Source: a virus
Lineage: Duplodnaviria; Caudoviricetes
Strand: one strand, 5' to 3'
Virus record (IMG/VR): IMGVR_UViG_3300032046_000029
Coordinates: 1 to 58,728 of that record
Length of the DNA: 58,728 nucleotides
In this document: positions 1-58,728 of the stretch, in pieces
How the letters are laid out: each line of letters begins with the position of its first letter
Numbering within the stretch: position 1 is the stretch's first letter
Position numbers and translations under genes: made by a program
Notes under the pieces: model-generated
Told to the model about the DNA's origin: nothing
Database searches by the model: none
What the model saw: only the letters and a program-made list of their open reading frames with translations

Positions 1-145
1 CTGCGCCCAGGAAGTTGGGGGCAGGCGGGCGTTGGGCCGCGTTCCAGATCATGGCCTTGGTCGCCAGGAGCGTAAAGTCCGCCGGGAGTGCCCGGCAGAG
101 CCGGTAGAGGTGCACCTGGTGCCAGGGATAATCGAGTATTCTCAA
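1..145 (-). CDS. 5' part of a gene running off the window (MRILDYPWHQVHLYRL...), possibly glycosyltransferase-like
   Basis: TTG start 8 nt after the stop of the head gene; frame stays open to the window edge; function is a weak guess. Confidence 0.35.
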   Translation of the reverse strand, partial: MRILDYPWHQVHLYRLCRALPADFTLLATKAMIWNAAQRPPAPNFLGA

Positions 146-153
146 TCTGCCTT

Positions 154-2064
154 CTATGCCCATATTGCTACTTTCGGAAGCCACCTTGCCCACTCCTGTG
201 CCAGCGCCGCCGGGAGCCACAACTCGTATGGGTTCCACGTCTCGGACAGGTGGACACAGTCGTCGCAGTTGTGAACCACGAAGTCATTGGCGATATAATG
301 ATGCCCTGTAGTAACCTCTAGATTGTAGACGGTTTGACAACTATGCATACTGGGGTATAATATACGCATATCACTGTAGTGAGGCAACTTATGGCGTCCG
401 ATCCTACTTATCCGTGTGAAAACTGCGGAAAACCAGTTGGTAAGACGACTCAGAGAGGGAATTACCAAAAACGATTTTGTTCGATCCGCTGTCGCAATGT
501 CGCCAATGCCAAGTCCCAACCACATAATGGGACTTACTGTATCTGCTGTGGCAAGTATCGTCCGGGACGCAAACAGCCCAAGAGTTCCCTGTGCCAGGAG
601 TGTACCGGGACACTTTGGACTCCAGAGAGAACGATCTACCTGACCCAACATTACTCTATTGACGGGGCCGTGAAAGTTGCCTCCGCTCTGGGTCTTGAAC
701 ATTCCCAAGTTCTGAGTAAGGCTAATAAGTTGGGCCTCAAACTTACAAAAGAGGCGCAAGGCAGAATCATTCATTCTGTTGCCGCTGTCTATATGCGAAA
801 GCGCAATCCAATGCACCAACAGGGATCTAAAGATAAAGTGGCTCAATGGAGACGCGACAATCCCGAAAAGACACGACAGATCATGGAGTGTGTTTTTGAG
901 GGCAAACAGAAATCTCAGAGGGACAAGCCCTCCGGCCCTGAGCGCAAACTGCATGGGATGCTGGAATCCCTGGGCGTTAGATTTGATGTAGCCTATCTCA
1001 TTAAACCCAAGTTCATTGTAGACGTGAAAATCGGGAACCTCATTATCCAGGTTGATGGAGATTATTGGCATGGGCATCCACGCTTTGAGCCTCTCACGGA
1101 ACGGCAACAATCGCAAAAGAAACGCGATGAGTCGCAGGATACCTACCTTAGAACCTGCGGCTATACCGTAGTCCGAATCTGGGAAAGCGACCTCGTGCTC
1201 GATAAAGTGATTGCCACACTTAATGAGTACGGCATCTCCATGCCGAATATTTTCAGCACTGATCCATCCCCGCTGGGTTAAAAACGGATGGTTGGGCGTG
1301 CACGAAATGTGGGACTGCCCATCGCTTACGGAAAGCAATTCACCACAGTATGGATTCCGATATATCTTAGTCACAATCCCTGATCCCGACATAGTCGAAA
1401 CTCGATCCCCAATTTGGATCATTTCGATTGGGCGTTTTCCATCTGGAGTCTCGATCATCGTACCAGCCGGAAAACAGTGCTCGGCCTGCCCCAGTCTCCA
1501 GTAGACCAGTAGCAATCCCGGCTGGTCCCCTTCCTCGAACTCTAATTCACACCGGCAGTTCGTGCGGCATTGCGTCTGCCCATCCCCCGGCACCTGCGGG
1601 AGCAGCCCCTGCGCCAGGCCGGTGTAGAAACTGGCGCGGGCATTGCCGCCGTAGAGTTGGGAGCGCCACTGGAGGTACTTCTCTGAGTAAAAGTTCGCAT
1701 TGCCGGCCAGCGCATTGAGCGCGCTGTTTTGGATCGCCTGAGCATAGCGGTTCAGGTACCCGTACTGCGTCCGGCAGTGCGCCCCCAGCCGCCCCCACTC
1801 GGCTTGAGTGATGTTCGCTGCCTCCCCCCCATGCGCGATGATCAATGCATTGGTATGCAGGTACTTGAGTTCCTCCCGCATCGCCTGCTGCCAACTCTCG
1901 GCGCTTAAGTTTCCGCTATGGAGTTGCGAGGCTAAGTCTATAGCACGCCGGTCGAAGTGCTCAACGTAAATATCCAGCGCCGCCCGCCTGGACTCTATCG
2001 TCCGCAGGCGGGGGTAGGGGGCGCCGGGGTTGGCGACGTCGAGGGGACTGGTTCCACCCGGCAT
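154..2064 (-). CDS. Phage minor head/head morphogenesis protein (gpF/SPP1 gp7-like) containing an intein
   Basis: ATG overlaps the portal stop (TAATG at 2062-2066); follows the portal gene; Cys motifs CRTNCRC and, after splicing, AEHCDDC. Confidence 0.75.
   Translation of the reverse strand: MPGGTSPLDVANPGAPYPRLRTIESRRAALDIYVEHFDRRAIDLASQLHSGNLSAESWQQAMREELKYLHTNALIIAHGGEAANITQAEWGRLGAHCRTQYGYLNRYAQAIQNSALNALAGNANFYSEKYLQWRSQLYGGNARASFYTGLAQGLLPQVPGDGQTQCRTNCRCELEFEEGDQPGLLLVYWRLGQAEHCFPAGTMIETPDGKRPIEMIQIGDRVSTMSGSGIVTKIYRNPYCGELLSVSDGQSHISCTPNHPFLTQRGWISAENIRHGDAVLIKCGNHFIEHEVAFPDSDYGIAAGSKVGILRLIAFLLRLLPFRERLKAWMPMPIISINLDNEVPDFHVYNELGFNEIGYIKSNAQGFQHPMQFALRAGGLVPLRFLFALKNTLHDLSCLFGIVASPLSHFIFRSLLVHWIALSHIDSGNRMNDSALRLFCKFEAQLISLTQNLGMFKTQSGGNFHGPVNRVMLGQVDRSLWSPKCPGTLLAQGTLGLFASRTILATADTVSPIMWLGLGIGDIATADRTKSFLVIPSLSRLTNWFSAVFTRISRIGRHKLPHYSDMRILYPSMHSCQTVYNLEVTTGHHYIANDFVVHNCDDCVHLSETWNPYELWLPAALAQEWARWLPKVAIWA
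334..361 (+). promoter_or_regulatory. Sigma70-type promoter inside the intein coding sequence, facing the antisense endonuclease gene
   Basis: TTGACA(334-339)-16 nt-TATAAT(356-361), perfect hexamers. Confidence 0.8.
379..1281 (+). CDS. Vsr/DUF559-like (PD-(D/E)XK) putative homing endonuclease with N-terminal Zn-finger motifs; likely start is ATG at 391
   Basis: CENC/CSIRC/CICC/CQEC motifs; C-terminal FIVD..IIQVDGDYWHG..KRDESQD.YL...GY.VVRIWESD; GTGAGG RBS before ATG 391. Confidence 0.85.
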   Translation: MRQLMASDPTYPCENCGKPVGKTTQRGNYQKRFCSIRCRNVANAKSQPHNGTYCICCGKYRPGRKQPKSSLCQECTGTLWTPERTIYLTQHYSIDGAVKVASALGLEHSQVLSKANKLGLKLTKEAQGRIIHSVAAVYMRKRNPMHQQGSKDKVAQWRRDNPEKTRQIMECVFEGKQKSQRDKPSGPERKLHGMLESLGVRFDVAYLIKPKFIVDVKIGNLIIQVDGDYWHGHPRFEPLTERQQSQKKRDESQDTYLRTCGYTVVRIWESDLVLDKVIATLNEYGISMPNIFSTDPSPLG

Positions 2065-3647
2065 TATGCCTCTGTTTCCTCGAATACTTCGGGCAGCACA
2101 TCCCGCAGCCGCGCTACTGCCTGTGTGATGTCCTGCTCGGTGAACGTCACCTGGCCGGGTACGGGCGACAGCGGAACGGAGACGATCTTCTGCAGGGCCG
2201 CGGCCGGCGGGTTGCCGTCTGTAGTCGCCGGTTCCTGGCCCGGCTCGGCGGCCTGGAAGGCGACGGCCTCCGGTACCTCTTCCTCGACCTCCTCTTCCGT
2301 TTCCTCGTCCGGTAGCGGCATGGCTATCATCTCCTCTCCCTGCGGGATATTCAACCTCCGGAGGGCCTCCATCAGGTCCACGTAAGTCGGCGGGACGTCC
2401 AGCCGGCCCAGCAGCCCGCGCACGATCTCGAACAACTGCGCGCGGGATTCCGGTTCCAGGCCGACCGTCCGCACCCGCACGCGGGGCGAGTCGGGCGGAA
2501 AGTTTGCCCGCTCTACGATGGGCAGACAATACTCGTTCAGGTGCCGGTCGATGTCTGCTGCATCTTGCATCAGCAGATCCTCGGCTATGTCGGTCAGCTT
2601 ATCCGCCGACGTCGGCCCGCCCAGGTCCCCACCGGTCACGTCCTGCATCGCCTGTGGCGGGATCAGCATCCCCACACTGATTTTTCGGTCGTGGTGGTCG
2701 GCGATCTCGTGGAACTCCCCGACGGCCCGCGCGCTCTCCAGGAAAGCGAGCGTCCACTTGCGCACGGCGCTCATCTCCTCGCCGCCGGTCATCTGATCGG
2801 TCGTCGTGTAGACCGACGAGGCCAGAGCGACCGTCGCACCGGAGCGCACGCTGTCGCCGACGGCGGTGGCGACGTCGCGGTTGGAGGAGCCTGATGGGTC
2901 CGTGCCGGGCGGGAATCCGACCATGACGGCCGGGTTGATTTGCTTCTGGAGCCACACGAGGTAGAGGTCGTGGCCGAAATGTTTGGCCCACCATTCCTTG
3001 TAGGCATTCTCCAGCCGGCCGCTTCCGGCGTAGGCCCCGAATGCCCGCGCCTTGCCCATCGTGATCCACAGGCTGAAAAACGCATCCACGTCGCCGTCGG
3101 TGGTGGTGATGCCCAGGAACGTCCGGCCCTTGGGGTCGAAACGGGCACTGGAGGTCACAGGGTAGCATTGGTCGAAACCCTCGACGATGTAGGGAGTAGC
3201 AGAGCTATTCCACACGGGCGGGGCGCCGATCTCCTCCGGCTCTGGCACCTGGAAGCGAAACTTCTTGATCAGGCCACAGGAACCGAGCGCCACGGCCTGA
3301 GATGCCTGGATGATGAACTCGCGTTCCCAGGCCCGGAACATGGCCTCGATGAATCTGCGCTTCGCCTCGTCCGGGCATTCCACTACCCGCTTGGCCTTGA
3401 CCAGAGAAGCGGTGATGAAGCCCATCGCAAGAGCGATGACAGGATCGCGCAGCATCTCTAGCTTTACGCGCTCCGGGATGTTCCTGGCGGACGTCATGCG
3501 ACCGTAGCGCCGCTCCGGGTCCCCCAGCCAGTAGCCGTAGGTGCCGAAGAATTGACTCTGCGCGGATGGTGCAGTCGTGCGCGGGGTTTCCGGGAGAATC
3601 TGCCCTTCTGGGGCTTTGGCTATGTGGGTAGTGGGTTTTTCTGGCAT
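2064..3647 (-). CDS. Portal protein (DUF935/Mu gp29-like)
   Basis: 527 aa, lies between terminase and minor head genes; portal-like C-terminus (GGPTSAD..IDRHLNEYCLPIVERANF). Confidence 0.75.
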   Translation of the reverse strand: MPEKPTTHIAKAPEGQILPETPRTTAPSAQSQFFGTYGYWLGDPERRYGRMTSARNIPERVKLEMLRDPVIALAMGFITASLVKAKRVVECPDEAKRRFIEAMFRAWEREFIIQASQAVALGSCGLIKKFRFQVPEPEEIGAPPVWNSSATPYIVEGFDQCYPVTSSARFDPKGRTFLGITTTDGDVDAFFSLWITMGKARAFGAYAGSGRLENAYKEWWAKHFGHDLYLVWLQKQINPAVMVGFPPGTDPSGSSNRDVATAVGDSVRSGATVALASSVYTTTDQMTGGEEMSAVRKWTLAFLESARAVGEFHEIADHHDRKISVGMLIPPQAMQDVTGGDLGGPTSADKLTDIAEDLLMQDAADIDRHLNEYCLPIVERANFPPDSPRVRVRTVGLEPESRAQLFEIVRGLLGRLDVPPTYVDLMEALRRLNIPQGEEMIAMPLPDEETEEEVEEEVPEAVAFQAAEPGQEPATTDGNPPAAALQKIVSVPLSPVPGQVTFTEQDITQAVARLRDVLPEVFEETEA

Positions 3648-3741
3648 AATTTACCGCCTATGGCATTATGACCATAATCCTATACCTTATATCTCGCAGT
3701 CGCTTGCATATGGAATTAATGATAAATTGCCAATTATTGCG

Positions 3742-4209
3742 CTATTCTAACCAAGCCCAGCTTTTCCCATGCTTGATTGCGCTAATGGTCGTAGGACCCA
3801 CCCTGAATAGCTTTGCGATTTTGCTAGGTCCCATACCTCCTGAGAGTAAGTCTCTAATCTCGTGTACTTGTATCTCAGACAATTTAGCGCAAGCAATTCT
3901 ATATCCACGGGCTTGGCGACCTTTTTTGACCATATCCTTACTATTACCGGGTTTCGTTTCTACGAACAAATGCCTTGGGTTACAACAACAAGGATTGTCA
4001 CAATGATGGCAGACAACCATACCAGGAAGAATATCTCCATAGGTTAAAATAAAGGCAACTCGATGTGCTGTCGTCGTTTCCTTTCCCATCCAAACTCTAC
4101 CATAATTCTTATGCCTACGTCCGTCCTTTGCCGCCTTCCAGGGCCAGCATTCATTGGGCTTGCCTATATCTACCTTGTCCCAGAACTGTTCCTGTAGACT
4201 TCTTGCCAT
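3742..4209 (-). CDS. HNH homing endonuclease
   Basis: ECWPW..YG..AHRVAF..VVCHHCDNPCCCNPRHL..N..DM, plus C-terminal HTH; AT-richer than flanks. Confidence 0.92.
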   Translation of the reverse strand: MARSLQEQFWDKVDIGKPNECWPWKAAKDGRRHKNYGRVWMGKETTTAHRVAFILTYGDILPGMVVCHHCDNPCCCNPRHLFVETKPGNSKDMVKKGRQARGYRIACAKLSEIQVHEIRDLLSGGMGPSKIAKLFRVGPTTISAIKHGKSWAWLE

Positions 4210-4253
4210 TCCGTTTCCCTCCCCTATAGCATTACGGCCATAACTCTACAGAC

Positions 4254-4772
4254 TCAGCCCCCTACCGGCTCGAACGTTGGCTGCGGAGGGTAGGGGGTTG
4301 CAGTAGGGTAAGCCGTCGGACTGGGACCGATGTCCGGGCAGACCGGCGTCGGCAGGCAAGTCGGCATCGGCGCTGGCGTATACGTCGGCTGGATAGGCCA
4401 TTCTGGCGGGCAGTCCGGCGCGCCGGGACAGCTATCCCACCAGTGAGCCTCTACGTCCGGCGTGCGGGTCGGTAGGGGCAGGACCGTAGGGCGCGGGGTC
4501 GAGGTGGGAGAATGCTCAGGAGTGGGAATGGGAGAGACAAGCGTAGGAAGCGGAGAGATGGGGGAGATGGGGGACGTAAAGAATGCAGAAGGGGGGTCGC
4601 CAGGCAAGGCCAACGACAGAGCGATGGTGATGGCCAACGTCCCCATGCCGCCCAGGATGACTTGCCGGGTGCTCGCAGCGCGCAGTCCATGCCAGGCTAT
4701 CCGTATGCCGTCCTTTAGGCTTTCTATCATAACCTCATGCCTCATTTTGCTGGCGGATGTCGCCGCCATCAT
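4254..4772 (-). CDS. Pro/Thr-rich membrane-anchored protein
   Basis: One hydrophobic segment followed by PTP repeats. Confidence 0.55.
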   Translation of the reverse strand: MMAATSASKMRHEVMIESLKDGIRIAWHGLRAASTRQVILGGMGTLAITIALSLALPGDPPSAFFTSPISPISPLPTLVSPIPTPEHSPTSTPRPTVLPLPTRTPDVEAHWWDSCPGAPDCPPEWPIQPTYTPAPMPTCLPTPVCPDIGPSPTAYPTATPYPPQPTFEPVGG

Positions 4773-5172
4773 CGCCGACTATCACCGTTGCCGGTGAATG
4801 CCGTTCCCGGTTTTGCACCGTCCTGTTAATAAGGACAGAGAGCGGGTTCTCCCCGGCTGTGATACGATATAATTGCTCATCCGTCAGGGCAGCCATATTG
4901 ATCTCCGTCAGGACAGAGAGCGGGTCCTCCCCGGCTGTGATACGATATAATTGCTCATCCGTCAGGGCAGCCACCTCGGCCTCAATCCGGCGGATGTCAC
5001 CGCCATCACCGCCGGCCAGCACCGCCAGGCCGAACTCGGTCGCCTCACGCAAGATCACGGACAATTTTACCCCTCGGTCTCGCGCCCACCTCTCCGCTTC
5101 CTCGTACAGCGGAAGGGGTAGACGATAGCCCACCGACACTGACACATCTTTTCCGCTAACTGTCGTCACCAC
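4735..5172 (-). CDS. Small ribbon-helix-helix-like protein with two copies of a TerS-like C-terminal motif
   Basis: GGAGG RBS plus GTG at 5172; repeat ALTDEQLYRITAGE(D/N)PLSVL. Confidence 0.6.
   Translation of the reverse strand: MVTTVSGKDVSVSVGYRLPLPLYEEAERWARDRGVKLSVILREATEFGLAVLAGGDGGDIRRIEAEVAALTDEQLYRITAGEDPLSVLTEINMAALTDEQLYRITAGENPLSVLINRTVQNRERHSPATVIVGDDGGDIRQQNEA
4833..4972. repeat. Tandem direct repeat, about 62 nt near-identical, 75-nt period
   Basis: ggacagagagcgggt(t/c)ctccccggctgtgatacgatataattgctcatccgtcagggcagcca occurs twice. Confidence 0.9.
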
Positions 5173-5185
5173 TTCTATACCTCCA

Positions 5186-6964
5186 TCACAGTTGCCCCCG
5201 CAGACTGCCGGGGACGTAATGCCGTTCCTTGCCCGTTCCGGGCGATTCATCCTCCCCGCCACGTGCCTCCGCCGTCTGGCCGGGGTCCGGCGGGAGGATC
5301 GAGAGTGCGACTTCGCAGTAGGCTTTCGCGTGGTGCAGGTGGTCGGGCTTGCCTGTGTGGGGGAAGGTGTAGGCCGTCGAGCCGTCCTCCCGCACCCGCT
5401 TGACTTTGACGTTGGCCGTCATGTGCTCCAGCAGGCCCTCTACGTTTTCCCACTCTGCCGGGAGTTCGTCTATCCCCAGTTGGAGTTTCGCCCCGGCCTC
5501 GTCCAGCGCCTTCGTGCGCTCGATCTTGACCACCCCCCGGCCTCGATCCCAGCGCGCCATGTCCGCCTCCGGCGAGTCCAGGTACTGCGCCAGCCACACC
5601 CGGCCCCGGTGGCGCTTCTGGAATTCCACGTCGAGCCGCAATTCCGGCGCATCGTCCACCACGCAGCGCTGGACGTTGTAGCGGGCCATCAGTACGTCCA
5701 GGTCGCTCCAGTCCAAGACGTTGCCGATTGCCACCGACCGCTCGCGCCCACCGGGCCGCCGTTCCTTGATCCAGTAGTATAACTCCAGCCCGACGTCCAC
5801 TCCCATCGCCGTCCAGGCCGCTCCTGGCGGGAAGGCCGGGTACTGGCCGGGCAGGGCGGCGCAGGCGGCCAGGGCCTCGCGGGTGAGCCGGGCGCCTTTC
5901 GGCTCGTAGGGTAGCCCTAAGTCGCCGTTCCAGAAGGCTTGCCGGTCCAGGTCACGCTGGGCCTGGCTGTGCTCCCAAAGTTCGTCGAGGTCCAGGCGCT
6001 CGTCCACCAGGCGCGGGATCCAATACCCCACGACAGCGCTGCCCGGATTGCGCGCCCGCCAGCGCGCCCGCCCCCCGCTCCACATTCCCACCCGCTCTAT
6101 CGCCGCATGGCAAGTGGGGCAGATCGTCCGGGCATGTGGATCATCGGCGACCGGCCCCCGCACCAGTGACCAGTCCAGCCGGTGCCACTGCCCGCACCCC
6201 TGGCACCGGACCTCTACCTCGCGCCGGTCGGACGCCTGGTACTCAGCGTCTATCCCCAGGTCCGGGTAGGTCGGCGTCGAAAGGTCGATCTCCCAGCGCA
6301 TCGCGGATGCCTTGAGGCGGTCGCGGATCAGGGGGATGGCGGCGGGCGGCACCCGGTCGAATTCGTCCACGATCGCCAGGTCTGCCGGCGATTCGCTCAG
6401 TTGCGCCGCCCGGCGGGGATCGCCTTTCGGGATAGCCGTAGACCGAATGTAGAGGTTAAATCCCCCCTGGAACGTCTTCAGCCCCACGTTATCTATGTTG
6501 CCCGCAATGGCGTGAAAGTGGGGACTGGCGGAGATGGCCGGGTCTACGCGGGAGTGGGCGAAGTTGCCTTGCGTCGGGCCGGGCGGCAGGGCGTAGAATA
6601 CACTGCCTCTGCCGTTCAGAACGTAAAACGATAGGTTCAAGGCGAACTCCGTCGCCCCGATCTGTGCGGCCTTGCGGACGACCATGCGCCCGCCGGGCTG
6701 GGCCAGTTCGTCTATGGCTTTGTAAATGTCCTCGAACCAGGGATAATCCCGCAGGGAGAACCGCTGCGGCTTACCCTGTGCTTTGTCCAGAATCCAACGG
6801 CGTTCCCGCGTCCACCCCAGGAATGGCAATCTCGCTGGTGGGCTTCCCGTCGGCGGGTTCGGATGTCGCCGTCTTTTCTCCCGTTTCGCTCGTTCTCTTA
6901 TTGCCTGTTCCTGCAAGGACAGCAAGCGGGTCCTCCCCTGCCGCGATGCGGTCGAGTTGCTCAT
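5186..6964 (-). CDS. terL: Terminase large subunit (GpA-like)
   Basis: Walker A variant RKAAQIGATE, Walker B AIVDEFD, STPT motif, Zn ribbon, nuclease MGVDVG, C-terminal DHLHHA. Confidence 0.92.
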   Translation of the reverse strand: MSNSTASRQGRTRLLSLQEQAIRERAKREKRRRHPNPPTGSPPARLPFLGWTRERRWILDKAQGKPQRFSLRDYPWFEDIYKAIDELAQPGGRMVVRKAAQIGATEFALNLSFYVLNGRGSVFYALPPGPTQGNFAHSRVDPAISASPHFHAIAGNIDNVGLKTFQGGFNLYIRSTAIPKGDPRRAAQLSESPADLAIVDEFDRVPPAAIPLIRDRLKASAMRWEIDLSTPTYPDLGIDAEYQASDRREVEVRCQGCGQWHRLDWSLVRGPVADDPHARTICPTCHAAIERVGMWSGGRARWRARNPGSAVVGYWIPRLVDERLDLDELWEHSQAQRDLDRQAFWNGDLGLPYEPKGARLTREALAACAALPGQYPAFPPGAAWTAMGVDVGLELYYWIKERRPGGRERSVAIGNVLDWSDLDVLMARYNVQRCVVDDAPELRLDVEFQKRHRGRVWLAQYLDSPEADMARWDRGRGVVKIERTKALDEAGAKLQLGIDELPAEWENVEGLLEHMTANVKVKRVREDGSTAYTFPHTGKPDHLHHAKAYCEVALSILPPDPGQTAEARGGEDESPGTGKERHYVPGSLRGQL

Positions 6965-7343
6965 CGGTCAGTGTGCGCACGTCGATCTCGATCTGGCGAG
7001 CGGTCGGCGGGACGTCCAGGTTGAGCATCTTGGCGCGGCGTTTCTTACAATCCAGACGGGCCGTGAACCACTGAGGCGATTTCGTAGAGACGAACTGCAA
7101 AGCGGCGTCGTGCTCCATCTCATCCAGTTCTGCCAGTTCGCGTCCGCGCGCCTCTGCGATGTCTGCCACGGCGGCCTCGCGCCATTGCTGCATCAGCCAT
7201 TTGACGTCGCGGCTGACGGTTGCCTGGCTCACCTTCAGCCGTTCGGCGATGTCGGTTTCGTTGACGCGGCGCAGGTACAGGCTCGCGACCTTGCGCCGGC
7301 GCGCCAGCATCTCCCCTCGCTTCTTCGTCCGTTCATCGTTCAT
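6771..7343 (-). CDS. terS: Terminase small subunit (HTH)
   Basis: N-terminal HTH (IAERLKVSQATVSRD), RRAKMLNLD motif; directly upstream of terL. Confidence 0.75.
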   Translation of the reverse strand: MNDERTKKRGEMLARRRKVASLYLRRVNETDIAERLKVSQATVSRDVKWLMQQWREAAVADIAEARGRELAELDEMEHDAALQFVSTKSPQWFTARLDCKKRRAKMLNLDVPPTARQIEIDVRTLTDEQLDRIAAGEDPLAVLAGTGNKRTSETGEKTATSEPADGKPTSEIAIPGVDAGTPLDSGQSTG

Positions 7344-7409
7344 TATTCACTCTATACTATGCAAAACGGTCCTATGGGATTGCTAACGTAACCCCATAGA
7401 TACTGAGCA

Positions 7410-8831
7410 TTACGTTTCGACCAATCGCGGCTCTATGCCTGCTAGTAGGTTTCTTATATGTAAGGCAATGGCACGCATAAAGAGAGGCGGGACACTGTTG
7501 CCAACCCTCTCAAAGCCGTCACTGAGTAAGCCGTGAAAAGTGAAAGCATCAGGATAGAAATGTAGCCGCTTCACCTCTCCAAGTGAGATAGGGCGATCAT
7601 CAGACGGGTGCCAGATATGATAAGCGCCTGCACCGCCGCCCCTGTCTACAGTAGGTGATACCTCATTCCACGCAAGCCTATGATGACTATGATGAACTTT
7701 GCATCTTTGACCAGGTTTCACGGCCCGCATTTGCCTTAGTGTTAGGCTGTCCGCCGCAAGTCTGACATATTCTGATTGAGGCACTTGCTGAAAGGCTTGT
7801 CTGACATTGACAGGCCGTTCACTTGTCATTGGGTGCGTTGCCTGTTTCCCCAGGTCCTCTCTGACTCCAATCCAAATCAGCCTCTCTCTCGACTGTGGTA
7901 CATTGAACCACATCGCATTGAGAAGCCTACAGGAAACCCGATACCCGCTTGCTTTCAGTTCTTTCATGATCTCAGCAAATACAAGCTTCATCTTGCCCTT
8001 GACAAGTCCGCTGACATTTTCCATTACGAAAACGCGCGGCCTGAATGCTCGCAGCAGGCGCACGTACTCATGAAACAATGAGTTGCGCGGGTCATTCAGT
8101 TGCCGCTTGCCAGCGGTAGAAAAACCTTGACAGGGTGGTGAACCGTCAAGCACATCAAGTTGCCCCGATTCAACCCCGGCTAATCTCAGGGCCTCATCAT
8201 CTGACAGTTGCACAATATCCCCTTGCCAGAATGTTACATCAGGAAAGTTCAGCCTAAACGTTGCCGCTGCATTCTTATCCCAGTCTACCGCGAGGAGTTC
8301 CCTAAAACCCGCCATGCTATAACCGAGAGATGAACCACCGCAACCCGCGAACAGACTTACGACTGTCGGTGCATCTGATTCACGTGGTGCAAGATGCTCC
8401 TGCCATGCCGCCTCAAGTTTCTCAATATATGTTTCGCCCTCCAACTCTCTCTCTCTCTCTCCCTGGAAAAGCCCTACTGCGATTCTATTTGCAATCGCGC
8501 GCATCATCAATGGTGGAACGCTATTGCCAATACATGCTCCCGCCTCTCTCTGCCATTGATAAGCATCTGGAAAGCTGCCAAGCCTTGCTATCTCAATGAT
8601 TTTGGGTTTCCTGATGCCTGCATGAGTTAGAAATTGATAATCAGAACTAGCTTTCGTAACCGTTGCCGCTGGCCTTGGATGCCTGATCCAAGGATTGATC
8701 TTCATACTACGACTTGCAATAACATCTGGTATTATATCACCAATCCCAAGGGGCTTATTTCTTGCCTTGGGAAATAAATTCCCCAGGTCTACTTCGCCCA
8801 CTTGTGACCGCATTGTGGACACTCCAACCAT
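7410..8831 (-). CDS. DNA cytosine-5 methyltransferase with an extra N-terminal copy of motifs IX-X
   Basis: SLFAGCGG, GSPPCQGFS, ENV, QSRER; GNSVPP occurs twice. Confidence 0.92.
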   Translation of the reverse strand: MVGVSTMRSQVGEVDLGNLFPKARNKPLGIGDIIPDVIASRSMKINPWIRHPRPAATVTKASSDYQFLTHAGIRKPKIIEIARLGSFPDAYQWQREAGACIGNSVPPLMMRAIANRIAVGLFQGERERELEGETYIEKLEAAWQEHLAPRESDAPTVVSLFAGCGGSSLGYSMAGFRELLAVDWDKNAAATFRLNFPDVTFWQGDIVQLSDDEALRLAGVESGQLDVLDGSPPCQGFSTAGKRQLNDPRNSLFHEYVRLLRAFRPRVFVMENVSGLVKGKMKLVFAEIMKELKASGYRVSCRLLNAMWFNVPQSRERLIWIGVREDLGKQATHPMTSERPVNVRQAFQQVPQSEYVRLAADSLTLRQMRAVKPGQRCKVHHSHHRLAWNEVSPTVDRGGGAGAYHIWHPSDDRPISLGEVKRLHFYPDAFTFHGLLSDGFERVGNSVPPLFMRAIALHIRNLLAGIEPRLVET

Positions 8832-9301
8832 TCCACTTCATCAGCTATTGACTCATCATACTCAGGAAATTCAGCGGGCGGCGTGGATGATTCTGCCTCT
8901 GCTTTCAATTCATTCAATATCTCCTGTACCGCCGCGTCCTGCTCCCCCAACCCCTCCAGCAGCTCCCTTACCTTGCTGGCATCAGCCTCGGCCATTGCCG
9001 CGAGTGGGTCAAGGGTTGCCAGGATCAGCGCTTCTTGCTCTGGCGTCCAGGAACCAATCAGGACAGGTACGAGTTCACCTTCCGGCACAACTTCCTGCCG
9101 GAGGTGGCCGTCGATCAGCCTGTTGGTCGTTTCGTTATACAGGAGCGCGCCAGCCCAACCGACCTGGCCCAGCACCGACGAAAGCGCCTCTCGTTGCGCC
9201 TTCGGATGTCTGCGCCAGTTCTTGGGGTTTGGCGTCAGGCTTTTTGGGTCAACCCACTCTAGCCTGAGTTTCGGCTGATCGACGACCTGATCTTCTAGCA
9301 T
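8789..9301 (-). CDS. ParB/Srx-like N-terminal domain protein with C-terminal Zn ribbon
   Basis: LTPNPKNWRRH..LIDGHLR; CPQCGHKW. Confidence 0.8.
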   Translation of the reverse strand: MLEDQVVDQPKLRLEWVDPKSLTPNPKNWRRHPKAQREALSSVLGQVGWAGALLYNETTNRLIDGHLRQEVVPEGELVPVLIGSWTPEQEALILATLDPLAAMAEADASKVRELLEGLGEQDAAVQEILNELKAEAESSTPPAEFPEYDESIADEVEWLECPQCGHKWAK

Positions 9302-9541
9302 CGCTGTCTATCGAATTACGAACTGAAACCCACAGGGGCTGTCTCCCTCTGCGCTATCTCAGCGAAAGGCATCTCCACGTCCCAACCAAACAGATGAGCG
9401 CCAACGCCAAGAAGCCTAATGCAAGCAGCGTGGCTCCTGATAATTCGTATAGCATGGCGCTGACCAGGTAGCCGGCGGTGCCCAGTAAGCCCAGCGCAAG
9501 CAGGTATATCCTCACGTTACCCCGTCTGCCCAACCGCTCAC

Positions 9542-10186
9542 CTACCTTTCAGCTACTCCCAACGCCGCGAAGAATGCCACTCGCCAGCCCTTGACTTTCC
9601 AGCCGGGACAATCGGTCTTATATCCCCGCACGATCGCCCGCTCGTTGTGGCCCTGGACTTCCGCCAGCGGTATCTCGTACTCGCGCATCAGCCACGCCAC
9701 CAAGCGGACAGTGGCTTCGATCTGCTCGGCAGGTGGCTTGAGCACGCTTAAATCGCCCGCCATGCCGATGCTGATCGTGGTCGGGTGGCCGCCCGTGTGA
9801 TCGTGCCACACGGCCAGGTCCAGCGGGGCCAGCAGGTATACGGGGCAGCCGTCGCCCTGGCTCACCCAAAATTGGTATTGGATGCCGGGGTAGCCCTTGC
9901 CGCCCGCTTTGTTGACCGACCTGGTGCAATACTTGGCGGTCTCCAGGGGGCTATGGCTCATGGTGTGGTGGATCGTAATACCCGTGATGTCCGAGAGTTG
10001 CCTGGGTGGCCAGGCGGTGAGTTTGTTTGCCAGGATGTCGGGATGGTCAGGGTGGGTGTTGACGGGCATCTCCGCTATCCGATCAGTCCACAGTGCCGAC
10101 GGGATAGCAGGCAATAGACGCTTCACGGCGTCCGCTGCCTGCATGATGCTGTCGAATGCCAATTGCACGAGTTCCTGATCGGTCAT
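9542..10186 (-). CDS. Endolysin, N-acetylmuramoyl-L-alanine amidase (Amidase_2)
   Basis: ITIHHT, AVWH, VQGHNE, TDCPG zinc-amidase motifs. Confidence 0.88.
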   Translation of the reverse strand: MTDQELVQLAFDSIMQAADAVKRLLPAIPSALWTDRIAEMPVNTHPDHPDILANKLTAWPPRQLSDITGITIHHTMSHSPLETAKYCTRSVNKAGGKGYPGIQYQFWVSQGDGCPVYLLAPLDLAVWHDHTGGHPTTISIGMAGDLSVLKPPAEQIEATVRLVAWLMREYEIPLAEVQGHNERAIVRGYKTDCPGWKVKGWRVAFFAALGVAER

Positions 10187-10203
10187 CTCGCTCGATTACG
10201 GGA

Positions 10204-10638
10204 TTATGGCCGTCCGGCCATCTTCCTGAACATCGGCACGTTGGCCGCCCGCAACTGCTCGAACAATCCAAACGTAGAGACGAGCATCAGGACCAATTTG
10301 CCGATTGCCGCCAGGACTGCCAGGACTTGCTGGAATCCTGCTCCCAGCGGGTCGAAGCCGAACACACCCGCGATGTAGAGAGCAGCGAACGCCACGACAT
10401 TTGCAATCGCCGCCCAGGTGCCGGCCTGCCCGTCCGGGATTATGCCGATCTTCTTGAGGATTTCGATCGCCAGCATGATCAGTGCCCCAACCCCCACCGC
10501 CGCGACGTACTGTTCGATCTGCGAGATGTCGGGCAGGGTACCTTCCTGTGCCAGGGACTGCGCCAGCGCCACGGCTGGAACGGCCAGGGCGATCAGCGCG
10601 ACCAGAGCCAAGACCAAACCGTACTTGTATGCCTTCAT
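10204..10638 (-). CDS. Holin-like membrane protein
   Basis: Several TM segments, basic C-terminus, adjacent to the endolysin. Confidence 0.65.
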   Translation of the reverse strand: MKAYKYGLVLALVALIALAVPAVALAQSLAQEGTLPDISQIEQYVAAVGVGALIMLAIEILKKIGIIPDGQAGTWAAIANVVAFAALYIAGVFGFDPLGAGFQQVLAVLAAIGKLVLMLVSTFGLFEQLRAANVPMFRKMAGRP

Positions 10639-10684
10639 TTCGAGCCTCCTGTTTGCCTGAAAGTTGACTGGGACTGAAACCTAC

Positions 10685-10888
10685 CTACAACGACGCGAGG
10701 TCGTGAGAGACTTCGATCCGTCCCCCCACGACCTCGTTACCGTGAAAGATTGCTTCTACCGTGCCATACCCTGTCCTCTGCGCGACGCGGATGGCGAGGG
10801 CATTGAGCCAATCCAGGGAGCGCAAACCCGGCGGTGGCGTGACTTCACAGATCAGCCGGAATTCCACTATCCTACCTTGTCGTATCAC
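10685..10888 (-). CDS. Hypothetical protein
   Basis: Short ORF in the late operon orientation. Confidence 0.45.
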   Translation of the reverse strand: MIRQGRIVEFRLICEVTPPPGLRSLDWLNALAIRVAQRTGYGTVEAIFHGNEVVGGRIEVSHDLASL

Positions 10889-11095
10889 GAGCCGCAGGCC
10901 GTCTGCAGGTCGCCGTCTCCGGTCTCTCGCACGGCGGCCAACAGGCCCTCGAACGCCAGTTCGACTTTTTTCGTTTGCGCCTCAGATAATCCTACGTCCA
11001 TCCCCATCCTGTCTGTGGAGCAAAGAAAAAGGATCGCCACGTGTACCACAGTGGCGGCCCCGGGATCTACCTCTACGAGCGCGCCTACCTATGAG

Positions 11096-11124
11096 ATTAT
11101 ACTCCTAAGCCTTTGGAATGTCAA
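11096..11124 (-). promoter_or_regulatory. Sigma70 promoter facing the lysis/packaging/head operon
   Basis: Minus strand TTGACA-17 nt-TATAAT. Confidence 0.8.
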
Positions 11125-11189
11125 TAGCGAAAATGGTAAAGAAACCACTAAAAATGGACCGTTTCGAGGGTACAGTGGGAATGGACTTC

Positions 11190-11218
11190 TTGACATTTCT
11201 GGTGATATACCCTATAAT
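11190..11218 (+). promoter_or_regulatory. Sigma70 promoter, divergent, for the Phd-like/FtsK operon
   Basis: TTGACA-17 nt-TATAAT. Confidence 0.8.
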
Positions 11219-11247
11219 GAGCAGTATAACCATAATAGGAGGAACCG

Positions 11248-11529
11248 ATGGACAAAGCACGAACAGTGACCATGAGTGAACTACACTTGAACCCAGGGGA
11301 GATCGTGTCCCAGGTCCACTACACCAGGCAGCCCGTGGCCGTCGTCAAGCACGGCAAGCCGCTCGTAATCCTGGTGCCAGTGATCGGTGTGCTGGACGGG
11401 AGCGACGATGCAGTCGACGCGATTCGCCGGTGGCTGGACTCCCTGGAGCCGGCACAGACCTGGGAGCAGCGCGAGGTTGAGAAGCCGATAGACACGAGCG
11501 GGACTGACAAACCGGGAGGATGGGACTAA
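11248..11529 (+). CDS. Phd/YefM-family antitoxin-like DNA-binding protein
   Basis: TVTMSELH..GEIVSQV...PVAVVKHGKPLVILVPV pattern; AGGAGG RBS. Confidence 0.75.
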   Translation: MDKARTVTMSELHLNPGEIVSQVHYTRQPVAVVKHGKPLVILVPVIGVLDGSDDAVDAIRRWLDSLEPAQTWEQREVEKPIDTSGTDKPGGWD

Positions 11530-12491
11530 TGGGCAATATCCTCATCTTTACCATCCTGGCCGTCACTATCCCCCGCTGGGCGCTCACGCTGGCCCAGGTG
11601 GACACGTTTGGCCTGACCATCGGCGGGAGCCTGATCCCCATCGCGGCCATTGGGGAAGCCATCGTCTTGGAGTTTGGCAACCTGTTCATCCTGAGCGTCT
11701 TCACTCGTTGCCAGCGCCATGCATTCCAGTGGCAAGCGGACTGGGAGAAACACGATGAACTGATGCGTGATCAGAGCAAGCACAACCGCAGGCCGGAGCA
11801 CGATCCGCGTATCCGGGGTTACAGCCTCTTGCCGGCCATGCTCCTGACCCTAGAGACGATGACGCTCCTGGCGCAGACGCCGTTCATCGCCGGCCAGTTG
11901 CTCGGCATTCCGGCGGTGCGGTTGCTTAACGAGTGGGGACGCTTTTGGGTGTGGGCCTATGCCTTCCTGTTGGTCATTGCCCCTGGCGTGATGACTATCG
12001 CCATCGGTTTCGGGATCAACTACGATAAGGTGACGCGGGAGATCGAGGGCAAAGGGCGAACAATGGCCGGACAGCGGCAGCCAGTGGGCGACCAATTGCG
12101 CGAGTGGGCGACTGGCTTACTCAGTAGACGCTTGAGGCAAGGCGTCCAGGCGTCGAATGGGCGACCAGTGGCGGCTACTCAAGCGTACACTGGACGGTTG
12201 GACACTGAGGCGGAAGCGTCCACTCCGTCCACTGGACAGACAGTAGACGACAGTGGACGTACAGTGGACGAGACCAGCCAAAGCCTGGCCGCCCACCTGT
12301 CTACTCTGCAAGGGTACCTGTCCAGTGAGCGACAGACTGGACGGGTGAACGGTTTCTTTCGACGGGCTGACATCGAGCGGGCGTGCCGCATTTCCAAGAG
12401 CCACGCCAGCAATGTAATCCGCTATGGCGTCGAGCATGGGGTCTTGGAGAAAATCGGGCGCTACGAGTACGAGTTCGTGAACAAGGAATGA
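11520..12491 (+). CDS. Multi-TM membrane protein with C-terminal HTH (Spd/DUF2637-like)
   Basis: Four TM segments, low-complexity linker, C-terminal wHTH-like region; upstream of FtsK. Confidence 0.55.
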   Translation: MGLMGNILIFTILAVTIPRWALTLAQVDTFGLTIGGSLIPIAAIGEAIVLEFGNLFILSVFTRCQRHAFQWQADWEKHDELMRDQSKHNRRPEHDPRIRGYSLLPAMLLTLETMTLLAQTPFIAGQLLGIPAVRLLNEWGRFWVWAYAFLLVIAPGVMTIAIGFGINYDKVTREIEGKGRTMAGQRQPVGDQLREWATGLLSRRLRQGVQASNGRPVAATQAYTGRLDTEAEASTPSTGQTVDDSGRTVDETSQSLAAHLSTLQGYLSSERQTGRVNGFFRRADIERACRISKSHASNVIRYGVEHGVLEKIGRYEYEFVNKE

Positions 12492-12647
12492 AAAGCCGGG
12501 CCTTTCACAGCCCGGCCAGCGAGCCAGGTCCGCCAAGACGCAGCATCGCCGCCATCATTATACCGCTATCCGTTTAGGATAGCAACTCTACAGGCGGCGG
12601 ACCCCATGCTCTCGCGGGTTCGCCGCCTGTAGTTTCTGGGGGAACGT

Positions 12648-12911
12648 ATGACGATTTTCGATGCAAAGTGTAAAGTGACTTCGTGCCCGTTCAATCTTGG
12701 GGCGCGGGGCGTCACCTGCGGCTGGTTGACCGGTCCTGGCAAGCGGTGCCACCATGCTGCCTATCGGGAAGCCTGGCAAGCCGCTCAGGAATTAGAGCAG
12801 GCGCAACAGGCGGAAGCGCCGCGGCCGGAATCCCTTACGACGAGGGCGCTGGCCGCCAACAGGCCGATGACTGCTGATCGAGCAAGGCAGTTAGTATTAG
12901 GGGGAGGATAG
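12648..12911 (+). CDS. Hypothetical Cys-containing protein
   Basis: ORF abuts the FtsK RBS. Confidence 0.45.
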   Translation: MTIFDAKCKVTSCPFNLGARGVTCGWLTGPGKRCHHAAYREAWQAAQELEQAQQAEAPRPESLTTRALAANRPMTADRARQLVLGGG

Positions 12912-12915
12912 CAAG

Positions 12916-14304
12916 ATGAACAAGGAACGACTACTCGACGATTGGGCCGCACGGGTGATGAGGGCGGCGGTAGGCGGGCATCTGGGCCGCACAATCGCCA
13001 TTACGCACGTCGAGACGGTATGCGGGCCACGGGCCGGGACGCTTCGCATTCTGGCCGGGCTGGATGCCGGACGGCTGATGACGATGCTTGGCCGCCAGGA
13101 GTGCGCGGTTCTGGCCCAGATGATTCCGCAGGAGTGGGATTTCCAGGGCAAGCCGGCGGTATACCTGGACGGCCGCTGGGTATGCCTGACTGCCGGATGG
13201 CCGGCCGGGGAAGACAACAGCGACGTGCGGCTGTCTCAAATCTGCAATCGGCCGCTGGGCGGTGGGCGATGGGTATTGGGCGTGGACGAACTGGGCAGCA
13301 CTGTGATTGCCTCATGCGACCTCGCCGACCATCCTCATAGTCTGATCTCCGGGATGACGGGCAGCGGGAAAACGGTCGCGTTGTGGTTGGCCATTCGGCA
13401 ATTATGTGCCGATCCAGAGAACAGGGTCGTACTGGTGGACGGCAAGCACAGTGCATCGTTCCGGCATAGCGACCGATCGCCGTTCTGCTTGACTTGCCAG
13501 GTTGGGCCGGTGGCGACCGAGCCGGATAGCTGGCGCGGAGCATTGGTATGGGCGGTCCAGGAGATGAGGCGGCGCTACGATTCCGGCTACGAGGACCGGT
13601 TGATCATCGTCGTAGACGAGGTTCAGGAGGTGATCCAGGACCCCATCGCGCTGGAGGCCCTGCGGCGACTGGTCGTGATGGGTCGGGATGCTGACGTTCA
13701 CGTGATCGCCGCCACCCAACACCCGGTCGTGGATGCATTGGGTGGCCCGACTGTGGCGCGAAACCTGGGTCTACGGCTATCCTTCCGGGTAGGGGACGAC
13801 GTTGCCGCGCGCGTGGCGCTGAATGACTCCAGCCTACCGGCCCATCGGCTCTTGGGCCGAGGGGATGCCTATCTCCGCACGATCAAGCATACATGCCGCC
13901 TCCAAGGAGCCTACGTCACGGACGACGATCTGGCCGCCGTCAAGGGGAATGGATTCGAGGTAGATACCTGGCCAGAGGTATGTGCTGAGGACATCGGGGT
14001 CGAGCCTCGCCAGCGGGGGCGGCGTTCCCCCTGGCCGGCTCCAGCAGAGATCGGCGCCGGCCTGATTGCAGCATCCAGAGGGCAGGGGCGCGGACTGTTC
14101 CAAGATGCGGTAGAGGCCGCGATCCGGCGCCGGCCTGGGTCCGACCGGGCAGACAAAACGCTTACCCTGTGCGGAGAAGCGGTCGAGTTCTTGCGCGACA
14201 CCGGTTGGTCTCTAGCCCAGGTCGAACAACCCGCGGTGAGGCGCGAGCCATATCCCACGGAGGTCATATACTTACCTTCTGTGGCCGCTGCCCGGCCTGC
14301 CTGA
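12916..14304 (+). CDS. FtsK/SpoIIIE-family DNA translocase (TraB-like)
   Basis: HSLISGMTGSGKT, LVDGK, IIVVDEVQE, GRDADVHVIAATQHP, LLGRGD. Confidence 0.9.
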   Translation: MNKERLLDDWAARVMRAAVGGHLGRTIAITHVETVCGPRAGTLRILAGLDAGRLMTMLGRQECAVLAQMIPQEWDFQGKPAVYLDGRWVCLTAGWPAGEDNSDVRLSQICNRPLGGGRWVLGVDELGSTVIASCDLADHPHSLISGMTGSGKTVALWLAIRQLCADPENRVVLVDGKHSASFRHSDRSPFCLTCQVGPVATEPDSWRGALVWAVQEMRRRYDSGYEDRLIIVVDEVQEVIQDPIALEALRRLVVMGRDADVHVIAATQHPVVDALGGPTVARNLGLRLSFRVGDDVAARVALNDSSLPAHRLLGRGDAYLRTIKHTCRLQGAYVTDDDLAAVKGNGFEVDTWPEVCAEDIGVEPRQRGRRSPWPAPAEIGAGLIAASRGQGRGLFQDAVEAAIRRRPGSDRADKTLTLCGEAVEFLRDTGWSLAQVEQPAVRREPYPTEVIYLPSVAAARPA

Positions 14305-14410
14305 AATTCGAGTATATACCCCTAGAAGGTCCAAAAACAGTCCTGTGGGGTTATGGTACTAACATTACAGGCAGGCAGGCAGGTAAACAGGCAGATAATA
14401 GGGAGGAACG

Positions 14411-14827
14411 ATGGACAAGAAAAAGACTGAATCATTGACAGGCTGCACGATGAGGGTGGGGGCGCTGCTCCTGCTGTTCGCCGTCGTCGTAGGCGGGGCG
14501 GGGGTGTATTGCCTCATGGTAGTGGGGGAGGGGGTCCTCAGATGGTGGGCGGGAATCGCCACGCTGGTTGCGATAGTAGGGATCCCGGCTGCTTTCATTC
14601 TTGGCCTATACGGCTCGCGGGAGCGGATGGCGGGGATGACCATCGGGGTCAACCAAATCGTGGGGGCGGCGGGGAAGGTGATCGACCTGCGCGGCCAGGC
14701 GGCGGCGGCTGTGCGCACGGCGACGACGGCACCGGGCCAGCCCATGCCGCCGACCGATTTCTCACAGATCGTCGTGACGCGGGCACCGCGCCCTGCGCTG
14801 CGGGACGGGAAGGATATCTATGTCTGA
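14411..14827 (+). CDS. Two-TM membrane protein
   Basis: GGAGG RBS; two hydrophobic helices. Confidence 0.65.
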   Translation: MDKKKTESLTGCTMRVGALLLLFAVVVGGAGVYCLMVVGEGVLRWWAGIATLVAIVGIPAAFILGLYGSRERMAGMTIGVNQIVGAAGKVIDLRGQAAAAVRTATTAPGQPMPPTDFSQIVVTRAPRPALRDGKDIYV

Positions 14828-15290
14828 GCCTGAACCCAGCGCGATCGAGGCGGATGAGGGAAGCGGCGATGTCCGCGACGTTTGGGGTGGTGTGGATTTT
14901 CTCTTGGATTGTTTCGCCAAGTTTGAGCTGATCGAACTGCTGTCCGGGAGCATGATCAATATGTGGCTCTGGCTGCACGGCGAGGGATACCGGAGATTCT
15001 CGTTCTCACGCCGCACCGAATGGCGCGGGATCGACGTCGAGCGGCTCCTGCGGCGGCACGGCATACGGCTGTGGGAGCGCAGTTTAGACTCGAAGGACCT
15101 GTACTTCAATGTGAAAGCAGGGCAGGCGCGCTTCGCCGAATACGTGATGCTACGGGCCGGCGTGCCGTTGACCTCAGAGTGGGTCGATCCCCGACATGCC
15201 GGCGTCCAGCCCATCGGCGAACCACTCGCCAGGGGGCCGGCGTTGAAACCGGGGTTGACAGAACGGATACTCAGCATATTCTTGAATTGA
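14820..15290 (+). CDS. Hypothetical protein
   Basis: Translationally coupled to the previous ORF. Confidence 0.55.
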   Translation: MSEPEPSAIEADEGSGDVRDVWGGVDFLLDCFAKFELIELLSGSMINMWLWLHGEGYRRFSFSRRTEWRGIDVERLLRRHGIRLWERSLDSKDLYFNVKAGQARFAEYVMLRAGVPLTSEWVDPRHAGVQPIGEPLARGPALKPGLTERILSIFLN

Positions 15291-15303
15291 GTGGGGTAGC
15301 AAT

Positions 15304-16038
15304 TTGGCGCGTACACAATTTCTGGAAGTCGAATCCCGGGCTGATGCCATGCTCCATGCCGACCTGGAGCAGGCACTGGCACAGGTTGCCACGCTCCAGG
15401 CGGCCAAGGCCGGGCTGGAGCGAGCGCTGGCGGAATGTCGCCGGGAGCGCAACCTGGCGGAGGGGCGCTGGTTACAGGAGCGCCGGGCGCTGATCGAACG
15501 CCTCCAGCCTGCTCCTGTCCCGATGCTCCTGTTCCCGCTTCAGCCGGAGGACGGGCCGGTCATGTGCCGAGAGGACGTCGAATGCATCCGGCGATACGGA
15601 CTCCCGCACTGGGCACAAGCGGTCGGGGCGCGGATGGTCGCCGAGAAGGTTATGCGAGAGGAACGCACGGACCTGGAGCCGGTGGTACTCCTCGCGCTGG
15701 AGGAGGCCGTAGGGGTATCGCTGCGCGGGTTGCAGATCGAGGAGCGCTGCGGGCGCGTGCTCCAGGTCCGGGTCCACACGAGCGAATCTACACACGAAGG
15801 ACAGTCGCTGCGGATGATCTGGCTCCTGGTGGCGCTGGGGGGCCGCCGGCGGGTGCACATGAACCGCTACTATGAAGTGGCGGGGCATTGGCTGGCCGGT
15901 CGGTACGGCAAATGCTGCCAGGAGGCGGCAGGGCTGACAGAGATCGCCTACGACCTGGCGCCGGGGTTACTGATGACCGGCGAGTTCCTGTATCTGCTGA
16001 GCCACCTGCGGGAGTTCGCTGCATTCGTGAAGGGGTGA
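15304..16038 (+). CDS. Hypothetical protein with N-terminal coiled coil
   Basis: 244-aa ORF in operon orientation. Confidence 0.55.
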   Translation: MARTQFLEVESRADAMLHADLEQALAQVATLQAAKAGLERALAECRRERNLAEGRWLQERRALIERLQPAPVPMLLFPLQPEDGPVMCREDVECIRRYGLPHWAQAVGARMVAEKVMREERTDLEPVVLLALEEAVGVSLRGLQIEERCGRVLQVRVHTSESTHEGQSLRMIWLLVALGGRRRVHMNRYYEVAGHWLAGRYGKCCQEAAGLTEIAYDLAPGLLMTGEFLYLLSHLREFAAFVKG

Positions 16039-16039
16039 G

Positions 16040-16072
16040 TTGCACAAACCCGGCACCTCGTTCGTTATATAG
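16040..16072 (+). promoter_or_regulatory. First copy of a repeated ECF-type promoter, TTGCACAAA-N11-CTCRTTCGTTCTAT
   Basis: Further copies at 20650, 21768, 22668, 23953, 28088, 29484, 31136, 40302, 43396 and 45265 (partial at 26578); all on the + strand ahead of RBSs. Confidence 0.8.
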
Positions 16073-16121
16073 GTGTTGCTGTGGTACAATAATATCAGAG
16101 TAGCCGCAAGGAGATGAGGAG

Positions 16122-16364
16122 ATGGATCAGGTAGATGTATTGATTCGTAAGAATGGACTATGGGAGGTCAAATATCACAACTTGACCCCTAAGGATGCGG
16201 AATATATGACGAAGATCCTTGGTATGCAAGGCTACATTACGAAGATTACTCCAGTAGTGAAAGACGAACTTGATGCAGAATTAGAGCGGATGGCTGAGGC
16301 AGCCATACAGGAGCAGGGCGAGCGTGACGCCTACTGGGGTGGTATCGGATTTGACGCGGCCTAG
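16122..16364 (+). CDS. Hypothetical protein
   Basis: GAGGAG RBS downstream of the repeated promoter. Confidence 0.6.
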   Translation: MDQVDVLIRKNGLWEVKYHNLTPKDAEYMTKILGMQGYITKITPVVKDELDAELERMAEAAIQEQGERDAYWGGIGFDAA

Positions 16365-16416
16365 AGTCGCCATTTGATTCGATCCGCAGGGGCGGCCACC
16401 CGCCCCGCAGGATACT

Positions 16417-16671
16417 ATGACAGATGAAAGGAGATCTGACGTGACACTACAAGGCGCTGAAAAGGCATTGAAACAGGCCGGGGTTTCCGGTCTCGTTGTC
16501 ACCGATGAGGGTGGCAATGTCTCATACGTCGAACTGAGACGGCGTGATGGGCACGCGGCGGGCAGGCAGTTTCGGGCCTATGCGGATGAAACCACTGGCA
16601 TTGCGGAACTGGCTGCAGACTTGCAGAACCTAGCGCAACAGTTCGCGCACAGGTTTCCGAGCCTCGCATAG
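16417..16671 (+). CDS. Hypothetical protein
   Basis: ORF with RBS. Confidence 0.5.
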   Translation: MTDERRSDVTLQGAEKALKQAGVSGLVVTDEGGNVSYVELRRRDGHAAGRQFRAYADETTGIAELAADLQNLAQQFAHRFPSLA

Positions 16672-16805
16672 CCCACAACTTCCCCACCTGTGTGGGGGTC
16701 GGGAGCATCCCGCTCCCCCTGGCACTCGTTACGCGGTGGCGGGTAACATCCTCTTTTCCTATGGCGTTATGATCGTAAGAGTTCAGCGGATTCTCTGTTT
16801 TTGTA

Positions 16806-16834
16806 TTGACAGTACAGTGGTACTGTAGTAGAAT
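16806..16834 (+). promoter_or_regulatory. Sigma70 promoter for the replication genes, with a palindrome (CAGTAC-N4-GTACTG) in the spacer
   Basis: TTGACA-17 nt-TAGAAT. Confidence 0.7.
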
Positions 16835-17018
16835 ATAGCCGTAATGGATGGGGGTAGCAGCCCGATGACATTGACAATTAGACTACAGATACTTAGACCT
16901 CCTGGTTTTCCACCAGGCGGCGGGGAGCCTTTGCCATTACTGCTACAATGGCGGGGCAAATCCTGTGGTCGCCCGCGCCGCTTGGTGGAAGGTCGGGAGG
17001 TTCTTTTTTGGAGGAAAA

Positions 17019-18023
17019 ATGACTGAACCTAAACCTGAATATGATGCGGGTGTCAAGAAGTTTGAGGGATTCGAGAAACCTGAGCAGAACTGGACTCAAT
17101 CTCCCAATATGCTCATAGACATACTGCCGCAGATCGAGACGGTCAGCGAAGTCAAGGTAATCCTCTACATCTTGCGCCACACTTGGGGATACCACGATAC
17201 TGAGAAGAAGATCACGCTCGACGAATTCGAGAATGGGCGGAAAAGGAAAGACGGCAGTCGCATAGATAAGGGTACCGGCTTAACCGTTCCCTCGATCCGT
17301 GACGGCCTGAAACGTGCTCAGGAACATGGGTTCATTACTGTAGAGATAGACGACCGTGACAAGGGCAGGGTGAAAAAGTTTTACAGCCTGACCATGAAGC
17401 AGGATGCAAACAGTTTACACCCAGACCTAGAAACTCTTGCACCCCCAGTGCAAGAAGTTTGTAATCCTACAGAGAAAGATACCTCAGAAAGAAACCTAGA
17501 GAAAGAAAAAGACGGAGGCGCTAGCGCGCCAACCGTCACCGATACCCCAGACATCTCCCAGAATGAACCCCAGAATGCGGTTACCCCGGAGCCAGAACCC
17601 AAACCAGGACCAGAGCCAGAGCCACAACCCATCACCCCCTTCACGTTCCAGAGCTGGGTAGAGACCATCCGAGATTCCGCAAATCGCCCGGCGGTACTGC
17701 GTGCGATGTTCGTTACCCTGTACGGTGCCGGGATCCCCGAGACCGACCTGCCGACCTATGCCTATATCGGGCGGGCCGCTCGCACGGTTGGGGGAGCGAG
17801 TAGGCTGGCAGAATTGCTATGGCAGCATTCCACCCGACCACCTACCGGTGACGTGCTGGCTTACCTCATGGCCGTCGCGAAAAATGGAGGAAAGGGAAAT
17901 GGAACGTATCAGCAGGGTAATGGAAACCGTCAAGAGCGAGGCCGGTGGACTGCAGAGGACGCCAAACGCATCAATGCCCAGATCACCACAGAACTCGCCG
18001 CCAAAGAGGCCGCCGGTGGCTAA
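17019..18023 (+). CDS. Phage replication initiator (O-like, N-terminal wHTH)
   Basis: WTQSPN..EVKVILYILRHTWGY..KITLDEF..GTGLT; precedes the DnaC-like gene; GGAGG RBS. Confidence 0.85.
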   Translation: MTEPKPEYDAGVKKFEGFEKPEQNWTQSPNMLIDILPQIETVSEVKVILYILRHTWGYHDTEKKITLDEFENGRKRKDGSRIDKGTGLTVPSIRDGLKRAQEHGFITVEIDDRDKGRVKKFYSLTMKQDANSLHPDLETLAPPVQEVCNPTEKDTSERNLEKEKDGGASAPTVTDTPDISQNEPQNAVTPEPEPKPGPEPEPQPITPFTFQSWVETIRDSANRPAVLRAMFVTLYGAGIPETDLPTYAYIGRAARTVGGASRLAELLWQHSTRPPTGDVLAYLMAVAKNGGKGNGTYQQGNGNRQERGRWTAEDAKRINAQITTELAAKEAAGG

Positions 18024-18807
18024 TCTCGGCCTGGCCCGGGACGGGCTTCCCCACTGCCTGGCCTGCAACGATCTGCGCCGGATACGGGCGGATGTGCCGG
18101 TCGGCCATCCCGATTTCGGTAGATTGATCTACTGCCCATCCTGTGGCGAGCAGGCATTGCGCCAGCACCTGGCCCACGTCCACGCCGGCCTGCGTGAGCG
18201 CATCGGGCAGTACAGCATGCGCATCGGGCGTTACGCTCGCCAGACGTTCGAGCGGTTCGACGTCGGTGATACGAGAGCCGAGGGCTATGGCGTTTCTATC
18301 CGAAATGCATACACACTGGCGAAGTGCTTCGCTCAGAATCTGCGCCTCCCCCAAGAGCCGTACAAGTGGCTGGTGCTGTACGGTTCCAGGGGCACGGGCA
18401 AATCCCACCTGGCCGCCGCCATCGTCAACTACCTGGAGACGTTGCCAGAACCGGAGCGGCCGGTGACGATGTTCGTCGTCGTGCCGGACTTGCTCGATCT
18501 CCTGCGCAGCGGGTACAGGCGCGGGGATTACGAGGACCTGCTCGACCTGTGCAAGCAGGTGCAGGTCCTGGTCCTCGACGATCTGGGCACTGAGGCGGCC
18601 ACGGACTGGGCCGCCGAGAAGTTGTTCCAGGTCCTCAATTATCGGTACCAGACCGAGCAGCCGACGGTGATCGTAACCAATTGCAGGCTGGAGGAATTGG
18701 AGCCGCGGCTATGTGATCGGCTGAGTGACGATGACTTCTGTGAGCGGGTGGCGATGGTGGGGCCATCTTACCGTCAGCGCCGGTCGGCTCCCGGCGTGAT
18801 CGTGTAG
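18016..18807 (+). CDS. DnaC/IstB-like helicase loader ATPase
   Basis: LVLYGSRGTGKSHLA, LVLDDLGTE, TVIVTN; N-terminal Zn motif. Confidence 0.9.
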   Translation: MANLGLARDGLPHCLACNDLRRIRADVPVGHPDFGRLIYCPSCGEQALRQHLAHVHAGLRERIGQYSMRIGRYARQTFERFDVGDTRAEGYGVSIRNAYTLAKCFAQNLRLPQEPYKWLVLYGSRGTGKSHLAAAIVNYLETLPEPERPVTMFVVVPDLLDLLRSGYRRGDYEDLLDLCKQVQVLVLDDLGTEAATDWAAEKLFQVLNYRYQTEQPTVIVTNCRLEELEPRLCDRLSDDDFCERVAMVGPSYRQRRSAPGVIV

Positions 18808-19008
18808 GGAGTTCCCAATTCTTAAAATCCAGGGGATATTGGTGGTGAATTTCTAGGAATTGGGGCCATTTCCCTATTGACAGAATCTGGTTAATATGGT
18901 TAAATATACAGTGTAGATGGAGAGAATCACAGAGAGAGTGGACATTCCTTTTTTACCCGAAACCTACAGCCAGAGTGGACAGAAGTACAGAGAGGATAGA
19001 TAGACAGA

Positions 19009-19533
19009 ATGAGCCAGCAGAACCAGAACCCCGAGACAGTCCTCAGCAAGATCGCCCCAAGAATCAAAGGCGCAGCCTACAACATCGCGCGGCGATACGA
19101 CCGGCTCGACCAGGTGGACGACGTCGAGCAGGAAATCACCCTGGCGATCCTCGAGCACTATATCGAGGACCCCAACTTCCTGGCCCAATCCGACTCCTGG
19201 ATCGTCAACTGGGGAGCGACGGCGGCGCGGTGGCAAATCCTGAGCGCGATGGGCCGGGAGAAGTGGGAGAGCCAGGACGAGGGAGCGGACGACGAGGACG
19301 GCGATGGATTACTGGAGCGGGTCCCCGCCGAGGACGCCTACGAAAGCGCAACCCTGGCCCTGGCGGTCGAGCAGGCGCTGGCCGGGCTGGACGCGCAGGA
19401 TCAGCAGATCGCTCGGATGCTGGCACAGGGGAAGGGGCCGCGGCAGATCGGGCCGGCGGTGGGACTCAGTTGGCGGACAGTTTACAACCGGATGAACGGC
19501 CAGATCGCACAGGCGCTGGCGGGGGTGGCGTGA
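19009..19533 (+). CDS. ECF-type sigma70-like factor
   Basis: Region 2-like DDVEQEITL; C-terminal region 4 HTH (LAGLDAQDQQIARML..IGPAVGLSWRTVYNR). Confidence 0.7.
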   Translation: MSQQNQNPETVLSKIAPRIKGAAYNIARRYDRLDQVDDVEQEITLAILEHYIEDPNFLAQSDSWIVNWGATAARWQILSAMGREKWESQDEGADDEDGDGLLERVPAEDAYESATLALAVEQALAGLDAQDQQIARMLAQGKGPRQIGPAVGLSWRTVYNRMNGQIAQALAGVA

Positions 19534-20033
19534 TGGGTGATCTAGCGAAGAAGGCAGTACGATGCGCCCTGGTCCGACTAGGGCACCCTGCCGTAACGTC
19601 GGCCGATTTTGAGGATATGGAGCAAGAAGCAGCGGCGGCCCTGTGGCAGAGCCAGGGGCACGGCGAGAATTACGCCTTCGTCTGCGCTCGCAACGCGGCC
19701 ACGAACTGGTATATTGGGTTCGTGTGGGGCGTGCACAGGAAGGACGTACAGCCCCATGCCACACCAGTTGCCGATGCGCAGGCGTTGCCGGAAGATGAGG
19801 CGGATTGGCACATTGCACCAGAGCCAGAAAGCCGGGGAGGCATCCCGCCAGAGATGCACCTGAAGGTCCTTGACATTTTTCAGAATGCCCGCGATGTAGC
19901 GATTCTGCAGTTGGTGTTGGAGGGATACACCAATGAAGGAATTGCTCAGGAACTAGGCTTGACGCCAGCAAGCATCAAGCGGTATCGGTCAGAGATTCGC
20001 AGGAAACTGGAGGAAGAAGCGAATGGCAATTAG
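19533..20033 (+). CDS. Second sigma-like/LuxR-HTH protein
   Basis: EDMEQEAAAALW..ARN; C-terminal GYTNEGIAQELGLTPASIKRY; start overlaps the upstream stop. Confidence 0.7.
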   Translation: MGDLAKKAVRCALVRLGHPAVTSADFEDMEQEAAAALWQSQGHGENYAFVCARNAATNWYIGFVWGVHRKDVQPHATPVADAQALPEDEADWHIAPEPESRGGIPPEMHLKVLDIFQNARDVAILQLVLEGYTNEGIAQELGLTPASIKRYRSEIRRKLEEEANGN

Positions 20034-20415
20034 AGCGTTTCATGGATACATTACAGAGGAGTTCTTGGCAAAGTTCCAAGGCCGCCTGGATTTCTCCACC
20101 ATCCAGGGTATCAAGGTGTTCGCCAATCCCTGGATGGAGGCAGGCCGCGAGGCCACATTCATTGTCCAGGACGAAGACCTCGACCTATTCGCAACGTATC
20201 AGAATGGCAGAATCCAAGTGCGGGCGACCTGCTGGATTCTACCAGGCCACCTTGACGTGGCATCTTGGACTGCCCAGGAGGCGGCGCAATGGGCGCGCGA
20301 CCATCTGGATTTTTGCCATGAGGGCGAGGCCATTGTAGAATCCTTGGGGCAGTGCCCGGCACCGTCTCGGCAGAAGATCGAGGAGATCGTGGAGGAAGTC
20401 CTCAAGCGAATGTAG
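20023..20415 (+). CDS. Hypothetical protein
   Basis: Coupled ORF with RBS. Confidence 0.6.
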   Translation: MAIRAFHGYITEEFLAKFQGRLDFSTIQGIKVFANPWMEAGREATFIVQDEDLDLFATYQNGRIQVRATCWILPGHLDVASWTAQEAAQWARDHLDFCHEGEAIVESLGQCPAPSRQKIEEIVEEVLKRM

Positions 20416-20711
20416 TCATGCCCGCACATCGGGAATTATCCCGATGGGAAAATAGACGCTGTGCTGAGACCTGTGCCACTGAGAGGTGGCCGATGGCCGA
20501 CTCCACCGATTGGGATTGCAGGAGGTAGGCATAGAATCTAAACAGGCCCATCCCGTGAGCCTAAGTCGGCGTAATCGGGGGAGCCGTGAGATTCGGCAGC
20601 GGGCACCCTTAGTCTATCAGTTTATGACCTAAATCCTTTAGGTCAGGAATTGCACAAATCACTTGTCTCATTCGTTTTATGGGTGTAATATGATCATCGG
20701 GGAGGAATGAA

Positions 20712-20906
20712 ATGGATATCAGGGAATGGAAGGTTCAGGTACGAAGGCAATATGGGGCGATTCGCGTCGTCTCTGAAAGTTCGTTTGAGGCGCGGGGTTG
20801 TTACAAGGTCGGGCGGCGCGTGCTTGCTCGCGTGACATCACCGCGAGGCGGCAAGTATCTCGTCTTCTCCAACGATACTGAGGCACAGAGACGCAAGGCC
20901 AAGTAG
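20712..20906 (+). CDS. Small basic hypothetical protein
   Basis: GGAGG RBS after the repeated promoter. Confidence 0.55.
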   Translation: MDIREWKVQVRRQYGAIRVVSESSFEARGCYKVGRRVLARVTSPRGGKYLVFSNDTEAQRRKAK

Positions 20907-20907
20907 G

Positions 20908-21393
20908 ATGCTCTACATCTTCGATAAGGATGGTACTCTGGTTAGCGGGGCAGATGGTCGCCCTGCTAACTCTACCTCTGAGCAAGTCCCCCTGCCCGGC
21001 GTCGTCGAGCGTATGGCGGAATTACGGGCAGGCGGCCACTATCTCGCCATTGCTTCCAACCAGGGCGGCGTAGCATGGGGCTTCATCTCCAGGAGCCAGG
21101 CGTACAGGCTCGTGAACGACGCTGCCGAAAAGGTCGGTCGCGTGGATGCGGTAGCCGTATGCTGTTACGATCCTAAAGCTATAGTCAAAAATCCCAACAG
21201 CCCGTATGCCCGACCCAGCCTCAGGCGCAAGCCGGCGCCGGGGATGCTCCTGGACCTGATGCACAGGCTAGGATACAGGCCATGGGATACGACCTACGTG
21301 GGGGATCAGGAGTCAGATCGCCAGGCTGCGGAAGCGGCCGGCGTGCGGTTCGTGTGGGCGAGTGACTTTTTCATATCCACAGGGGAGGGATAG
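20908..21393 (+). CDS. HAD-family phosphatase (GmhB/polynucleotide 3'-phosphatase-like)
   Basis: FDKDGTL, SNQGG, RKPAPGM, VGDQESD..AA..AG. Confidence 0.9.
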   Translation: MLYIFDKDGTLVSGADGRPANSTSEQVPLPGVVERMAELRAGGHYLAIASNQGGVAWGFISRSQAYRLVNDAAEKVGRVDAVAVCCYDPKAIVKNPNSPYARPSLRRKPAPGMLLDLMHRLGYRPWDTTYVGDQESDRQAAEAAGVRFVWASDFFISTGEG

Positions 21394-21397
21394 AATA

Positions 21398-21682
21398 ATG
21401 CCTGGAAGAACGCTGGTAGACGTGACTGATTTGCTGGCCCTGGGGGCCGGCATCCCCGAATTGGAATCGAGCCTGGGGCACGAGATGCGCGACCTGGCCG
21501 ATGAGCTCAATTCGGCGTTGGACGGCTACGAGGTGAGCCTGGTACATCTCGACACTGCGGACTATCTCCAGTTCGTGCGGGTGGACCCGACCGAGGGGGC
21601 GTACTGGCAGGAATTGGAGGAGGAGCGGCAGGAGCAGGGCGAGGCGATAGCCGCACTGGCAAAGGAGCAGGCCAGCGACTGA
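21398..21682 (+). CDS. Acidic hypothetical protein
   Basis: GGAGG RBS; ATG at 21398. Confidence 0.55.
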   Translation: MPGRTLVDVTDLLALGAGIPELESSLGHEMRDLADELNSALDGYEVSLVHLDTADYLQFVRVDPTEGAYWQELEEERQEQGEAIAALAKEQASD

Positions 21683-21814
21683 TACCCTGACCTCGATGCA
21701 GTCTGCGATAATAGGCCCGGCATGTGCCGGGCCTATTGCTTTATGGTCATAACCGCTCAAGGTGAGATTGCACAAATCGCGGGCTCCATTTGTTTCATGA
21801 ATGGAGGTGAAACG

Positions 21815-22627
21815 ATGGAAGAACGACAGGAAGAAAAGCAATTGGCGGTTGCTAAGGAACCCCGGATCATGGCCTGGGCTGACCGGGCGGATGTACGAGA
21901 GATGTCTATCCGCGTCCGCAAGTTCATGCCGGGTGGTGACAAGCTCAGCGATGCTGAGGCATTGATCTTGGCGCAGTATGCCTTGACGATGGACGCCAAC
22001 CCGTTTCGGGGCGAGGTCTATGCCTACGTAGACAAGCGCGGGCAACTATGCCTGGTCGAGGGGTACAAATTGCTCGTCCGCTGGTGCAAACGGCAGGGGG
22101 ACTACCTGGAGCGATACGAGCCGATTTCCGGATTGCCAGATGGAGATGTCGGATTCCGGTGCTGGATATTCCCGTTGAACCGGACCAGCACCGTGCAACA
22201 GTTCGTCAAGATGGGGGCCGACTTCAAGACGGCCTACGAACTGGCATCCACCTGGGCGGACGGGGTCGTGCGCAAGATGGAGAAATTTGCGCGGGACGGG
22301 CACGCCATCTCCCCGCCCGCCGGCTGGACCTGGGAGCAAACAGCCAGGAAGCGGGCGCTCAAGGCTGCCCTGCGACTGGCCTACGGCGCACCATCTCCTC
22401 GTGAAATTGCACGCGAGACGTGGATGGTTGCCGATACGCAGACTCAGCCGGATGACTGGACTGGTCTGGAGCAGAATATGCCCACAGTGGCCCGGGAACG
22501 GGTTGCGGAACTCAGCGCCCAAACCAGGGATGCTCTGGAGGAGTTTCGCGTTCTCTCGCCAGAAGAGCAGCAAGCCGCGCTCGAGCAGAATCGCCTACTC
22601 TTGCATGGGGAGGATGACGAGCTATAG
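21815..22627 (+). CDS. RecT/Bet-like single-strand annealing protein
   Basis: ANPFRGEVY..VEGY and RKRALKAALRLAY motifs; GGAGG RBS. Confidence 0.7.
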   Translation: MEERQEEKQLAVAKEPRIMAWADRADVREMSIRVRKFMPGGDKLSDAEALILAQYALTMDANPFRGEVYAYVDKRGQLCLVEGYKLLVRWCKRQGDYLERYEPISGLPDGDVGFRCWIFPLNRTSTVQQFVKMGADFKTAYELASTWADGVVRKMEKFARDGHAISPPAGWTWEQTARKRALKAALRLAYGAPSPREIARETWMVADTQTQPDDWTGLEQNMPTVARERVAELSAQTRDALEEFRVLSPEEQQAALEQNRLLLHGEDDEL

Positions 22628-22696
22628 GTTTATGAACTGAAGGCCATAGCGAATCGAGGGGGCCGGGTTGCACAAATCCGGCCCCTCGTTCGTTCT

Positions 22697-23023
22697 ATGG
22701 GTATGGACACGATTTTACTCCAAACCAGGCCGGTAGACGGCCACGACGGGGACCGGGTCCACATGATCTTCCCGGCCGAACTGGCAGATGACGTTCGAGA
22801 TAACCCCTTCTGCCAGGACCAGTTTCCGCGCTACCATTGGTTCGGACAGGATGGTAGTCGGAACCTGTGTGGGGAGTATGAGTATTACTTTCACCCCTCC
22901 GGCAGGATCGTGGTCGGCGTGTGCGCGAGGTGCGGCGCGGAGTTCGTCAAGCAGTGCAAGCCGCTGCGCCGGAGTAACTTGGTACCGGAGGATCGTATCT
23001 CGAATCTGCGGAGGGTGCTATGA
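22697..23023 (+). CDS. Hypothetical Zn-ribbon protein
   Basis: CARCG motif; downstream of the repeated promoter. Confidence 0.5.
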   Translation: MGMDTILLQTRPVDGHDGDRVHMIFPAELADDVRDNPFCQDQFPRYHWFGQDGSRNLCGEYEYYFHPSGRIVVGVCARCGAEFVKQCKPLRRSNLVPEDRISNLRRVL

Positions 23024-23652
23024 GGATCGCGGAGATCACATCTCCATCATACGTGGACGGGCCGGGAGCGCGGACGGTAGTGCGGGTTCAGGGCTGCTCG
23101 ATCCATTGCCCTGGGTGCCAGAATCAATGCCTGTGGCCGGCCGACGGCGGGATGGAGTTCGATGAGGGTATCCTGGCCGACATGCTGGCGGAGGCTAGGT
23201 TGCCCGTCACCATCACCGGCGGCGAGCCGTTCGACCAGCCTGGGGCGTTGGTCTTCCTCCTGACATTGGTCCGGGCGCAGTGCCCCAACCGGCACATCGT
23301 GGTCTATACCGGCTATGCCTTCGAGCAGTTGGTACAGAGTCATCGTTACGCGGTCCTGGAGGCGCTGGCACAGATCGACGTCCTGGTAGATGGGCCATAC
23401 GTCGAGGCGCTTGATCACGACGGCCTCCAATACCGGGGGTCCTCGAACCAGCGCGTGATCGACATGCGGGCGACGTTCCGGCAGCCGGCGCGGGTCACTC
23501 TCAGCCGTGGCCCGGTCCTCCTGGACTGGGACACACCGGAGATCGTCGTCACCAGCGACGGCGACGTGCTGGCAGCGGCGGACGTCGCACGGGAGTTCGC
23601 GGACCTGGGAGTGCTCCAGGAGACGCCGCGATGTGGGGAGGTGATGGGATAG
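23020..23652 (+). CDS. NrdG-like radical SAM (4Fe-4S single cluster) protein
   Basis: DGPGAR..QGCSIHCPGCQN, TGGEPFDQ, DVLVDGPY, RGSSNQR. Confidence 0.9.
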   Translation: MRIAEITSPSYVDGPGARTVVRVQGCSIHCPGCQNQCLWPADGGMEFDEGILADMLAEARLPVTITGGEPFDQPGALVFLLTLVRAQCPNRHIVVYTGYAFEQLVQSHRYAVLEALAQIDVLVDGPYVEALDHDGLQYRGSSNQRVIDMRATFRQPARVTLSRGPVLLDWDTPEIVVTSDGDVLAAADVAREFADLGVLQETPRCGEVMG

Positions 23653-24014
23653 GGTAATGATGAGGTGTCGCTGGCCGGTCCTGGCCCCTGCTCGCCGTGA
23701 GAAAGACCCCACTGCGCAGCGCTCTATCGGATTATGACGATAATTTGATAGGGTAGCCAAAACAAGCAGTGCCGGGAAGTAAAAAAAGGTCTTGAGCAAG
23801 CCGGGGCCGGCCAGGGGCACCCCATGCCCCAACCTCTCTGTATCTGTGTTCTGGCCGTGCAAGAGGCCCACCCGCAAGGGTGGGCCTCTTGCCATTCCAG
23901 TCTGTGGCATGCCTACGCAATTCTTAAAATGTTCACGAACTAACACAGATGCTTGCACAAATTGCCTCGCTCATTCGTTCTATAGGTAGATCATAGGGAG
24001 ATGGAGGTAGGGCA

Positions 24015-24413
24015 ATGTGTAAGGTAGTAGTCCACCCAGTTACAGACGAGTTGTTCTTGCAAGAGCCGGACGGCGGCTCCCTGGTCACGTTCGGCGGGAC
24101 GAGCCTGAACGTGCAGCGGCTCGAAAAGGCCGCTGGCAAGCCCGTCTCCGAGTGGAAGGCGGCCGGAGAGGTCGCCTCCATAGCCGACTGGCACAACTCT
24201 GATCGTGCCGCTACACTGCGGCAGTACGTCGTGGCTCAGATGTGGTCGCCATACCCCAAGCCGAACGGGATGCAGTTCTATGCCGGTGGGGGGATAGGTT
24301 ACATCTCCGCCTGGGCGCGGGAGCAGCACGGAAATGCCGCCTATTGCAATGCCTACCTCTATCGGGACGCGGCCAGGCTCAAGGCCGAGGTTTTGGGTGG
24401 GGTTGCGTGGTAA
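24015..24413 (+). CDS. Hypothetical protein
   Basis: RBS and repeated promoter upstream. Confidence 0.6.
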   Translation: MCKVVVHPVTDELFLQEPDGGSLVTFGGTSLNVQRLEKAAGKPVSEWKAAGEVASIADWHNSDRAATLRQYVVAQMWSPYPKPNGMQFYAGGGIGYISAWAREQHGNAAYCNAYLYRDAARLKAEVLGGVAW

Positions 24414-24426
24414 CAGGGAGGATGAG

Positions 24427-24969
24427 ATGAAAAAGCAACGATATGCACCACAAAAGTCGTTCTCGCTCTACGGTCGCATTGGATATGGCTCTACAGTAGC
24501 AGAGGCCAAGGCCGATGCTACGGCCAAGGTCGAACAGGCATTGTGCGGTTCCTATAACCCCCTGGTCATCAGCGCGCACGATCAATGCGTGCTGATCTGG
24601 CGCGACCTCTGCGGGTGGGGGTACACGTTCGTTACCCCCGGCTCTGAGGTAGATGGGCACGATGCCATCCCCCTGCACCACCTGTGCGGTGGGATGTACG
24701 CCACCTCTGCGGAGGCCGAGAAGGCGGCGCGCTTTCACCTGGCGCAGAGAATTTTCCGCATCGGCGGGGCAACCGGGCTGGACGTCATCGGGGATGAGAA
24801 GGATCGCCGGGAGCATTACGGTTGGTGTCGGTTCCAGTATGCGTATCGGGCCTGGCAGAATAAAGGATACGGCGATACAGACTGCCACGACTGGGCTTGC
24901 TGGAATCGCTGGCCGGAAGGGGTCGAGCCGTGGGACATTCCACAGGAGGAAAAGACGTGGGAAAAGTGA
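24427..24969 (+). CDS. Hypothetical protein
   Basis: GGAGG RBS, ATG at 24427. Confidence 0.6.
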   Translation: MKKQRYAPQKSFSLYGRIGYGSTVAEAKADATAKVEQALCGSYNPLVISAHDQCVLIWRDLCGWGYTFVTPGSEVDGHDAIPLHHLCGGMYATSAEAEKAARFHLAQRIFRIGGATGLDVIGDEKDRREHYGWCRFQYAYRAWQNKGYGDTDCHDWACWNRWPEGVEPWDIPQEEKTWEK

Positions 24970-25346
24970 CCGTCACTGTCGAGGATGAATCCCCAAAGGC
25001 AGTCGTGCACGCCCTGGTCGCCAGGTGCCTGGGGGAGCGGGACAGTACTGGGATGAACGCGGTCCTGGCGGACTGGCTGAGCGCCACCGGCAATAGCGAG
25101 ACGTTCGGTCGGTATTGCCGCCGCCAGTCCTGGACGCTGGCCCAGGCCCTGTCACTGATCGAGTATCAGAGTAAATACCTTTTCGGTGATGGCCTGGACG
25201 AACGCGAGTTCCACGAGATGTGGCGCATCTTCGGCCCGATCCTGCGCGACCAGGGACTGCTGAGTGCGACCGTCGCCCGCCGGTACCTCCAAGAAGCCAT
25301 CGAGGTAGCACACGGGCCGAGCCGGTCGGCTTACGTGGAGGCGTAA
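24957..25346 (+). CDS. Hypothetical protein
   Basis: AGGAGG RBS, GTG start. Confidence 0.55.
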   Translation: MGKVTVTVEDESPKAVVHALVARCLGERDSTGMNAVLADWLSATGNSETFGRYCRRQSWTLAQALSLIEYQSKYLFGDGLDEREFHEMWRIFGPILRDQGLLSATVARRYLQEAIEVAHGPSRSAYVEA

Positions 25347-25347
25347 C

Positions 25348-25644
25348 GTGGCGAAGAAATCGAAGTGGGTGCAGCGGTGGGAGGTACCGAGCGACAGCAG
25401 GTCGGATACCTCTTACGTCGTGGCGATAGATGCTGAGGGCAACTGGGCTTGCTCTTGCCCGGTCTGGAAGTTCAAGCGAATTACATGCAAGCATATTCAG
25501 TACGTCCGGGACGAGATGGGGGCAGCGCCTGCTGCTCCTGAGCAGCCACGCCCGGCGAGCAGGCCGGCGCAGCCCTCCCCCACGAACGGTAGCCAAGACT
25601 CGGAGCCAAGGTCGAAAAGCAGGACGGCGTTCATCGAGTTCTGA
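25348..25644 (+). CDS. SWIM zinc-finger protein
   Basis: WACSCPVWKFKRITCKHI. Confidence 0.8.
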   Translation: MAKKSKWVQRWEVPSDSRSDTSYVVAIDAEGNWACSCPVWKFKRITCKHIQYVRDEMGAAPAAPEQPRPASRPAQPSPTNGSQDSEPRSKSRTAFIEF

Positions 25645-25665
25645 TCGTAAGTCTACAGGAGTGCT

Positions 25666-26577
25666 ATGGAAATCGGAGATCACTTAGAGAAGCAGAAACC
25701 GGGCTGGCTCTTGCCATACCTGTTGGCGCTCGACACACTCGACGTGGACGAACCGGACGAGGATTTGCGGGGGCCGATGCCGTTTCACGGGCATGGCCGG
25801 TGGGACTACTGGCTCGACGCTTGTCTCCAGGGCCAGGTGCCGGAGGGCGACATTCCCCGAATCGAATTCGAGCAGACCCCTGAGCGAGTGGATTCTCTGC
25901 ACATCCGAGAGATGCTCAGGCTCTACGTGCAGAAATATGGATCGTGGTACGACGACGCCTGGCTCCAGATGGTACGCTGGCTCCTGCACGGGTTCGGGCG
26001 CAAAGGACTGGAGAAGGAAGTCGAGCGCATCCCGGCGGAGATTCGCAACTTCTGGTACACGCAGTTCAACCTCGCCTACCTGCTCCACTCCCCATGCGAC
26101 TGGTCCGCCTGCCTGCTAGAGAGTCGGCTGCATTGGATGAAGCCGGGGACGGCCAAGTGGTCCAAGTCCACTGCTTTCTTTTCGACGCCCCTATCGGTCG
26201 GCAAGATGATGGTCGAGATGGTACTTGCGACCGGGGACCCTGAGGACGTCAAAATTCAGACCGTATGCGATCCGTGTTGTGGAACCGGTTCGCTATTCCT
26301 GCCAGCGTCGAACCACAGCCTGCGCCTCTATGGCGTAGACATCGTGTACGACCTGGTGCTCTGCGCAGAATTGAACGGCTGGCTGTGGATGCCTTGGATG
26401 GTATTCAGTACGAAGGAGATGGACGAGACCTTTGCCAACCTGGACGAGCAGCGCGGGAACGGCCACACGCCGCAGGGGGTCCGGCTGGAGACCAGGCCGG
26501 AGAGGGTCGAGGCTACGCAAGCGTATCGAAACGGGGAGATCGACCAAGGGGACTTCTTCGCCAGGTTGGGAATGTGA
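25666..26577 (+). CDS. SAM-binding methyltransferase-like protein (N6-MTase fold, apparently without a catalytic NPPY motif)
   Basis: FFSTPLSV..MM, VCDPCCGTGSL, LYGVDI. Confidence 0.7.
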   Translation: MEIGDHLEKQKPGWLLPYLLALDTLDVDEPDEDLRGPMPFHGHGRWDYWLDACLQGQVPEGDIPRIEFEQTPERVDSLHIREMLRLYVQKYGSWYDDAWLQMVRWLLHGFGRKGLEKEVERIPAEIRNFWYTQFNLAYLLHSPCDWSACLLESRLHWMKPGTAKWSKSTAFFSTPLSVGKMMVEMVLATGDPEDVKIQTVCDPCCGTGSLFLPASNHSLRLYGVDIVYDLVLCAELNGWLWMPWMVFSTKEMDETFANLDEQRGNGHTPQGVRLETRPERVEATQAYRNGEIDQGDFFARLGM

Positions 26578-26642
26578 TTGCACAAATACACTTTTGCTAT
26601 AGAATTATGAACCTAACATCACAGAGCGGGGAGGGTACACAA

Positions 26643-26891
26643 ATGGAACCGGAGGAAATTGAGACGGCCCTTGAGGGTCTAACGAATCCAACTACGGCTC
26701 CCGTATTGGCTGGGGCATTAGGATACAGGAACTACACATCTGTTACGCATGCCTGTCATAGGGGGGGAATTCCTGGTGCTGTGAAAGTGGGGAATATATG
26801 GCTTATCCCCTTGGCAGGCGTGAGACAAGCATTGAAAGAAGAGACTCTAAGACCGAGGTGGAAACAGAAGCCCCCTACAGTGACAGTGTAA
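26643..26891 (+). CDS. Excisionase-like HTH protein
   Basis: CHRGGIPGAVKVGNIWLIP. Confidence 0.65.
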   Translation: MEPEEIETALEGLTNPTTAPVLAGALGYRNYTSVTHACHRGGIPGAVKVGNIWLIPLAGVRQALKEETLRPRWKQKPPTVTV

Positions 26892-27098
26892 TGCAGGCCA
26901 GTTCTGCTGTACGTTTTCCTAGAAATGCCCTTTCCCTCTTGACAGAATAGCATAACTGTGCTATTATAAGCATTGAGAGTTAGGTAGGACCTTGAAAGCC
27001 TAGACAAGAGAACGGCCCCGGTAGGTGTTGGAAGCACCCGCCAGGGCCTGGCCCCACAAGCCGAACGGGCGGCGAGCAGGGTTGTGCATATTATACCC

Positions 27099-27140
27099 AA
27101 AAGCCATCGTTCGGCAAACGGACGATGGCTTTTTTGTTTT
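27099..27140 (+). terminator. Intrinsic terminator
   Basis: aaaagccatcgt...acgatggctttttt. Confidence 0.7.
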
Positions 27141-27159
27141 CTAAGGGAAGGAGCGAGCA

Positions 27160-27345
27160 ATGACCGCAGAGCAAATCTTGAGCGAGGCTTTTTGTCTCGG
27201 GCGTGACCTGGAATCCCACACTGGCGAGCGGGAGACCAATCCCGATAACTGGGATGCCGTCTGTGAATACGTCGCTGAGGAAATGGCGTGCCTGGTAGGG
27301 CAGTTGGCCGACCTCGGGGCGCGCCGTCCAGGCCAGGGGGGATAG
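27160..27345 (+). CDS. Hypothetical protein
   Basis: AAGGAG RBS. Confidence 0.5.
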   Translation: MTAEQILSEAFCLGRDLESHTGERETNPDNWDAVCEYVAEEMACLVGQLADLGARRPGQGG

Positions 27346-27534
27346 GGACAATGCCGCAAGAAATCATCAATGGCATTCTGGTCACGTTCACGGGAGACCG
27401 GCACGAGAAGGCAGCCGAGATCGTAGCGATGTTTGACCGGCTGGCGATTCGCCCGGTCCCGGACAATGAGGGGCGGGGGCCATCATTGGCCCCCGCCATG
27501 TTGGAGTTCCCTATCGTAAATCGAGGAGGGTCTA

Positions 27535-28080
27535 ATGCCCGAAAAAGAAGAATGGCGAGATATTGAGGGTTATGAGGGAATCTATCAGGTATCCAATGAA
27601 GGGAGAATTAAACGGGTTGCCAAGCAGAATAACACCTGGCCGGGGCGCATCTTGCGTGGTGAACAGGACAAAGATGGCTATCGGCTTGTTCGCCTTTATC
27701 GCAACGGCCAAGGAAAGTTACTCAAAATCCATCGCCTAGTATGTTGGGCATTTAATGGACCTCCCCCGACCACAGAACACCAAGTCAATCATAAGAACGG
27801 GGTAAAGAATGACAACCGAGTATCAAACCTGGAATGGGTAACTCCATCAGAACAGCAAATACATGCTTGCTATGTATTAGGGCAAAATCATCAATTTAAT
27901 GTCCCCCACTATAGAGGTGAGGAGCATGCTAATGCTAAGCTTACTGCAGAAGATGTCTTATTGATTCGTGAATTACAAATTACGGGACAGTATACATTGA
28001 CTGAGTTAGGCAAGCTCTTCGGTGTTACCAAACAGAATATCCGTTCGGTTGTTAGTCGCAGAACGTGGCGTCATATTTGA
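27535..28080 (+). CDS. NUMOD4-HNH homing endonuclease
   Basis: EEWRDIEGYEGIYQVSNEGR, IHRLV, VNHKNGVKNDNRVSNLEWVT. Confidence 0.93.
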   Translation: MPEKEEWRDIEGYEGIYQVSNEGRIKRVAKQNNTWPGRILRGEQDKDGYRLVRLYRNGQGKLLKIHRLVCWAFNGPPPTTEHQVNHKNGVKNDNRVSNLEWVTPSEQQIHACYVLGQNHQFNVPHYRGEEHANAKLTAEDVLLIRELQITGQYTLTELGKLFGVTKQNIRSVVSRRTWRHI

Positions 28081-28162
28081 GATTCGGTTGCACAAACCAG
28101 GCCCCTCATTCGTTCTATAGATGAGTGTATGACCTTATGATCCTAAGACTACAGAGAGGGAA

Positions 28163-29452
28163 ATGGAGGTTGAGATGGAGACTACCTTGAACATCACTAC
28201 TGACACGGCGCTAGACGAACGCCGCACCATCTTCGCTGGCATAGTCGGCGAGGACGATGCGGCTAGACTTCAGACCGTTAGTTTGGACATTCAGAGGATG
28301 AGAGAACTGGGTGCCCTAGTGGATATAGATATCCACGGATCCAATCTTTTCGTTGTCCGCGCGACGTGGGCGGAGTTGGGAATACCGGATGAGGATATGC
28401 GCCAGAGGCGGCTGCATCAGGGATCGAAAGACCTAATTCCGACGCTCTACATCGGGCGCTGGAATAGTCTGCAAACCCGTTTTAGGCAGTCACTCGATAG
28501 ATACTCTTGGGACTTACAAGGTTTTCGCCCATGGCGTTTTATCCCCTTCACTGCCTATGCCGCCTGGAAAGCGGAGTGGGAAACCCTGCAGGCCGAGTTG
28601 GCCATCCTCAAGGCGGACCTGATCGAGCGCCGGGATGGATTCGCGGACCAACTGGCGGCCGACTTCGCACAGGTGGCGCGCGAGGCCTGGCAGGCGATCA
28701 AGTCCCGCCGGCCGGACGACGCTGGCGAGTTCGTCCTGGTTACGGACTACGGCACGTTCGAGACCGCGAACCAGTTCGTGGACTACGTGGTGAGCCAGGC
28801 CGTCGCCCTGCTCCCGACCGCGGAGCAGATCGAGGCCGGGCTGTATGTGGATTACAAGAATGCGATGGTATCCACCGGGGCGGACCTGGCGATAGAGCAA
28901 GCCCGTGAAGAGCAGGCCCGGAGCGAGGCCCGCACCGGCGAGGTCGAGGAATACACGAAGCGCCAGAAGCTCCAGGTGGAGCTATTTGAGGCACAGAAAA
29001 TGTCCGACATGCGGCTCAGCCTGGAGCAAGCAAAACTACAGGCGATGCACCAGGCCGAGCTCGAGCACGCCCGCGAGCAACTGGCGCACGCCGTCTCCCC
29101 GTTCCAGGAGATGGCCGAGCAGTTCCGCGCTCGCATCTTTCAGGACGTGACCGAGATCGCCGCCTCGATCCGCAAGAACGGCCACGTGAGGGGCAAGGTA
29201 GCCGAGAGGGCCAGGGGGTTGGTAGAATCGTACCGGCTCCTGAACTCGGTGACAGGAGACGTCGAACTGGAGCAGGCACTCCAGGGACTGCGTGATCAAC
29301 TCCTGCAGGCGCCGGCTGCCGAGGGGGTCCACTACAGTGTGGCAGCCGTGGAGGCTACGCTGGAGGGGATCGAGGGAATGTGCCACGAGCAGGCCGAAAT
29401 CGTCAAGGCCCGCTCCGGGGCGCGGACCCGGGCCGGGATGATCGAAGTCTAA
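28163..29452 (+). CDS. Large helical protein (DUF3150-like)
   Basis: 429 aa, coiled-coil rich, upstream of the AAA cluster; family call tentative. Confidence 0.55.
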   Translation: MEVEMETTLNITTDTALDERRTIFAGIVGEDDAARLQTVSLDIQRMRELGALVDIDIHGSNLFVVRATWAELGIPDEDMRQRRLHQGSKDLIPTLYIGRWNSLQTRFRQSLDRYSWDLQGFRPWRFIPFTAYAAWKAEWETLQAELAILKADLIERRDGFADQLAADFAQVAREAWQAIKSRRPDDAGEFVLVTDYGTFETANQFVDYVVSQAVALLPTAEQIEAGLYVDYKNAMVSTGADLAIEQAREEQARSEARTGEVEEYTKRQKLQVELFEAQKMSDMRLSLEQAKLQAMHQAELEHAREQLAHAVSPFQEMAEQFRARIFQDVTEIAASIRKNGHVRGKVAERARGLVESYRLLNSVTGDVELEQALQGLRDQLLQAPAAEGVHYSVAAVEATLEGIEGMCHEQAEIVKARSGARTRAGMIEV

Positions 29453-29543
29453 TAGATCGAGGGGCCGGATTGGCAGCAGCGCGTTGCACAAATCCGGCTC
29501 CTCGTTCGTTCTATAGGTAGAGCACAGAAATGGGGAGGAAACG

Positions 29544-31085
29544 ATGGACAACAAGACCGTGACGCAGATCGACCGGATGATTCGGGGACGTTACCCGATC
29601 ATCGCGGTTCAGTCGCATGAGGAGGGCCGGGTGATGGATGCCCTGACGGGAATCGCCAAGGCCCAGGGCAAGCAGTTGCACGTCTGGACGATCAGCCGGG
29701 GGATGGAGCAGGTCCTCCCAGAGACCGACCAGCCGGCGAACCAGGCCCTGGCCGACCCCGTCAGCGCCCTCCAGTGGGTGCGGGAGCAGGAGGCCGGTAG
29801 CAAGGCGTTGTTCGTGTTCAAGGACCTGCACCCCTTCATCGGCGGTGAGCGGGCCGACCCCGTGGCAGTGCGCAGCCTGCGGGATTGCGCGGACGCCCTG
29901 ACCAGCCGGTTCCAAACGATTATCCTCGTAAGCCCACAGATCGCCGTCCCAACCGACTTACAGAAGGACGTGGTGACGGTGGACTTTCCCCTGCCGACGT
30001 TCGGTGAGTTGGCCGAGGTCCTGGAGGGAGCAATCGAGAACCTGCCCAGCCACATCCCCTGCAACCTGAACGGGGACCGCAAGGACGTCATCCGGGCGCT
30101 CCAGGGACTGACCCAGGTCGAGGCTGATGCAGTGCTGGGCTACGCCATCGCCAGCCTGCGGCATCTGGATACGGATGCTATTCCCCTGATCCTGGATGCC
30201 AAGCGGGAAATCATTCGGCAATCCGGGGCACTCGAATACTACCCTGAGCAGGCCAGTTACAGTGAAATCGGGGGGCTGGACGTACTGAAAGCCTGGTGTA
30301 TGGAGAGCGAGATTGCCTTTTCTGATCAGGCCCAGGCGTTCGGGGTCGAGCCGGACAAGGGGGTCTTGATCGTAGGCGTACCGGGTTGTGGAAAGTCGCT
30401 CACCGCCAAGGCTATCGCAGGGGGCAACCGCCCCTTGTTGCGGCTCGACGTGGGGGCGCTGTTCGGGTCGCTGGTCGGCCAGAGCGAGGCGCAGACGCGC
30501 AACGCGCTCAAGGTTGCCGAGGCCGTTGCCCCTTGTGTCCTGTGGATCGACGAGATCGAGAAGGCACTTGGAAGCGGCGGAGGGGAATTGGACGGCGGGA
30601 CGAGCCTGCGGGTCCTGGGGACCATCCTCACCTGGATGGAGGAAGCGGACGCGCCGGTGTTCGTAGTGGCAACGGCCAACGACATCGGCAGCCTGCGGCC
30701 TGAGTTGATCCGGCGGTTTGGGGAGGTCTTTTTCGTAGACCTACCCCAGGTCGGCGAGCGGGCCGACATTCTGGCGATTCACCTGCAGCGCAAGCGGGAT
30801 TCTGGGAAGTTTGATCTTCAGGCCGTGGCCGAAGCAACTGAGAATTTTACCGGCTCTGAGTTAGAGAAGGTCGTCCAGATGGCCCTGCGGCGGGCATTCG
30901 CCCAGGGGCGCGAGGTCGAGACGGCGGACCTGCTGACAGTGACCGGGGAGACGGTACCCCTGGTCACGACGATGCAGGAGCAGATCCAGGCGATGCGCCA
31001 GTGGGCGACCAGAGCGCGGCCGGCGTCGAGCCGCCAGGAAACCGGGCGCAAGGTCCAGGCCACGGGCCGGGCGCTGGAGGTCTGA
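29544..31085 (+). CDS. AAA+ ATPase (Ycf46-like)
   Basis: IGGLDVLK, GVPGCGKS, LWIDEIEK, VATAN; degenerate N-terminal AAA domain. Confidence 0.92.
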   Translation: MDNKTVTQIDRMIRGRYPIIAVQSHEEGRVMDALTGIAKAQGKQLHVWTISRGMEQVLPETDQPANQALADPVSALQWVREQEAGSKALFVFKDLHPFIGGERADPVAVRSLRDCADALTSRFQTIILVSPQIAVPTDLQKDVVTVDFPLPTFGELAEVLEGAIENLPSHIPCNLNGDRKDVIRALQGLTQVEADAVLGYAIASLRHLDTDAIPLILDAKREIIRQSGALEYYPEQASYSEIGGLDVLKAWCMESEIAFSDQAQAFGVEPDKGVLIVGVPGCGKSLTAKAIAGGNRPLLRLDVGALFGSLVGQSEAQTRNALKVAEAVAPCVLWIDEIEKALGSGGGELDGGTSLRVLGTILTWMEEADAPVFVVATANDIGSLRPELIRRFGEVFFVDLPQVGERADILAIHLQRKRDSGKFDLQAVAEATENFTGSELEKVVQMALRRAFAQGREVETADLLTVTGETVPLVTTMQEQIQAMRQWATRARPASSRQETGRKVQATGRALEV

Positions 31086-31181
31086 GAGTGAGCCGCCTCT
31101 CTGACAGGGAGGCGGCTATGAGTTTACGAACGCAATTGCACAAAACGGGTTACTCATTCGTTCTATGGGTAGGAGGATGCG

Positions 31182-31634
31182 ATGAGCAAGTATCTCAAGG
31201 TAGCGATTCAATTCAAAGACGAGACGACGTTCCGTGAGGCATTGCGGGACGTGTGTAAGGCGCGCGGGATTCAGTTCGAGCAGGGGCAGAACCTTACCCT
31301 GGTCGGCTACCTGAATGACCTGCGCCCTGAGACGGCGGAGTACGTGATCCTGCGCCGGTACGTTGGAACATCCGCTAACGATCTGGGGTTCGCCCGGCAG
31401 GCCGACGGCAGCCTGGGAGTGGTCATCAGCGAGTTCGACAGCCGGGGAACAGGGGCCGAGATCGTGGCCCAGGTCAAGCAGCGGTACGCGCGGCTCCAGG
31501 TCGAAAAGAAAGCGCAGGCGCGCGGGTTCCGGGTCGAGGAAGTGAAAGAGGCGGGTGGCACGATCCGCCTGCGGCTCTACCCGACGGCGGCCACCCGGCA
31601 GCCGGTGCGCCAGGCGTATACGGTGAGGAGATGA
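31182..31634 (+). CDS. DUF1257 (Ycf35-like) protein
   Basis: MSKY..L..AL, NDLGF, KQRYA, GFRVEE; follows the AAA gene. Confidence 0.75.
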   Translation: MSKYLKVAIQFKDETTFREALRDVCKARGIQFEQGQNLTLVGYLNDLRPETAEYVILRRYVGTSANDLGFARQADGSLGVVISEFDSRGTGAEIVAQVKQRYARLQVEKKAQARGFRVEEVKEAGGTIRLRLYPTAATRQPVRQAYTVRR

Positions 31635-31638
31635 GGCG

Positions 31639-31836
31639 ATGGCCGAGCAGAAGTACATCGAGATCGTGATCAACGCTGATGGGGAGATCGAGTCCGAGGT
31701 CAAGGGTGTTCTCGGCCCGGACTGCGAAGGGCTGGCGGATTGGATCGAGGAACTGGGGACGGTGACAGAGCACCGCCACACGCCAGAGTATTATCGGCGG
31801 CAACAGGTCGCGCCCCAGGTACGGGCGGGGCGCTGA
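31639..31836 (+). CDS. DUF2997-like small protein
   Basis: IEIVINADGEIESEVKGVLGPDC..LG..HTPEYY. Confidence 0.75.
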   Translation: MAEQKYIEIVINADGEIESEVKGVLGPDCEGLADWIEELGTVTEHRHTPEYYRRQQVAPQVRAGR

Positions 31837-32144
31837 GAGAAGGCAGGGACAGAAGATCGTCCCTTGCCGTGGCTCTGACGGGGGCACCGGTACTCGGGGG
31901 CCGGGAAGATTGGACCTGTCAGGGCCACGGGAATGGACGATCAAGGTAAACCTACACGGAGTCGGGTGCGGGTTAACTACGAGGAACTGGAGCGCCGGCA
32001 ATCCGTGGAGTTGGAACGACGGCAACGCGAGGAAGCCGCCAGGCAAGGATTCTGGTCCCTGCTGCGGCAGGTATTCGCAGGGGCAACCCGTGCCACGCTC
32101 GAACGCCAGGAGCGGGCGCGTGAACTGCGCCGGGGGAATGAACA

Positions 32145-32348
32145 GTGAGTGACCTGGATGAGTTGACCGATAGAGAGATATGGGCCATGCCGCTGACACT
32201 GTGGAACTTTGAGCGGAAACTGCCACTGCTCGCAGAGGCGTGCGAATATCTTTTACCCAAGATTCAACGCCTTGAGCGTCGCATAGAACGGCTTTCGCGC
32301 CGATTGTGCAAGGCGATAGAGGAACTGGAGGCGCGTGACAATGGATGA
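32145..32348 (+). CDS. Hypothetical coiled-coil protein
   Basis: Coupled ORF. Confidence 0.45.
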   Translation: MSDLDELTDREIWAMPLTLWNFERKLPLLAEACEYLLPKIQRLERRIERLSRRLCKAIEELEARDNG

Positions 32349-32820
32349 GATTATCCTCTCCCTCGATGCCTCCAGTACCGCTATCGGCTGGTGCGCCGCT
32401 CAGGGTGAGCGTTACCTGAACAGCGGCGTGCAGGACTTCACCGGCGAGCGGGATGTGCGCATCCGTGAGATCGTGTTCTGGGTACGTGGAATGCTCCTGA
32501 ACTACGATCCCGACCTGGTGGCAATCGAGGAGCCGACCGGCTCCCACCAGAACCTCCAGACCGACCGGCTGCTGGCCCGTGTAGCCGGCGCAATCGAGGG
32601 CCTGTGCATCCTCTCAGAGGTACCCGTGACCTACGTCCACGCGATGAAAGTCAAGGCGACCTCATTCAACAAGCATACGACGCTCATGACGGCGCGCTTC
32701 GTCGGAAAGCCCATCGTCGGGCCGGACGAGGCAGACGCCATCGGAGTGTGGCAAGCAGCCCTGGGGATATTCCAGGGCTATAGACTTACGAACAAAACTT
32801 CACAGGAGGAAGTGCAATGA
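32335..32820 (+). CDS. RuvC-like Holliday junction resolvase
   Basis: ILSLDASSTAIGW, VAIEE, DEADAIG. Confidence 0.85.
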   Translation: MTMDEIILSLDASSTAIGWCAAQGERYLNSGVQDFTGERDVRIREIVFWVRGMLLNYDPDLVAIEEPTGSHQNLQTDRLLARVAGAIEGLCILSEVPVTYVHAMKVKATSFNKHTTLMTARFVGKPIVGPDEADAIGVWQAALGIFQGYRLTNKTSQEEVQ

Positions 32821-33980
32821 GAGCGGTATGTAACCTTTCCGAGTTCCAAGCAGCCCTGTCCCTGGCGGGCCGGGCCATCTCGAAACGGGCGGTCCTGCCG
32901 GTCCTGAGCCACGTGCTGCTCCAGACGGACGGCAATGGCCTGATCGTAGCAGGGACCGATCTGGGGACGTCCATCCGGGTCGGCATCTACGCCAGGGTGG
33001 ACGAGCCAGGGGCGATTACGGCGCCGTTCTATACACTCCAGCCCCTGGCCGGTGTGCTGGAGGGCCAGGACGTCACCCTGTCTGTCAACGGCAATGCGAC
33101 GTTGCTGGTCGGAGCCGGGCGGATGAATGCCAACGTCAAGGGGTTCGAGGCGAAGGAGTTTCCACCCGTCCCGGACTACAGCGTCGCCTCCATCACCGAT
33201 CCCGGGTTCGTCTCGCTGGAGATCCCGACGGCGGCCCTGTGCAAGGCCGTCGCCCGGACGGCGATCAGCGCGAGCAAAGAGGATGCGAACAGGCCCACGC
33301 TCACGTCGGTGTACCTCCACCGGCTGGACGGCGTGTTGGCCCTGGCCGCGGCGGACGGATTCCGCATGAGCCGATGCAAGATTGGCGTTGAGGTCGGGGA
33401 GAGATTTACCGGCCTGCTGATCCCTGCTGCTGCATTGACAGAGGCCGGGCGCGCCATCGCCGGACAGGCCGACACGACCCGCATCGCATTCAAGCCGGGC
33501 GACCCTCACGTGACGTTCCTGGCCGGCACGGTGCAGTTGACAGCGACGTTGATGGAAGGAAAGTTCCCGGACATCTCGGACGTCATCCCGAAAGAGCATG
33601 CCGTCTTGGTCATTGCGTCAGCGGCGGAACTGAAACGGGCCGTCAAGACGGCGATGGTGTTCGCCCGCGAGGAGCAGGGCCACACGATCCGCCTCGCCAT
33701 CGGGGAAAACAAGATGACTCTATTGGCGGAGAATGCTGTAGACGGAGACCAGGTGACCGCAGTGCAAGCCTGCGTGACGGGGAAACTGGAGGAGAGCACG
33801 CTACCGCCGGGGGAGTTCTGGCTGGACGGACGGTATCTGCGCGACCTGCTGGACGTGATCGGCACCGATGACGTTTGCATCACTGGCACCAGTGCCTCGC
33901 ATCCATTCACGTTTCGATCTGCCGAGGATGACGGGTTCGTCCACGTCATCATGCCGCAGGCCGGAAGATCACAGGGGTAG
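32817..33980 (+). CDS. dnaN: DNA polymerase III beta sliding clamp
   Basis: LPVLSHVLL, GTDL, RPTLTSV, AADGFRM, GKFPD, C-terminal HVIMP. Confidence 0.92.
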   Translation: MRAVCNLSEFQAALSLAGRAISKRAVLPVLSHVLLQTDGNGLIVAGTDLGTSIRVGIYARVDEPGAITAPFYTLQPLAGVLEGQDVTLSVNGNATLLVGAGRMNANVKGFEAKEFPPVPDYSVASITDPGFVSLEIPTAALCKAVARTAISASKEDANRPTLTSVYLHRLDGVLALAAADGFRMSRCKIGVEVGERFTGLLIPAAALTEAGRAIAGQADTTRIAFKPGDPHVTFLAGTVQLTATLMEGKFPDISDVIPKEHAVLVIASAAELKRAVKTAMVFAREEQGHTIRLAIGENKMTLLAENAVDGDQVTAVQACVTGKLEESTLPPGEFWLDGRYLRDLLDVIGTDDVCITGTSASHPFTFRSAEDDGFVHVIMPQAGRSQG

Positions 33981-33983
33981 CCT

Positions 33984-34406
33984 ATGGTTTACGATCATAA
34001 CTCCACACGCAACCAGGCCGGGGATCTGAAAGCGGCCGTGCTGGAAATCCTGTCCCGCCACGTTGGAGCAGGGACGGCGATCCAGGCGCGCGACATTGCC
34101 GGAGCCTGTGGCTTGCGAGGCAAGTATGCCGACCGGCCCGTGAGGGAGGCGATTCGTCAACTCAGGCAGGAGGGGCACCTGATCCTCTCCAGCGTCGGGC
34201 GTGAGCCGGGTTACTTCCTGGCCGCCTCTCGGCAGGAATGGGAGGAGTTCCGGGACGGGAATCTCAGGCCGCGAGCACTGGACATCCTGGAGACGGCGAA
34301 GGCGATGGGCCAAGCGGCGGCCAGCAGGTGGGGCGGTGTGCTCGACCTGGGGGATGGGGAGAGCGTGGCGGTGATGCAGTTACGCATGCCGGAGTTAGTG
34401 GCGTGA
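33984..34406 (+). CDS. Winged-HTH protein
   Basis: DRPVREAIRQLRQEGHLILS..GYFLA. Confidence 0.7.
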   Translation: MVYDHNSTRNQAGDLKAAVLEILSRHVGAGTAIQARDIAGACGLRGKYADRPVREAIRQLRQEGHLILSSVGREPGYFLAASRQEWEEFRDGNLRPRALDILETAKAMGQAAASRWGGVLDLGDGESVAVMQLRMPELVA

Positions 34407-34523
34407 TGGGATACATCTGCGCCGGCCTGGTCATCCTGATCATCATTGCCACAATTGCCATCGTTGTAGCGTGCATCGTTGGCAGTGGGGTGGACGCGCA
34501 CCTTCACGTGGAGCACGGTGGTG

Positions 34524-35459
34524 ATGAATGAGTTGGCTCTATTTGCCGGGGCGGGCGGGGGACTGCTCGCCACTCAACACTTACTCGGATTCAGGACCGT
34601 CTGTTACGTCGAAATCGCACCCTACCCGGTCGCGGTCCTCGAGGCCCGCATCCGAGACGGATTGCTCGACGACGCCCCCATCTGGGACGACGTCCGAACC
34701 TTCGATGGCAAGCCCTGGCGTGGAGTCGTGGATCTCATCTCTGCGGGATTCCCGTGCCAGCCGTACAGTAGCGCAGGCAAGCAACGCGCGGACGCCGATG
34801 AGCGTAACCTGTGGCCGGATACCATTCGCGTCGTTAGAGAAGTCCGGCCCCGATACGTCCTGCTGGAGAACGTCTCAAGGCTGCTTGTTTACCCATACGC
34901 TCGCCGAATATTCGCAGACCTGGCCGAGAGCGGGTACGATTGTCGGTGGGATTGCCTACCGGCTGCCGCCGTCGGCGCCCCTCACATCCGTGATCGGCTC
35001 TTCATCGTGGCCTACACCGGTAGGTTACAATCGGGGAAACCGATCAGCGAGTTCGGGCAGTCGGTACCGGCCATCACTCCAGGAGATGGCGGAGACGGGA
35101 GACTGGCGGAGGTTCTGGCCTACACCACAGAGTCGGGATTGGAAGGGTCCGTGCAACCAGAAGTCTTGCCTGCCCAATGCAGTACGGGAAAGATGGCCTA
35201 CGCCGACGGAGGGGGATTCGCGGGGGCGAAGGACCAGCCGCAAGGCCAAGGCGTTGTATTCGGCAGGTCCTACCCTATTGGAAGCGATCTGGGGGGATCG
35301 TCCTGGTGGGAAGTTGAACCCCGATTGGATCGAGTGGCTGATGGGGTGGCCCATCGGGTGGACCGAATTGCAGCCATTGGAGAGGGACAAGTTCCTCTCG
35401 TGGTCGCAACAGCATGGAGGATTCTGAGTGAGCACATCGGGAGCGCCGGCGATGAGTGA
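34524..35459 (+). CDS. DNA cytosine-5 methyltransferase, alpha-type polypeptide
   Basis: LFAGAGG, AGFPCQPYS, LLENV, HIRDRLF; degenerate motif X (IGEGQVP). Confidence 0.9.
   Translation: MNELALFAGAGGGLLATQHLLGFRTVCYVEIAPYPVAVLEARIRDGLLDDAPIWDDVRTFDGKPWRGVVDLISAGFPCQPYSSAGKQRADADERNLWPDTIRVVREVRPRYVLLENVSRLLVYPYARRIFADLAESGYDCRWDCLPAAAVGAPHIRDRLFIVAYTGRLQSGKPISEFGQSVPAITPGDGGDGRLAEVLAYTTESGLEGSVQPEVLPAQCSTGKMAYADGGGFAGAKDQPQGQGVVFGRSYPIGSDLGGSSWWEVEPRLDRVADGVAHRVDRIAAIGEGQVPLVVATAWRILSEHIGSAGDE
34528..35427 (+). CDS. Alternative-frame C5-MTase beta-type polypeptide (WPTP repeats, motif IX)
   Basis: Three WPTP repeats and LNPDWIEWLMGWPIGWT; resembles the nested M.EcoHK31I beta arrangement. Confidence 0.7.
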   Translation: MSWLYLPGRAGDCSPLNTYSDSGPSVTSKSHPTRSRSSRPASETDCSTTPPSGTTSEPSMASPGVESWISSLRDSRASRTVAQASNARTPMSVTCGRIPFASLEKSGPDTSCWRTSQGCLFTHTLAEYSQTWPRAGTIVGGIAYRLPPSAPLTSVIGSSSWPTPVGYNRGNRSASSGSRYRPSLQEMAETGDWRRFWPTPQSRDWKGPCNQKSCLPNAVRERWPTPTEGDSRGRRTSRKAKALYSAGPTLLEAIWGDRPGGKLNPDWIEWLMGWPIGWTELQPLERDKFLSWSQQHGGF

Positions 35460-36372
35460 CCTCGTTCCGGTCAAGGTCCAGGATTGGCCCATCCTGGCAG
35501 CGATAGACAACTGCCGGCGTCTGGCCGACAGTACGCGCCGTCAGTACCACAACGCCCTGGTCGGCTATCTGGGGACCGGGGCAGAGTTGAAGGACGCTGT
35601 GGCGCTGGCCGCCTATGCCCGGACGCTCCCGGCATCGAGCAGGTCCTTCCTCAAGGCTGCCGTGCGATTGGTGACGGCGGGGCTGGCAAACGGTCTGAAG
35701 GGCCAGGCTACGCCGGACAACGTGAATGGAGTCCAGGCCGCACTCTACCGCCTGGAGGCCCTGCAGGGAGCCATCGAGACGCATGCGCAGAGGGGCCGAA
35801 AACTGCACACCTGGCTGACGGCGGCGGAAGTCGAGCGGCTGCTGGCGACCTGTGACACCTCGACGCTCCTGGGCCGGCGCGACCGGGTCCTCCTGGGCCT
35901 GCTGGCCGGGGCCGGCTTGCGGCGGGCGGAAGCGGCGGCGTTGCGATTCACGGATGTCGCGCTCCTGCCGGTCAAGGGGCGGATGCGCACCGTCCTCCAG
36001 GTGCGGGGCAAGGGGGACAAGTTGCGGGCCGTGCCTATCTCCGATGCGTTGGCGAACGGGTTGGACGATTGGGCGGCCGAGGCCGGCGCCGGGCGGGTGC
36101 TCAGGAGCGTGGATCAGGGCGGGCGTTTGGCCGCCAGCATGTCCCAGGCCGCGATCTTCGACGTCGTGCGGGCGCGGGGCGCGCTGATCGGCAAGCCGGA
36201 CCTGGCTCCCCACGACCTGCGGCGGACGTTCGCCCAGCTCGGGTACGAGGCGGGCATCCCGCTGGTGCAGATTTCCAGGCTGTTGGGGCACTCTAGTGTC
36301 ACGACGACGCAGCGGTACCTCAACCTGGACTTGGACTTGAAGATGACGGCGAGCGACTTCGTGCCGTTTTGA
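35452..36372 (+). CDS. Tyrosine recombinase (XerC/D-like)
   Basis: GLRRAE, GKGDK.R, HDLRRT, LGHSSVTTTQRY. Confidence 0.93.
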   Translation: MSDLVPVKVQDWPILAAIDNCRRLADSTRRQYHNALVGYLGTGAELKDAVALAAYARTLPASSRSFLKAAVRLVTAGLANGLKGQATPDNVNGVQAALYRLEALQGAIETHAQRGRKLHTWLTAAEVERLLATCDTSTLLGRRDRVLLGLLAGAGLRRAEAAALRFTDVALLPVKGRMRTVLQVRGKGDKLRAVPISDALANGLDDWAAEAGAGRVLRSVDQGGRLAASMSQAAIFDVVRARGALIGKPDLAPHDLRRTFAQLGYEAGIPLVQISRLLGHSSVTTTQRYLNLDLDLKMTASDFVPF

Positions 36373-36390
36373 GGAAAGGGAGAAAAAGAA

Positions 36391-36744
36391 ATGGAGAACA
36401 GTGCCATCATAATCTACGCCGGTCAGCCAATGAAGGTCGTTTGTGATAGGAACTGCGCCAAGGCGTGGGGGATCCAATGCCGCCCCGAAGTGCAGTTGTC
36501 CGATGATCCTGATGACTATGCTTTCCTGGCCGATGGAGAGTTGGGTGAGGCACCGATTGATCCGGGCACCTATGAGGGCGGGGAAGCCAAGCCATTATCG
36601 CCTTACGAATTCCCCAACAAGTGGTGTGTGAGAGAATGCGAGAGGTGCGCCAAGTCCCTACCCCGCGAGCAGAATGAACCGCTCAAAGCGTTGCAATATG
36701 ATGGGCGAGTCTACAATATGCCGCAGTTGCACAGTGGCCGGTGA
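36391..36744 (+). CDS. Cys-rich hypothetical protein
   Basis: CDRNC..C, CVRECERC; RBS. Confidence 0.65.
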   Translation: MENSAIIIYAGQPMKVVCDRNCAKAWGIQCRPEVQLSDDPDDYAFLADGELGEAPIDPGTYEGGEAKPLSPYEFPNKWCVRECERCAKSLPREQNEPLKALQYDGRVYNMPQLHSGR

Positions 36745-36804
36745 CTTCGTGCCGTTCTAGGGCTATGGCGTTAGTATCGTAATCTCATAGAGGAGAGGCA
36801 ACCA

Positions 36805-38304
36805 GTGATTGAGCGTGATTGGCATGGACTGTACAAAGAAGGCTGGGGCACGAGCATCGTGCCGGGGGCATTTGCTCATCCGGCAAAGTTTCGTCCCGCC
36901 CTCATTCGGCGCATCTACGCCCACCTGCTAGAACAAGGCTACCTCCAGGCGGGGCAGACGGTATTGGACCCCTTCGGCGGCGTAGCCCTGGGCGCTTTAC
37001 ACGCCATGAAGAATGGGTTGACTTGGGTTGGCGTAGAATTGGAGGAGCGTTTCGTTGACCTGGGCCAACAGAACATTGACCTGTGGAATGCCCGCTACAG
37101 TACCATGCCAGGATGGGGCCAGGCTGCTATCTTCCAAGGCGACTCCCGCCACCTGTGCGAGGTGCTGGCGGGGGCGGGGTTCGGTGCGGCATTGTCCAGT
37201 CCACCCTACAGCAGCAATACCGTACACGGCCGTTCTGGTCCGCTGGACGTGCGCTTGTTCGTGAGGAAGCCTGGCCCTAACGGGCAAATCTTCACCTGTG
37301 ACGACTATGGTGATACCCCTGGACAACTTGGCTCTATGCCTGCAGGCGACGCGCCGCAGGTGCCCAGCGCGGTGGTATCGAGTATGCCGTTTGGAGGAGC
37401 CGACCAACACACCGCTGGCGAGCCGCCGAGCGCCGTGGTATCCTCAATGCCATTCACAAACTCTCTCGCCTCAGACGATCCCGACAAAAGAGGCGGCCTG
37501 TTCCGTGACCCGAAGCGGCGCGGGGACAGGAACATGACGGGCGAGTATGGCGCAACAAAAGGCCAACTTGGCGCAATGGCGGAAGGGCAGCCGGTACAGG
37601 TACAGGGGAGCGTGAGTAGCCCGCCATATGCTGATCAGAGTATTGCTGCAGGGAGTCATGGGAAATTTGGAAATCATCATGAGCATGGAAGTTTACTTGA
37701 TCAAATGGGATATGGGGAAGGTTACTCACATAGTGAAGACAACCTGGGCAACTCTCAGGGCACCACCTTCTGGTCCGCATCTGCCGAGATCATGCGCCAG
37801 GTGTACCAGGTCCTTGCGCCTGGCGCGGTGGCAGTTTGGGTGTGCAAAGCGTTCGTGCGGAAGGGTGCGCTGGTGGACTTCCCCGGCCAGTGGCAGGCGC
37901 TCGGTGAGTCCTGCGGGTTCGAGACGGCGCAGATCATCCGCGCGTGGGTGGTGGAAGATCAGGGCGCGCAGCATACCCTGGACGGCGGCCTGGACGTGCG
38001 CAAGATCGAGCGCAAATCCTTCTTTCGCGCACTCCAGGAGTTCAAGGCGCGGGCTGCCGAGTCTTGGAAGCCCCTGAGTCGTGACGATAAGGCCCGCTAC
38101 CTGCGGCAAGCCCACCGTGAACTTTGGGCGCACTACGAGGCGCGAATACTGGAGGACACCGCCGACGGTGAGCCTCCCCGCCCCACACATGCCAGGATCG
38201 TGGCGGCGGCGCAGGCCAGCGCGTACCGAGACGCGGGCGAACCCGACATCGAGACGGATACGCAGATAGATTATGAGGTTGTGCTAATACAACGCAAGAT
38301 GTGA
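36805..38304 (+). CDS. Amino (N4/N6) DNA methyltransferase with internally repeated catalytic-motif segments
   Basis: HPAKF, VLDPFGG, GVELE, GDSR; SSPPY twice and SSMPF twice. Confidence 0.8.
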   Translation: MIERDWHGLYKEGWGTSIVPGAFAHPAKFRPALIRRIYAHLLEQGYLQAGQTVLDPFGGVALGALHAMKNGLTWVGVELEERFVDLGQQNIDLWNARYSTMPGWGQAAIFQGDSRHLCEVLAGAGFGAALSSPPYSSNTVHGRSGPLDVRLFVRKPGPNGQIFTCDDYGDTPGQLGSMPAGDAPQVPSAVVSSMPFGGADQHTAGEPPSAVVSSMPFTNSLASDDPDKRGGLFRDPKRRGDRNMTGEYGATKGQLGAMAEGQPVQVQGSVSSPPYADQSIAAGSHGKFGNHHEHGSLLDQMGYGEGYSHSEDNLGNSQGTTFWSASAEIMRQVYQVLAPGAVAVWVCKAFVRKGALVDFPGQWQALGESCGFETAQIIRAWVVEDQGAQHTLDGGLDVRKIERKSFFRALQEFKARAAESWKPLSRDDKARYLRQAHRELWAHYEARILEDTADGEPPRPTHARIVAAAQASAYRDAGEPDIETDTQIDYEVVLIQRKM

Positions 38305-38314
38305 GGAAGAATCA

Positions 38315-38515
38315 ATGGACATCGGCAAGATCATGACAGGCGACATCCTCCTGTACAAACCGCCAAAGAAACGTTACGCTCAACGCGTGACCGTAGTGGC
38401 AGTAAACATGGGAAAGCAGCGCGCTATGGTGGTACTGCAAAGTGGCAAGACAATAACTGCCCCCATCGAGCATTTTTCTCGACCGCCAAAGGCGAAGGGT
38501 GTACAGGTGTCATAA
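38315..38515 (+). CDS. Small basic protein (SH3/KOW-like)
   Basis: RBS; beta-rich pattern. Confidence 0.5.
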   Translation: MDIGKIMTGDILLYKPPKKRYAQRVTVVAVNMGKQRAMVVLQSGKTITAPIEHFSRPPKAKGVQVS

Positions 38516-38582
38516 AGAGTAATATACGCAACCTGTAGGCTATGGGTTTAGGAACATAATCGCATAGGAAAAGGAGATAAGC

Positions 38583-39203
38583 GTGAAGAAAAAGACAGGC
38601 ATGAAGATGGACATCCGCATACCAGCAGGCGATTGGCTGGAAGAATACCTGAGAGAGGAACCCGACCTCTCTACCGAAGATGCGCTGGCACAAGAAGCCG
38701 TGAGGGGTAAGCGTCACGTCCGGCAACTGGCCCGCATGCTGATCGTGGCCCAGGAACGGGGTGACATCGAAGGCATCATATCGCCACCCAAGACCTTGCT
38801 CAATACCGGTGGCGCAGTACAGGTCGCACGTATCCTCAGATCGCGCAAGATCGAGGTAGTGGCACCGAGCGGAAAAACCTACCAGGTCCGCGAACTGGTC
38901 TCAGGGTACGTGGGCGGTCCTCCAGGCGCAGAGCCGTCCGCCGGCATCGGCTTCGAGGCGTCAGTGGAGGCGGTAGGCGTAGGTACAGAAGAACCAAAGA
39001 ATGACTATACCTATCACGATATCGAAGATGAGAGAGCGTCCGATCTCGCCTACCGCTACCTGGAGACGATGATACGTAGGCATATCTGGAATCACCTGAC
39101 GATCCTGGCGAAGCACAGGGTGGACCTGGGGCCAATCGCCAAGATATTGCACGACCAGATTGATGAGATGGTGGGAGAGTTGACAGAGCCATCGACCGCG
39201 TGA
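38583..39203 (+). CDS. Hypothetical protein whose 3' end overlaps the guide array
   Basis: AAGGAG RBS; its stop TGA is the start of the first loop repeat. Confidence 0.65.
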   Translation: MKKKTGMKMDIRIPAGDWLEEYLREEPDLSTEDALAQEAVRGKRHVRQLARMLIVAQERGDIEGIISPPKTLLNTGGAVQVARILRSRKIEVVAPSGKTYQVRELVSGYVGGPPGAEPSAGIGFEASVEAVGVGTEEPKNDYTYHDIEDERASDLAYRYLETMIRRHIWNHLTILAKHRVDLGPIAKILHDQIDEMVGELTEPSTA

Positions 39204-39299
39204 AACCCAAGGGCAAGGTGCGAGCCATTTTGTGGGTGAAAACCAAGAGCGAAGTGCGAGCCAGGCAGAGAGTGAAAACCATCAACCATGTGCGACAAG
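39183..39299 (+). ncRNA. TIGR-like tandem interspaced guide RNA array (three 36-nt units)
   Basis: Alternating TGCGAGCCA and TGAAA(A/C)CCA 9-mers separated by variable 9-nt spacers. Confidence 0.85.
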
Positions 39300-39311
39300 A
39301 AAAGGAGAACC

Positions 39312-40064
39312 ATGACTAAGAAGCAGGACCGGAGACCAGACCCTAAGCCCCGCAAGCATGCCCAGTTGTGGCAGTGCTATCTGTGGTGGGATGAACTGGT
39401 GGAGATGCGCAAGCGCCACACGTTGCGTATTAGCAGCGTGGAGGCCGGCAAGTCCAACCTCGATGCGCAGTACGAGCGCGACATGATGGGTGAACTTGCT
39501 CTCGATGCACAGGTCCATAACATCAAGAAAGCTATGGTGAATTGCGGGGAGGCAGTCGGCCCCGTGTGGGATTGGCTTACCAGCATTAAGGGCCTGGGTG
39601 AAGGATCGCTGGCCGCGCAACTCCTGGCGCAGATAGATGACATCGGGAATTTTGCGACGGTGAGCAAACTCTGGCGCTTCGCAGGGTGGGCAGTCCTAGA
39701 CGGCAGGGTCGAGCGCAACCAGAAGGGGGAAAAGAGCCACTACAATCGCCGCCTCAAGTCCATCTGTTGGCTGATCGCGGACCAATTCGTCCGCCAGCAG
39801 ACGCCTACCTATGCCGGCCTGTACTATGAGGAGAAGGAGCGCCAGCGTCGCTTGCACCCTGAGAAGGCCAAGGGCGACAACGGCAAGTGGCAATTCAACG
39901 ATGGGCATATTGACAACCGCGCACGGCGTAAAGTCGCCAAGGTCTTTCTGCAACACCTGTGGGTGGTGTGGCGGCAATCGGAGGGATTGCCCGTAACCGA
40001 GCCCTACGTCCAGGCGGTGATGGGGCACACGAACATCATAGAGCCGCCATCTATGGACTTATGA
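39312..40064 (+). CDS. tasA: Nop/IS110-C-terminal-domain RNA-binding protein without a nuclease domain (TasA-like)
   Basis: WLTSIKGLG..LAAQLLAQIDDIGNFATVSKLWRFAG, YNRRLK, HIDNRARRKVAKVFLQHLW; no DEDD RuvC domain; directly follows the array. Confidence 0.8.
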   Translation: MTKKQDRRPDPKPRKHAQLWQCYLWWDELVEMRKRHTLRISSVEAGKSNLDAQYERDMMGELALDAQVHNIKKAMVNCGEAVGPVWDWLTSIKGLGEGSLAAQLLAQIDDIGNFATVSKLWRFAGWAVLDGRVERNQKGEKSHYNRRLKSICWLIADQFVRQQTPTYAGLYYEEKERQRRLHPEKAKGDNGKWQFNDGHIDNRARRKVAKVFLQHLWVVWRQSEGLPVTEPYVQAVMGHTNIIEPPSMDL

Positions 40065-40088
40065 ACATGTGGGAGTGGAGGTTTTCAG

Positions 40089-40295
40089 ATGGATAAGCAA
40101 TTACTGCGGGGATTGATTCTGGACGAGTTGAGAGAAGGCCCGGCCACGGCGTTCGGGCTGTGGTTTAAGTTCAGGGTCATGCAGAACAAGGACGTGGATG
40201 CTCAGGACGTAGAGGAAGTATTGAAGGAGATAGGGCAAGAGGGGATGATAGAGCAACGGCCACGGGAGGACCGGCCAGCCCCTATAGACTTATGA
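40089..40295 (+). CDS. Small wHTH-like protein
   Basis: GGAGG RBS. Confidence 0.55.
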   Translation: MDKQLLRGLILDELREGPATAFGLWFKFRVMQNKDVDAQDVEEVLKEIGQEGMIEQRPREDRPAPIDL

Positions 40296-40388
40296 ACCTA
40301 ATTGCACAGGATGGGCGGCTCGTTCGTTCTATGAGTAGCAGATTGACAACTGAATGAGAGTATCGAGGGCTTCGGCCTTCGCCCACCC

Positions 40389-40457
40389 GCCTGGACTGCT
40401 AGGGCATAGCGGGCCTGAGAACCCGCGAGAGGCCAGGATCGAACCTGGTACCAGGCC
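40389..40457 (+). ncRNA. Degenerate tRNA-like element
   Basis: gcctgg/ccaggc stem, gcggg-cctgagaa-cccgc arm, ccagg-atcgaa-cctgg T-like arm. Confidence 0.4.
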
Positions 40458-40482
40458 GGTGGGCGGCGACTGAGGACCGCTT

Positions 40483-40557
40483 GGGGGCGAAAAGGTGAAG
40501 CCTGCGCGAGGGCCAGGGGCCAGCGCAGAAACGCGGGATCGTTACCCGCCGCCTCCA
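40483..40557 (+). ncRNA. tmRNA tRNA-like-domain-only mimic (Ala identity)
   Basis: GGGGGCG/CGCCTCC-A acceptor stem with G3:U70, no D stem, short ctgcgc/gcgcag helix, T arm gcggg-atcgtta-cccgc. Confidence 0.6.
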
Positions 40558-40629
40558 CTTTCGGCAGTCGGGAAAGTCCGAGGCGTGGCAGCCTGGGGCG
40601 GGTAACATTCAGCAAGGAAAAGGAGAACT

Positions 40630-40809
40630 ATGACCAAGCAGAAACAGAGCAAGGAGCAAGTCCGTGAGGGGAAATGCATCACCTGTGGTGAACGCATCAC
40701 GGTGATCTATCGTAATGGCAAGGCATACCGCACTATGTGCTCTTGCCAGAACAAAGGTAATGGCCAGCGGAACCGCCAGAACTATCCTGGCATTGATGCG
40801 ATCATCTGA
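40630..40809 (+). CDS. 59-aa Zn-ribbon protein within the RNA cluster
   Basis: AAGGAG RBS; CITCG..MCSC; below the ORF-track cutoff. Confidence 0.55.
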   Translation: MTKQKQSKEQVREGKCITCGERITVIYRNGKAYRTMCSCQNKGNGQRNRQNYPGIDAII

Positions 40810-40915
40810 GCATCAAGGGCGATACCCTGCCCGTGCTACGGCACGAAGTGGTGCGATAATGCGGAGAGCCGCGCCTAGCGTGACAGCGCGGAGAGACGGC
40901 TTAACAAGTGAACAT

Positions 40916-41110
40916 GCACGGGCGGCGTGACGGCGAACACGCTGATTAGAATCTCAAGCCGGATAGCACACTTGGGAAACCGCACACGGCGAGAAGCCAC
41001 CGCTAAGTAGCGGCCCTGGGCCTCCTGGACAGGCCCGACCCGAAGTGGCTAGGGGGAACAAGTTGTCTGACAATGCCGGCAAAGTAGGTTCGATTCCTAC
41101 CCCGTGCACC
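40916..41110 (+). ncRNA. tRNA-like RNA with an expanded anticodon domain (195 nt)
   Basis: GCACGGG/CCCGTGC acceptor, GCGT/ACGC D stem, GTAGG-TTCGATT-CCTAC T arm. Confidence 0.65.
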
Positions 41111-41265
41111 TTCCGGCAGTCGGGAAAGTCCGAGGCTTGGCAAGCCGTGGTTAATATCGGACAGTAAGCGGAAGCCAGCAATATTGGAAGCCAGATCCGA
41201 AACCGACCGGATGACGTAACCGACAATAGCGTGACAGCCGGAGAGACGGCTTAACAAGTGAACAT

Positions 41266-41531
41266 GTGCGGGCGGCGTGGCGGATGACACGCAGGCTATA
41301 AAAGAAGCTGATGCCTGGGCAAATGTGGGGAACGTTAGACCCCAAAATAAAACGCAACTCAGCAGGATGTGGCCTGAATTGACAGGCTAGTGGCACTGAG
41401 GCTTCGGGAGATAAAACCGATGATACCGCAAGCAGAAGGTAGCGAGAACTGCTTGTTTGGGTGTGAGCAAGGTCAAAGTGCCCCACTTCTTAGTCCTGGC
41501 CCAGCAGGTTCGACTCCTGCCCCGCGCACCA
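41266..41531 (+). ncRNA. tRNA-like RNA with an expanded anticodon domain (266 nt), CCA encoded
   Basis: GTGCGGG/CCCGCGC-ACCA acceptor, GCGT/ACGC D stem, GCAGG-TTCGACT-CCTGC T arm. Confidence 0.7.
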
Positions 41532-41761
41532 TCCCAATAACGAGACGGGCCGCGAGTAACAGGAGAGGGTATGCCGGGTCTGGGTGTACCGGGGACTGGC
41601 CTAGCCCAAGCCGAGCCAGCGGAAAGGCGAACGAACCGGCGAGAAAGCGGCCCACTGCCAGCAGTACGACAGCAGAGGAACGGCGCTGATGGCTGGCAGG
41701 AGGTGGTACGGGGTTCCCGGCGATCTGGCAGCCGGGAGTCCACCTAAAGCGAGGAGGACAG

Positions 41762-42271
41762 ATGAACCAAAACAGGTTCGCGGAAGATGGCAATTATTGG
41801 CAGACGACAGTGCATCCGGCCAAGAGCCAGGCCGAGATCATGGAACTTCTGGAGGATTTCGGGACCTTCAACATGATCATCAGCCAGGGCCAGGCACAGG
41901 GGAAGCGAGCCTGGATGGTGCGCTTCGAGTGGAGAGGCGTAGTCTATCGGTTTGTGTTCGTCCCTCTCGAGTGCCGTGACCCGCTCAAGGAGGTTTCGTT
42001 CGGTGGCAAGCGTCGTCCGCACTCCGAGCAAGCGTACTATCAGATGGGTCGCATTGCGGTTTACTTCGTGAAAGCGATCCTGACCGCAGCAGAGACCAAC
42101 CCGGATGCGTTGTTCGGTTTCGTCGAATTGCCGGGGGCCGGAACACACGGTGGCAGCCTCCCGATAACTGCCGCGGAGTTGGGGATCGAGGGGTTGGTGG
42201 GAGCATTGCCGCCAATGGGATTCTCGCCGATGCTGAGGGCGGGGAGCATTACTATTGTCGAGGAGGAATGA
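41762..42271 (+). CDS. Hypothetical protein
   Basis: GAGGAGG RBS. Confidence 0.65.
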   Translation: MNQNRFAEDGNYWQTTVHPAKSQAEIMELLEDFGTFNMIISQGQAQGKRAWMVRFEWRGVVYRFVFVPLECRDPLKEVSFGGKRRPHSEQAYYQMGRIAVYFVKAILTAAETNPDALFGFVELPGAGTHGGSLPITAAELGIEGLVGALPPMGFSPMLRAGSITIVEEE

Positions 42272-42627
42272 CAATGCCAGAATCAACATCTGTAACATTG
42301 GACCAGGTCGAGTTCCAGCGCCTGGTCCACCTGAGTGCCGATACTCCTCTCGACGCTATGGATGAGGAGGATGCCCTGGCCTGTGAATTGATCGGCCGTT
42401 TCTTCGCCGTCAATTCCTGGCTGGCCCACTTCGCCAGCGACGTGACGCAGATCACGCTCGTAGCGTGCGATGAGAAACCGCCACGGGTCAACGTGGCCGT
42501 CGTCCGGAGGGGGATGAAGTTCGAGTGGACGACGGGGGAAGGCGGGGTCATTCCAGGCTCTCGTAGGCTGGCCCGCAGAATCTATCGGCAGTGGGCACAG
42601 GAGAAGGAGCAAGGGGATGGCGACTGA
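42268..42627 (+). CDS. Hypothetical protein
   Basis: Coupled ORF. Confidence 0.55.
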   Translation: MTMPESTSVTLDQVEFQRLVHLSADTPLDAMDEEDALACELIGRFFAVNSWLAHFASDVTQITLVACDEKPPRVNVAVVRRGMKFEWTTGEGGVIPGSRRLARRIYRQWAQEKEQGDGD

Positions 42628-42859
42628 CTTCTGTGATGGTTGCTGTGGGGATATGCATGCCCAGGTCGTGGCCCTGGATGCACGAGAGACACTCCAGATC
42701 ACTGCACCGTATCGGATGTACATCCAACAGGTGATGGCCCAGGCCGCCAGACTGCGCGAGATCGTGCGGATAACGCAGGCCGTGCAGGCCGCCGGGATCG
42801 AGATCGTCGCCGTTTCGTCGTCCCTGGGGCAGTGGCGCGATAGAGGAGGCAAGCCGTGA
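42617..42859 (+). CDS. Hypothetical protein
   Basis: Coupled ORF. Confidence 0.45.
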   Translation: MATDFCDGCCGDMHAQVVALDARETLQITAPYRMYIQQVMAQAARLREIVRITQAVQAAGIEIVAVSSSLGQWRDRGGKP

Positions 42860-43029
42860 CACTGGCGAGTCTGCTCGACACTGCTGCCATTTTTTGCGCT
42901 CTGGTCGCGATTCTAGATATGATTCTGGATTCCCCATCTGATGCACAGTGGGTGGCCTGGATCGGCCTGGCCCTGGTCGTGCTGGGAGCCATAGTCAAGA
43001 CGGATCGGGTGAAAAGAGCATAGGCTGAG

Positions 43030-43356
43030 ATGGAGCTAACGTTCAATGACCTCGTTTCGATGCTGCTGGGGGGATGCCTCGGCACGACCTTCCTAGCCCT
43101 GGCCGTGGCACTCTTCGCGCTTTGGAAAGTCTATCAGGGCCAGCAGCAACGAGAAACGGCGCGGAGACCGCAGCCTACCGAAGTTCATTGGAACATCGGG
43201 GACGTCATCACGATTCCCCGCATCCAGGCCGGGGACGTGGGAGCCTACACCGCCAAGTGGCAACGCGGTGGCTGGAAGTTCATCAGGCAGCATCCGGTCG
43301 AGGGGACGGGGCTTTTCGACCTGGACTTCGTTTATCTGGGGTACCACGGGCAATAA
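43030..43356 (+). CDS. Single-TM membrane protein
   Basis: N-terminal hydrophobic helix. Confidence 0.55.
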   Translation: MELTFNDLVSMLLGGCLGTTFLALAVALFALWKVYQGQQQRETARRPQPTEVHWNIGDVITIPRIQAGDVGAYTAKWQRGGWKFIRQHPVEGTGLFDLDFVYLGYHGQ

Positions 43357-44028
43357 TCCACATAGTATTATGAGCATAAACCCGTAGGGGCCGGGTTGCA
43401 CAAATCCGGCCCCTCGTTCGTTCTATAGGTAGATCATGGAGAAGGAGGTCCAGCAATGAAGATGAAATGCTGCGGAGAACTCCAGAAGATCGCCAGGGGT
43501 GTGTATCGTTGCAGAAAGTGCGGGCGCATGTGGATGGGCTACGAGATCGTGAGTGCTCGCAAGAGACACGGGGTAAGCATTCCGCGCGGTGTACGTATCT
43601 TACGGGCAGGGGGGCGCCGTGGCCGGGGTTAAAAGGCCAGATCGCGTCGACTTCTCCATCCTTAGCACGGGCATGGTGATCGTCCGCAAGTACGATCACA
43701 TCGCCGAGGTCGGCCACGACGACCTGCTGAGCAGCGACGAAAAACCAGTCGGCTTCGATACGGAGAAAGCACTGACCTGGTGCGAGGCCCACGGCTACGT
43801 CGTGCGCCGGTGGCCGGGCGGGGCGCGGGTCTGGAAGGCCGAGCGGCCGTGGCCCATCAGGACGCGCTCCCAGATCAAGCGCTTGCGCGAGCGGGTCGAG
43901 ACCGAGGTACGGGCCTGGTGCCAGGCCCATCCCGGCCAGAGGACAGAATCCAACCGCATGGGATTGGATTTCGCACTAGACTACTAGGCCAGGACCGGCA
44001 CCGGTAGTCTGACTGACAACTCCAGTAC

Positions 44029-44057
44029 GACGGGAGCCTCTACAGGCTCCCGTTTTT
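44029..44057 (+). terminator. Intrinsic terminator
   Basis: acgggagcct-ctac-aggctcccgt followed by a T run. Confidence 0.75.
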
Positions 44058-44116
44058 CGTCGTCCGGGGCCGGGCGAACCGCCAACCGGCGGAGCGGCCG
44101 CTGGAAGCACCCGACG

Positions 44117-45253
44117 GTGATCTACGGCTACACGCGCCTGGCCGAACATGCCACCCCAGAGCAGCCGGTCTACACCGATGTGCCCCGCATCGTGCCGGAG
44201 GAAGCGGCCGTAGTGGCGCGCATCGAGCGACTGTACCTGGCGGGAGGGCTGGGCAGTAACGCTATCGCCCGGCAGTTGAACCTGGAGCGGGTACCGTCTC
44301 CAACCGGTAAGCAGTGGCGCGGGGGCGCCATCTTGCGTATCCTCCATAGCCCGTTCTACTGCGGATGGATCGTGTGGGGGACAATGCGCCGGGCGACGGT
44401 ACTGGACCGGGAGACGGGCCGTTTCGTCTCGCGCACCGCGCCGGTCAAGTTCGTCGTGGACCTCGCGGAGCGCCTGGGCCGACCGGCGAACGTATTCGAC
44501 CTCCTGGAGCGGGCCGGCGAACTTCCCGCACACGACATCTCGGTCGTGCGGGGTTTGCATGAGCCGACCAGGTCCGAGGATACCCAGCGCGCGCTCTACG
44601 CTGAGCTGGAGCGGCGTTTCGCGATGGGCGGGAGGGCCGCGGCTACAGCGGGGCGCGCGCCCTTGTTCAGCGGCCTGCTGTACTGTGCGGATTGTGGCTC
44701 GATGCTGCTGGCGCAGTCCTGGAAGACGCGCGCGACGATCTACTACACGTGCCGGGCGCGCAAGGAGGGCGGCGCGTGTGGGAACAAGCTGTGGGTCCGC
44801 GAGGACAGATTGCTCGAGCGGGTGCTGGCCGTCCTGCAGGAGATCGCCCGCACGCCGGGGGCGATAGACGCATACCTGCGGGAGCGGGCCACATCCGACC
44901 TGGAGGATTTGCACCAGGAGCGGGACGGGTTGGCGCAGACGCTGGAGGGCCTGGAGGCCCGGCGCACACGCTGGGACGATGCCTACGAGGCGGATGTGAT
45001 CGGCCTGGCGGATTACGGCAACCGCCTGGCCGGCCTGGAGCAGGAACGGGCGGGAATCGTGGACCGCCTGGAGGTCGTCGAGCGAAGACTATCCCAGTCC
45101 CAATCCTACGAGCGCCGCCGGGATGAGATCGTGAACGTGATTCAGGGCGGGATCCCGGCTATAGAGGATCGTGCGGCGCTCAAAGCATGCCTGCGCAGAA
45201 TTATCGCGAAGATCGTCGTCGGCGGGGGGCGGATCATCGAGATCGTGATGTAG
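44117..45253 (+). pseudogene. Large serine recombinase lacking its catalytic N-terminal domain
   Basis: Begins at YGY; recombinase domain (IARQLN..ILHSPFYCG), Zn ribbon (FSGLLYCADCG..YYTC), coiled coil. Confidence 0.75.
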
Positions 45254-45405
45254 GCCCCTTTTCGTTGCACAAATCGGGGGTCTCATTCGTTCTATACATG
45301 AGAGACATTCAGTTGGGAGTATCCTGCTCCCCCTAGCGTCCACCACATTGTGGCGGGCGGCAGGGAGCGCAGGAATGCGCTATCATTCAGGAGAGGAGTT
45401 TGACG

Positions 45406-45632
45406 TGAGTGCATTGAGCAAGATTCAGGCGAAGGTAGCCGACGTGTACGGGGATGCGTCGGCGAACATCTACCGAGGCAACGATTACGACGGCACCATG
45501 CAACAGTACGGATACTGGTACCGTCCCTTCGGGCGCAACCCCATCTTCCTGGGTGCGTCCGAGGCTGAGGCCCTGGAGATGCTGGGGCAGGTCGCGGAGT
45601 CGCGGCGGGAAGCCGCGCAGGGCATTGGATGA
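45406..45632 (+). CDS. Hypothetical protein
   Basis: GAGGAG RBS, GTG start. Confidence 0.55.
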
Positions 45633-45742
45633 CAGAATCCCGACTAAGGGTCTTGGGGAGCACCTGCTCCCCTCCCTGTCCATCACCAGGTGGCGGGCAG
45701 GGAGGAGCGCAGGATGCGCTATCTCATTCAGGGAGGAAGGAC

Positions 45743-46006
45743 ATGCGTTTTAGTTATTGCCAGAATTGTGGCACCCGTGGGCGACTGATTGCCCACGAAT
45801 GGGACAAGGAATACAAATGTCCCAAGTGTCATATCACTTGGGTGGACCTCTGCGGCTGCGCAAAGTGCACGGCCAAGGACATGGCCTTTCAGGCCGACCA
45901 GGATCGGCGCGCCCAGCAGGCCGAAGCAGACGGTTCCGCTGAGACCGAGCGGATTCGGGCTCGCACGCTCGTGAGGGCAAAGTTGGCCCCTGTTATCCTC
46001 GATTGA
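45743..46006 (+). CDS. Cys-rich Zn-finger protein
   Basis: CQNC, CPKC, CGCAKC; RBS. Confidence 0.6.
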   Translation: MRFSYCQNCGTRGRLIAHEWDKEYKCPKCHITWVDLCGCAKCTAKDMAFQADQDRRAQQAEADGSAETERIRARTLVRAKLAPVILD

Positions 46007-46525
46007 AAGTGGCGCAGGGCTTCGGTCCTCGCCCTCTGGCCAGTAAGAACTTGGCTACTTGGCTATTCGCTGAACCCATCTCAACAACCAATCGGTCCCC
46101 CGGAGGCATCCCGAAATCTGCACCTGGGACGGCAACCCAGAGTAAGTTAAGGACCGTGGGCGATAGCTAAAGTGCCACTGGCCAGACGGCGGCGACCGAG
46201 ACCGCGACATCGCTACCTGTGCGGCGAGAGGCGCGGGAGGAGAGATATGATTGGGATGCTTACAACAAATAGGTGCGGGGAACGCGCCGTCCGCACGGAC
46301 AGTGGAAGCCTCATTCCAATTGAGGCAGGTGAGGCTTTGCATATTCCTGCCCATTGGCAGGATGGGAAGCCCGTCACAGGCAGTGCGTGGACCGCTGCCA
46401 ATGGGAAGCCCGTCTGCGGCATGCTCACGCCCGTTCCACATAAGCACGGGGCGTGGCAGGAGTAGCCAGCCCCACGGCTGGCCCATTGCGCCAGGGAGGC
46501 TGGCGCTAGAAAAGGAGACAGAGCG

Positions 46526-46861
46526 ATGGGTAGACAAAAACCCCTGTACGCGGGTGAGCCAACCCGCGAGGTGTCATTCGATGAGATGGTGGCGGCAGGT
46601 TTCGTCCCTGTCGCCCAGAACGGCGGCACGATTACGTTCCGCTCGGTGAGACAGACCCAGGGCAACGCTCACTACCACCAGGTGACATTCGACGGCATTG
46701 GTCGTATTGCACTGGTGAGTGAAGTGGCGTTTTTGGGCTCAAAGCCGGGCCGTGTGATCGGCGGCGAGTTCAAGGTGGATGAGGCCCACGCAGCCAGCGA
46801 GGCTATACAAGCCGCGCAGGAGTTGGCGCAGGCAAAGCACCTGTATCCTGCCGCGTTCTAG
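46526..46861 (+). CDS. Hypothetical protein
   Basis: AAGGAG RBS. Confidence 0.55.
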   Translation: MGRQKPLYAGEPTREVSFDEMVAAGFVPVAQNGGTITFRSVRQTQGNAHYHQVTFDGIGRIALVSEVAFLGSKPGRVIGGEFKVDEAHAASEAIQAAQELAQAKHLYPAAF

Positions 46862-46936
46862 GCATTATCCCTGCTCCGCCCGTGATACCATCCCTGGATG
46901 ACCTGCGGGCTAAACGGCAGAGCGGGGATATTATTG

Positions 46937-46982
46937 TACGGTTTATACTCCGCTTGTCTCGATGGATGGAGCGTAAACCGTA
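46937..46982. terminator. Hairpin at the convergence of the early and tail transcripts
   Basis: tacggtttatactcc...ggagcgtaaaccgta. Confidence 0.5.
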
Positions 46983-47024
46983 TAGTGCTATCCTATGGCT
47001 TTTCTATCATAACACCATAGGCTT

Positions 47025-49196
47025 CTAGGTAGACTGCAATGACTGAATTATAGCGATCTGCCTGGCGAATGCGTCAGAAGTCACGCGCGGGATCAACTCC
47101 GCCGTCCTGGAATCCTCATCCACTTTAATCCCCGCCAGCGGGAATGTGGTGGTGCCATCGCGCCAATCATTGGGATCCATGGTCGCTTCCCGCGCTCTCC
47201 ACTCTTTGATTTGTACCAGATCGCCGGGTTTTAACTCATCCACGGCCACGAACCTCCCGGCCGGCGTGTAGACCCCGCTGCGTACCTGGAACGATCCGGC
47301 GGTGCCGGGCCGGCCGTGCTCGGCCAGCCACAGGTCTATCGCGCCCTCCACCTGCTCCACATCGGTCGTGCCCGAGATTTGCACGGCGGTCCGACGGTAG
47401 TATCCGCCCAGGCGGGCGATGACATCGGGCAGGCTCCTGTCGGCAGTCCTCAGCACCTGGCCTTGCACATCCGTGTAAATCCCGTAGGCGACCTGGGCCG
47501 ATTCCCCCCAGTCTCCCCCGCGCTCCAGCTGCTGCATCTGCCGGGGCTTCACGACATACTTGACGGTCGTCAATCTCATTGGCTCCAGGAACAGGCGGCG
47601 CGTCGTATCCAGCGCGACACCCCAGACGACGGGGTTCCCGTCGGCATCTCCGAACTGGCAGCACCACGACAGGATTTGCGCGGGCGTCTGGTCCCGGTCG
47701 AAAGCGGCCGGCGTCAGGAGGGTCCCTGGCGGCTCGATCCGGTCGGTCGAATCACTCAGGCCGTGAGCATCGTCGCTCAGGATGCTCGCCAGGTCGTCCG
47801 CTATGACTTTAGCATCCAAAACCGTTACGTGCTCTGAGTACACTACGGCGCTGGTGAGTTGGCCGTAGACCGTATCGTCGGCGGCGGTGTTTTCCCCAGA
47901 CGACGTCAATGCGAAACGCACCTCGAAAGAATCTGGGTCACCGGTCGTCAGTAGGTCCAGCGTTCCGGCCCCACCCGTGGCGAGCGACCACAGCGTGACC
48001 CCATTCCCATCCAGGACGCTGAACTCTCCCGGCCAGTGGTTGGGCAGGGCCACGTCGTAGTCTGCCACCAGCCGTGCAGCGTGCTCCCCGAACTCGAACG
48101 TGTAGCGCAGCCTGGAGTAATCGCCCGTCACGAAGTCTACACCTCGGCGGGGCTTGAAGTAAATCCTGTCGTTCGTGTCCCAGTCGAAGTAGTCCGGGCG
48201 AAAACTGCCGGCCGGCGTCTCATCGCCCAGCCACTTGTTCAACCTCGTATCGCTCCAGACCCGATTGTAAATATCTGCCGTGGCGACGTGGACCCAGCCC
48301 AGCGCCCAGACTTCGATCTCATCCCCGGCCGTGCCCGTGCGCTCGGTGATCCTCACGATCTGGCCGTCGAACAGGCAGTTGAATGGCCCCTTGCGCATCG
48401 TGACTGGAAAGCCGTAGCCGAGGTCGGGGTAGTCGTACCCTACCCGTCGTTTGCAGCGCCAGGTGAGGTAGCCGAAGCCGGCTCCCTCCGCGCCGTAGTG
48501 GATGAACCACTGGCGGTTCCGGTCGTCGGTGAGGCGGTACTGGCGACCGGTCAGCGGGCTCGTAGTCGTGACGACAGGGTGCCAGAGGCGGGGTATACTC
48601 ATGGACGGCGTGCCTATCGGAATCGGTGGGGCATTATAATCACCGCCACCGAAATCGTCTATGTGGACATCCGTGCCGAGCACTGCGCCAATATATCCCG
48701 GCCCCAAGGTCGTAGAGTCGACAGCGCTAACGACCTGAATCCATGTCCCCCCCACAGGGCAATGGTATCCTGTAATTGTATTTCCGTTGCATTCTAATCC
48801 GAATTTGTCGCCAATGTTCAGATCGATTATTGCCAAGTCGAGGGGGCCGCTGATGCCAGAAAACAGTATAACGCCGTCCCCACCAACGTCATCTCTGGCT
48901 ATAATAAGCCAATATCCAATTGCGCCAGGATCGAGTGGGGGTGCTATATCGTTGCTGCGGGCGAAAAGAATCATCCCCTCACTATCGTCGACGTTTACGA
49001 GGGTTGCATAGACTTCGCAGTTCGCATTCGTGATAGTATTCCAATATCCTCCCCCGGACGCCCCATCTGGAATAGCCTCATTCCCGTCCACAACCATGCC
49101 GTCTGTGCCGGGAAAATCGGACCAATCCGCGCTGGGTGGCGGTCCCTCATTGGGGCGATTGAAGTCGTCCAGAATGGGAGTAGTCGGGAATGCCAT
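47025..49196 (-). CDS. Tail tip/hub-type structural protein
   Basis: 723 aa, last gene of the tail module; beta-rich N-terminus (ILDDFNR). Confidence 0.7.
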   Translation of the reverse strand: MAFPTTPILDDFNRPNEGPPPSADWSDFPGTDGMVVDGNEAIPDGASGGGYWNTITNANCEVYATLVNVDDSEGMILFARSNDIAPPLDPGAIGYWLIIARDDVGGDGVILFSGISGPLDLAIIDLNIGDKFGLECNGNTITGYHCPVGGTWIQVVSAVDSTTLGPGYIGAVLGTDVHIDDFGGGDYNAPPIPIGTPSMSIPRLWHPVVTTTSPLTGRQYRLTDDRNRQWFIHYGAEGAGFGYLTWRCKRRVGYDYPDLGYGFPVTMRKGPFNCLFDGQIVRITERTGTAGDEIEVWALGWVHVATADIYNRVWSDTRLNKWLGDETPAGSFRPDYFDWDTNDRIYFKPRRGVDFVTGDYSRLRYTFEFGEHAARLVADYDVALPNHWPGEFSVLDGNGVTLWSLATGGAGTLDLLTTGDPDSFEVRFALTSSGENTAADDTVYGQLTSAVVYSEHVTVLDAKVIADDLASILSDDAHGLSDSTDRIEPPGTLLTPAAFDRDQTPAQILSWCCQFGDADGNPVVWGVALDTTRRLFLEPMRLTTVKYVVKPRQMQQLERGGDWGESAQVAYGIYTDVQGQVLRTADRSLPDVIARLGGYYRRTAVQISGTTDVEQVEGAIDLWLAEHGRPGTAGSFQVRSGVYTPAGRFVAVDELKPGDLVQIKEWRAREATMDPNDWRDGTTTFPLAGIKVDEDSRTAELIPRVTSDAFARQIAIIQSLQST

Positions 49197-49199
49197 CGC

Positions 49200-49511
49200 C
49201 TACACCGCCTCCGTCAACTTCTCATACCACCACGCGCCCCATTTCGTCACGCACAGCCATACTGTCCCGGCCCCGCCATCGTCCAGAATGCCGATGAAGC
49301 CGTTTCCCAGGTCGGCGGGCGTCCCGAACGCCGCGTCCAACTCCGCGTCCGTCGGCTCCAATGGGTTGTTCAGGGCGGCGTCGCTCGTGGTGGCCTTGAG
49401 TGCCCCCCGCCAGGAACGCCCGATCCTCTCGCGCAGTTCCCGGCACTCACGCCAGAGCCGGTCCTTTTCGAGTTCCAGTTCGCGGATGCGGACCTGTAGG
49501 GTATCAGCCAT
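49200..49511 (-). CDS. Small tail-associated protein
   Basis: Position in the tail module. Confidence 0.55.
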   Translation of the reverse strand: MADTLQVRIRELELEKDRLWRECRELRERIGRSWRGALKATTSDAALNNPLEPTDAELDAAFGTPADLGNGFIGILDDGGAGTVWLCVTKWGAWWYEKLTEAV

Positions 49512-49544
49512 AGTCCTATACCGTTATGATCGCAAGCCCATAGG

Positions 49545-52229
49545 CTACTCGTTGAATGGGGCGATCGTGCGGAAGATCGCCTGGCCCTCCAGCGTGATCT
49601 CATCGGCGGGGATGTGGCGGTCCGAGAGACCTTCCAACTTTACTTCATCGAAACGCCCCAAAGTGGAGATACTCATCACGCCACATTGGCCGGTATCGTA
49701 AGTCGCATCGGTAACGGTGGCAAGCAGGTTGGCGGCGTCGAATACGTGGTCGTCGGTACTTAGGCCGGTGACCGGATGAGCGTAGACTTTGAACGTCGAT
49801 CCCTGGACGACGACGCCTATCACGTACCAGACGTTTACCTTGCTGTTGAAGGCCGGGTTGGCGTGCTGGGTGACCGCTCCTGCGGCATATTCACGCACCA
49901 GCAATTTATTATTGGTGATGTCGAGCAAGGCAGCATAGCAATCTTCTGCCCCGACGGTGAGCGTATCCTGACCGGAACGCCATACTAGACCTACGTAGCC
50001 CGGGTTGCCTCGTTCGATCTTCGCCAGCACTCGCGCACGGAAGCGCACGTCATTCGGCGTCGTCTCATCTATGAGCGCGCTCTTTTCCACTCCGACTTCG
50101 TCGTCCAGACAGGCCAGCGTAGCACCGACTCCCGGCATGTCCTCTGTGATCGTCCATATTCCGGCGGCGGGTTGGAAGTTCCACTGATTACCCGTGGCGT
50201 TGGGGGAATTGGCATCGTCCGGATCTGCATTCTCCAGCCGCCACCAGTCGAACGCAATCTCTTTCGGGAAATAGACGTCCCCGTTTATGGCCTCCAATTC
50301 GATCCTGTCTACGTCGCCCCAGTTGGGTGCGCCCACGGCAGAGAAGGCGGACTTTTTCTGGTAGATGAAGTTGTACGTGCCGGCCAGGTCGTATGCCGGG
50401 CTCGCGTATTCGTCCGTATCGTAAACGGTATGAAAGTGAGCAACAGTTTGAACATTGGTAGTAACGCCATTCTTCCAGGCCACGTAGCAACTGAAAGCCC
50501 CGGCGGGGAATGCGCCTTCGTGCTCCAGGTCGAGGTCCACCAACTTATGCATGCTGGCCGAGATGCCAATACCGCCTGTTATTTGTATCTCTAGGCTTTG
50601 GGCCCCCTCGACGTATTCGGCGGTTTCGACGGCGGCACCTACCCAGGTATCTACGTTTTCCATGTCGTCAACCGCCATCCACTTGACGCCGTCGTATCCC
50701 TCGAAATCGTCGTCCAGGACAGTCGTCCAATGGCTGCGTTGCTGCAGGAACACCAGCAGATTGTCTTTCGTAGGATCGAGCGTCAGGAAGTCCCCGCGTG
50801 GCGCTTCTGTCGGCAGGCGCTCAAAGTCGTTATCTGCCTGTGCCACAATATGCGCCAATTCGCGGATCGTACCCAGGTTGCCGGGGAAGTTCTCTACCAG
50901 CAATTTGTCGCTGTTGGTTACGCCGTCGCCGTCCTCGTCTTCACCGGGCACATCGAGCGCTGTTGGCTGTAATTTGCTATCCGCTACGTATACCAACACG
51001 ATACCATCGAGACGAAATTCATCAGTTCCGAGAGTGCGCGTCGCGTACCATTCGATATAGGGGCCTTCGTCGTAAGCAGTTTCTACGCTACTGAGGGATG
51101 CGGGAGGCAACTCGAATTCTCCCGCATAGATAATGCCCCAACTCATCATGTCTTCGGCCTGGTAGTCATCTTCGCTCTCCTGGATGATATTTCCGACTCG
51201 GAGTTTGGCCTGATGCGCCCATTCACCGCCCGCCACGTAGCCGACTCCGAATACGGCGAAGCGGCCTTCGTGGTCGGCCGGATTGGCAATCGTGAATCTC
51301 AAGCCCTGTGCTTCGTCGTTGACCGACGGCAGGCAGCGCATGTAATGAGCATTGCCCCTGTCGGGATCGTCGATCTCAGACCAGGCAGTAGAAGGATCAA
51401 TCGTGGCGGCGTCTTCCGCCTCGTAGACGCTGACGAAGTTCGCCAGGGTACCCTCGTCCCGCTTGTAGACGATCAACTCTCCCAGGTCGTGGCCGGCATC
51501 GGGTTGGGCCGTGATCCGTAGCAAGGCCGGCATGGTGCCTTTCAAATCGGCCTCGTCCACCAATACGCTGTTCGTCTGCCCGGCCCCGGTGTCTTCCCAG
51601 TTCTGTATCGTCGTCGCCAGTGCGGTCAACGTCACCGGGCTGGCCGGGTTGCTGGTGGCGATGGGCTGGGTTTGCAACGCGACCTCGACGATCAGTCGGA
51701 AATAGCCATCCGCATGCGCTCCGGCGTCCCACCTGTTTTTCGCCTGGTCGAGGACGCGGGGCGGGCCGGATTGGACGTAGTGGTAGTACGTGGTGAGCGT
51801 GCCCGCCGGGACGTCCTCCGGCAGATAGGCAATCGTGCCCCCCAGGGGATTCAGGAGTGCCGCCTGGAGGTCGTTGTAGGCGGCGATCATGCCGATGCGC
51901 GTATCCGCCTTGATGACGACCCAGAACGACAACGGTACCAGGTCGCCGTAACTGGAAACGGCGCGGCCCCCCTCCCCACCCCCGGTGCCGGCCTGCTCGT
52001 AGACGATGCGCCAGCGCTCATCCTCATTGAGCGTGAGCGTCTGCAGCGGCACGATGTAAGGCGAGGTTCCGGTATATGGCTCGGACCCCTCCAGCCCCAT
52101 CGTCAGGGTACTCCCCCCCGTCGGGTTGACCGTCAGCGTCGAAAGTGTTCCGCCTGGCATTTTACACTCTCCTCCCGTGCACGTCAGCACGAGTGGCAGC
52201 ACGATCAGGAATCTCAATACAGTGTTCAT
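49545..52229 (-). CDS. Distal-tail-like protein with carbohydrate-binding-type inserts
   Basis: Directly downstream of the tape measure gene; 894 aa, acidic and beta-rich. Confidence 0.65.
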   Translation of the reverse strand: MNTVLRFLIVLPLVLTCTGGECKMPGGTLSTLTVNPTGGSTLTMGLEGSEPYTGTSPYIVPLQTLTLNEDERWRIVYEQAGTGGGEGGRAVSSYGDLVPLSFWVVIKADTRIGMIAAYNDLQAALLNPLGGTIAYLPEDVPAGTLTTYYHYVQSGPPRVLDQAKNRWDAGAHADGYFRLIVEVALQTQPIATSNPASPVTLTALATTIQNWEDTGAGQTNSVLVDEADLKGTMPALLRITAQPDAGHDLGELIVYKRDEGTLANFVSVYEAEDAATIDPSTAWSEIDDPDRGNAHYMRCLPSVNDEAQGLRFTIANPADHEGRFAVFGVGYVAGGEWAHQAKLRVGNIIQESEDDYQAEDMMSWGIIYAGEFELPPASLSSVETAYDEGPYIEWYATRTLGTDEFRLDGIVLVYVADSKLQPTALDVPGEDEDGDGVTNSDKLLVENFPGNLGTIRELAHIVAQADNDFERLPTEAPRGDFLTLDPTKDNLLVFLQQRSHWTTVLDDDFEGYDGVKWMAVDDMENVDTWVGAAVETAEYVEGAQSLEIQITGGIGISASMHKLVDLDLEHEGAFPAGAFSCYVAWKNGVTTNVQTVAHFHTVYDTDEYASPAYDLAGTYNFIYQKKSAFSAVGAPNWGDVDRIELEAINGDVYFPKEIAFDWWRLENADPDDANSPNATGNQWNFQPAAGIWTITEDMPGVGATLACLDDEVGVEKSALIDETTPNDVRFRARVLAKIERGNPGYVGLVWRSGQDTLTVGAEDCYAALLDITNNKLLVREYAAGAVTQHANPAFNSKVNVWYVIGVVVQGSTFKVYAHPVTGLSTDDHVFDAANLLATVTDATYDTGQCGVMSISTLGRFDEVKLEGLSDRHIPADEITLEGQAIFRTIAPFNE

Positions 52230-52277
52230 TTTTCCTATCCTCCCCGTATGGTTTTATGATAGTAATTATATACCTTT

Positions 52278-55200
52278 TCATGCAATTCCTCCAGTTCGGG
52301 CGGCCATCAGGGCGGCCAGCGCCTGCCGGTCGATCCCGACCCGCACACCTTGCGCCCCCCGCCCGTCGCGCACGTTCGGGAAGATCAGGCCGCCCTCGAT
52401 GTTTTGATGAATGGTTACACCCCCCAGGCCAGCATCGAGCACACCCTGAGTGCGCTTGAGCTCGGCTTGCAGCGTTCCGCGCAGGGGGGCGAAATCAATG
52501 CCGGAGGCGAAGTTTTCCACGAGTGCCCGGCCGGCACCTGCGAGGTTGCGCAGGGGCGAACGCGGGTTCTTTGGCTCTGACCAGGGTAGGTATGCCCCCA
52601 AGCTACGGAGCAGTGCCTCGAAGTCGGCCAGGAATTCTTGCCATTCGGCCCACACGCCCTTGGCGATAGACTTGACGATTTCCTTGCCGGCCTCGACTAA
52701 GTTCGTGAACCAGGTCCCGGCCATGAGAGTGTCGAACAAGCCACTGATCAATTCTCCAATGCGTACTGCCAGGTCCCAAGCGGCATAAAGCCCTTCCCTG
52801 ATCTTGACGACGATTCTCTCGCCAACTTCCTTCAGTCGCTCGGCCCATTCGTCGATCTTGGCGAGCACGCGCGTGATGAAAGTGGAGATGATATTGGCGA
52901 ACCAGATCACGATGCGCGCGATCCAGACGGGTGTCGTGGTAGCCAGCAAGGTAAGGAACGTCTGCATGAGGGTCACGAACTTATCCTTGACGCTCGCGGC
53001 CCATTCTGGGACACGTAAGGAAATCCAGGTTTTCCAGCGCTCGACTATTCCCCCGAACCACGTGTCGAGAGCAACCTCAGCCTCTGCTATCTTTTCGGTT
53101 AGAAACGTGATCGCTGTGGTGAAGACGCCGTAAATCCACTCGCCGACAGATTTGGCCCAGTCCTCCCAGTTGTCCTCGATGTAGGCCAGCCCCTTGTCTA
53201 CCCAGCCAGTTACGACGGTTAGCAATCCCTCTTCCTCGATCTGATCCGCGATGTCGAATATGCTTTGGAGATAGCCGGGGAAGTCGATGCCGGTCGCGTT
53301 CCCCAGCCAGGTTGCAACAGTCATCAGTTTGCCCTCTAGGGGGAGGGCGATGAAGTTCTGTATGGACAGAATGGCATCCTCGACTTTTTGTTTCATGGCT
53401 TGAAACTCAGGAGTCATTTGGCCCAGCTTGGCCTCGATGTTCTTCCCCTCTTCCTCCAAGTCCCCTAAGCCGAGTTCAGGCGCTATATAGTCTCCCGCAT
53501 CTGCGCCTTCACCGACTGCAGGCTCCACCGGCGCTATATTGGCATCTCGCAGAGCATCGGCCAGGTCCTGCATGGCCTCCAGCATCTGAATCTGAATGTC
53601 AGCGCTCTCCTGCTGAGCCTCCAGGTATGCTTGCTGCCAGTTGTATTGGTCCTCCGCGGCTTTGGCGGCGCTCTCCGCCAGGGACAATTTCTTCTTGAGA
53701 TCGGCAGAGACGAAACCCCGCTTTTCGGCGGCGGCGACTTCCTCTTGCACGCTGGCGAGGCTCCGCTGCGCCTGCTGGTACTGCAACTGAAGCCGGATCA
53801 TCTTGACGTATTCTTCCGAACCGGCCCCCAGAGTCTCGGCGATCTTGCCTAACTGCTCCTCCGAGATCTCGCCCGTCTCGTTGAACGTGGCGATGAGGCC
53901 CGCTACCTGCTCCCTGGCCGTGGCGAACACCTGGCCCAGGTCCACTTCTTTCAGGTCGCCCGCCCGCACCGCCATGTCGAGTGCCTGCCGGATCGGCGAG
54001 AGCATTTCCTTGAGCATCCCGAAGTCGGCCGTCTGGAATGCTCGCAGGTAGGTGTTCATCAGCCCCCTACCCCACTTGGCGATGTTGGAGAGTGGGCCCT
54101 CCTCCGGCGGTGAGCTTGCGCCGATGAACCGCTTGATGATATTGCCGATGGTGGTCATCACCTTGGTGAGAACGGATTGGGCTGCCTTGCTGATTCCATT
54201 CGCCACCTGGACGATCAGGTTCCAGCCCCACAGCAGCGCCCGCTTGATGTACTTGTCGAAAACCAGGGCGACCATCGTCAGGCCATTCAGCGCGGCATCC
54301 CCCAGGCTGGAGAACGCCTTCGTGCCCTCGCCCGCCAGCAGCCGCTGAATCGTCGTCAAGAATCCCGTGATCAGGCCGCCGACGACGTTCAATGCGTTAG
54401 ACAGATCCCCGAAGATGCTGGCCCAGTCGATACCCTTGACTGCAAAAGCGAGATCCCCGAACAGGGGGACTATGATCTTTTTAACTAAATCCCATATCGC
54501 GGTGCCGATGGCGCGCATCTGTCCCCATATCTGCGCGCCCCAGCCGGTGAATAGGGCGACGAACTGGTCGAGTAAAGGCTTCACCGTGGCCCAGGCCGCT
54601 TGAACCGCCGTGCGGATCCCGCCCCAGTTCTGCGTCCACACGACGTACAGGGCGGCGGCGGCGGCAGCCAGGACGGCCAGGATGACGACGATAGGGGCGA
54701 CGATGGCGAGGATGGGGGAGGCGGCAGCCGAGAGGGCAGTGAACCCGGCGATGAGGGTAGGCAGCACGACGAGCAGGCCGCCGAAGGCTACTCCGAGAAC
54801 AGATATGCCAGTGACGAGGATGAGTAAGATCGCAATTACTTTCTTCGTCCCCTCTGGCAGAGCCTCGAATGCCTTTAGGAATTTGGAAAGGATGTCTACT
54901 CCAACTCCCCATATCGGAATAAAATATTTACCGAGGGCCGCCTTCGCTTCCTCGATCAACCGAGGAAGGCTGGTCATGCGCTTACCGACTAAACTGAGAG
55001 ATTGCTCATATACTCCTGCTGTTTTAGCCCCTTCGTTTAGGATATATTCTAGGAATCGATTACGTTTGGCAGCGGAGTCAGTGGAGTTTGCCAGGTCGCC
55101 CAGGATTTGATTAGTCGTGGCTACAATATTATACTCCCGCAGCATGCGGGGCTGGAGTGCCCCGATGGAATCCATTAATTTGCCGAACGTATCAGATGAG

Positions 55201-55634
55201 TTTTCTCCAGCGACGGCGGCCAGGTCTTGTGCGACACGAGCCAGGTCGGTAGCCTTGTTTAAGTCAAGCTGGCTCGTTACCATACGAGTGATGGAACTAC
55301 GGGCTTGACTGGTAGTAATGCCAAGGCCTTTGACGCTGGCCTCCAGCGCATCGAGTTGTGCGGCGTTATAGCCAGCGTTCTGGCCGACCACGTGCATGGA
55401 CAGCGCCAGCACTTCGTTGCGCATGGCGATCTGGACGGAGGAGGAGATCAACCCCTTACCCGCATCGGCGATCCCGCCGAATATCTTCTGGAGTTGGGCA
55501 CCGGCCGCGGCCAGGCGCTCGACCGTGGCGGACTTGGCGACGGTCTCCAGCGCAGCTTGTACCCGCCCTAGCGCACCCTCGGCACCGGAGGAGTCCCCCG
55601 CTATTTCGAGTAAGACCTTCTCGTTTGCTGTCAT
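52278..55634 (-). CDS. Tape measure protein
   Basis: 1118 aa, Ala/Leu-rich helical, central TM segments, periodic Trp/Phe. Confidence 0.9.
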   Translation of the reverse strand: MTANEKVLLEIAGDSSGAEGALGRVQAALETVAKSATVERLAAAGAQLQKIFGGIADAGKGLISSSVQIAMRNEVLALSMHVVGQNAGYNAAQLDALEASVKGLGITTSQARSSITRMVTSQLDLNKATDLARVAQDLAAVAGENSSDTFGKLMDSIGALQPRMLREYNIVATTNQILGDLANSTDSAAKRNRFLEYILNEGAKTAGVYEQSLSLVGKRMTSLPRLIEEAKAALGKYFIPIWGVGVDILSKFLKAFEALPEGTKKVIAILLILVTGISVLGVAFGGLLVVLPTLIAGFTALSAAASPILAIVAPIVVILAVLAAAAAALYVVWTQNWGGIRTAVQAAWATVKPLLDQFVALFTGWGAQIWGQMRAIGTAIWDLVKKIIVPLFGDLAFAVKGIDWASIFGDLSNALNVVGGLITGFLTTIQRLLAGEGTKAFSSLGDAALNGLTMVALVFDKYIKRALLWGWNLIVQVANGISKAAQSVLTKVMTTIGNIIKRFIGASSPPEEGPLSNIAKWGRGLMNTYLRAFQTADFGMLKEMLSPIRQALDMAVRAGDLKEVDLGQVFATAREQVAGLIATFNETGEISEEQLGKIAETLGAGSEEYVKMIRLQLQYQQAQRSLASVQEEVAAAEKRGFVSADLKKKLSLAESAAKAAEDQYNWQQAYLEAQQESADIQIQMLEAMQDLADALRDANIAPVEPAVGEGADAGDYIAPELGLGDLEEEGKNIEAKLGQMTPEFQAMKQKVEDAILSIQNFIALPLEGKLMTVATWLGNATGIDFPGYLQSIFDIADQIEEEGLLTVVTGWVDKGLAYIEDNWEDWAKSVGEWIYGVFTTAITFLTEKIAEAEVALDTWFGGIVERWKTWISLRVPEWAASVKDKFVTLMQTFLTLLATTTPVWIARIVIWFANIISTFITRVLAKIDEWAERLKEVGERIVVKIREGLYAAWDLAVRIGELISGLFDTLMAGTWFTNLVEAGKEIVKSIAKGVWAEWQEFLADFEALLRSLGAYLPWSEPKNPRSPLRNLAGAGRALVENFASGIDFAPLRGTLQAELKRTQGVLDAGLGGVTIHQNIEGGLIFPNVRDGRGAQGVRVGIDRQALAALMAARTGGIA

Positions 55635-55735
55635 AGCCTATCGCATTGCTATCATAAAATCATAGAGGCCCCGCCGTCGGGGCCTCTAGGTTCAAGCGGC
55701 TGGGCGCGGGGAGGTTTGGCCCGACCGCCAGTACC

Positions 55736-56152
55736 CTAAATTTCCCGCCGGTCCTTGTTCACTTCCTCGAATTTATGCATCCATTCTGGAAGCCCCGGCC
55801 CATCGGAGCGGCCGGCCCCGAGCGTCGATTCGTAGGCCGGCAGGTCCGGCAGGTGTTTCTCTCCGAATGCCTGAGCCAACGCCCGGCTAACTCCGAGTTG
55901 CGTAGCGGAAACCTGTTCGAGCATGGCCTCCCACCTGGCCCGCGCTACGCGCTCGTACTCCTCGATCAGCCACATGGCGGGCTTGCGCGAGATCGCCTCG
56001 TCCGGCACGTGCCGGAAGGCGGCAACCTCGAAGATCAGCGTTTCGAGCAGTCGCGTCAGAGAGCCGGCGATGGCGGAGAGCCTGGTGCCGGTGCCGGGAT
56101 CGGAATGCTCTGATCCAGCATCGTCCCCAGGCCCTCGATGCCTGTTAAAAAA
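55736..56152 (-). CDS. Tail assembly chaperone, -1 frameshift extension (gpT-like)
   Basis: The -1 frame is open from slippery T-TTT-TTA (56152-56146) through the 55736..56008 ORF. Confidence 0.75.
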   Translation of the reverse strand, partial: FFNRHRGPGDDAGSEHSDPGTGTRLSAIAGSLTRLLETLIFEVAAFRHVPDEAISRKPAMWLIEEYERVARARWEAMLEQVSATQLGVSRALAQAFGEKHLPDLPAYESTLGAGRSDGPGLPEWMHKFEEVNKDRREI

Positions 56153-56499
56153 CTCTGGATCGCCTCCACGAGATCGGTGCTCAGTTTCAGATTCAGGAAC
56201 AGCGCGTCCACAATGGGCGCGATCTTGATCCCGTTCTCCTTGAGCCAGTGCTTGCCCTCGCGGTCGTCGTCGAATTGCAGCGCAGCAGATCCAAGGTTGA
56301 TGAGGTCCTGCTCGTCCACCTCGCTCAGCAAGGCAAAGAGCAGGGTCCTACGGCCGGGGTTTTTCATCACCCTGGTCGCGGCCTCCTCGGCCCGCATGGC
56401 CACCCTGCCGATGACCTTGAGGATGCGCAGCGTGATCTCGACGCTCGGCTCCTCAATCTGGAACTCGCGCTCGTTCAGTACGATGGTATTTTCACTCAC
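56056..56499 (-). CDS. Tail assembly chaperone (gpG-like)
   Basis: Lies between the major tail and tape measure genes; GGAGG RBS plus GTG. Confidence 0.8.
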   Translation of the reverse strand: MSENTIVLNEREFQIEEPSVEITLRILKVIGRVAMRAEEAATRVMKNPGRRTLLFALLSEVDEQDLINLGSAALQFDDDREGKHWLKENGIKIAPIVDALFLNLKLSTDLVEAIQSFLTGIEGLGTMLDQSIPIPAPAPGSPPSPAL

Positions 56500-56521
56500 A
56501 GTAGCCTCCCCGCTTGGATCG

Positions 56522-57166
56522 TTAATCCTCCTCGAATATCTTGCCGAACTGGCCATCTCCCTCGCTCACGGCCGTATCGGCATTCAGTTTGAACTTGAGC
56601 GGCAGGCTCGACGCCTCGCTGCTCTGAACTACGACCTCGCTCCCGTCCACTTGGGGGATAGCACTGCGGAAGGCGAAGATGCGCAGGCCACCGGACTTGG
56701 GATCTTCCTGCGCCACGGCCAGCAGTCGTTCGGTGAAGGTAAAAGGGGCGTCCAGGTCGAGTGCGTGCTGGGCGACATTGCTACCGCTGCCGGCGACAGT
56801 ACGCTTGTTGCCGCCTTCCCATGCGATCTGGAACGTATCCAGGTCGGTGTGCAGGAGCGCCGTCTCCAGTTCCATCGTCCACTTTTCCGGCTCCCCCTCG
56901 TCCAGGTTCGTCTGCCGCTGGTCCACAGGGATGCCGTCCGACAGGTCGGTGGAGCGTCGGATCGTCACGCCGTCCTCGGTCGTGGGACCGAGGTCGGTCC
57001 AATCGGAGTCCAGGGCGTAGGCCGCCCCGGCGGCTGGCACTGCTGGATTCATGATGTGCTCCAGGATGCCGGGGAACGACGTACCCTCAGGGGCGTACAT
57101 CAGGCGCGACGCCCCCTTGAAGATCTTCGTGCGGGTCACGGTGATGGAATCTATCATCTGAGCCAT
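56522..57166 (-). CDS. Major tail (tube) protein
   Basis: WTDLGPTTEDGV motif; size and position. Confidence 0.85.
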   Translation of the reverse strand: MAQMIDSITVTRTKIFKGASRLMYAPEGTSFPGILEHIMNPAVPAAGAAYALDSDWTDLGPTTEDGVTIRRSTDLSDGIPVDQRQTNLDEGEPEKWTMELETALLHTDLDTFQIAWEGGNKRTVAGSGSNVAQHALDLDAPFTFTERLLAVAQEDPKSGGLRIFAFRSAIPQVDGSEVVVQSSEASSLPLKFKLNADTAVSEGDGQFGKIFEED

Positions 57167-57183
57167 AGAAATACCTCCCTAAC

Positions 57184-57681
57184 TTATCCTAACCATGCGA
57201 CCCGGCGCGCAGTCTGCGCCAGGCCGTACTCGAATTGAGGCGTCATCGCCTCGATTGCGTCTGGAATGAACGGATGCGGGATCGTGCCCGGGTGCCACAC
57301 GCTCCAGGCGAAATGATGCCCGCCCGATTTGTCGATCCAATGCAGGGGATAGCCCTTCGCCAGTTGGGCCGCCGATCCCCCGATGGGGATCTCGTGCGGC
57401 CGGCTGCCCATCGCCAGGATGGGCAAGAGAAACGCGTGCTTGCCCCGGACGTAGAACGTGGCCGTCGTTCTGCTACCCCGTTCGTCCGTGCGGAAGCCGA
57501 TCCCGGCGGCAAACTCTCCTGTGCGTTTAGGAGCATAATGCTGTAGAGTGCTCACCATTGAGCGGGCCAGGTTGCGTATCGTATCGCGCCGGGCAGCTGC
57601 CAGTTCAGGCGTGCGCCTGGCCAATCGGCCTTGCACGTCCCGGTAGCCCATCACTTCCATCTTGAGTAGCGGCCCGGCCAT
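57184..57681 (-). CDS. HK97 gp10-like neck/tail completion protein
   Basis: APKRTG, GSRPHEI, V.HPGT.PHPF. Confidence 0.75.
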   Translation of the reverse strand: MAGPLLKMEVMGYRDVQGRLARRTPELAAARRDTIRNLARSMVSTLQHYAPKRTGEFAAGIGFRTDERGSRTTATFYVRGKHAFLLPILAMGSRPHEIPIGGSAAQLAKGYPLHWIDKSGGHHFAWSVWHPGTIPHPFIPDAIEAMTPQFEYGLAQTARRVAWLG

Positions 57682-58208
57682 TACGATCCCTCCAACTTCA
57701 CGACGATGCGCCCGCCCTGGATGAAGTCCACATCGGCGGCGTCGAACATGTCAGCATCGGCCTGCTTGGCGGCGTGGCGAGATGCTTCGCTCAGATGCAC
57801 CTCTGGCTCCCAGTCGGCTTGCATGTAGGCGTTGATGTATTGCTCCTCTTGCAGTACGGCGCAGATCGCCTCGGCGTACCGGCAGGCTACCTTGTTGACC
57901 GTCGTTTCGTCTACGGCCACGACGAAGAAATCCGTGAACAGGTTCAAATCCTGCTCCTGGTAGCCCCACCGGGCCGGCCTGGCCTGCGGCATTCGTTCGG
58001 CCACGACTACGGCCACGAACGGAAAGGCGACCGAGTCCATTTCCAGGACTGTGGGTTTATGTCCGAAAAACCACGTCACAGGATCGGGCAACGTGACAGG
58101 ATCCCCCTCGATAACCCAGGCGGCTTCCACCACATCGAGCGCGCTGGAGAGTCGCGCCTGGAGCCGGGCCTGCAATGCCCTTCCCGTCTTTTCCGCGTCG
58201 AATGCCAT
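57681..58208 (-). CDS. Tail terminator-like protein
   Basis: Position and size; FPFVAV pattern. Confidence 0.55.
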   Translation of the reverse strand: MAFDAEKTGRALQARLQARLSSALDVVEAAWVIEGDPVTLPDPVTWFFGHKPTVLEMDSVAFPFVAVVVAERMPQARPARWGYQEQDLNLFTDFFVVAVDETTVNKVACRYAEAICAVLQEEQYINAYMQADWEPEVHLSEASRHAAKQADADMFDAADVDFIQGGRIVVKLEGS

Positions 58209-58216
58209 ACTCTACC

Positions 58217-58528
58217 TCATAGGTTCGCGTGCACGTCGAACCGGTGCACGTCCGTGTACCAGGTGCCAGACGGGAGGACTACTTTCCCCTGCAACTTCCA
58301 ACCGCCGACCTGGTCTATGTCACCGCTCACCGTCGTGTATTGCATCTTGCCGTCGGTACCATTGGTGGTAGGCATAGCGGTCTTCGTGACCTTGCTCCCA
58401 TCCGGCTTCTTGAACGTGAGTTGTTTCGTCGTCGCACCGGAGATGTCCACTACGTGCCCGGTATCGTCCGCCACCGTTCCGACGAACACCGTTCCAATAT
58501 CTCCGAGATGTATTTCGTTTGCTGGCAT
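58217..58528 (-). CDS. Small Ig/BppU-N-like virion protein
   Basis: VDISGAT..FKKPDG..GKMQY..GDIDQVG.W.LQ. Confidence 0.6.
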   Translation of the reverse strand: MPANEIHLGDIGTVFVGTVADDTGHVVDISGATTKQLTFKKPDGSKVTKTAMPTTNGTDGKMQYTTVSGDIDQVGGWKLQGKVVLPSGTWYTDVHRFDVHANL

Positions 58529-58728
58529 GCTATATCCCCAATGCCTCGTCCTGCTCCTGCTCTGTACGTAGTACCTCTGCCCACTCTCGATCTACGTGCA
58601 ACGTCCCTGCCCATTCCCGGTCTACGTCCAGCGTTCCCGTCCACTCCTGGTCCACGTACAATGCCCCTGCCCACCTTTGATCTATGTACAGAGTGGCCGC
58701 CCAGGCGACTACCAGGATGACTATCGGC

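Follow-up and report, generated by a model that had tools for sequence, protein, structure and literature searches.

The window, by which we mean the whole 58,728-nt stretch of DNA analyzed here (IMG/VR record IMGVR_UViG_3300032046_000029), comes from an uncultured phage of a sediment metagenome with ~60% G+C, and a megablast search of positions 1-20000 against phage records returned no match. Table 1 lists the features of the locus, which consist of a portal-adjacent host gene interrupted by an intein on the minus strand and a nuclease gene nested inside the intein on the plus strand. The probable ATG of the host gene (2064-2062) overlaps the portal stop codon by one base and its stop codon lies at 156-154; the minus frame is open from 2598 to 157, and the product after splicing would be 233 aa. 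The only match to the extein was that of its N-terminal part to phrog_24776, a family of unknown function (2.6e-21), with no named family recovered from Pfam, NCBIfam or the ESM Atlas. An intein-free homolog of the host gene, gp013 of Synechococcus phage S-CBS4 (220 aa), is also located 3' of a portal gene and reads ..AQH CDDC.. without interruption. The host gene product is called a 'head protein' on the basis of its position and of a portal fusion seen elsewhere. A similar Cys motif hints at a possible link to the Mu F and SPP1 gp7 head-morphogenesis proteins, which none of the searches confirmed.

Table 1. Positions of the intein, the nested nuclease gene and associated features in the window
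Feature	Position	Strand	Description
Portal gene (context)	2064..3647	-	Pfam Portal_Mu, 8.9e-15
Host gene	154..2064	-	636-aa precursor, immediately after the portal gene (ORF list, translation)
N-extein	1477..2064	-	196 aa, C-terminal ..RLGQAEH
Class-1 intein	268..1476	-	403 aa; CFPAGT start, VVHN end, then CDDC
N-terminal Hint subdomain, blocks A and B	1168..1476	-	~100 aa; own HMM 7.5e-40
In-frame linker	397..1167	-	~257 aa; nuclease gene read as reverse complement
C-terminal Hint subdomain, blocks F and G	268..396	-	~43 aa; VYNLEV..HHYIANDFVVHN; own HMM 5.7e-20; TIGR01443
C-extein	157..267	-	37 aa, begins CDDC
Sigma-70-type promoter match	334..361	+	TTGACA-16 nt-TATAAT, 12/12; ends 29 nt before ATG 391
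Shine-Dalgarno-like GAGG	381..384	+	6 nt 5' of ATG 391
Nuclease gene	391..1281	+	296 aa from ATG 391; alternative GTG 379

The intein was examined by profile searches and structure prediction. It carries the expected splicing motifs, namely Cys1 (in CFPAGT), the block B TPNH (TxxH), the terminal HN and a +1 Cys, and residues C1, T60, H63, H402 and N403 are invariant in all nine aligned inteins, which are just 24-32% identical to the window intein. The profiles PT-HINT (36.3 bits, cut-off 27.7) and Hint_2 (35.7 bits, cut-off 28.4) of Pfam and TIGR01443 intein_Cterm of NCBIfam (26.3 bits, cut-off 15.6) matched at the two ends of the intein, and one below-cut-off match to Intein_splicing spanned the middle. 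AlphaFold2 (AF2) modeled the N-terminal Hint subdomain with a pLDDT of 81-92 (intein residues 1-80) and the C-terminal subdomain with a pLDDT of 86-89. A Foldseek search with the confident parts of the model retrieved the mini-inteins 6qaz, 6bs8 and 3ifj (E down to 1.9e-6), the gp41-1 intein (6qaz) being the best structural match of the splicing domain. The intein with intact splicing motifs in an uninterrupted frame, as described in the initial annotation, was thus recovered, and its sequence suggests that it is able to carry out protein splicing.

The region between the two Hint halves is of a different nature. It contains no non-Hint Pfam domain at E <= 0.1, and Foldseek alignments of the intein model to the PDB covered the Hint parts only (87-103 columns), in agreement with the initial annotation, in which the in-frame middle had no recognizable domain. 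The pLDDT of the linker was 23-54 per ten-residue block (residues 87-367, about <50), which is weak evidence of disorder because the intein model was built from an alignment of only nine sequences. When the linker alone (residues 290-560 of P0001) was compared with 5.8 billion proteins, none of 2502 candidates was a match, a result that may in part reflect long ORFs left uncalled and the fast divergence of an antisense reading. An unstructured, hydrophobic insert of ~257 aa might impair folding or splicing. The Hint halves themselves share DNA with the nuclease gene: the last part of the N-terminal subdomain extends over the 3' terminus of that gene, whose TAA stop codon reads as the Leu codon of NHPFL on the minus strand, and the promoter-like site and ribosome-binding site that precede the nuclease gene fall, on the plus strand, within the region of the C-terminal subdomain.

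The nuclease codons lie in exact register with the minus-frame codons, antisense to the middle of the intein. The encoded protein consists of two Cys4 zinc ribbons, a helical region of ~110 aa and a Vsr/EDxHD-like domain at ~185-285 (numbering from GTG 379). Homology searches returned 141 homologs at E <= 1e-3, the best being 52% identical over 99% of the length, and the number of representative clusters rose from 79 at E <= 1e-30 to 276 at 1e-10 and 2186 at 1e-3. An alignment of 28 sequences shows eleven invariant residues (C13, C16, C34, C54, C57, E188, D215, D226, H231, H233 and D250), of which the acidic and His residues are candidates for catalysis. The AF2 model had a pLDDT of 90, and its best PDB match in Foldseek was I-Bth0305I (3r3p; E 3.6e-4, target-normalized TM 0.74-0.76, 22% identity), with further matches to Vsr (1cw0 and 1vsr, E about 1e-3). 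Family profiles all scored below their thresholds, with Vsr at 19.8 (gathering score 27), DUF559 at 18.7 (20.6) and MTES_1575 at 22.4 (38.2) in Pfam and TIGR00632 at 27.9 (cut-off 97.85) in NCBIfam; these sub-threshold matches were mutually consistent. Comparison of the nuclease profile with PDB sequences yielded one weak match only (3hrl, E 2.8e-4). Since the Pfam matches are below gathering scores, assignment of the protein as a nuclease is based on its homologs and fold. Of the family names given in the initial annotation, Hint therefore stood in one frame and DUF559 fell short in the other, and the complete zinc-finger and Vsr-like nuclease gene on the opposite strand was borne out by homologs, conserved residues, AF2 fold and Foldseek. 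From its sequence, we infer both DNA cleavage by the plus-strand protein and the target of that cleavage.

Next, we investigated whether two open frames over the same DNA exceed expectation. TTA, CTA and TCA codons in the nuclease frame are stop codons in the intein frame, and none of the three occurs in the nuclease ORF, which has 20 Leu and 20 Ser codons. The expected number was 7.0 from the base composition of the ORF itself (P = 4e-4) and 10.3 from the codon usage of 12 homologs without a contiguous intein (P = 5e-6), and the remaining two antisense frames hold 14 and 18 stops. The three codons were also absent from all 10 other loci with the nested arrangement (GC3 0.24-0.65, window included), compared with 2-20 occurrences in free-standing nuclease homologs. 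For the window and nine loci the joint log10 P(0) was -34.7 with independence assumed, which is an overstatement because the 10 loci are relatives. These counts support the suggestion of the initial annotation that both frames are kept open by selection. In seven homologs without detectable Hint flanks, 0-3 antisense stops were found where 3.6-8.1 were expected, so some of the shortage of stops may be a legacy of ancestry and not a product of present selection.

The stop-poor homologs without Hint flanks, and the fact that codon-aligned antisense frames are the likeliest to be open by chance, lend something to a reading in which the host gene is effectively broken, the nuclease alone is functional and the minus frame is open by history or composition. 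We regard this as very improbable, because the deficit of stops extends to related loci with GC3 as low as 0.24-0.30, the splicing motifs are all invariant among inteins that have otherwise diverged widely, and the frame remains open across the two exteins of a conserved gene beside the portal gene.

The two frames are not equally constrained. The window, the split locus L024 and eight contiguous loci were compared pairwise, and in all 45 pairs the nuclease frame was more conserved than the antisense frame (0.394 versus 0.241); a similar gap was obtained for 15 pairs of comparison homologs (0.374 versus 0.211). Substitutions are concentrated at the third codon position of the nuclease, as in the pair L016/L017, with 44, 33 and 86 at positions 1, 2 and 3. 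This asymmetry argues against the converse possibility, a genuine though diverged domain with endonuclease or DNA-binding function in the middle of the intein, to which the plus-strand ORF would be a by-product. The open frame, and nothing more, speaks for such a domain; the Pfam, pLDDT and PDB results and the lack of matches to the linker (with the reservation about gene calling made above) speak against it, and the plus-frame protein has relatives whose antisense frames are filled with stops. We give this possibility almost no credence, the least of the alternatives weighed here.

Signals for separate expression of the nuclease gene were sought in positions 1-2200. Five promoter-like sites were detected, compared with a shuffle mean of 1.3, and the single 12/12 match is the site immediately upstream of the nuclease gene. 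Among the related loci, L024 and L023 scored 11/12 and 10/12, and the other six scored 9/12, a value matched by 6-30% of random 140-nt windows from the same locus; a conserved promoter is therefore not established. A purine-rich GGA/GAGG-like stretch precedes the nuclease start in most of eight other loci, and the start lies 117-132 nt from the C-terminal end of the intein in 8/8 loci where both could be placed. Separate expression of the nuclease, with use of the predicted promoter, is plausible.

To examine the recurrence of this arrangement, we used alignment-based scans, a single-protein scan of viral contigs having retrieved only three distant loci. Thirty-seven loci with a near-full-length nuclease homolog were collected (four pairs of which may be one sequence from two assemblies), and in 10 of them the nuclease lies antisense within a contiguous Hint-bearing ORF (L005, L015, L016, L017, L019, L020, L023, L026, L028 and L084). 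The insertion site, with the conserved pattern ..(A/T)(E/D)H|C-x-x-C.., is homologous in 8/8 nested loci for which both junctions were read; only the N junction was read for L016, and the junctions of L005 are unreadable because contig ends cut both. The relatives are spread across many metagenomes and two genome bins. Split-intein forms with the same intein and nuclease partners were also present, with the nuclease antisense in L024 and sense in L029; the window itself is neither a fractured gene nor a split intein, its host frame being contiguous. A Pfam search of 128 flanking ORFs at 20 loci found no Hint domain beside the other homologs at E <= 1e-3. The nuclease family also occurs outside inteins, between pieces of a DNA methyltransferase gene in the Mycobacterium phages Malithi and Donovan, and homologs adjoin methylase fragments in L036, L040 and L052.

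An allele of the host gene without the intein was also recovered. Contigs in the metagenome runs X2 and X3 pass from position 269 to position 1498 across 19 letters, which leaves them exactly 1209 bases shorter, and in the host frame read ..ELGVAEH directly followed by CDD.., as predicted in the initial annotation (..AEH/CDDC..). Run X2 also contains intein pieces identical to the window. The coexistence of exact empty and occupied alleles in one run is as expected of a still-polymorphic element and argues against the reading that the element is fixed and immobile, with an intein that still splices because the host gene needs it and a nuclease that survives as a relic or has taken on another role, such as exclusion of rival phages or repair, so that it no longer homes into this site. 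Occurrence of the same nuclease family outside inteins fits such a reading, as do some VSR-like cases that look vertically inherited according to the available text of Gosselin et al. (bioRxiv 10.1101/2025.01.02.630785), and cleavage of the site by the nuclease is a step that we infer. However, an antisense relic should gather stops because the host frame gives it no protection, and the nuclease is intact in 11/11 contiguous members with its Asp, His and Glu residues invariant; moreover, the constant geometry from start codon to intein end indicates a co-adapted unit. A fixed element is therefore improbable, if less so than the two alternatives above.

Anatomy of the locus, conservation of the nuclease frame, stop avoidance, recurrence at one insertion site and the exact empty allele are established, and the most satisfactory explanation, which we hold to be probably correct, is a mobile phage intein whose splicing and nuclease functions are divided between the two DNA strands. 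The minus strand encodes a contiguous class-1 Hint domain that interrupts the small portal-associated protein, and the ~257 codons between its halves would have no function of their own, being the reverse-complement reading of the nuclease gene; because this linker is kept free of stops, the precursor could be translated through and the intein could excise itself together with the passenger peptide. On the plus strand, a zinc-ribbon and Vsr/EDxHD-like homing endonuclease of the free-standing type would be expressed from its own promoter and ribosome-binding site, placed inside the coding sequence of the C-terminal splicing blocks. In co-infecting relatives whose host gene lacks the intein, the nuclease would cleave that gene, and repair of the break would transfer the intein along with the nuclease gene. 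Homing of this element is thus a prediction from the comparison of sequences.

A further proposal, made tentatively and in our estimation rather unlikely when its two parts are taken jointly, is that antisense nesting is a long-lived co-adapted architecture and not a rare accident, and that the head-on layout acts as a built-in timer. For the former, one intein-nuclease partnership at one site may have preserved both fully overlapping open frames even as mean identity among the nucleases fell to ~39%, and the steps of a gene-breaking path may be visible in the contiguous form, the split form with an antisense nuclease, the split form with a sense nuclease and the free-standing form. For the latter, the nuclease may be made early from its own strong predicted promoter, before late transcription of the head gene, and late transcription, or pairing of the fully complementary RNAs, may then silence it.

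The locus provides a natural case of two proteins encoded by fully overlapping, codon-aligned opposite strands over ~890 bases, and since the informative frame can be distinguished from the merely open one, it is useful for studies of overlapping genes and of the assembly of selfish elements. It supports the view that inteins acquire nucleases by capturing free-standing endonuclease genes, and because contiguous and split forms occur in a single family, the route proposed for the origin of split inteins can be put to the test. Judging by sequence, the Hint domain accommodates an unrelated insert of ~257 residues, and the naturally split relatives L024 and L029 are candidate tools for protein engineering. 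In such an arrangement, gene callers are prone to list just one gene of the pair, as illustrated by the annotated 'hypothetical protein' gp54 of phage Malithi, which sits opposite a homolog of the window nuclease.

PI-SceI and other canonical bifunctional inteins carry their nuclease as an in-frame domain within the polypeptide that splices. Like them, the window intein has a Hint splicing domain and, presumably, a homing life cycle, but its nuclease is a separate protein, presumed to be made from a separate transcript. It resembles the anti-sense LAGLIDADG inteins (Gorbalenya 1998; Gogarten et al. 2002, as cited in bioRxiv 10.1101/2025.01.02.630785) in having the endonuclease ORF opposite a contiguous intein, and differs from them in the nuclease family. 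The predicted fold of the catalytic domain is like the structure of I-Bth0305I, a member of the EDxHD homing endonuclease family from a group I intron in recA, as described in the available text of Taylor et al. 2011 (PMC3239194); unlike I-Bth0305I, the window nuclease carries a pair of zinc ribbons at its N terminus plus a helical region, and lies antisense in an intein. In the fractured phage genes described in the accessible part of Dassa et al. 2009 (PMC2677866), which is also the source of the gp41-1 intein, a free-standing Vsr-like endonuclease gene lies between the halves of a split intein. The type of nuclease, the Hint domain and the position of the nuclease between blocks N4 and C2 are the same here, and the related loci L024 and L029 show this split form; by contrast, the window intein frame crosses the nuclease gene without a stop, so the host protein would be made as one chain and spliced in cis rather than in trans.

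The closest precedent is the preprint of Gosselin, Arsenault and Gogarten (bioRxiv 10.1101/2025.01.02.630785), which, in its available text, describes anti-sense VSR-like homing endonucleases inside full inteins of actinobacteriophages and proposes that they arose when a free-standing endonuclease gene invaded an intein. The novelty implied in the initial annotation was accordingly overstated. In both cases the intein is contiguous, an opposite-strand nuclease ORF replaces the usual endonuclease domain and the in-frame region is without recognizable structure, and the nucleases match Vsr (1CW0) and I-Bth0305I (3R3P) with a long helical region in front. Unlike those actinobacteriophage cases, the element described here belongs to an uncultured phage of a sediment metagenome with relatives in many metagenomes, and its extein is a small portal-adjacent protein (phrog_24776). 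Within the part of the preprint available to us, no analysis of promoters or of stop-codon avoidance was found, the word 'promoter' being absent and 'stop codon' appearing twice in other contexts. The arrangement is thus already in print, and the window is a further member with added evidence.

The minus-strand intein of the window comprises 403 residues, starting with CFPAGT and ending with VVHN, followed by CDDC. In Pfam, its ends matched PT-HINT (36.3 bits; cut-off 27.7) and Hint_2 (35.7 bits; cut-off 28.4), and Intein_splicing scored slightly under its cut-off (35.5 bits; cut-off 35.8), with an envelope that bridges the intein middle and covers only splicing-domain positions. The TIGR01443 model of the intein C-terminal region was also matched (26.3 bits; cut-off 15.6). 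Alignment of nine inteins revealed invariant C1, T60, H63, H402 and N403, with T60 and H63 forming part of block B (TPNH), in agreement with the splicing motifs noted in the initial annotation. The absence of a recognizable domain from the in-frame middle (the linker) was likewise borne out, as the Pfam search detected no non-Hint domain there. In an AF2 model built on the shallow alignment of nine sequences, residues ~1–80 were confident (pLDDT 81–92 per ten-residue block), the final ~23 residues had pLDDT 86–89, and residues 87–367 were mostly below 50. Foldseek matches of this model were mini-inteins and other Hint domains only, over 87–103 columns, the top match being the gp41-1 intein (6qaz, E 1.9e-6).

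The ORF on the opposite strand opens with GTG or ATG, the ATG form being the one that homologue N-termini resemble, and its codons are in exact register with those of the intein frame. At E ≤ 1e-3, 141 homologues were found among 1037 candidates, the best with 52% identity over 99% of the length; in 1.84 billion sequences, representative clusters numbered 79, 276 and 2186 at E ≤ 1e-30, 1e-10 and 1e-3, respectively. Across 28 aligned sequences, two Cys clusters (C13, C16, C34, C38 and C54, C57, C72) and the block around VD..DGDYWHGHPRF..RD..RIWE were invariant or near-invariant. The best PDB match of the AF2 model of the protein (mean pLDDT 90) was to I-Bth0305I, a homing endonuclease, at its catalytic domain (3r3p, E 3.6e-4; TM 0.74–0.76 by target length), with E. 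coli Vsr (1cw0, 1vsr) also among the best, supporting the presence of a separate Vsr-like nuclease gene. The HMM matches of the nuclease to Vsr, DUF559 and MTES_1575 (Pfam, NCBIfam) were mutually consistent and all scored under the curated cut-offs.

Coordinates of features in the window and in related loci
Feature	Record	Position	Strand
Large terminase, GpA type	window	5186-6964	minus
HNH endonuclease gene, low-G+C island	window	3742-4209	minus
Portal, Mu type	window	2064-3647	minus
C-5 cytosine DNA methylase gene	window	7410-8831	minus
Host gene, most likely start codon	window	2064-2062	minus
Host gene, stop codon	window	156-154	minus
Intein	window	268-1476	minus
Nuclease ORF, from GTG or ATG	window	379 or 391 to 1281	plus
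Predicted promoter, TTGACA-16-TATAAT	window	334-361	
GAGG	window	381-384	
Candidate naturally split intein	L024	2683-6051	minus
Weak match to N-terminal Hint model	L063	351-647	plus
Phage Malithi locus	L165	1920-2765	
Nuclease homologue in Malithi locus	L165	1968-2765	plus
Region of methylase fragment and nuclease homologue	L036	569-799	
Region of methylase fragment and nuclease homologue	L040	76-357	
Region of methylase fragment and nuclease homologue	L052	1653-2888	

Since the strands are codon-aligned, the intein frame can acquire a stop only where the nuclease frame has TTA, CTA or TCA. None of these occurs among the 20 Leu and 20 Ser codons of the window nuclease, compared with 7.0 expected from its own position-specific base composition (P = 4e-4) and 10.3 from codon usage in 12 homologues lacking a contiguous intein (P = 5e-6); the other two antisense frames contain 14 and 18 stops. 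Applied to comparison genes, the composition model fitted some well (10.4 expected and 10 observed; 13.7 and 13) and missed others by up to twofold (10.6 and 17; 8.6 and 4). The count was also zero in all ten further loci with the nested arrangement, including those with GC3 of 0.24–0.30, and 2–20 in homologues without the intein, supporting the earlier proposal that both frames are kept open beyond chance. The summed log10 probability over the window and nine loci, assuming independence, was −34.7, which overstates the case because the loci are relatives; mean nuclease identity among the nested loci is only 39%. In 45 pairs drawn from the window, eight contiguous loci and L024 (a split relative), the nuclease frame was better conserved than the antisense frame every time (means 0.394 and 0.241), and 15 pairs of homologues without a contiguous intein showed a similar gap (0.374 and 0.211). 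Substitutions piled up at nuclease codon position 3 (44, 33 and 86 at positions 1, 2 and 3 for L016 against L017). The linker peptide therefore shows no sign of constraint apart from openness. Separately, seven loci with no detectable Hint flank (L004, L006, L014, L021, L036, L049 and L088) had antisense stops far below expectation (0–3, compared with 3.6–8.1 expected), sitting at the extreme ORF ends; recent departure from an intein and another overlapping ORF are both possibilities.

To examine recurrence, DNA of nuclease relatives was taken from metagenome and genome collections, and 37 loci with a near-full-length match were examined; four pairs with identical geometry (L006/L007, L010/L011, L012/L013 and L052/L087) may each be one sequence in two assemblies. 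The nested form was present in ten (L005, L015, L016, L017, L019, L020, L023, L026, L028 and L084), in all of which no stop interrupts the codon-aligned antisense frame over the nuclease gene, and the frame runs on into a Hint-matching ORF. Eight contain complete inteins of 365–425 aa at the homologous extein position, seven with the junction ..(A/T)(E/D)H|C....HN|C-x-x-C.. and L028 with a variant; contig ends leave L016 with the N junction alone and L005 with no junction. Apart from these ten and the split relatives L024 and L029, searches with custom HMMs (162 loci) and Pfam (128 flanking ORFs of 20 loci) detected no Hint flank in the other 25 of the 37, and L008 was too short to judge. The weak Hint match in L063 (1.4e-4) lies on a 363-kb contig, inside a long ORF and 2.4 kb from a distant nuclease homologue, and is probably an unrelated intein.

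In all eight loci with both features placed, the nuclease start codon lies 117–132 nt inside the C-terminal end of the intein, and its upstream signals must therefore fall within the sequence that encodes splicing blocks F and G. The predicted promoter of the window matches the consensus at 12/12 positions; at the same distance, L024 matches at 11/12 and L023 at 10/12, and matches in the other six loci were not clearly over background. At the other end, the last 25–40 nuclease codons extend over the final part of the N-terminal Hint subdomain; the window nuclease stops at a TAA that, read on the opposite strand, is the Leu codon of NHPFL. In the AF2 models, the low-confidence nuclease tail (residues 291–300, pLDDT 63) lies opposite confident intein strands, and the nuclease core opposite the low-confidence linker.

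The window, an entire, linear viral metagenome record of 58,728 bases with an estimated completeness of 71%, carries at its left end, on the minus strand, genes for terminase, HNH endonuclease, portal and the intein-bearing host protein. The host ATG has one base in common with the portal stop codon, giving 636 codons, and G+C falls from ~0.65 in the flanks to 0.44–0.53 between ~230 and 1500. The free-standing HNH gene (HNH_3, 1.1e-10; helix-turn-helix tail), between portal and terminase, is in an island of 0.41–0.49, and the methylase gene (1.9e-67) lies in a further low stretch of 0.51–0.54. The initial annotation called the host product a head protein, which is consistent with synteny and with L024, where the homologous part is joined to the portal-protein C-terminus (phrog_10963, 1.2e-27), but no named family was found in Pfam, NCBIfam or Atlas; because its basis is synteny and fusion, the name reflects gene context and is not a family assignment.

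Comparison of window positions 150–2100 with contigs from four other DNA metagenome runs revealed, in runs X2 and X3, a joint from 269 to 1498 that skips 1228 bases and has 19 other letters between, a net loss of 1209 bases, exactly the intein length. In the host frame it reads ..W-ELGVAEH and then directly CDD.., and the flanking pieces differ from the window at 2/70 and 5/42 letters; the predicted empty site ..AEH/CDDC.. is thus present in a diverged relative. Run X2 also contains two intein pieces (500 and 300 bases) with no differences from the window. Among cultured phages, gp013 of Synechococcus phage S-CBS4 (220 aa), directly downstream of its portal gene, is an intein-free homologue with uninterrupted ..AQH CDDC..; both it and the N-extein match phrog_24776 (function unknown).

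Split relatives occur in the same family. In L024 the nuclease is antisense, and two TCA codons place stops in the intein frame where the Hint subdomains (N- and C-terminal) have their borders, with a Met preceding the C-terminal part; the frame stays open over the intervening 263 codons (GC3 0.29). As a candidate for a naturally split intein, this locus has for its N-extein a portal protein in fusion with the homologue of the host protein. L029 has an N-terminal Hint piece, a sense-oriented nuclease and a C-terminal Hint piece with Met at its start and HN|CEDC at its end, the 'fractured gene' layout of Dassa et al. 2009 (PMC2677866), who placed Vsr-like endonuclease genes between halves of split inteins and put forward a stepwise gene-breaking model. 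In Mycobacterium phages Malithi (NC_026605) and Donovan (L166), a nuclease homologue (265 aa in Malithi) lies between two N6/N4 DNA methyltransferase gene pieces, opposite an annotated 'hypothetical protein' (gp54 and gp58, respectively), with no Hint motif seen; apparently a free-standing endonuclease gene has here broken up another gene, and the annotation has picked its antisense ORF instead of the nuclease. Nuclease homologues in L036, L040 and L052 adjoin N6_N4 DNA methylase fragments (Pfam E 3.3e-16, 1.4e-17 and 5.2e-5), which seems to be a second favoured target gene of the family.

Collectively, the finding of the initial annotation is real and its interpretation supported, and we infer splicing, cleavage, target specificity and transcription of the intein-nuclease element. 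Our analysis adds quantified stop avoidance with a test showing constraint on the nuclease frame only, a fixed start-codon geometry with a consensus promoter match in the window, recurrence at one insertion site in many environments together with split relatives, and a natural empty allele. The architecture itself was already described by Gosselin, Arsenault and Gogarten (bioRxiv 10.1101/2025.01.02.630785), who also refer to earlier anti-sense LAGLIDADG inteins (1998 and 2002). The window intein shares with the cases described there the anti-sense nuclease, an in-frame middle lacking recognizable structure (modelled as unstructured in those cases) and the nuclease matches to 1CW0 and 3R3P, and is a further example of this known architecture.
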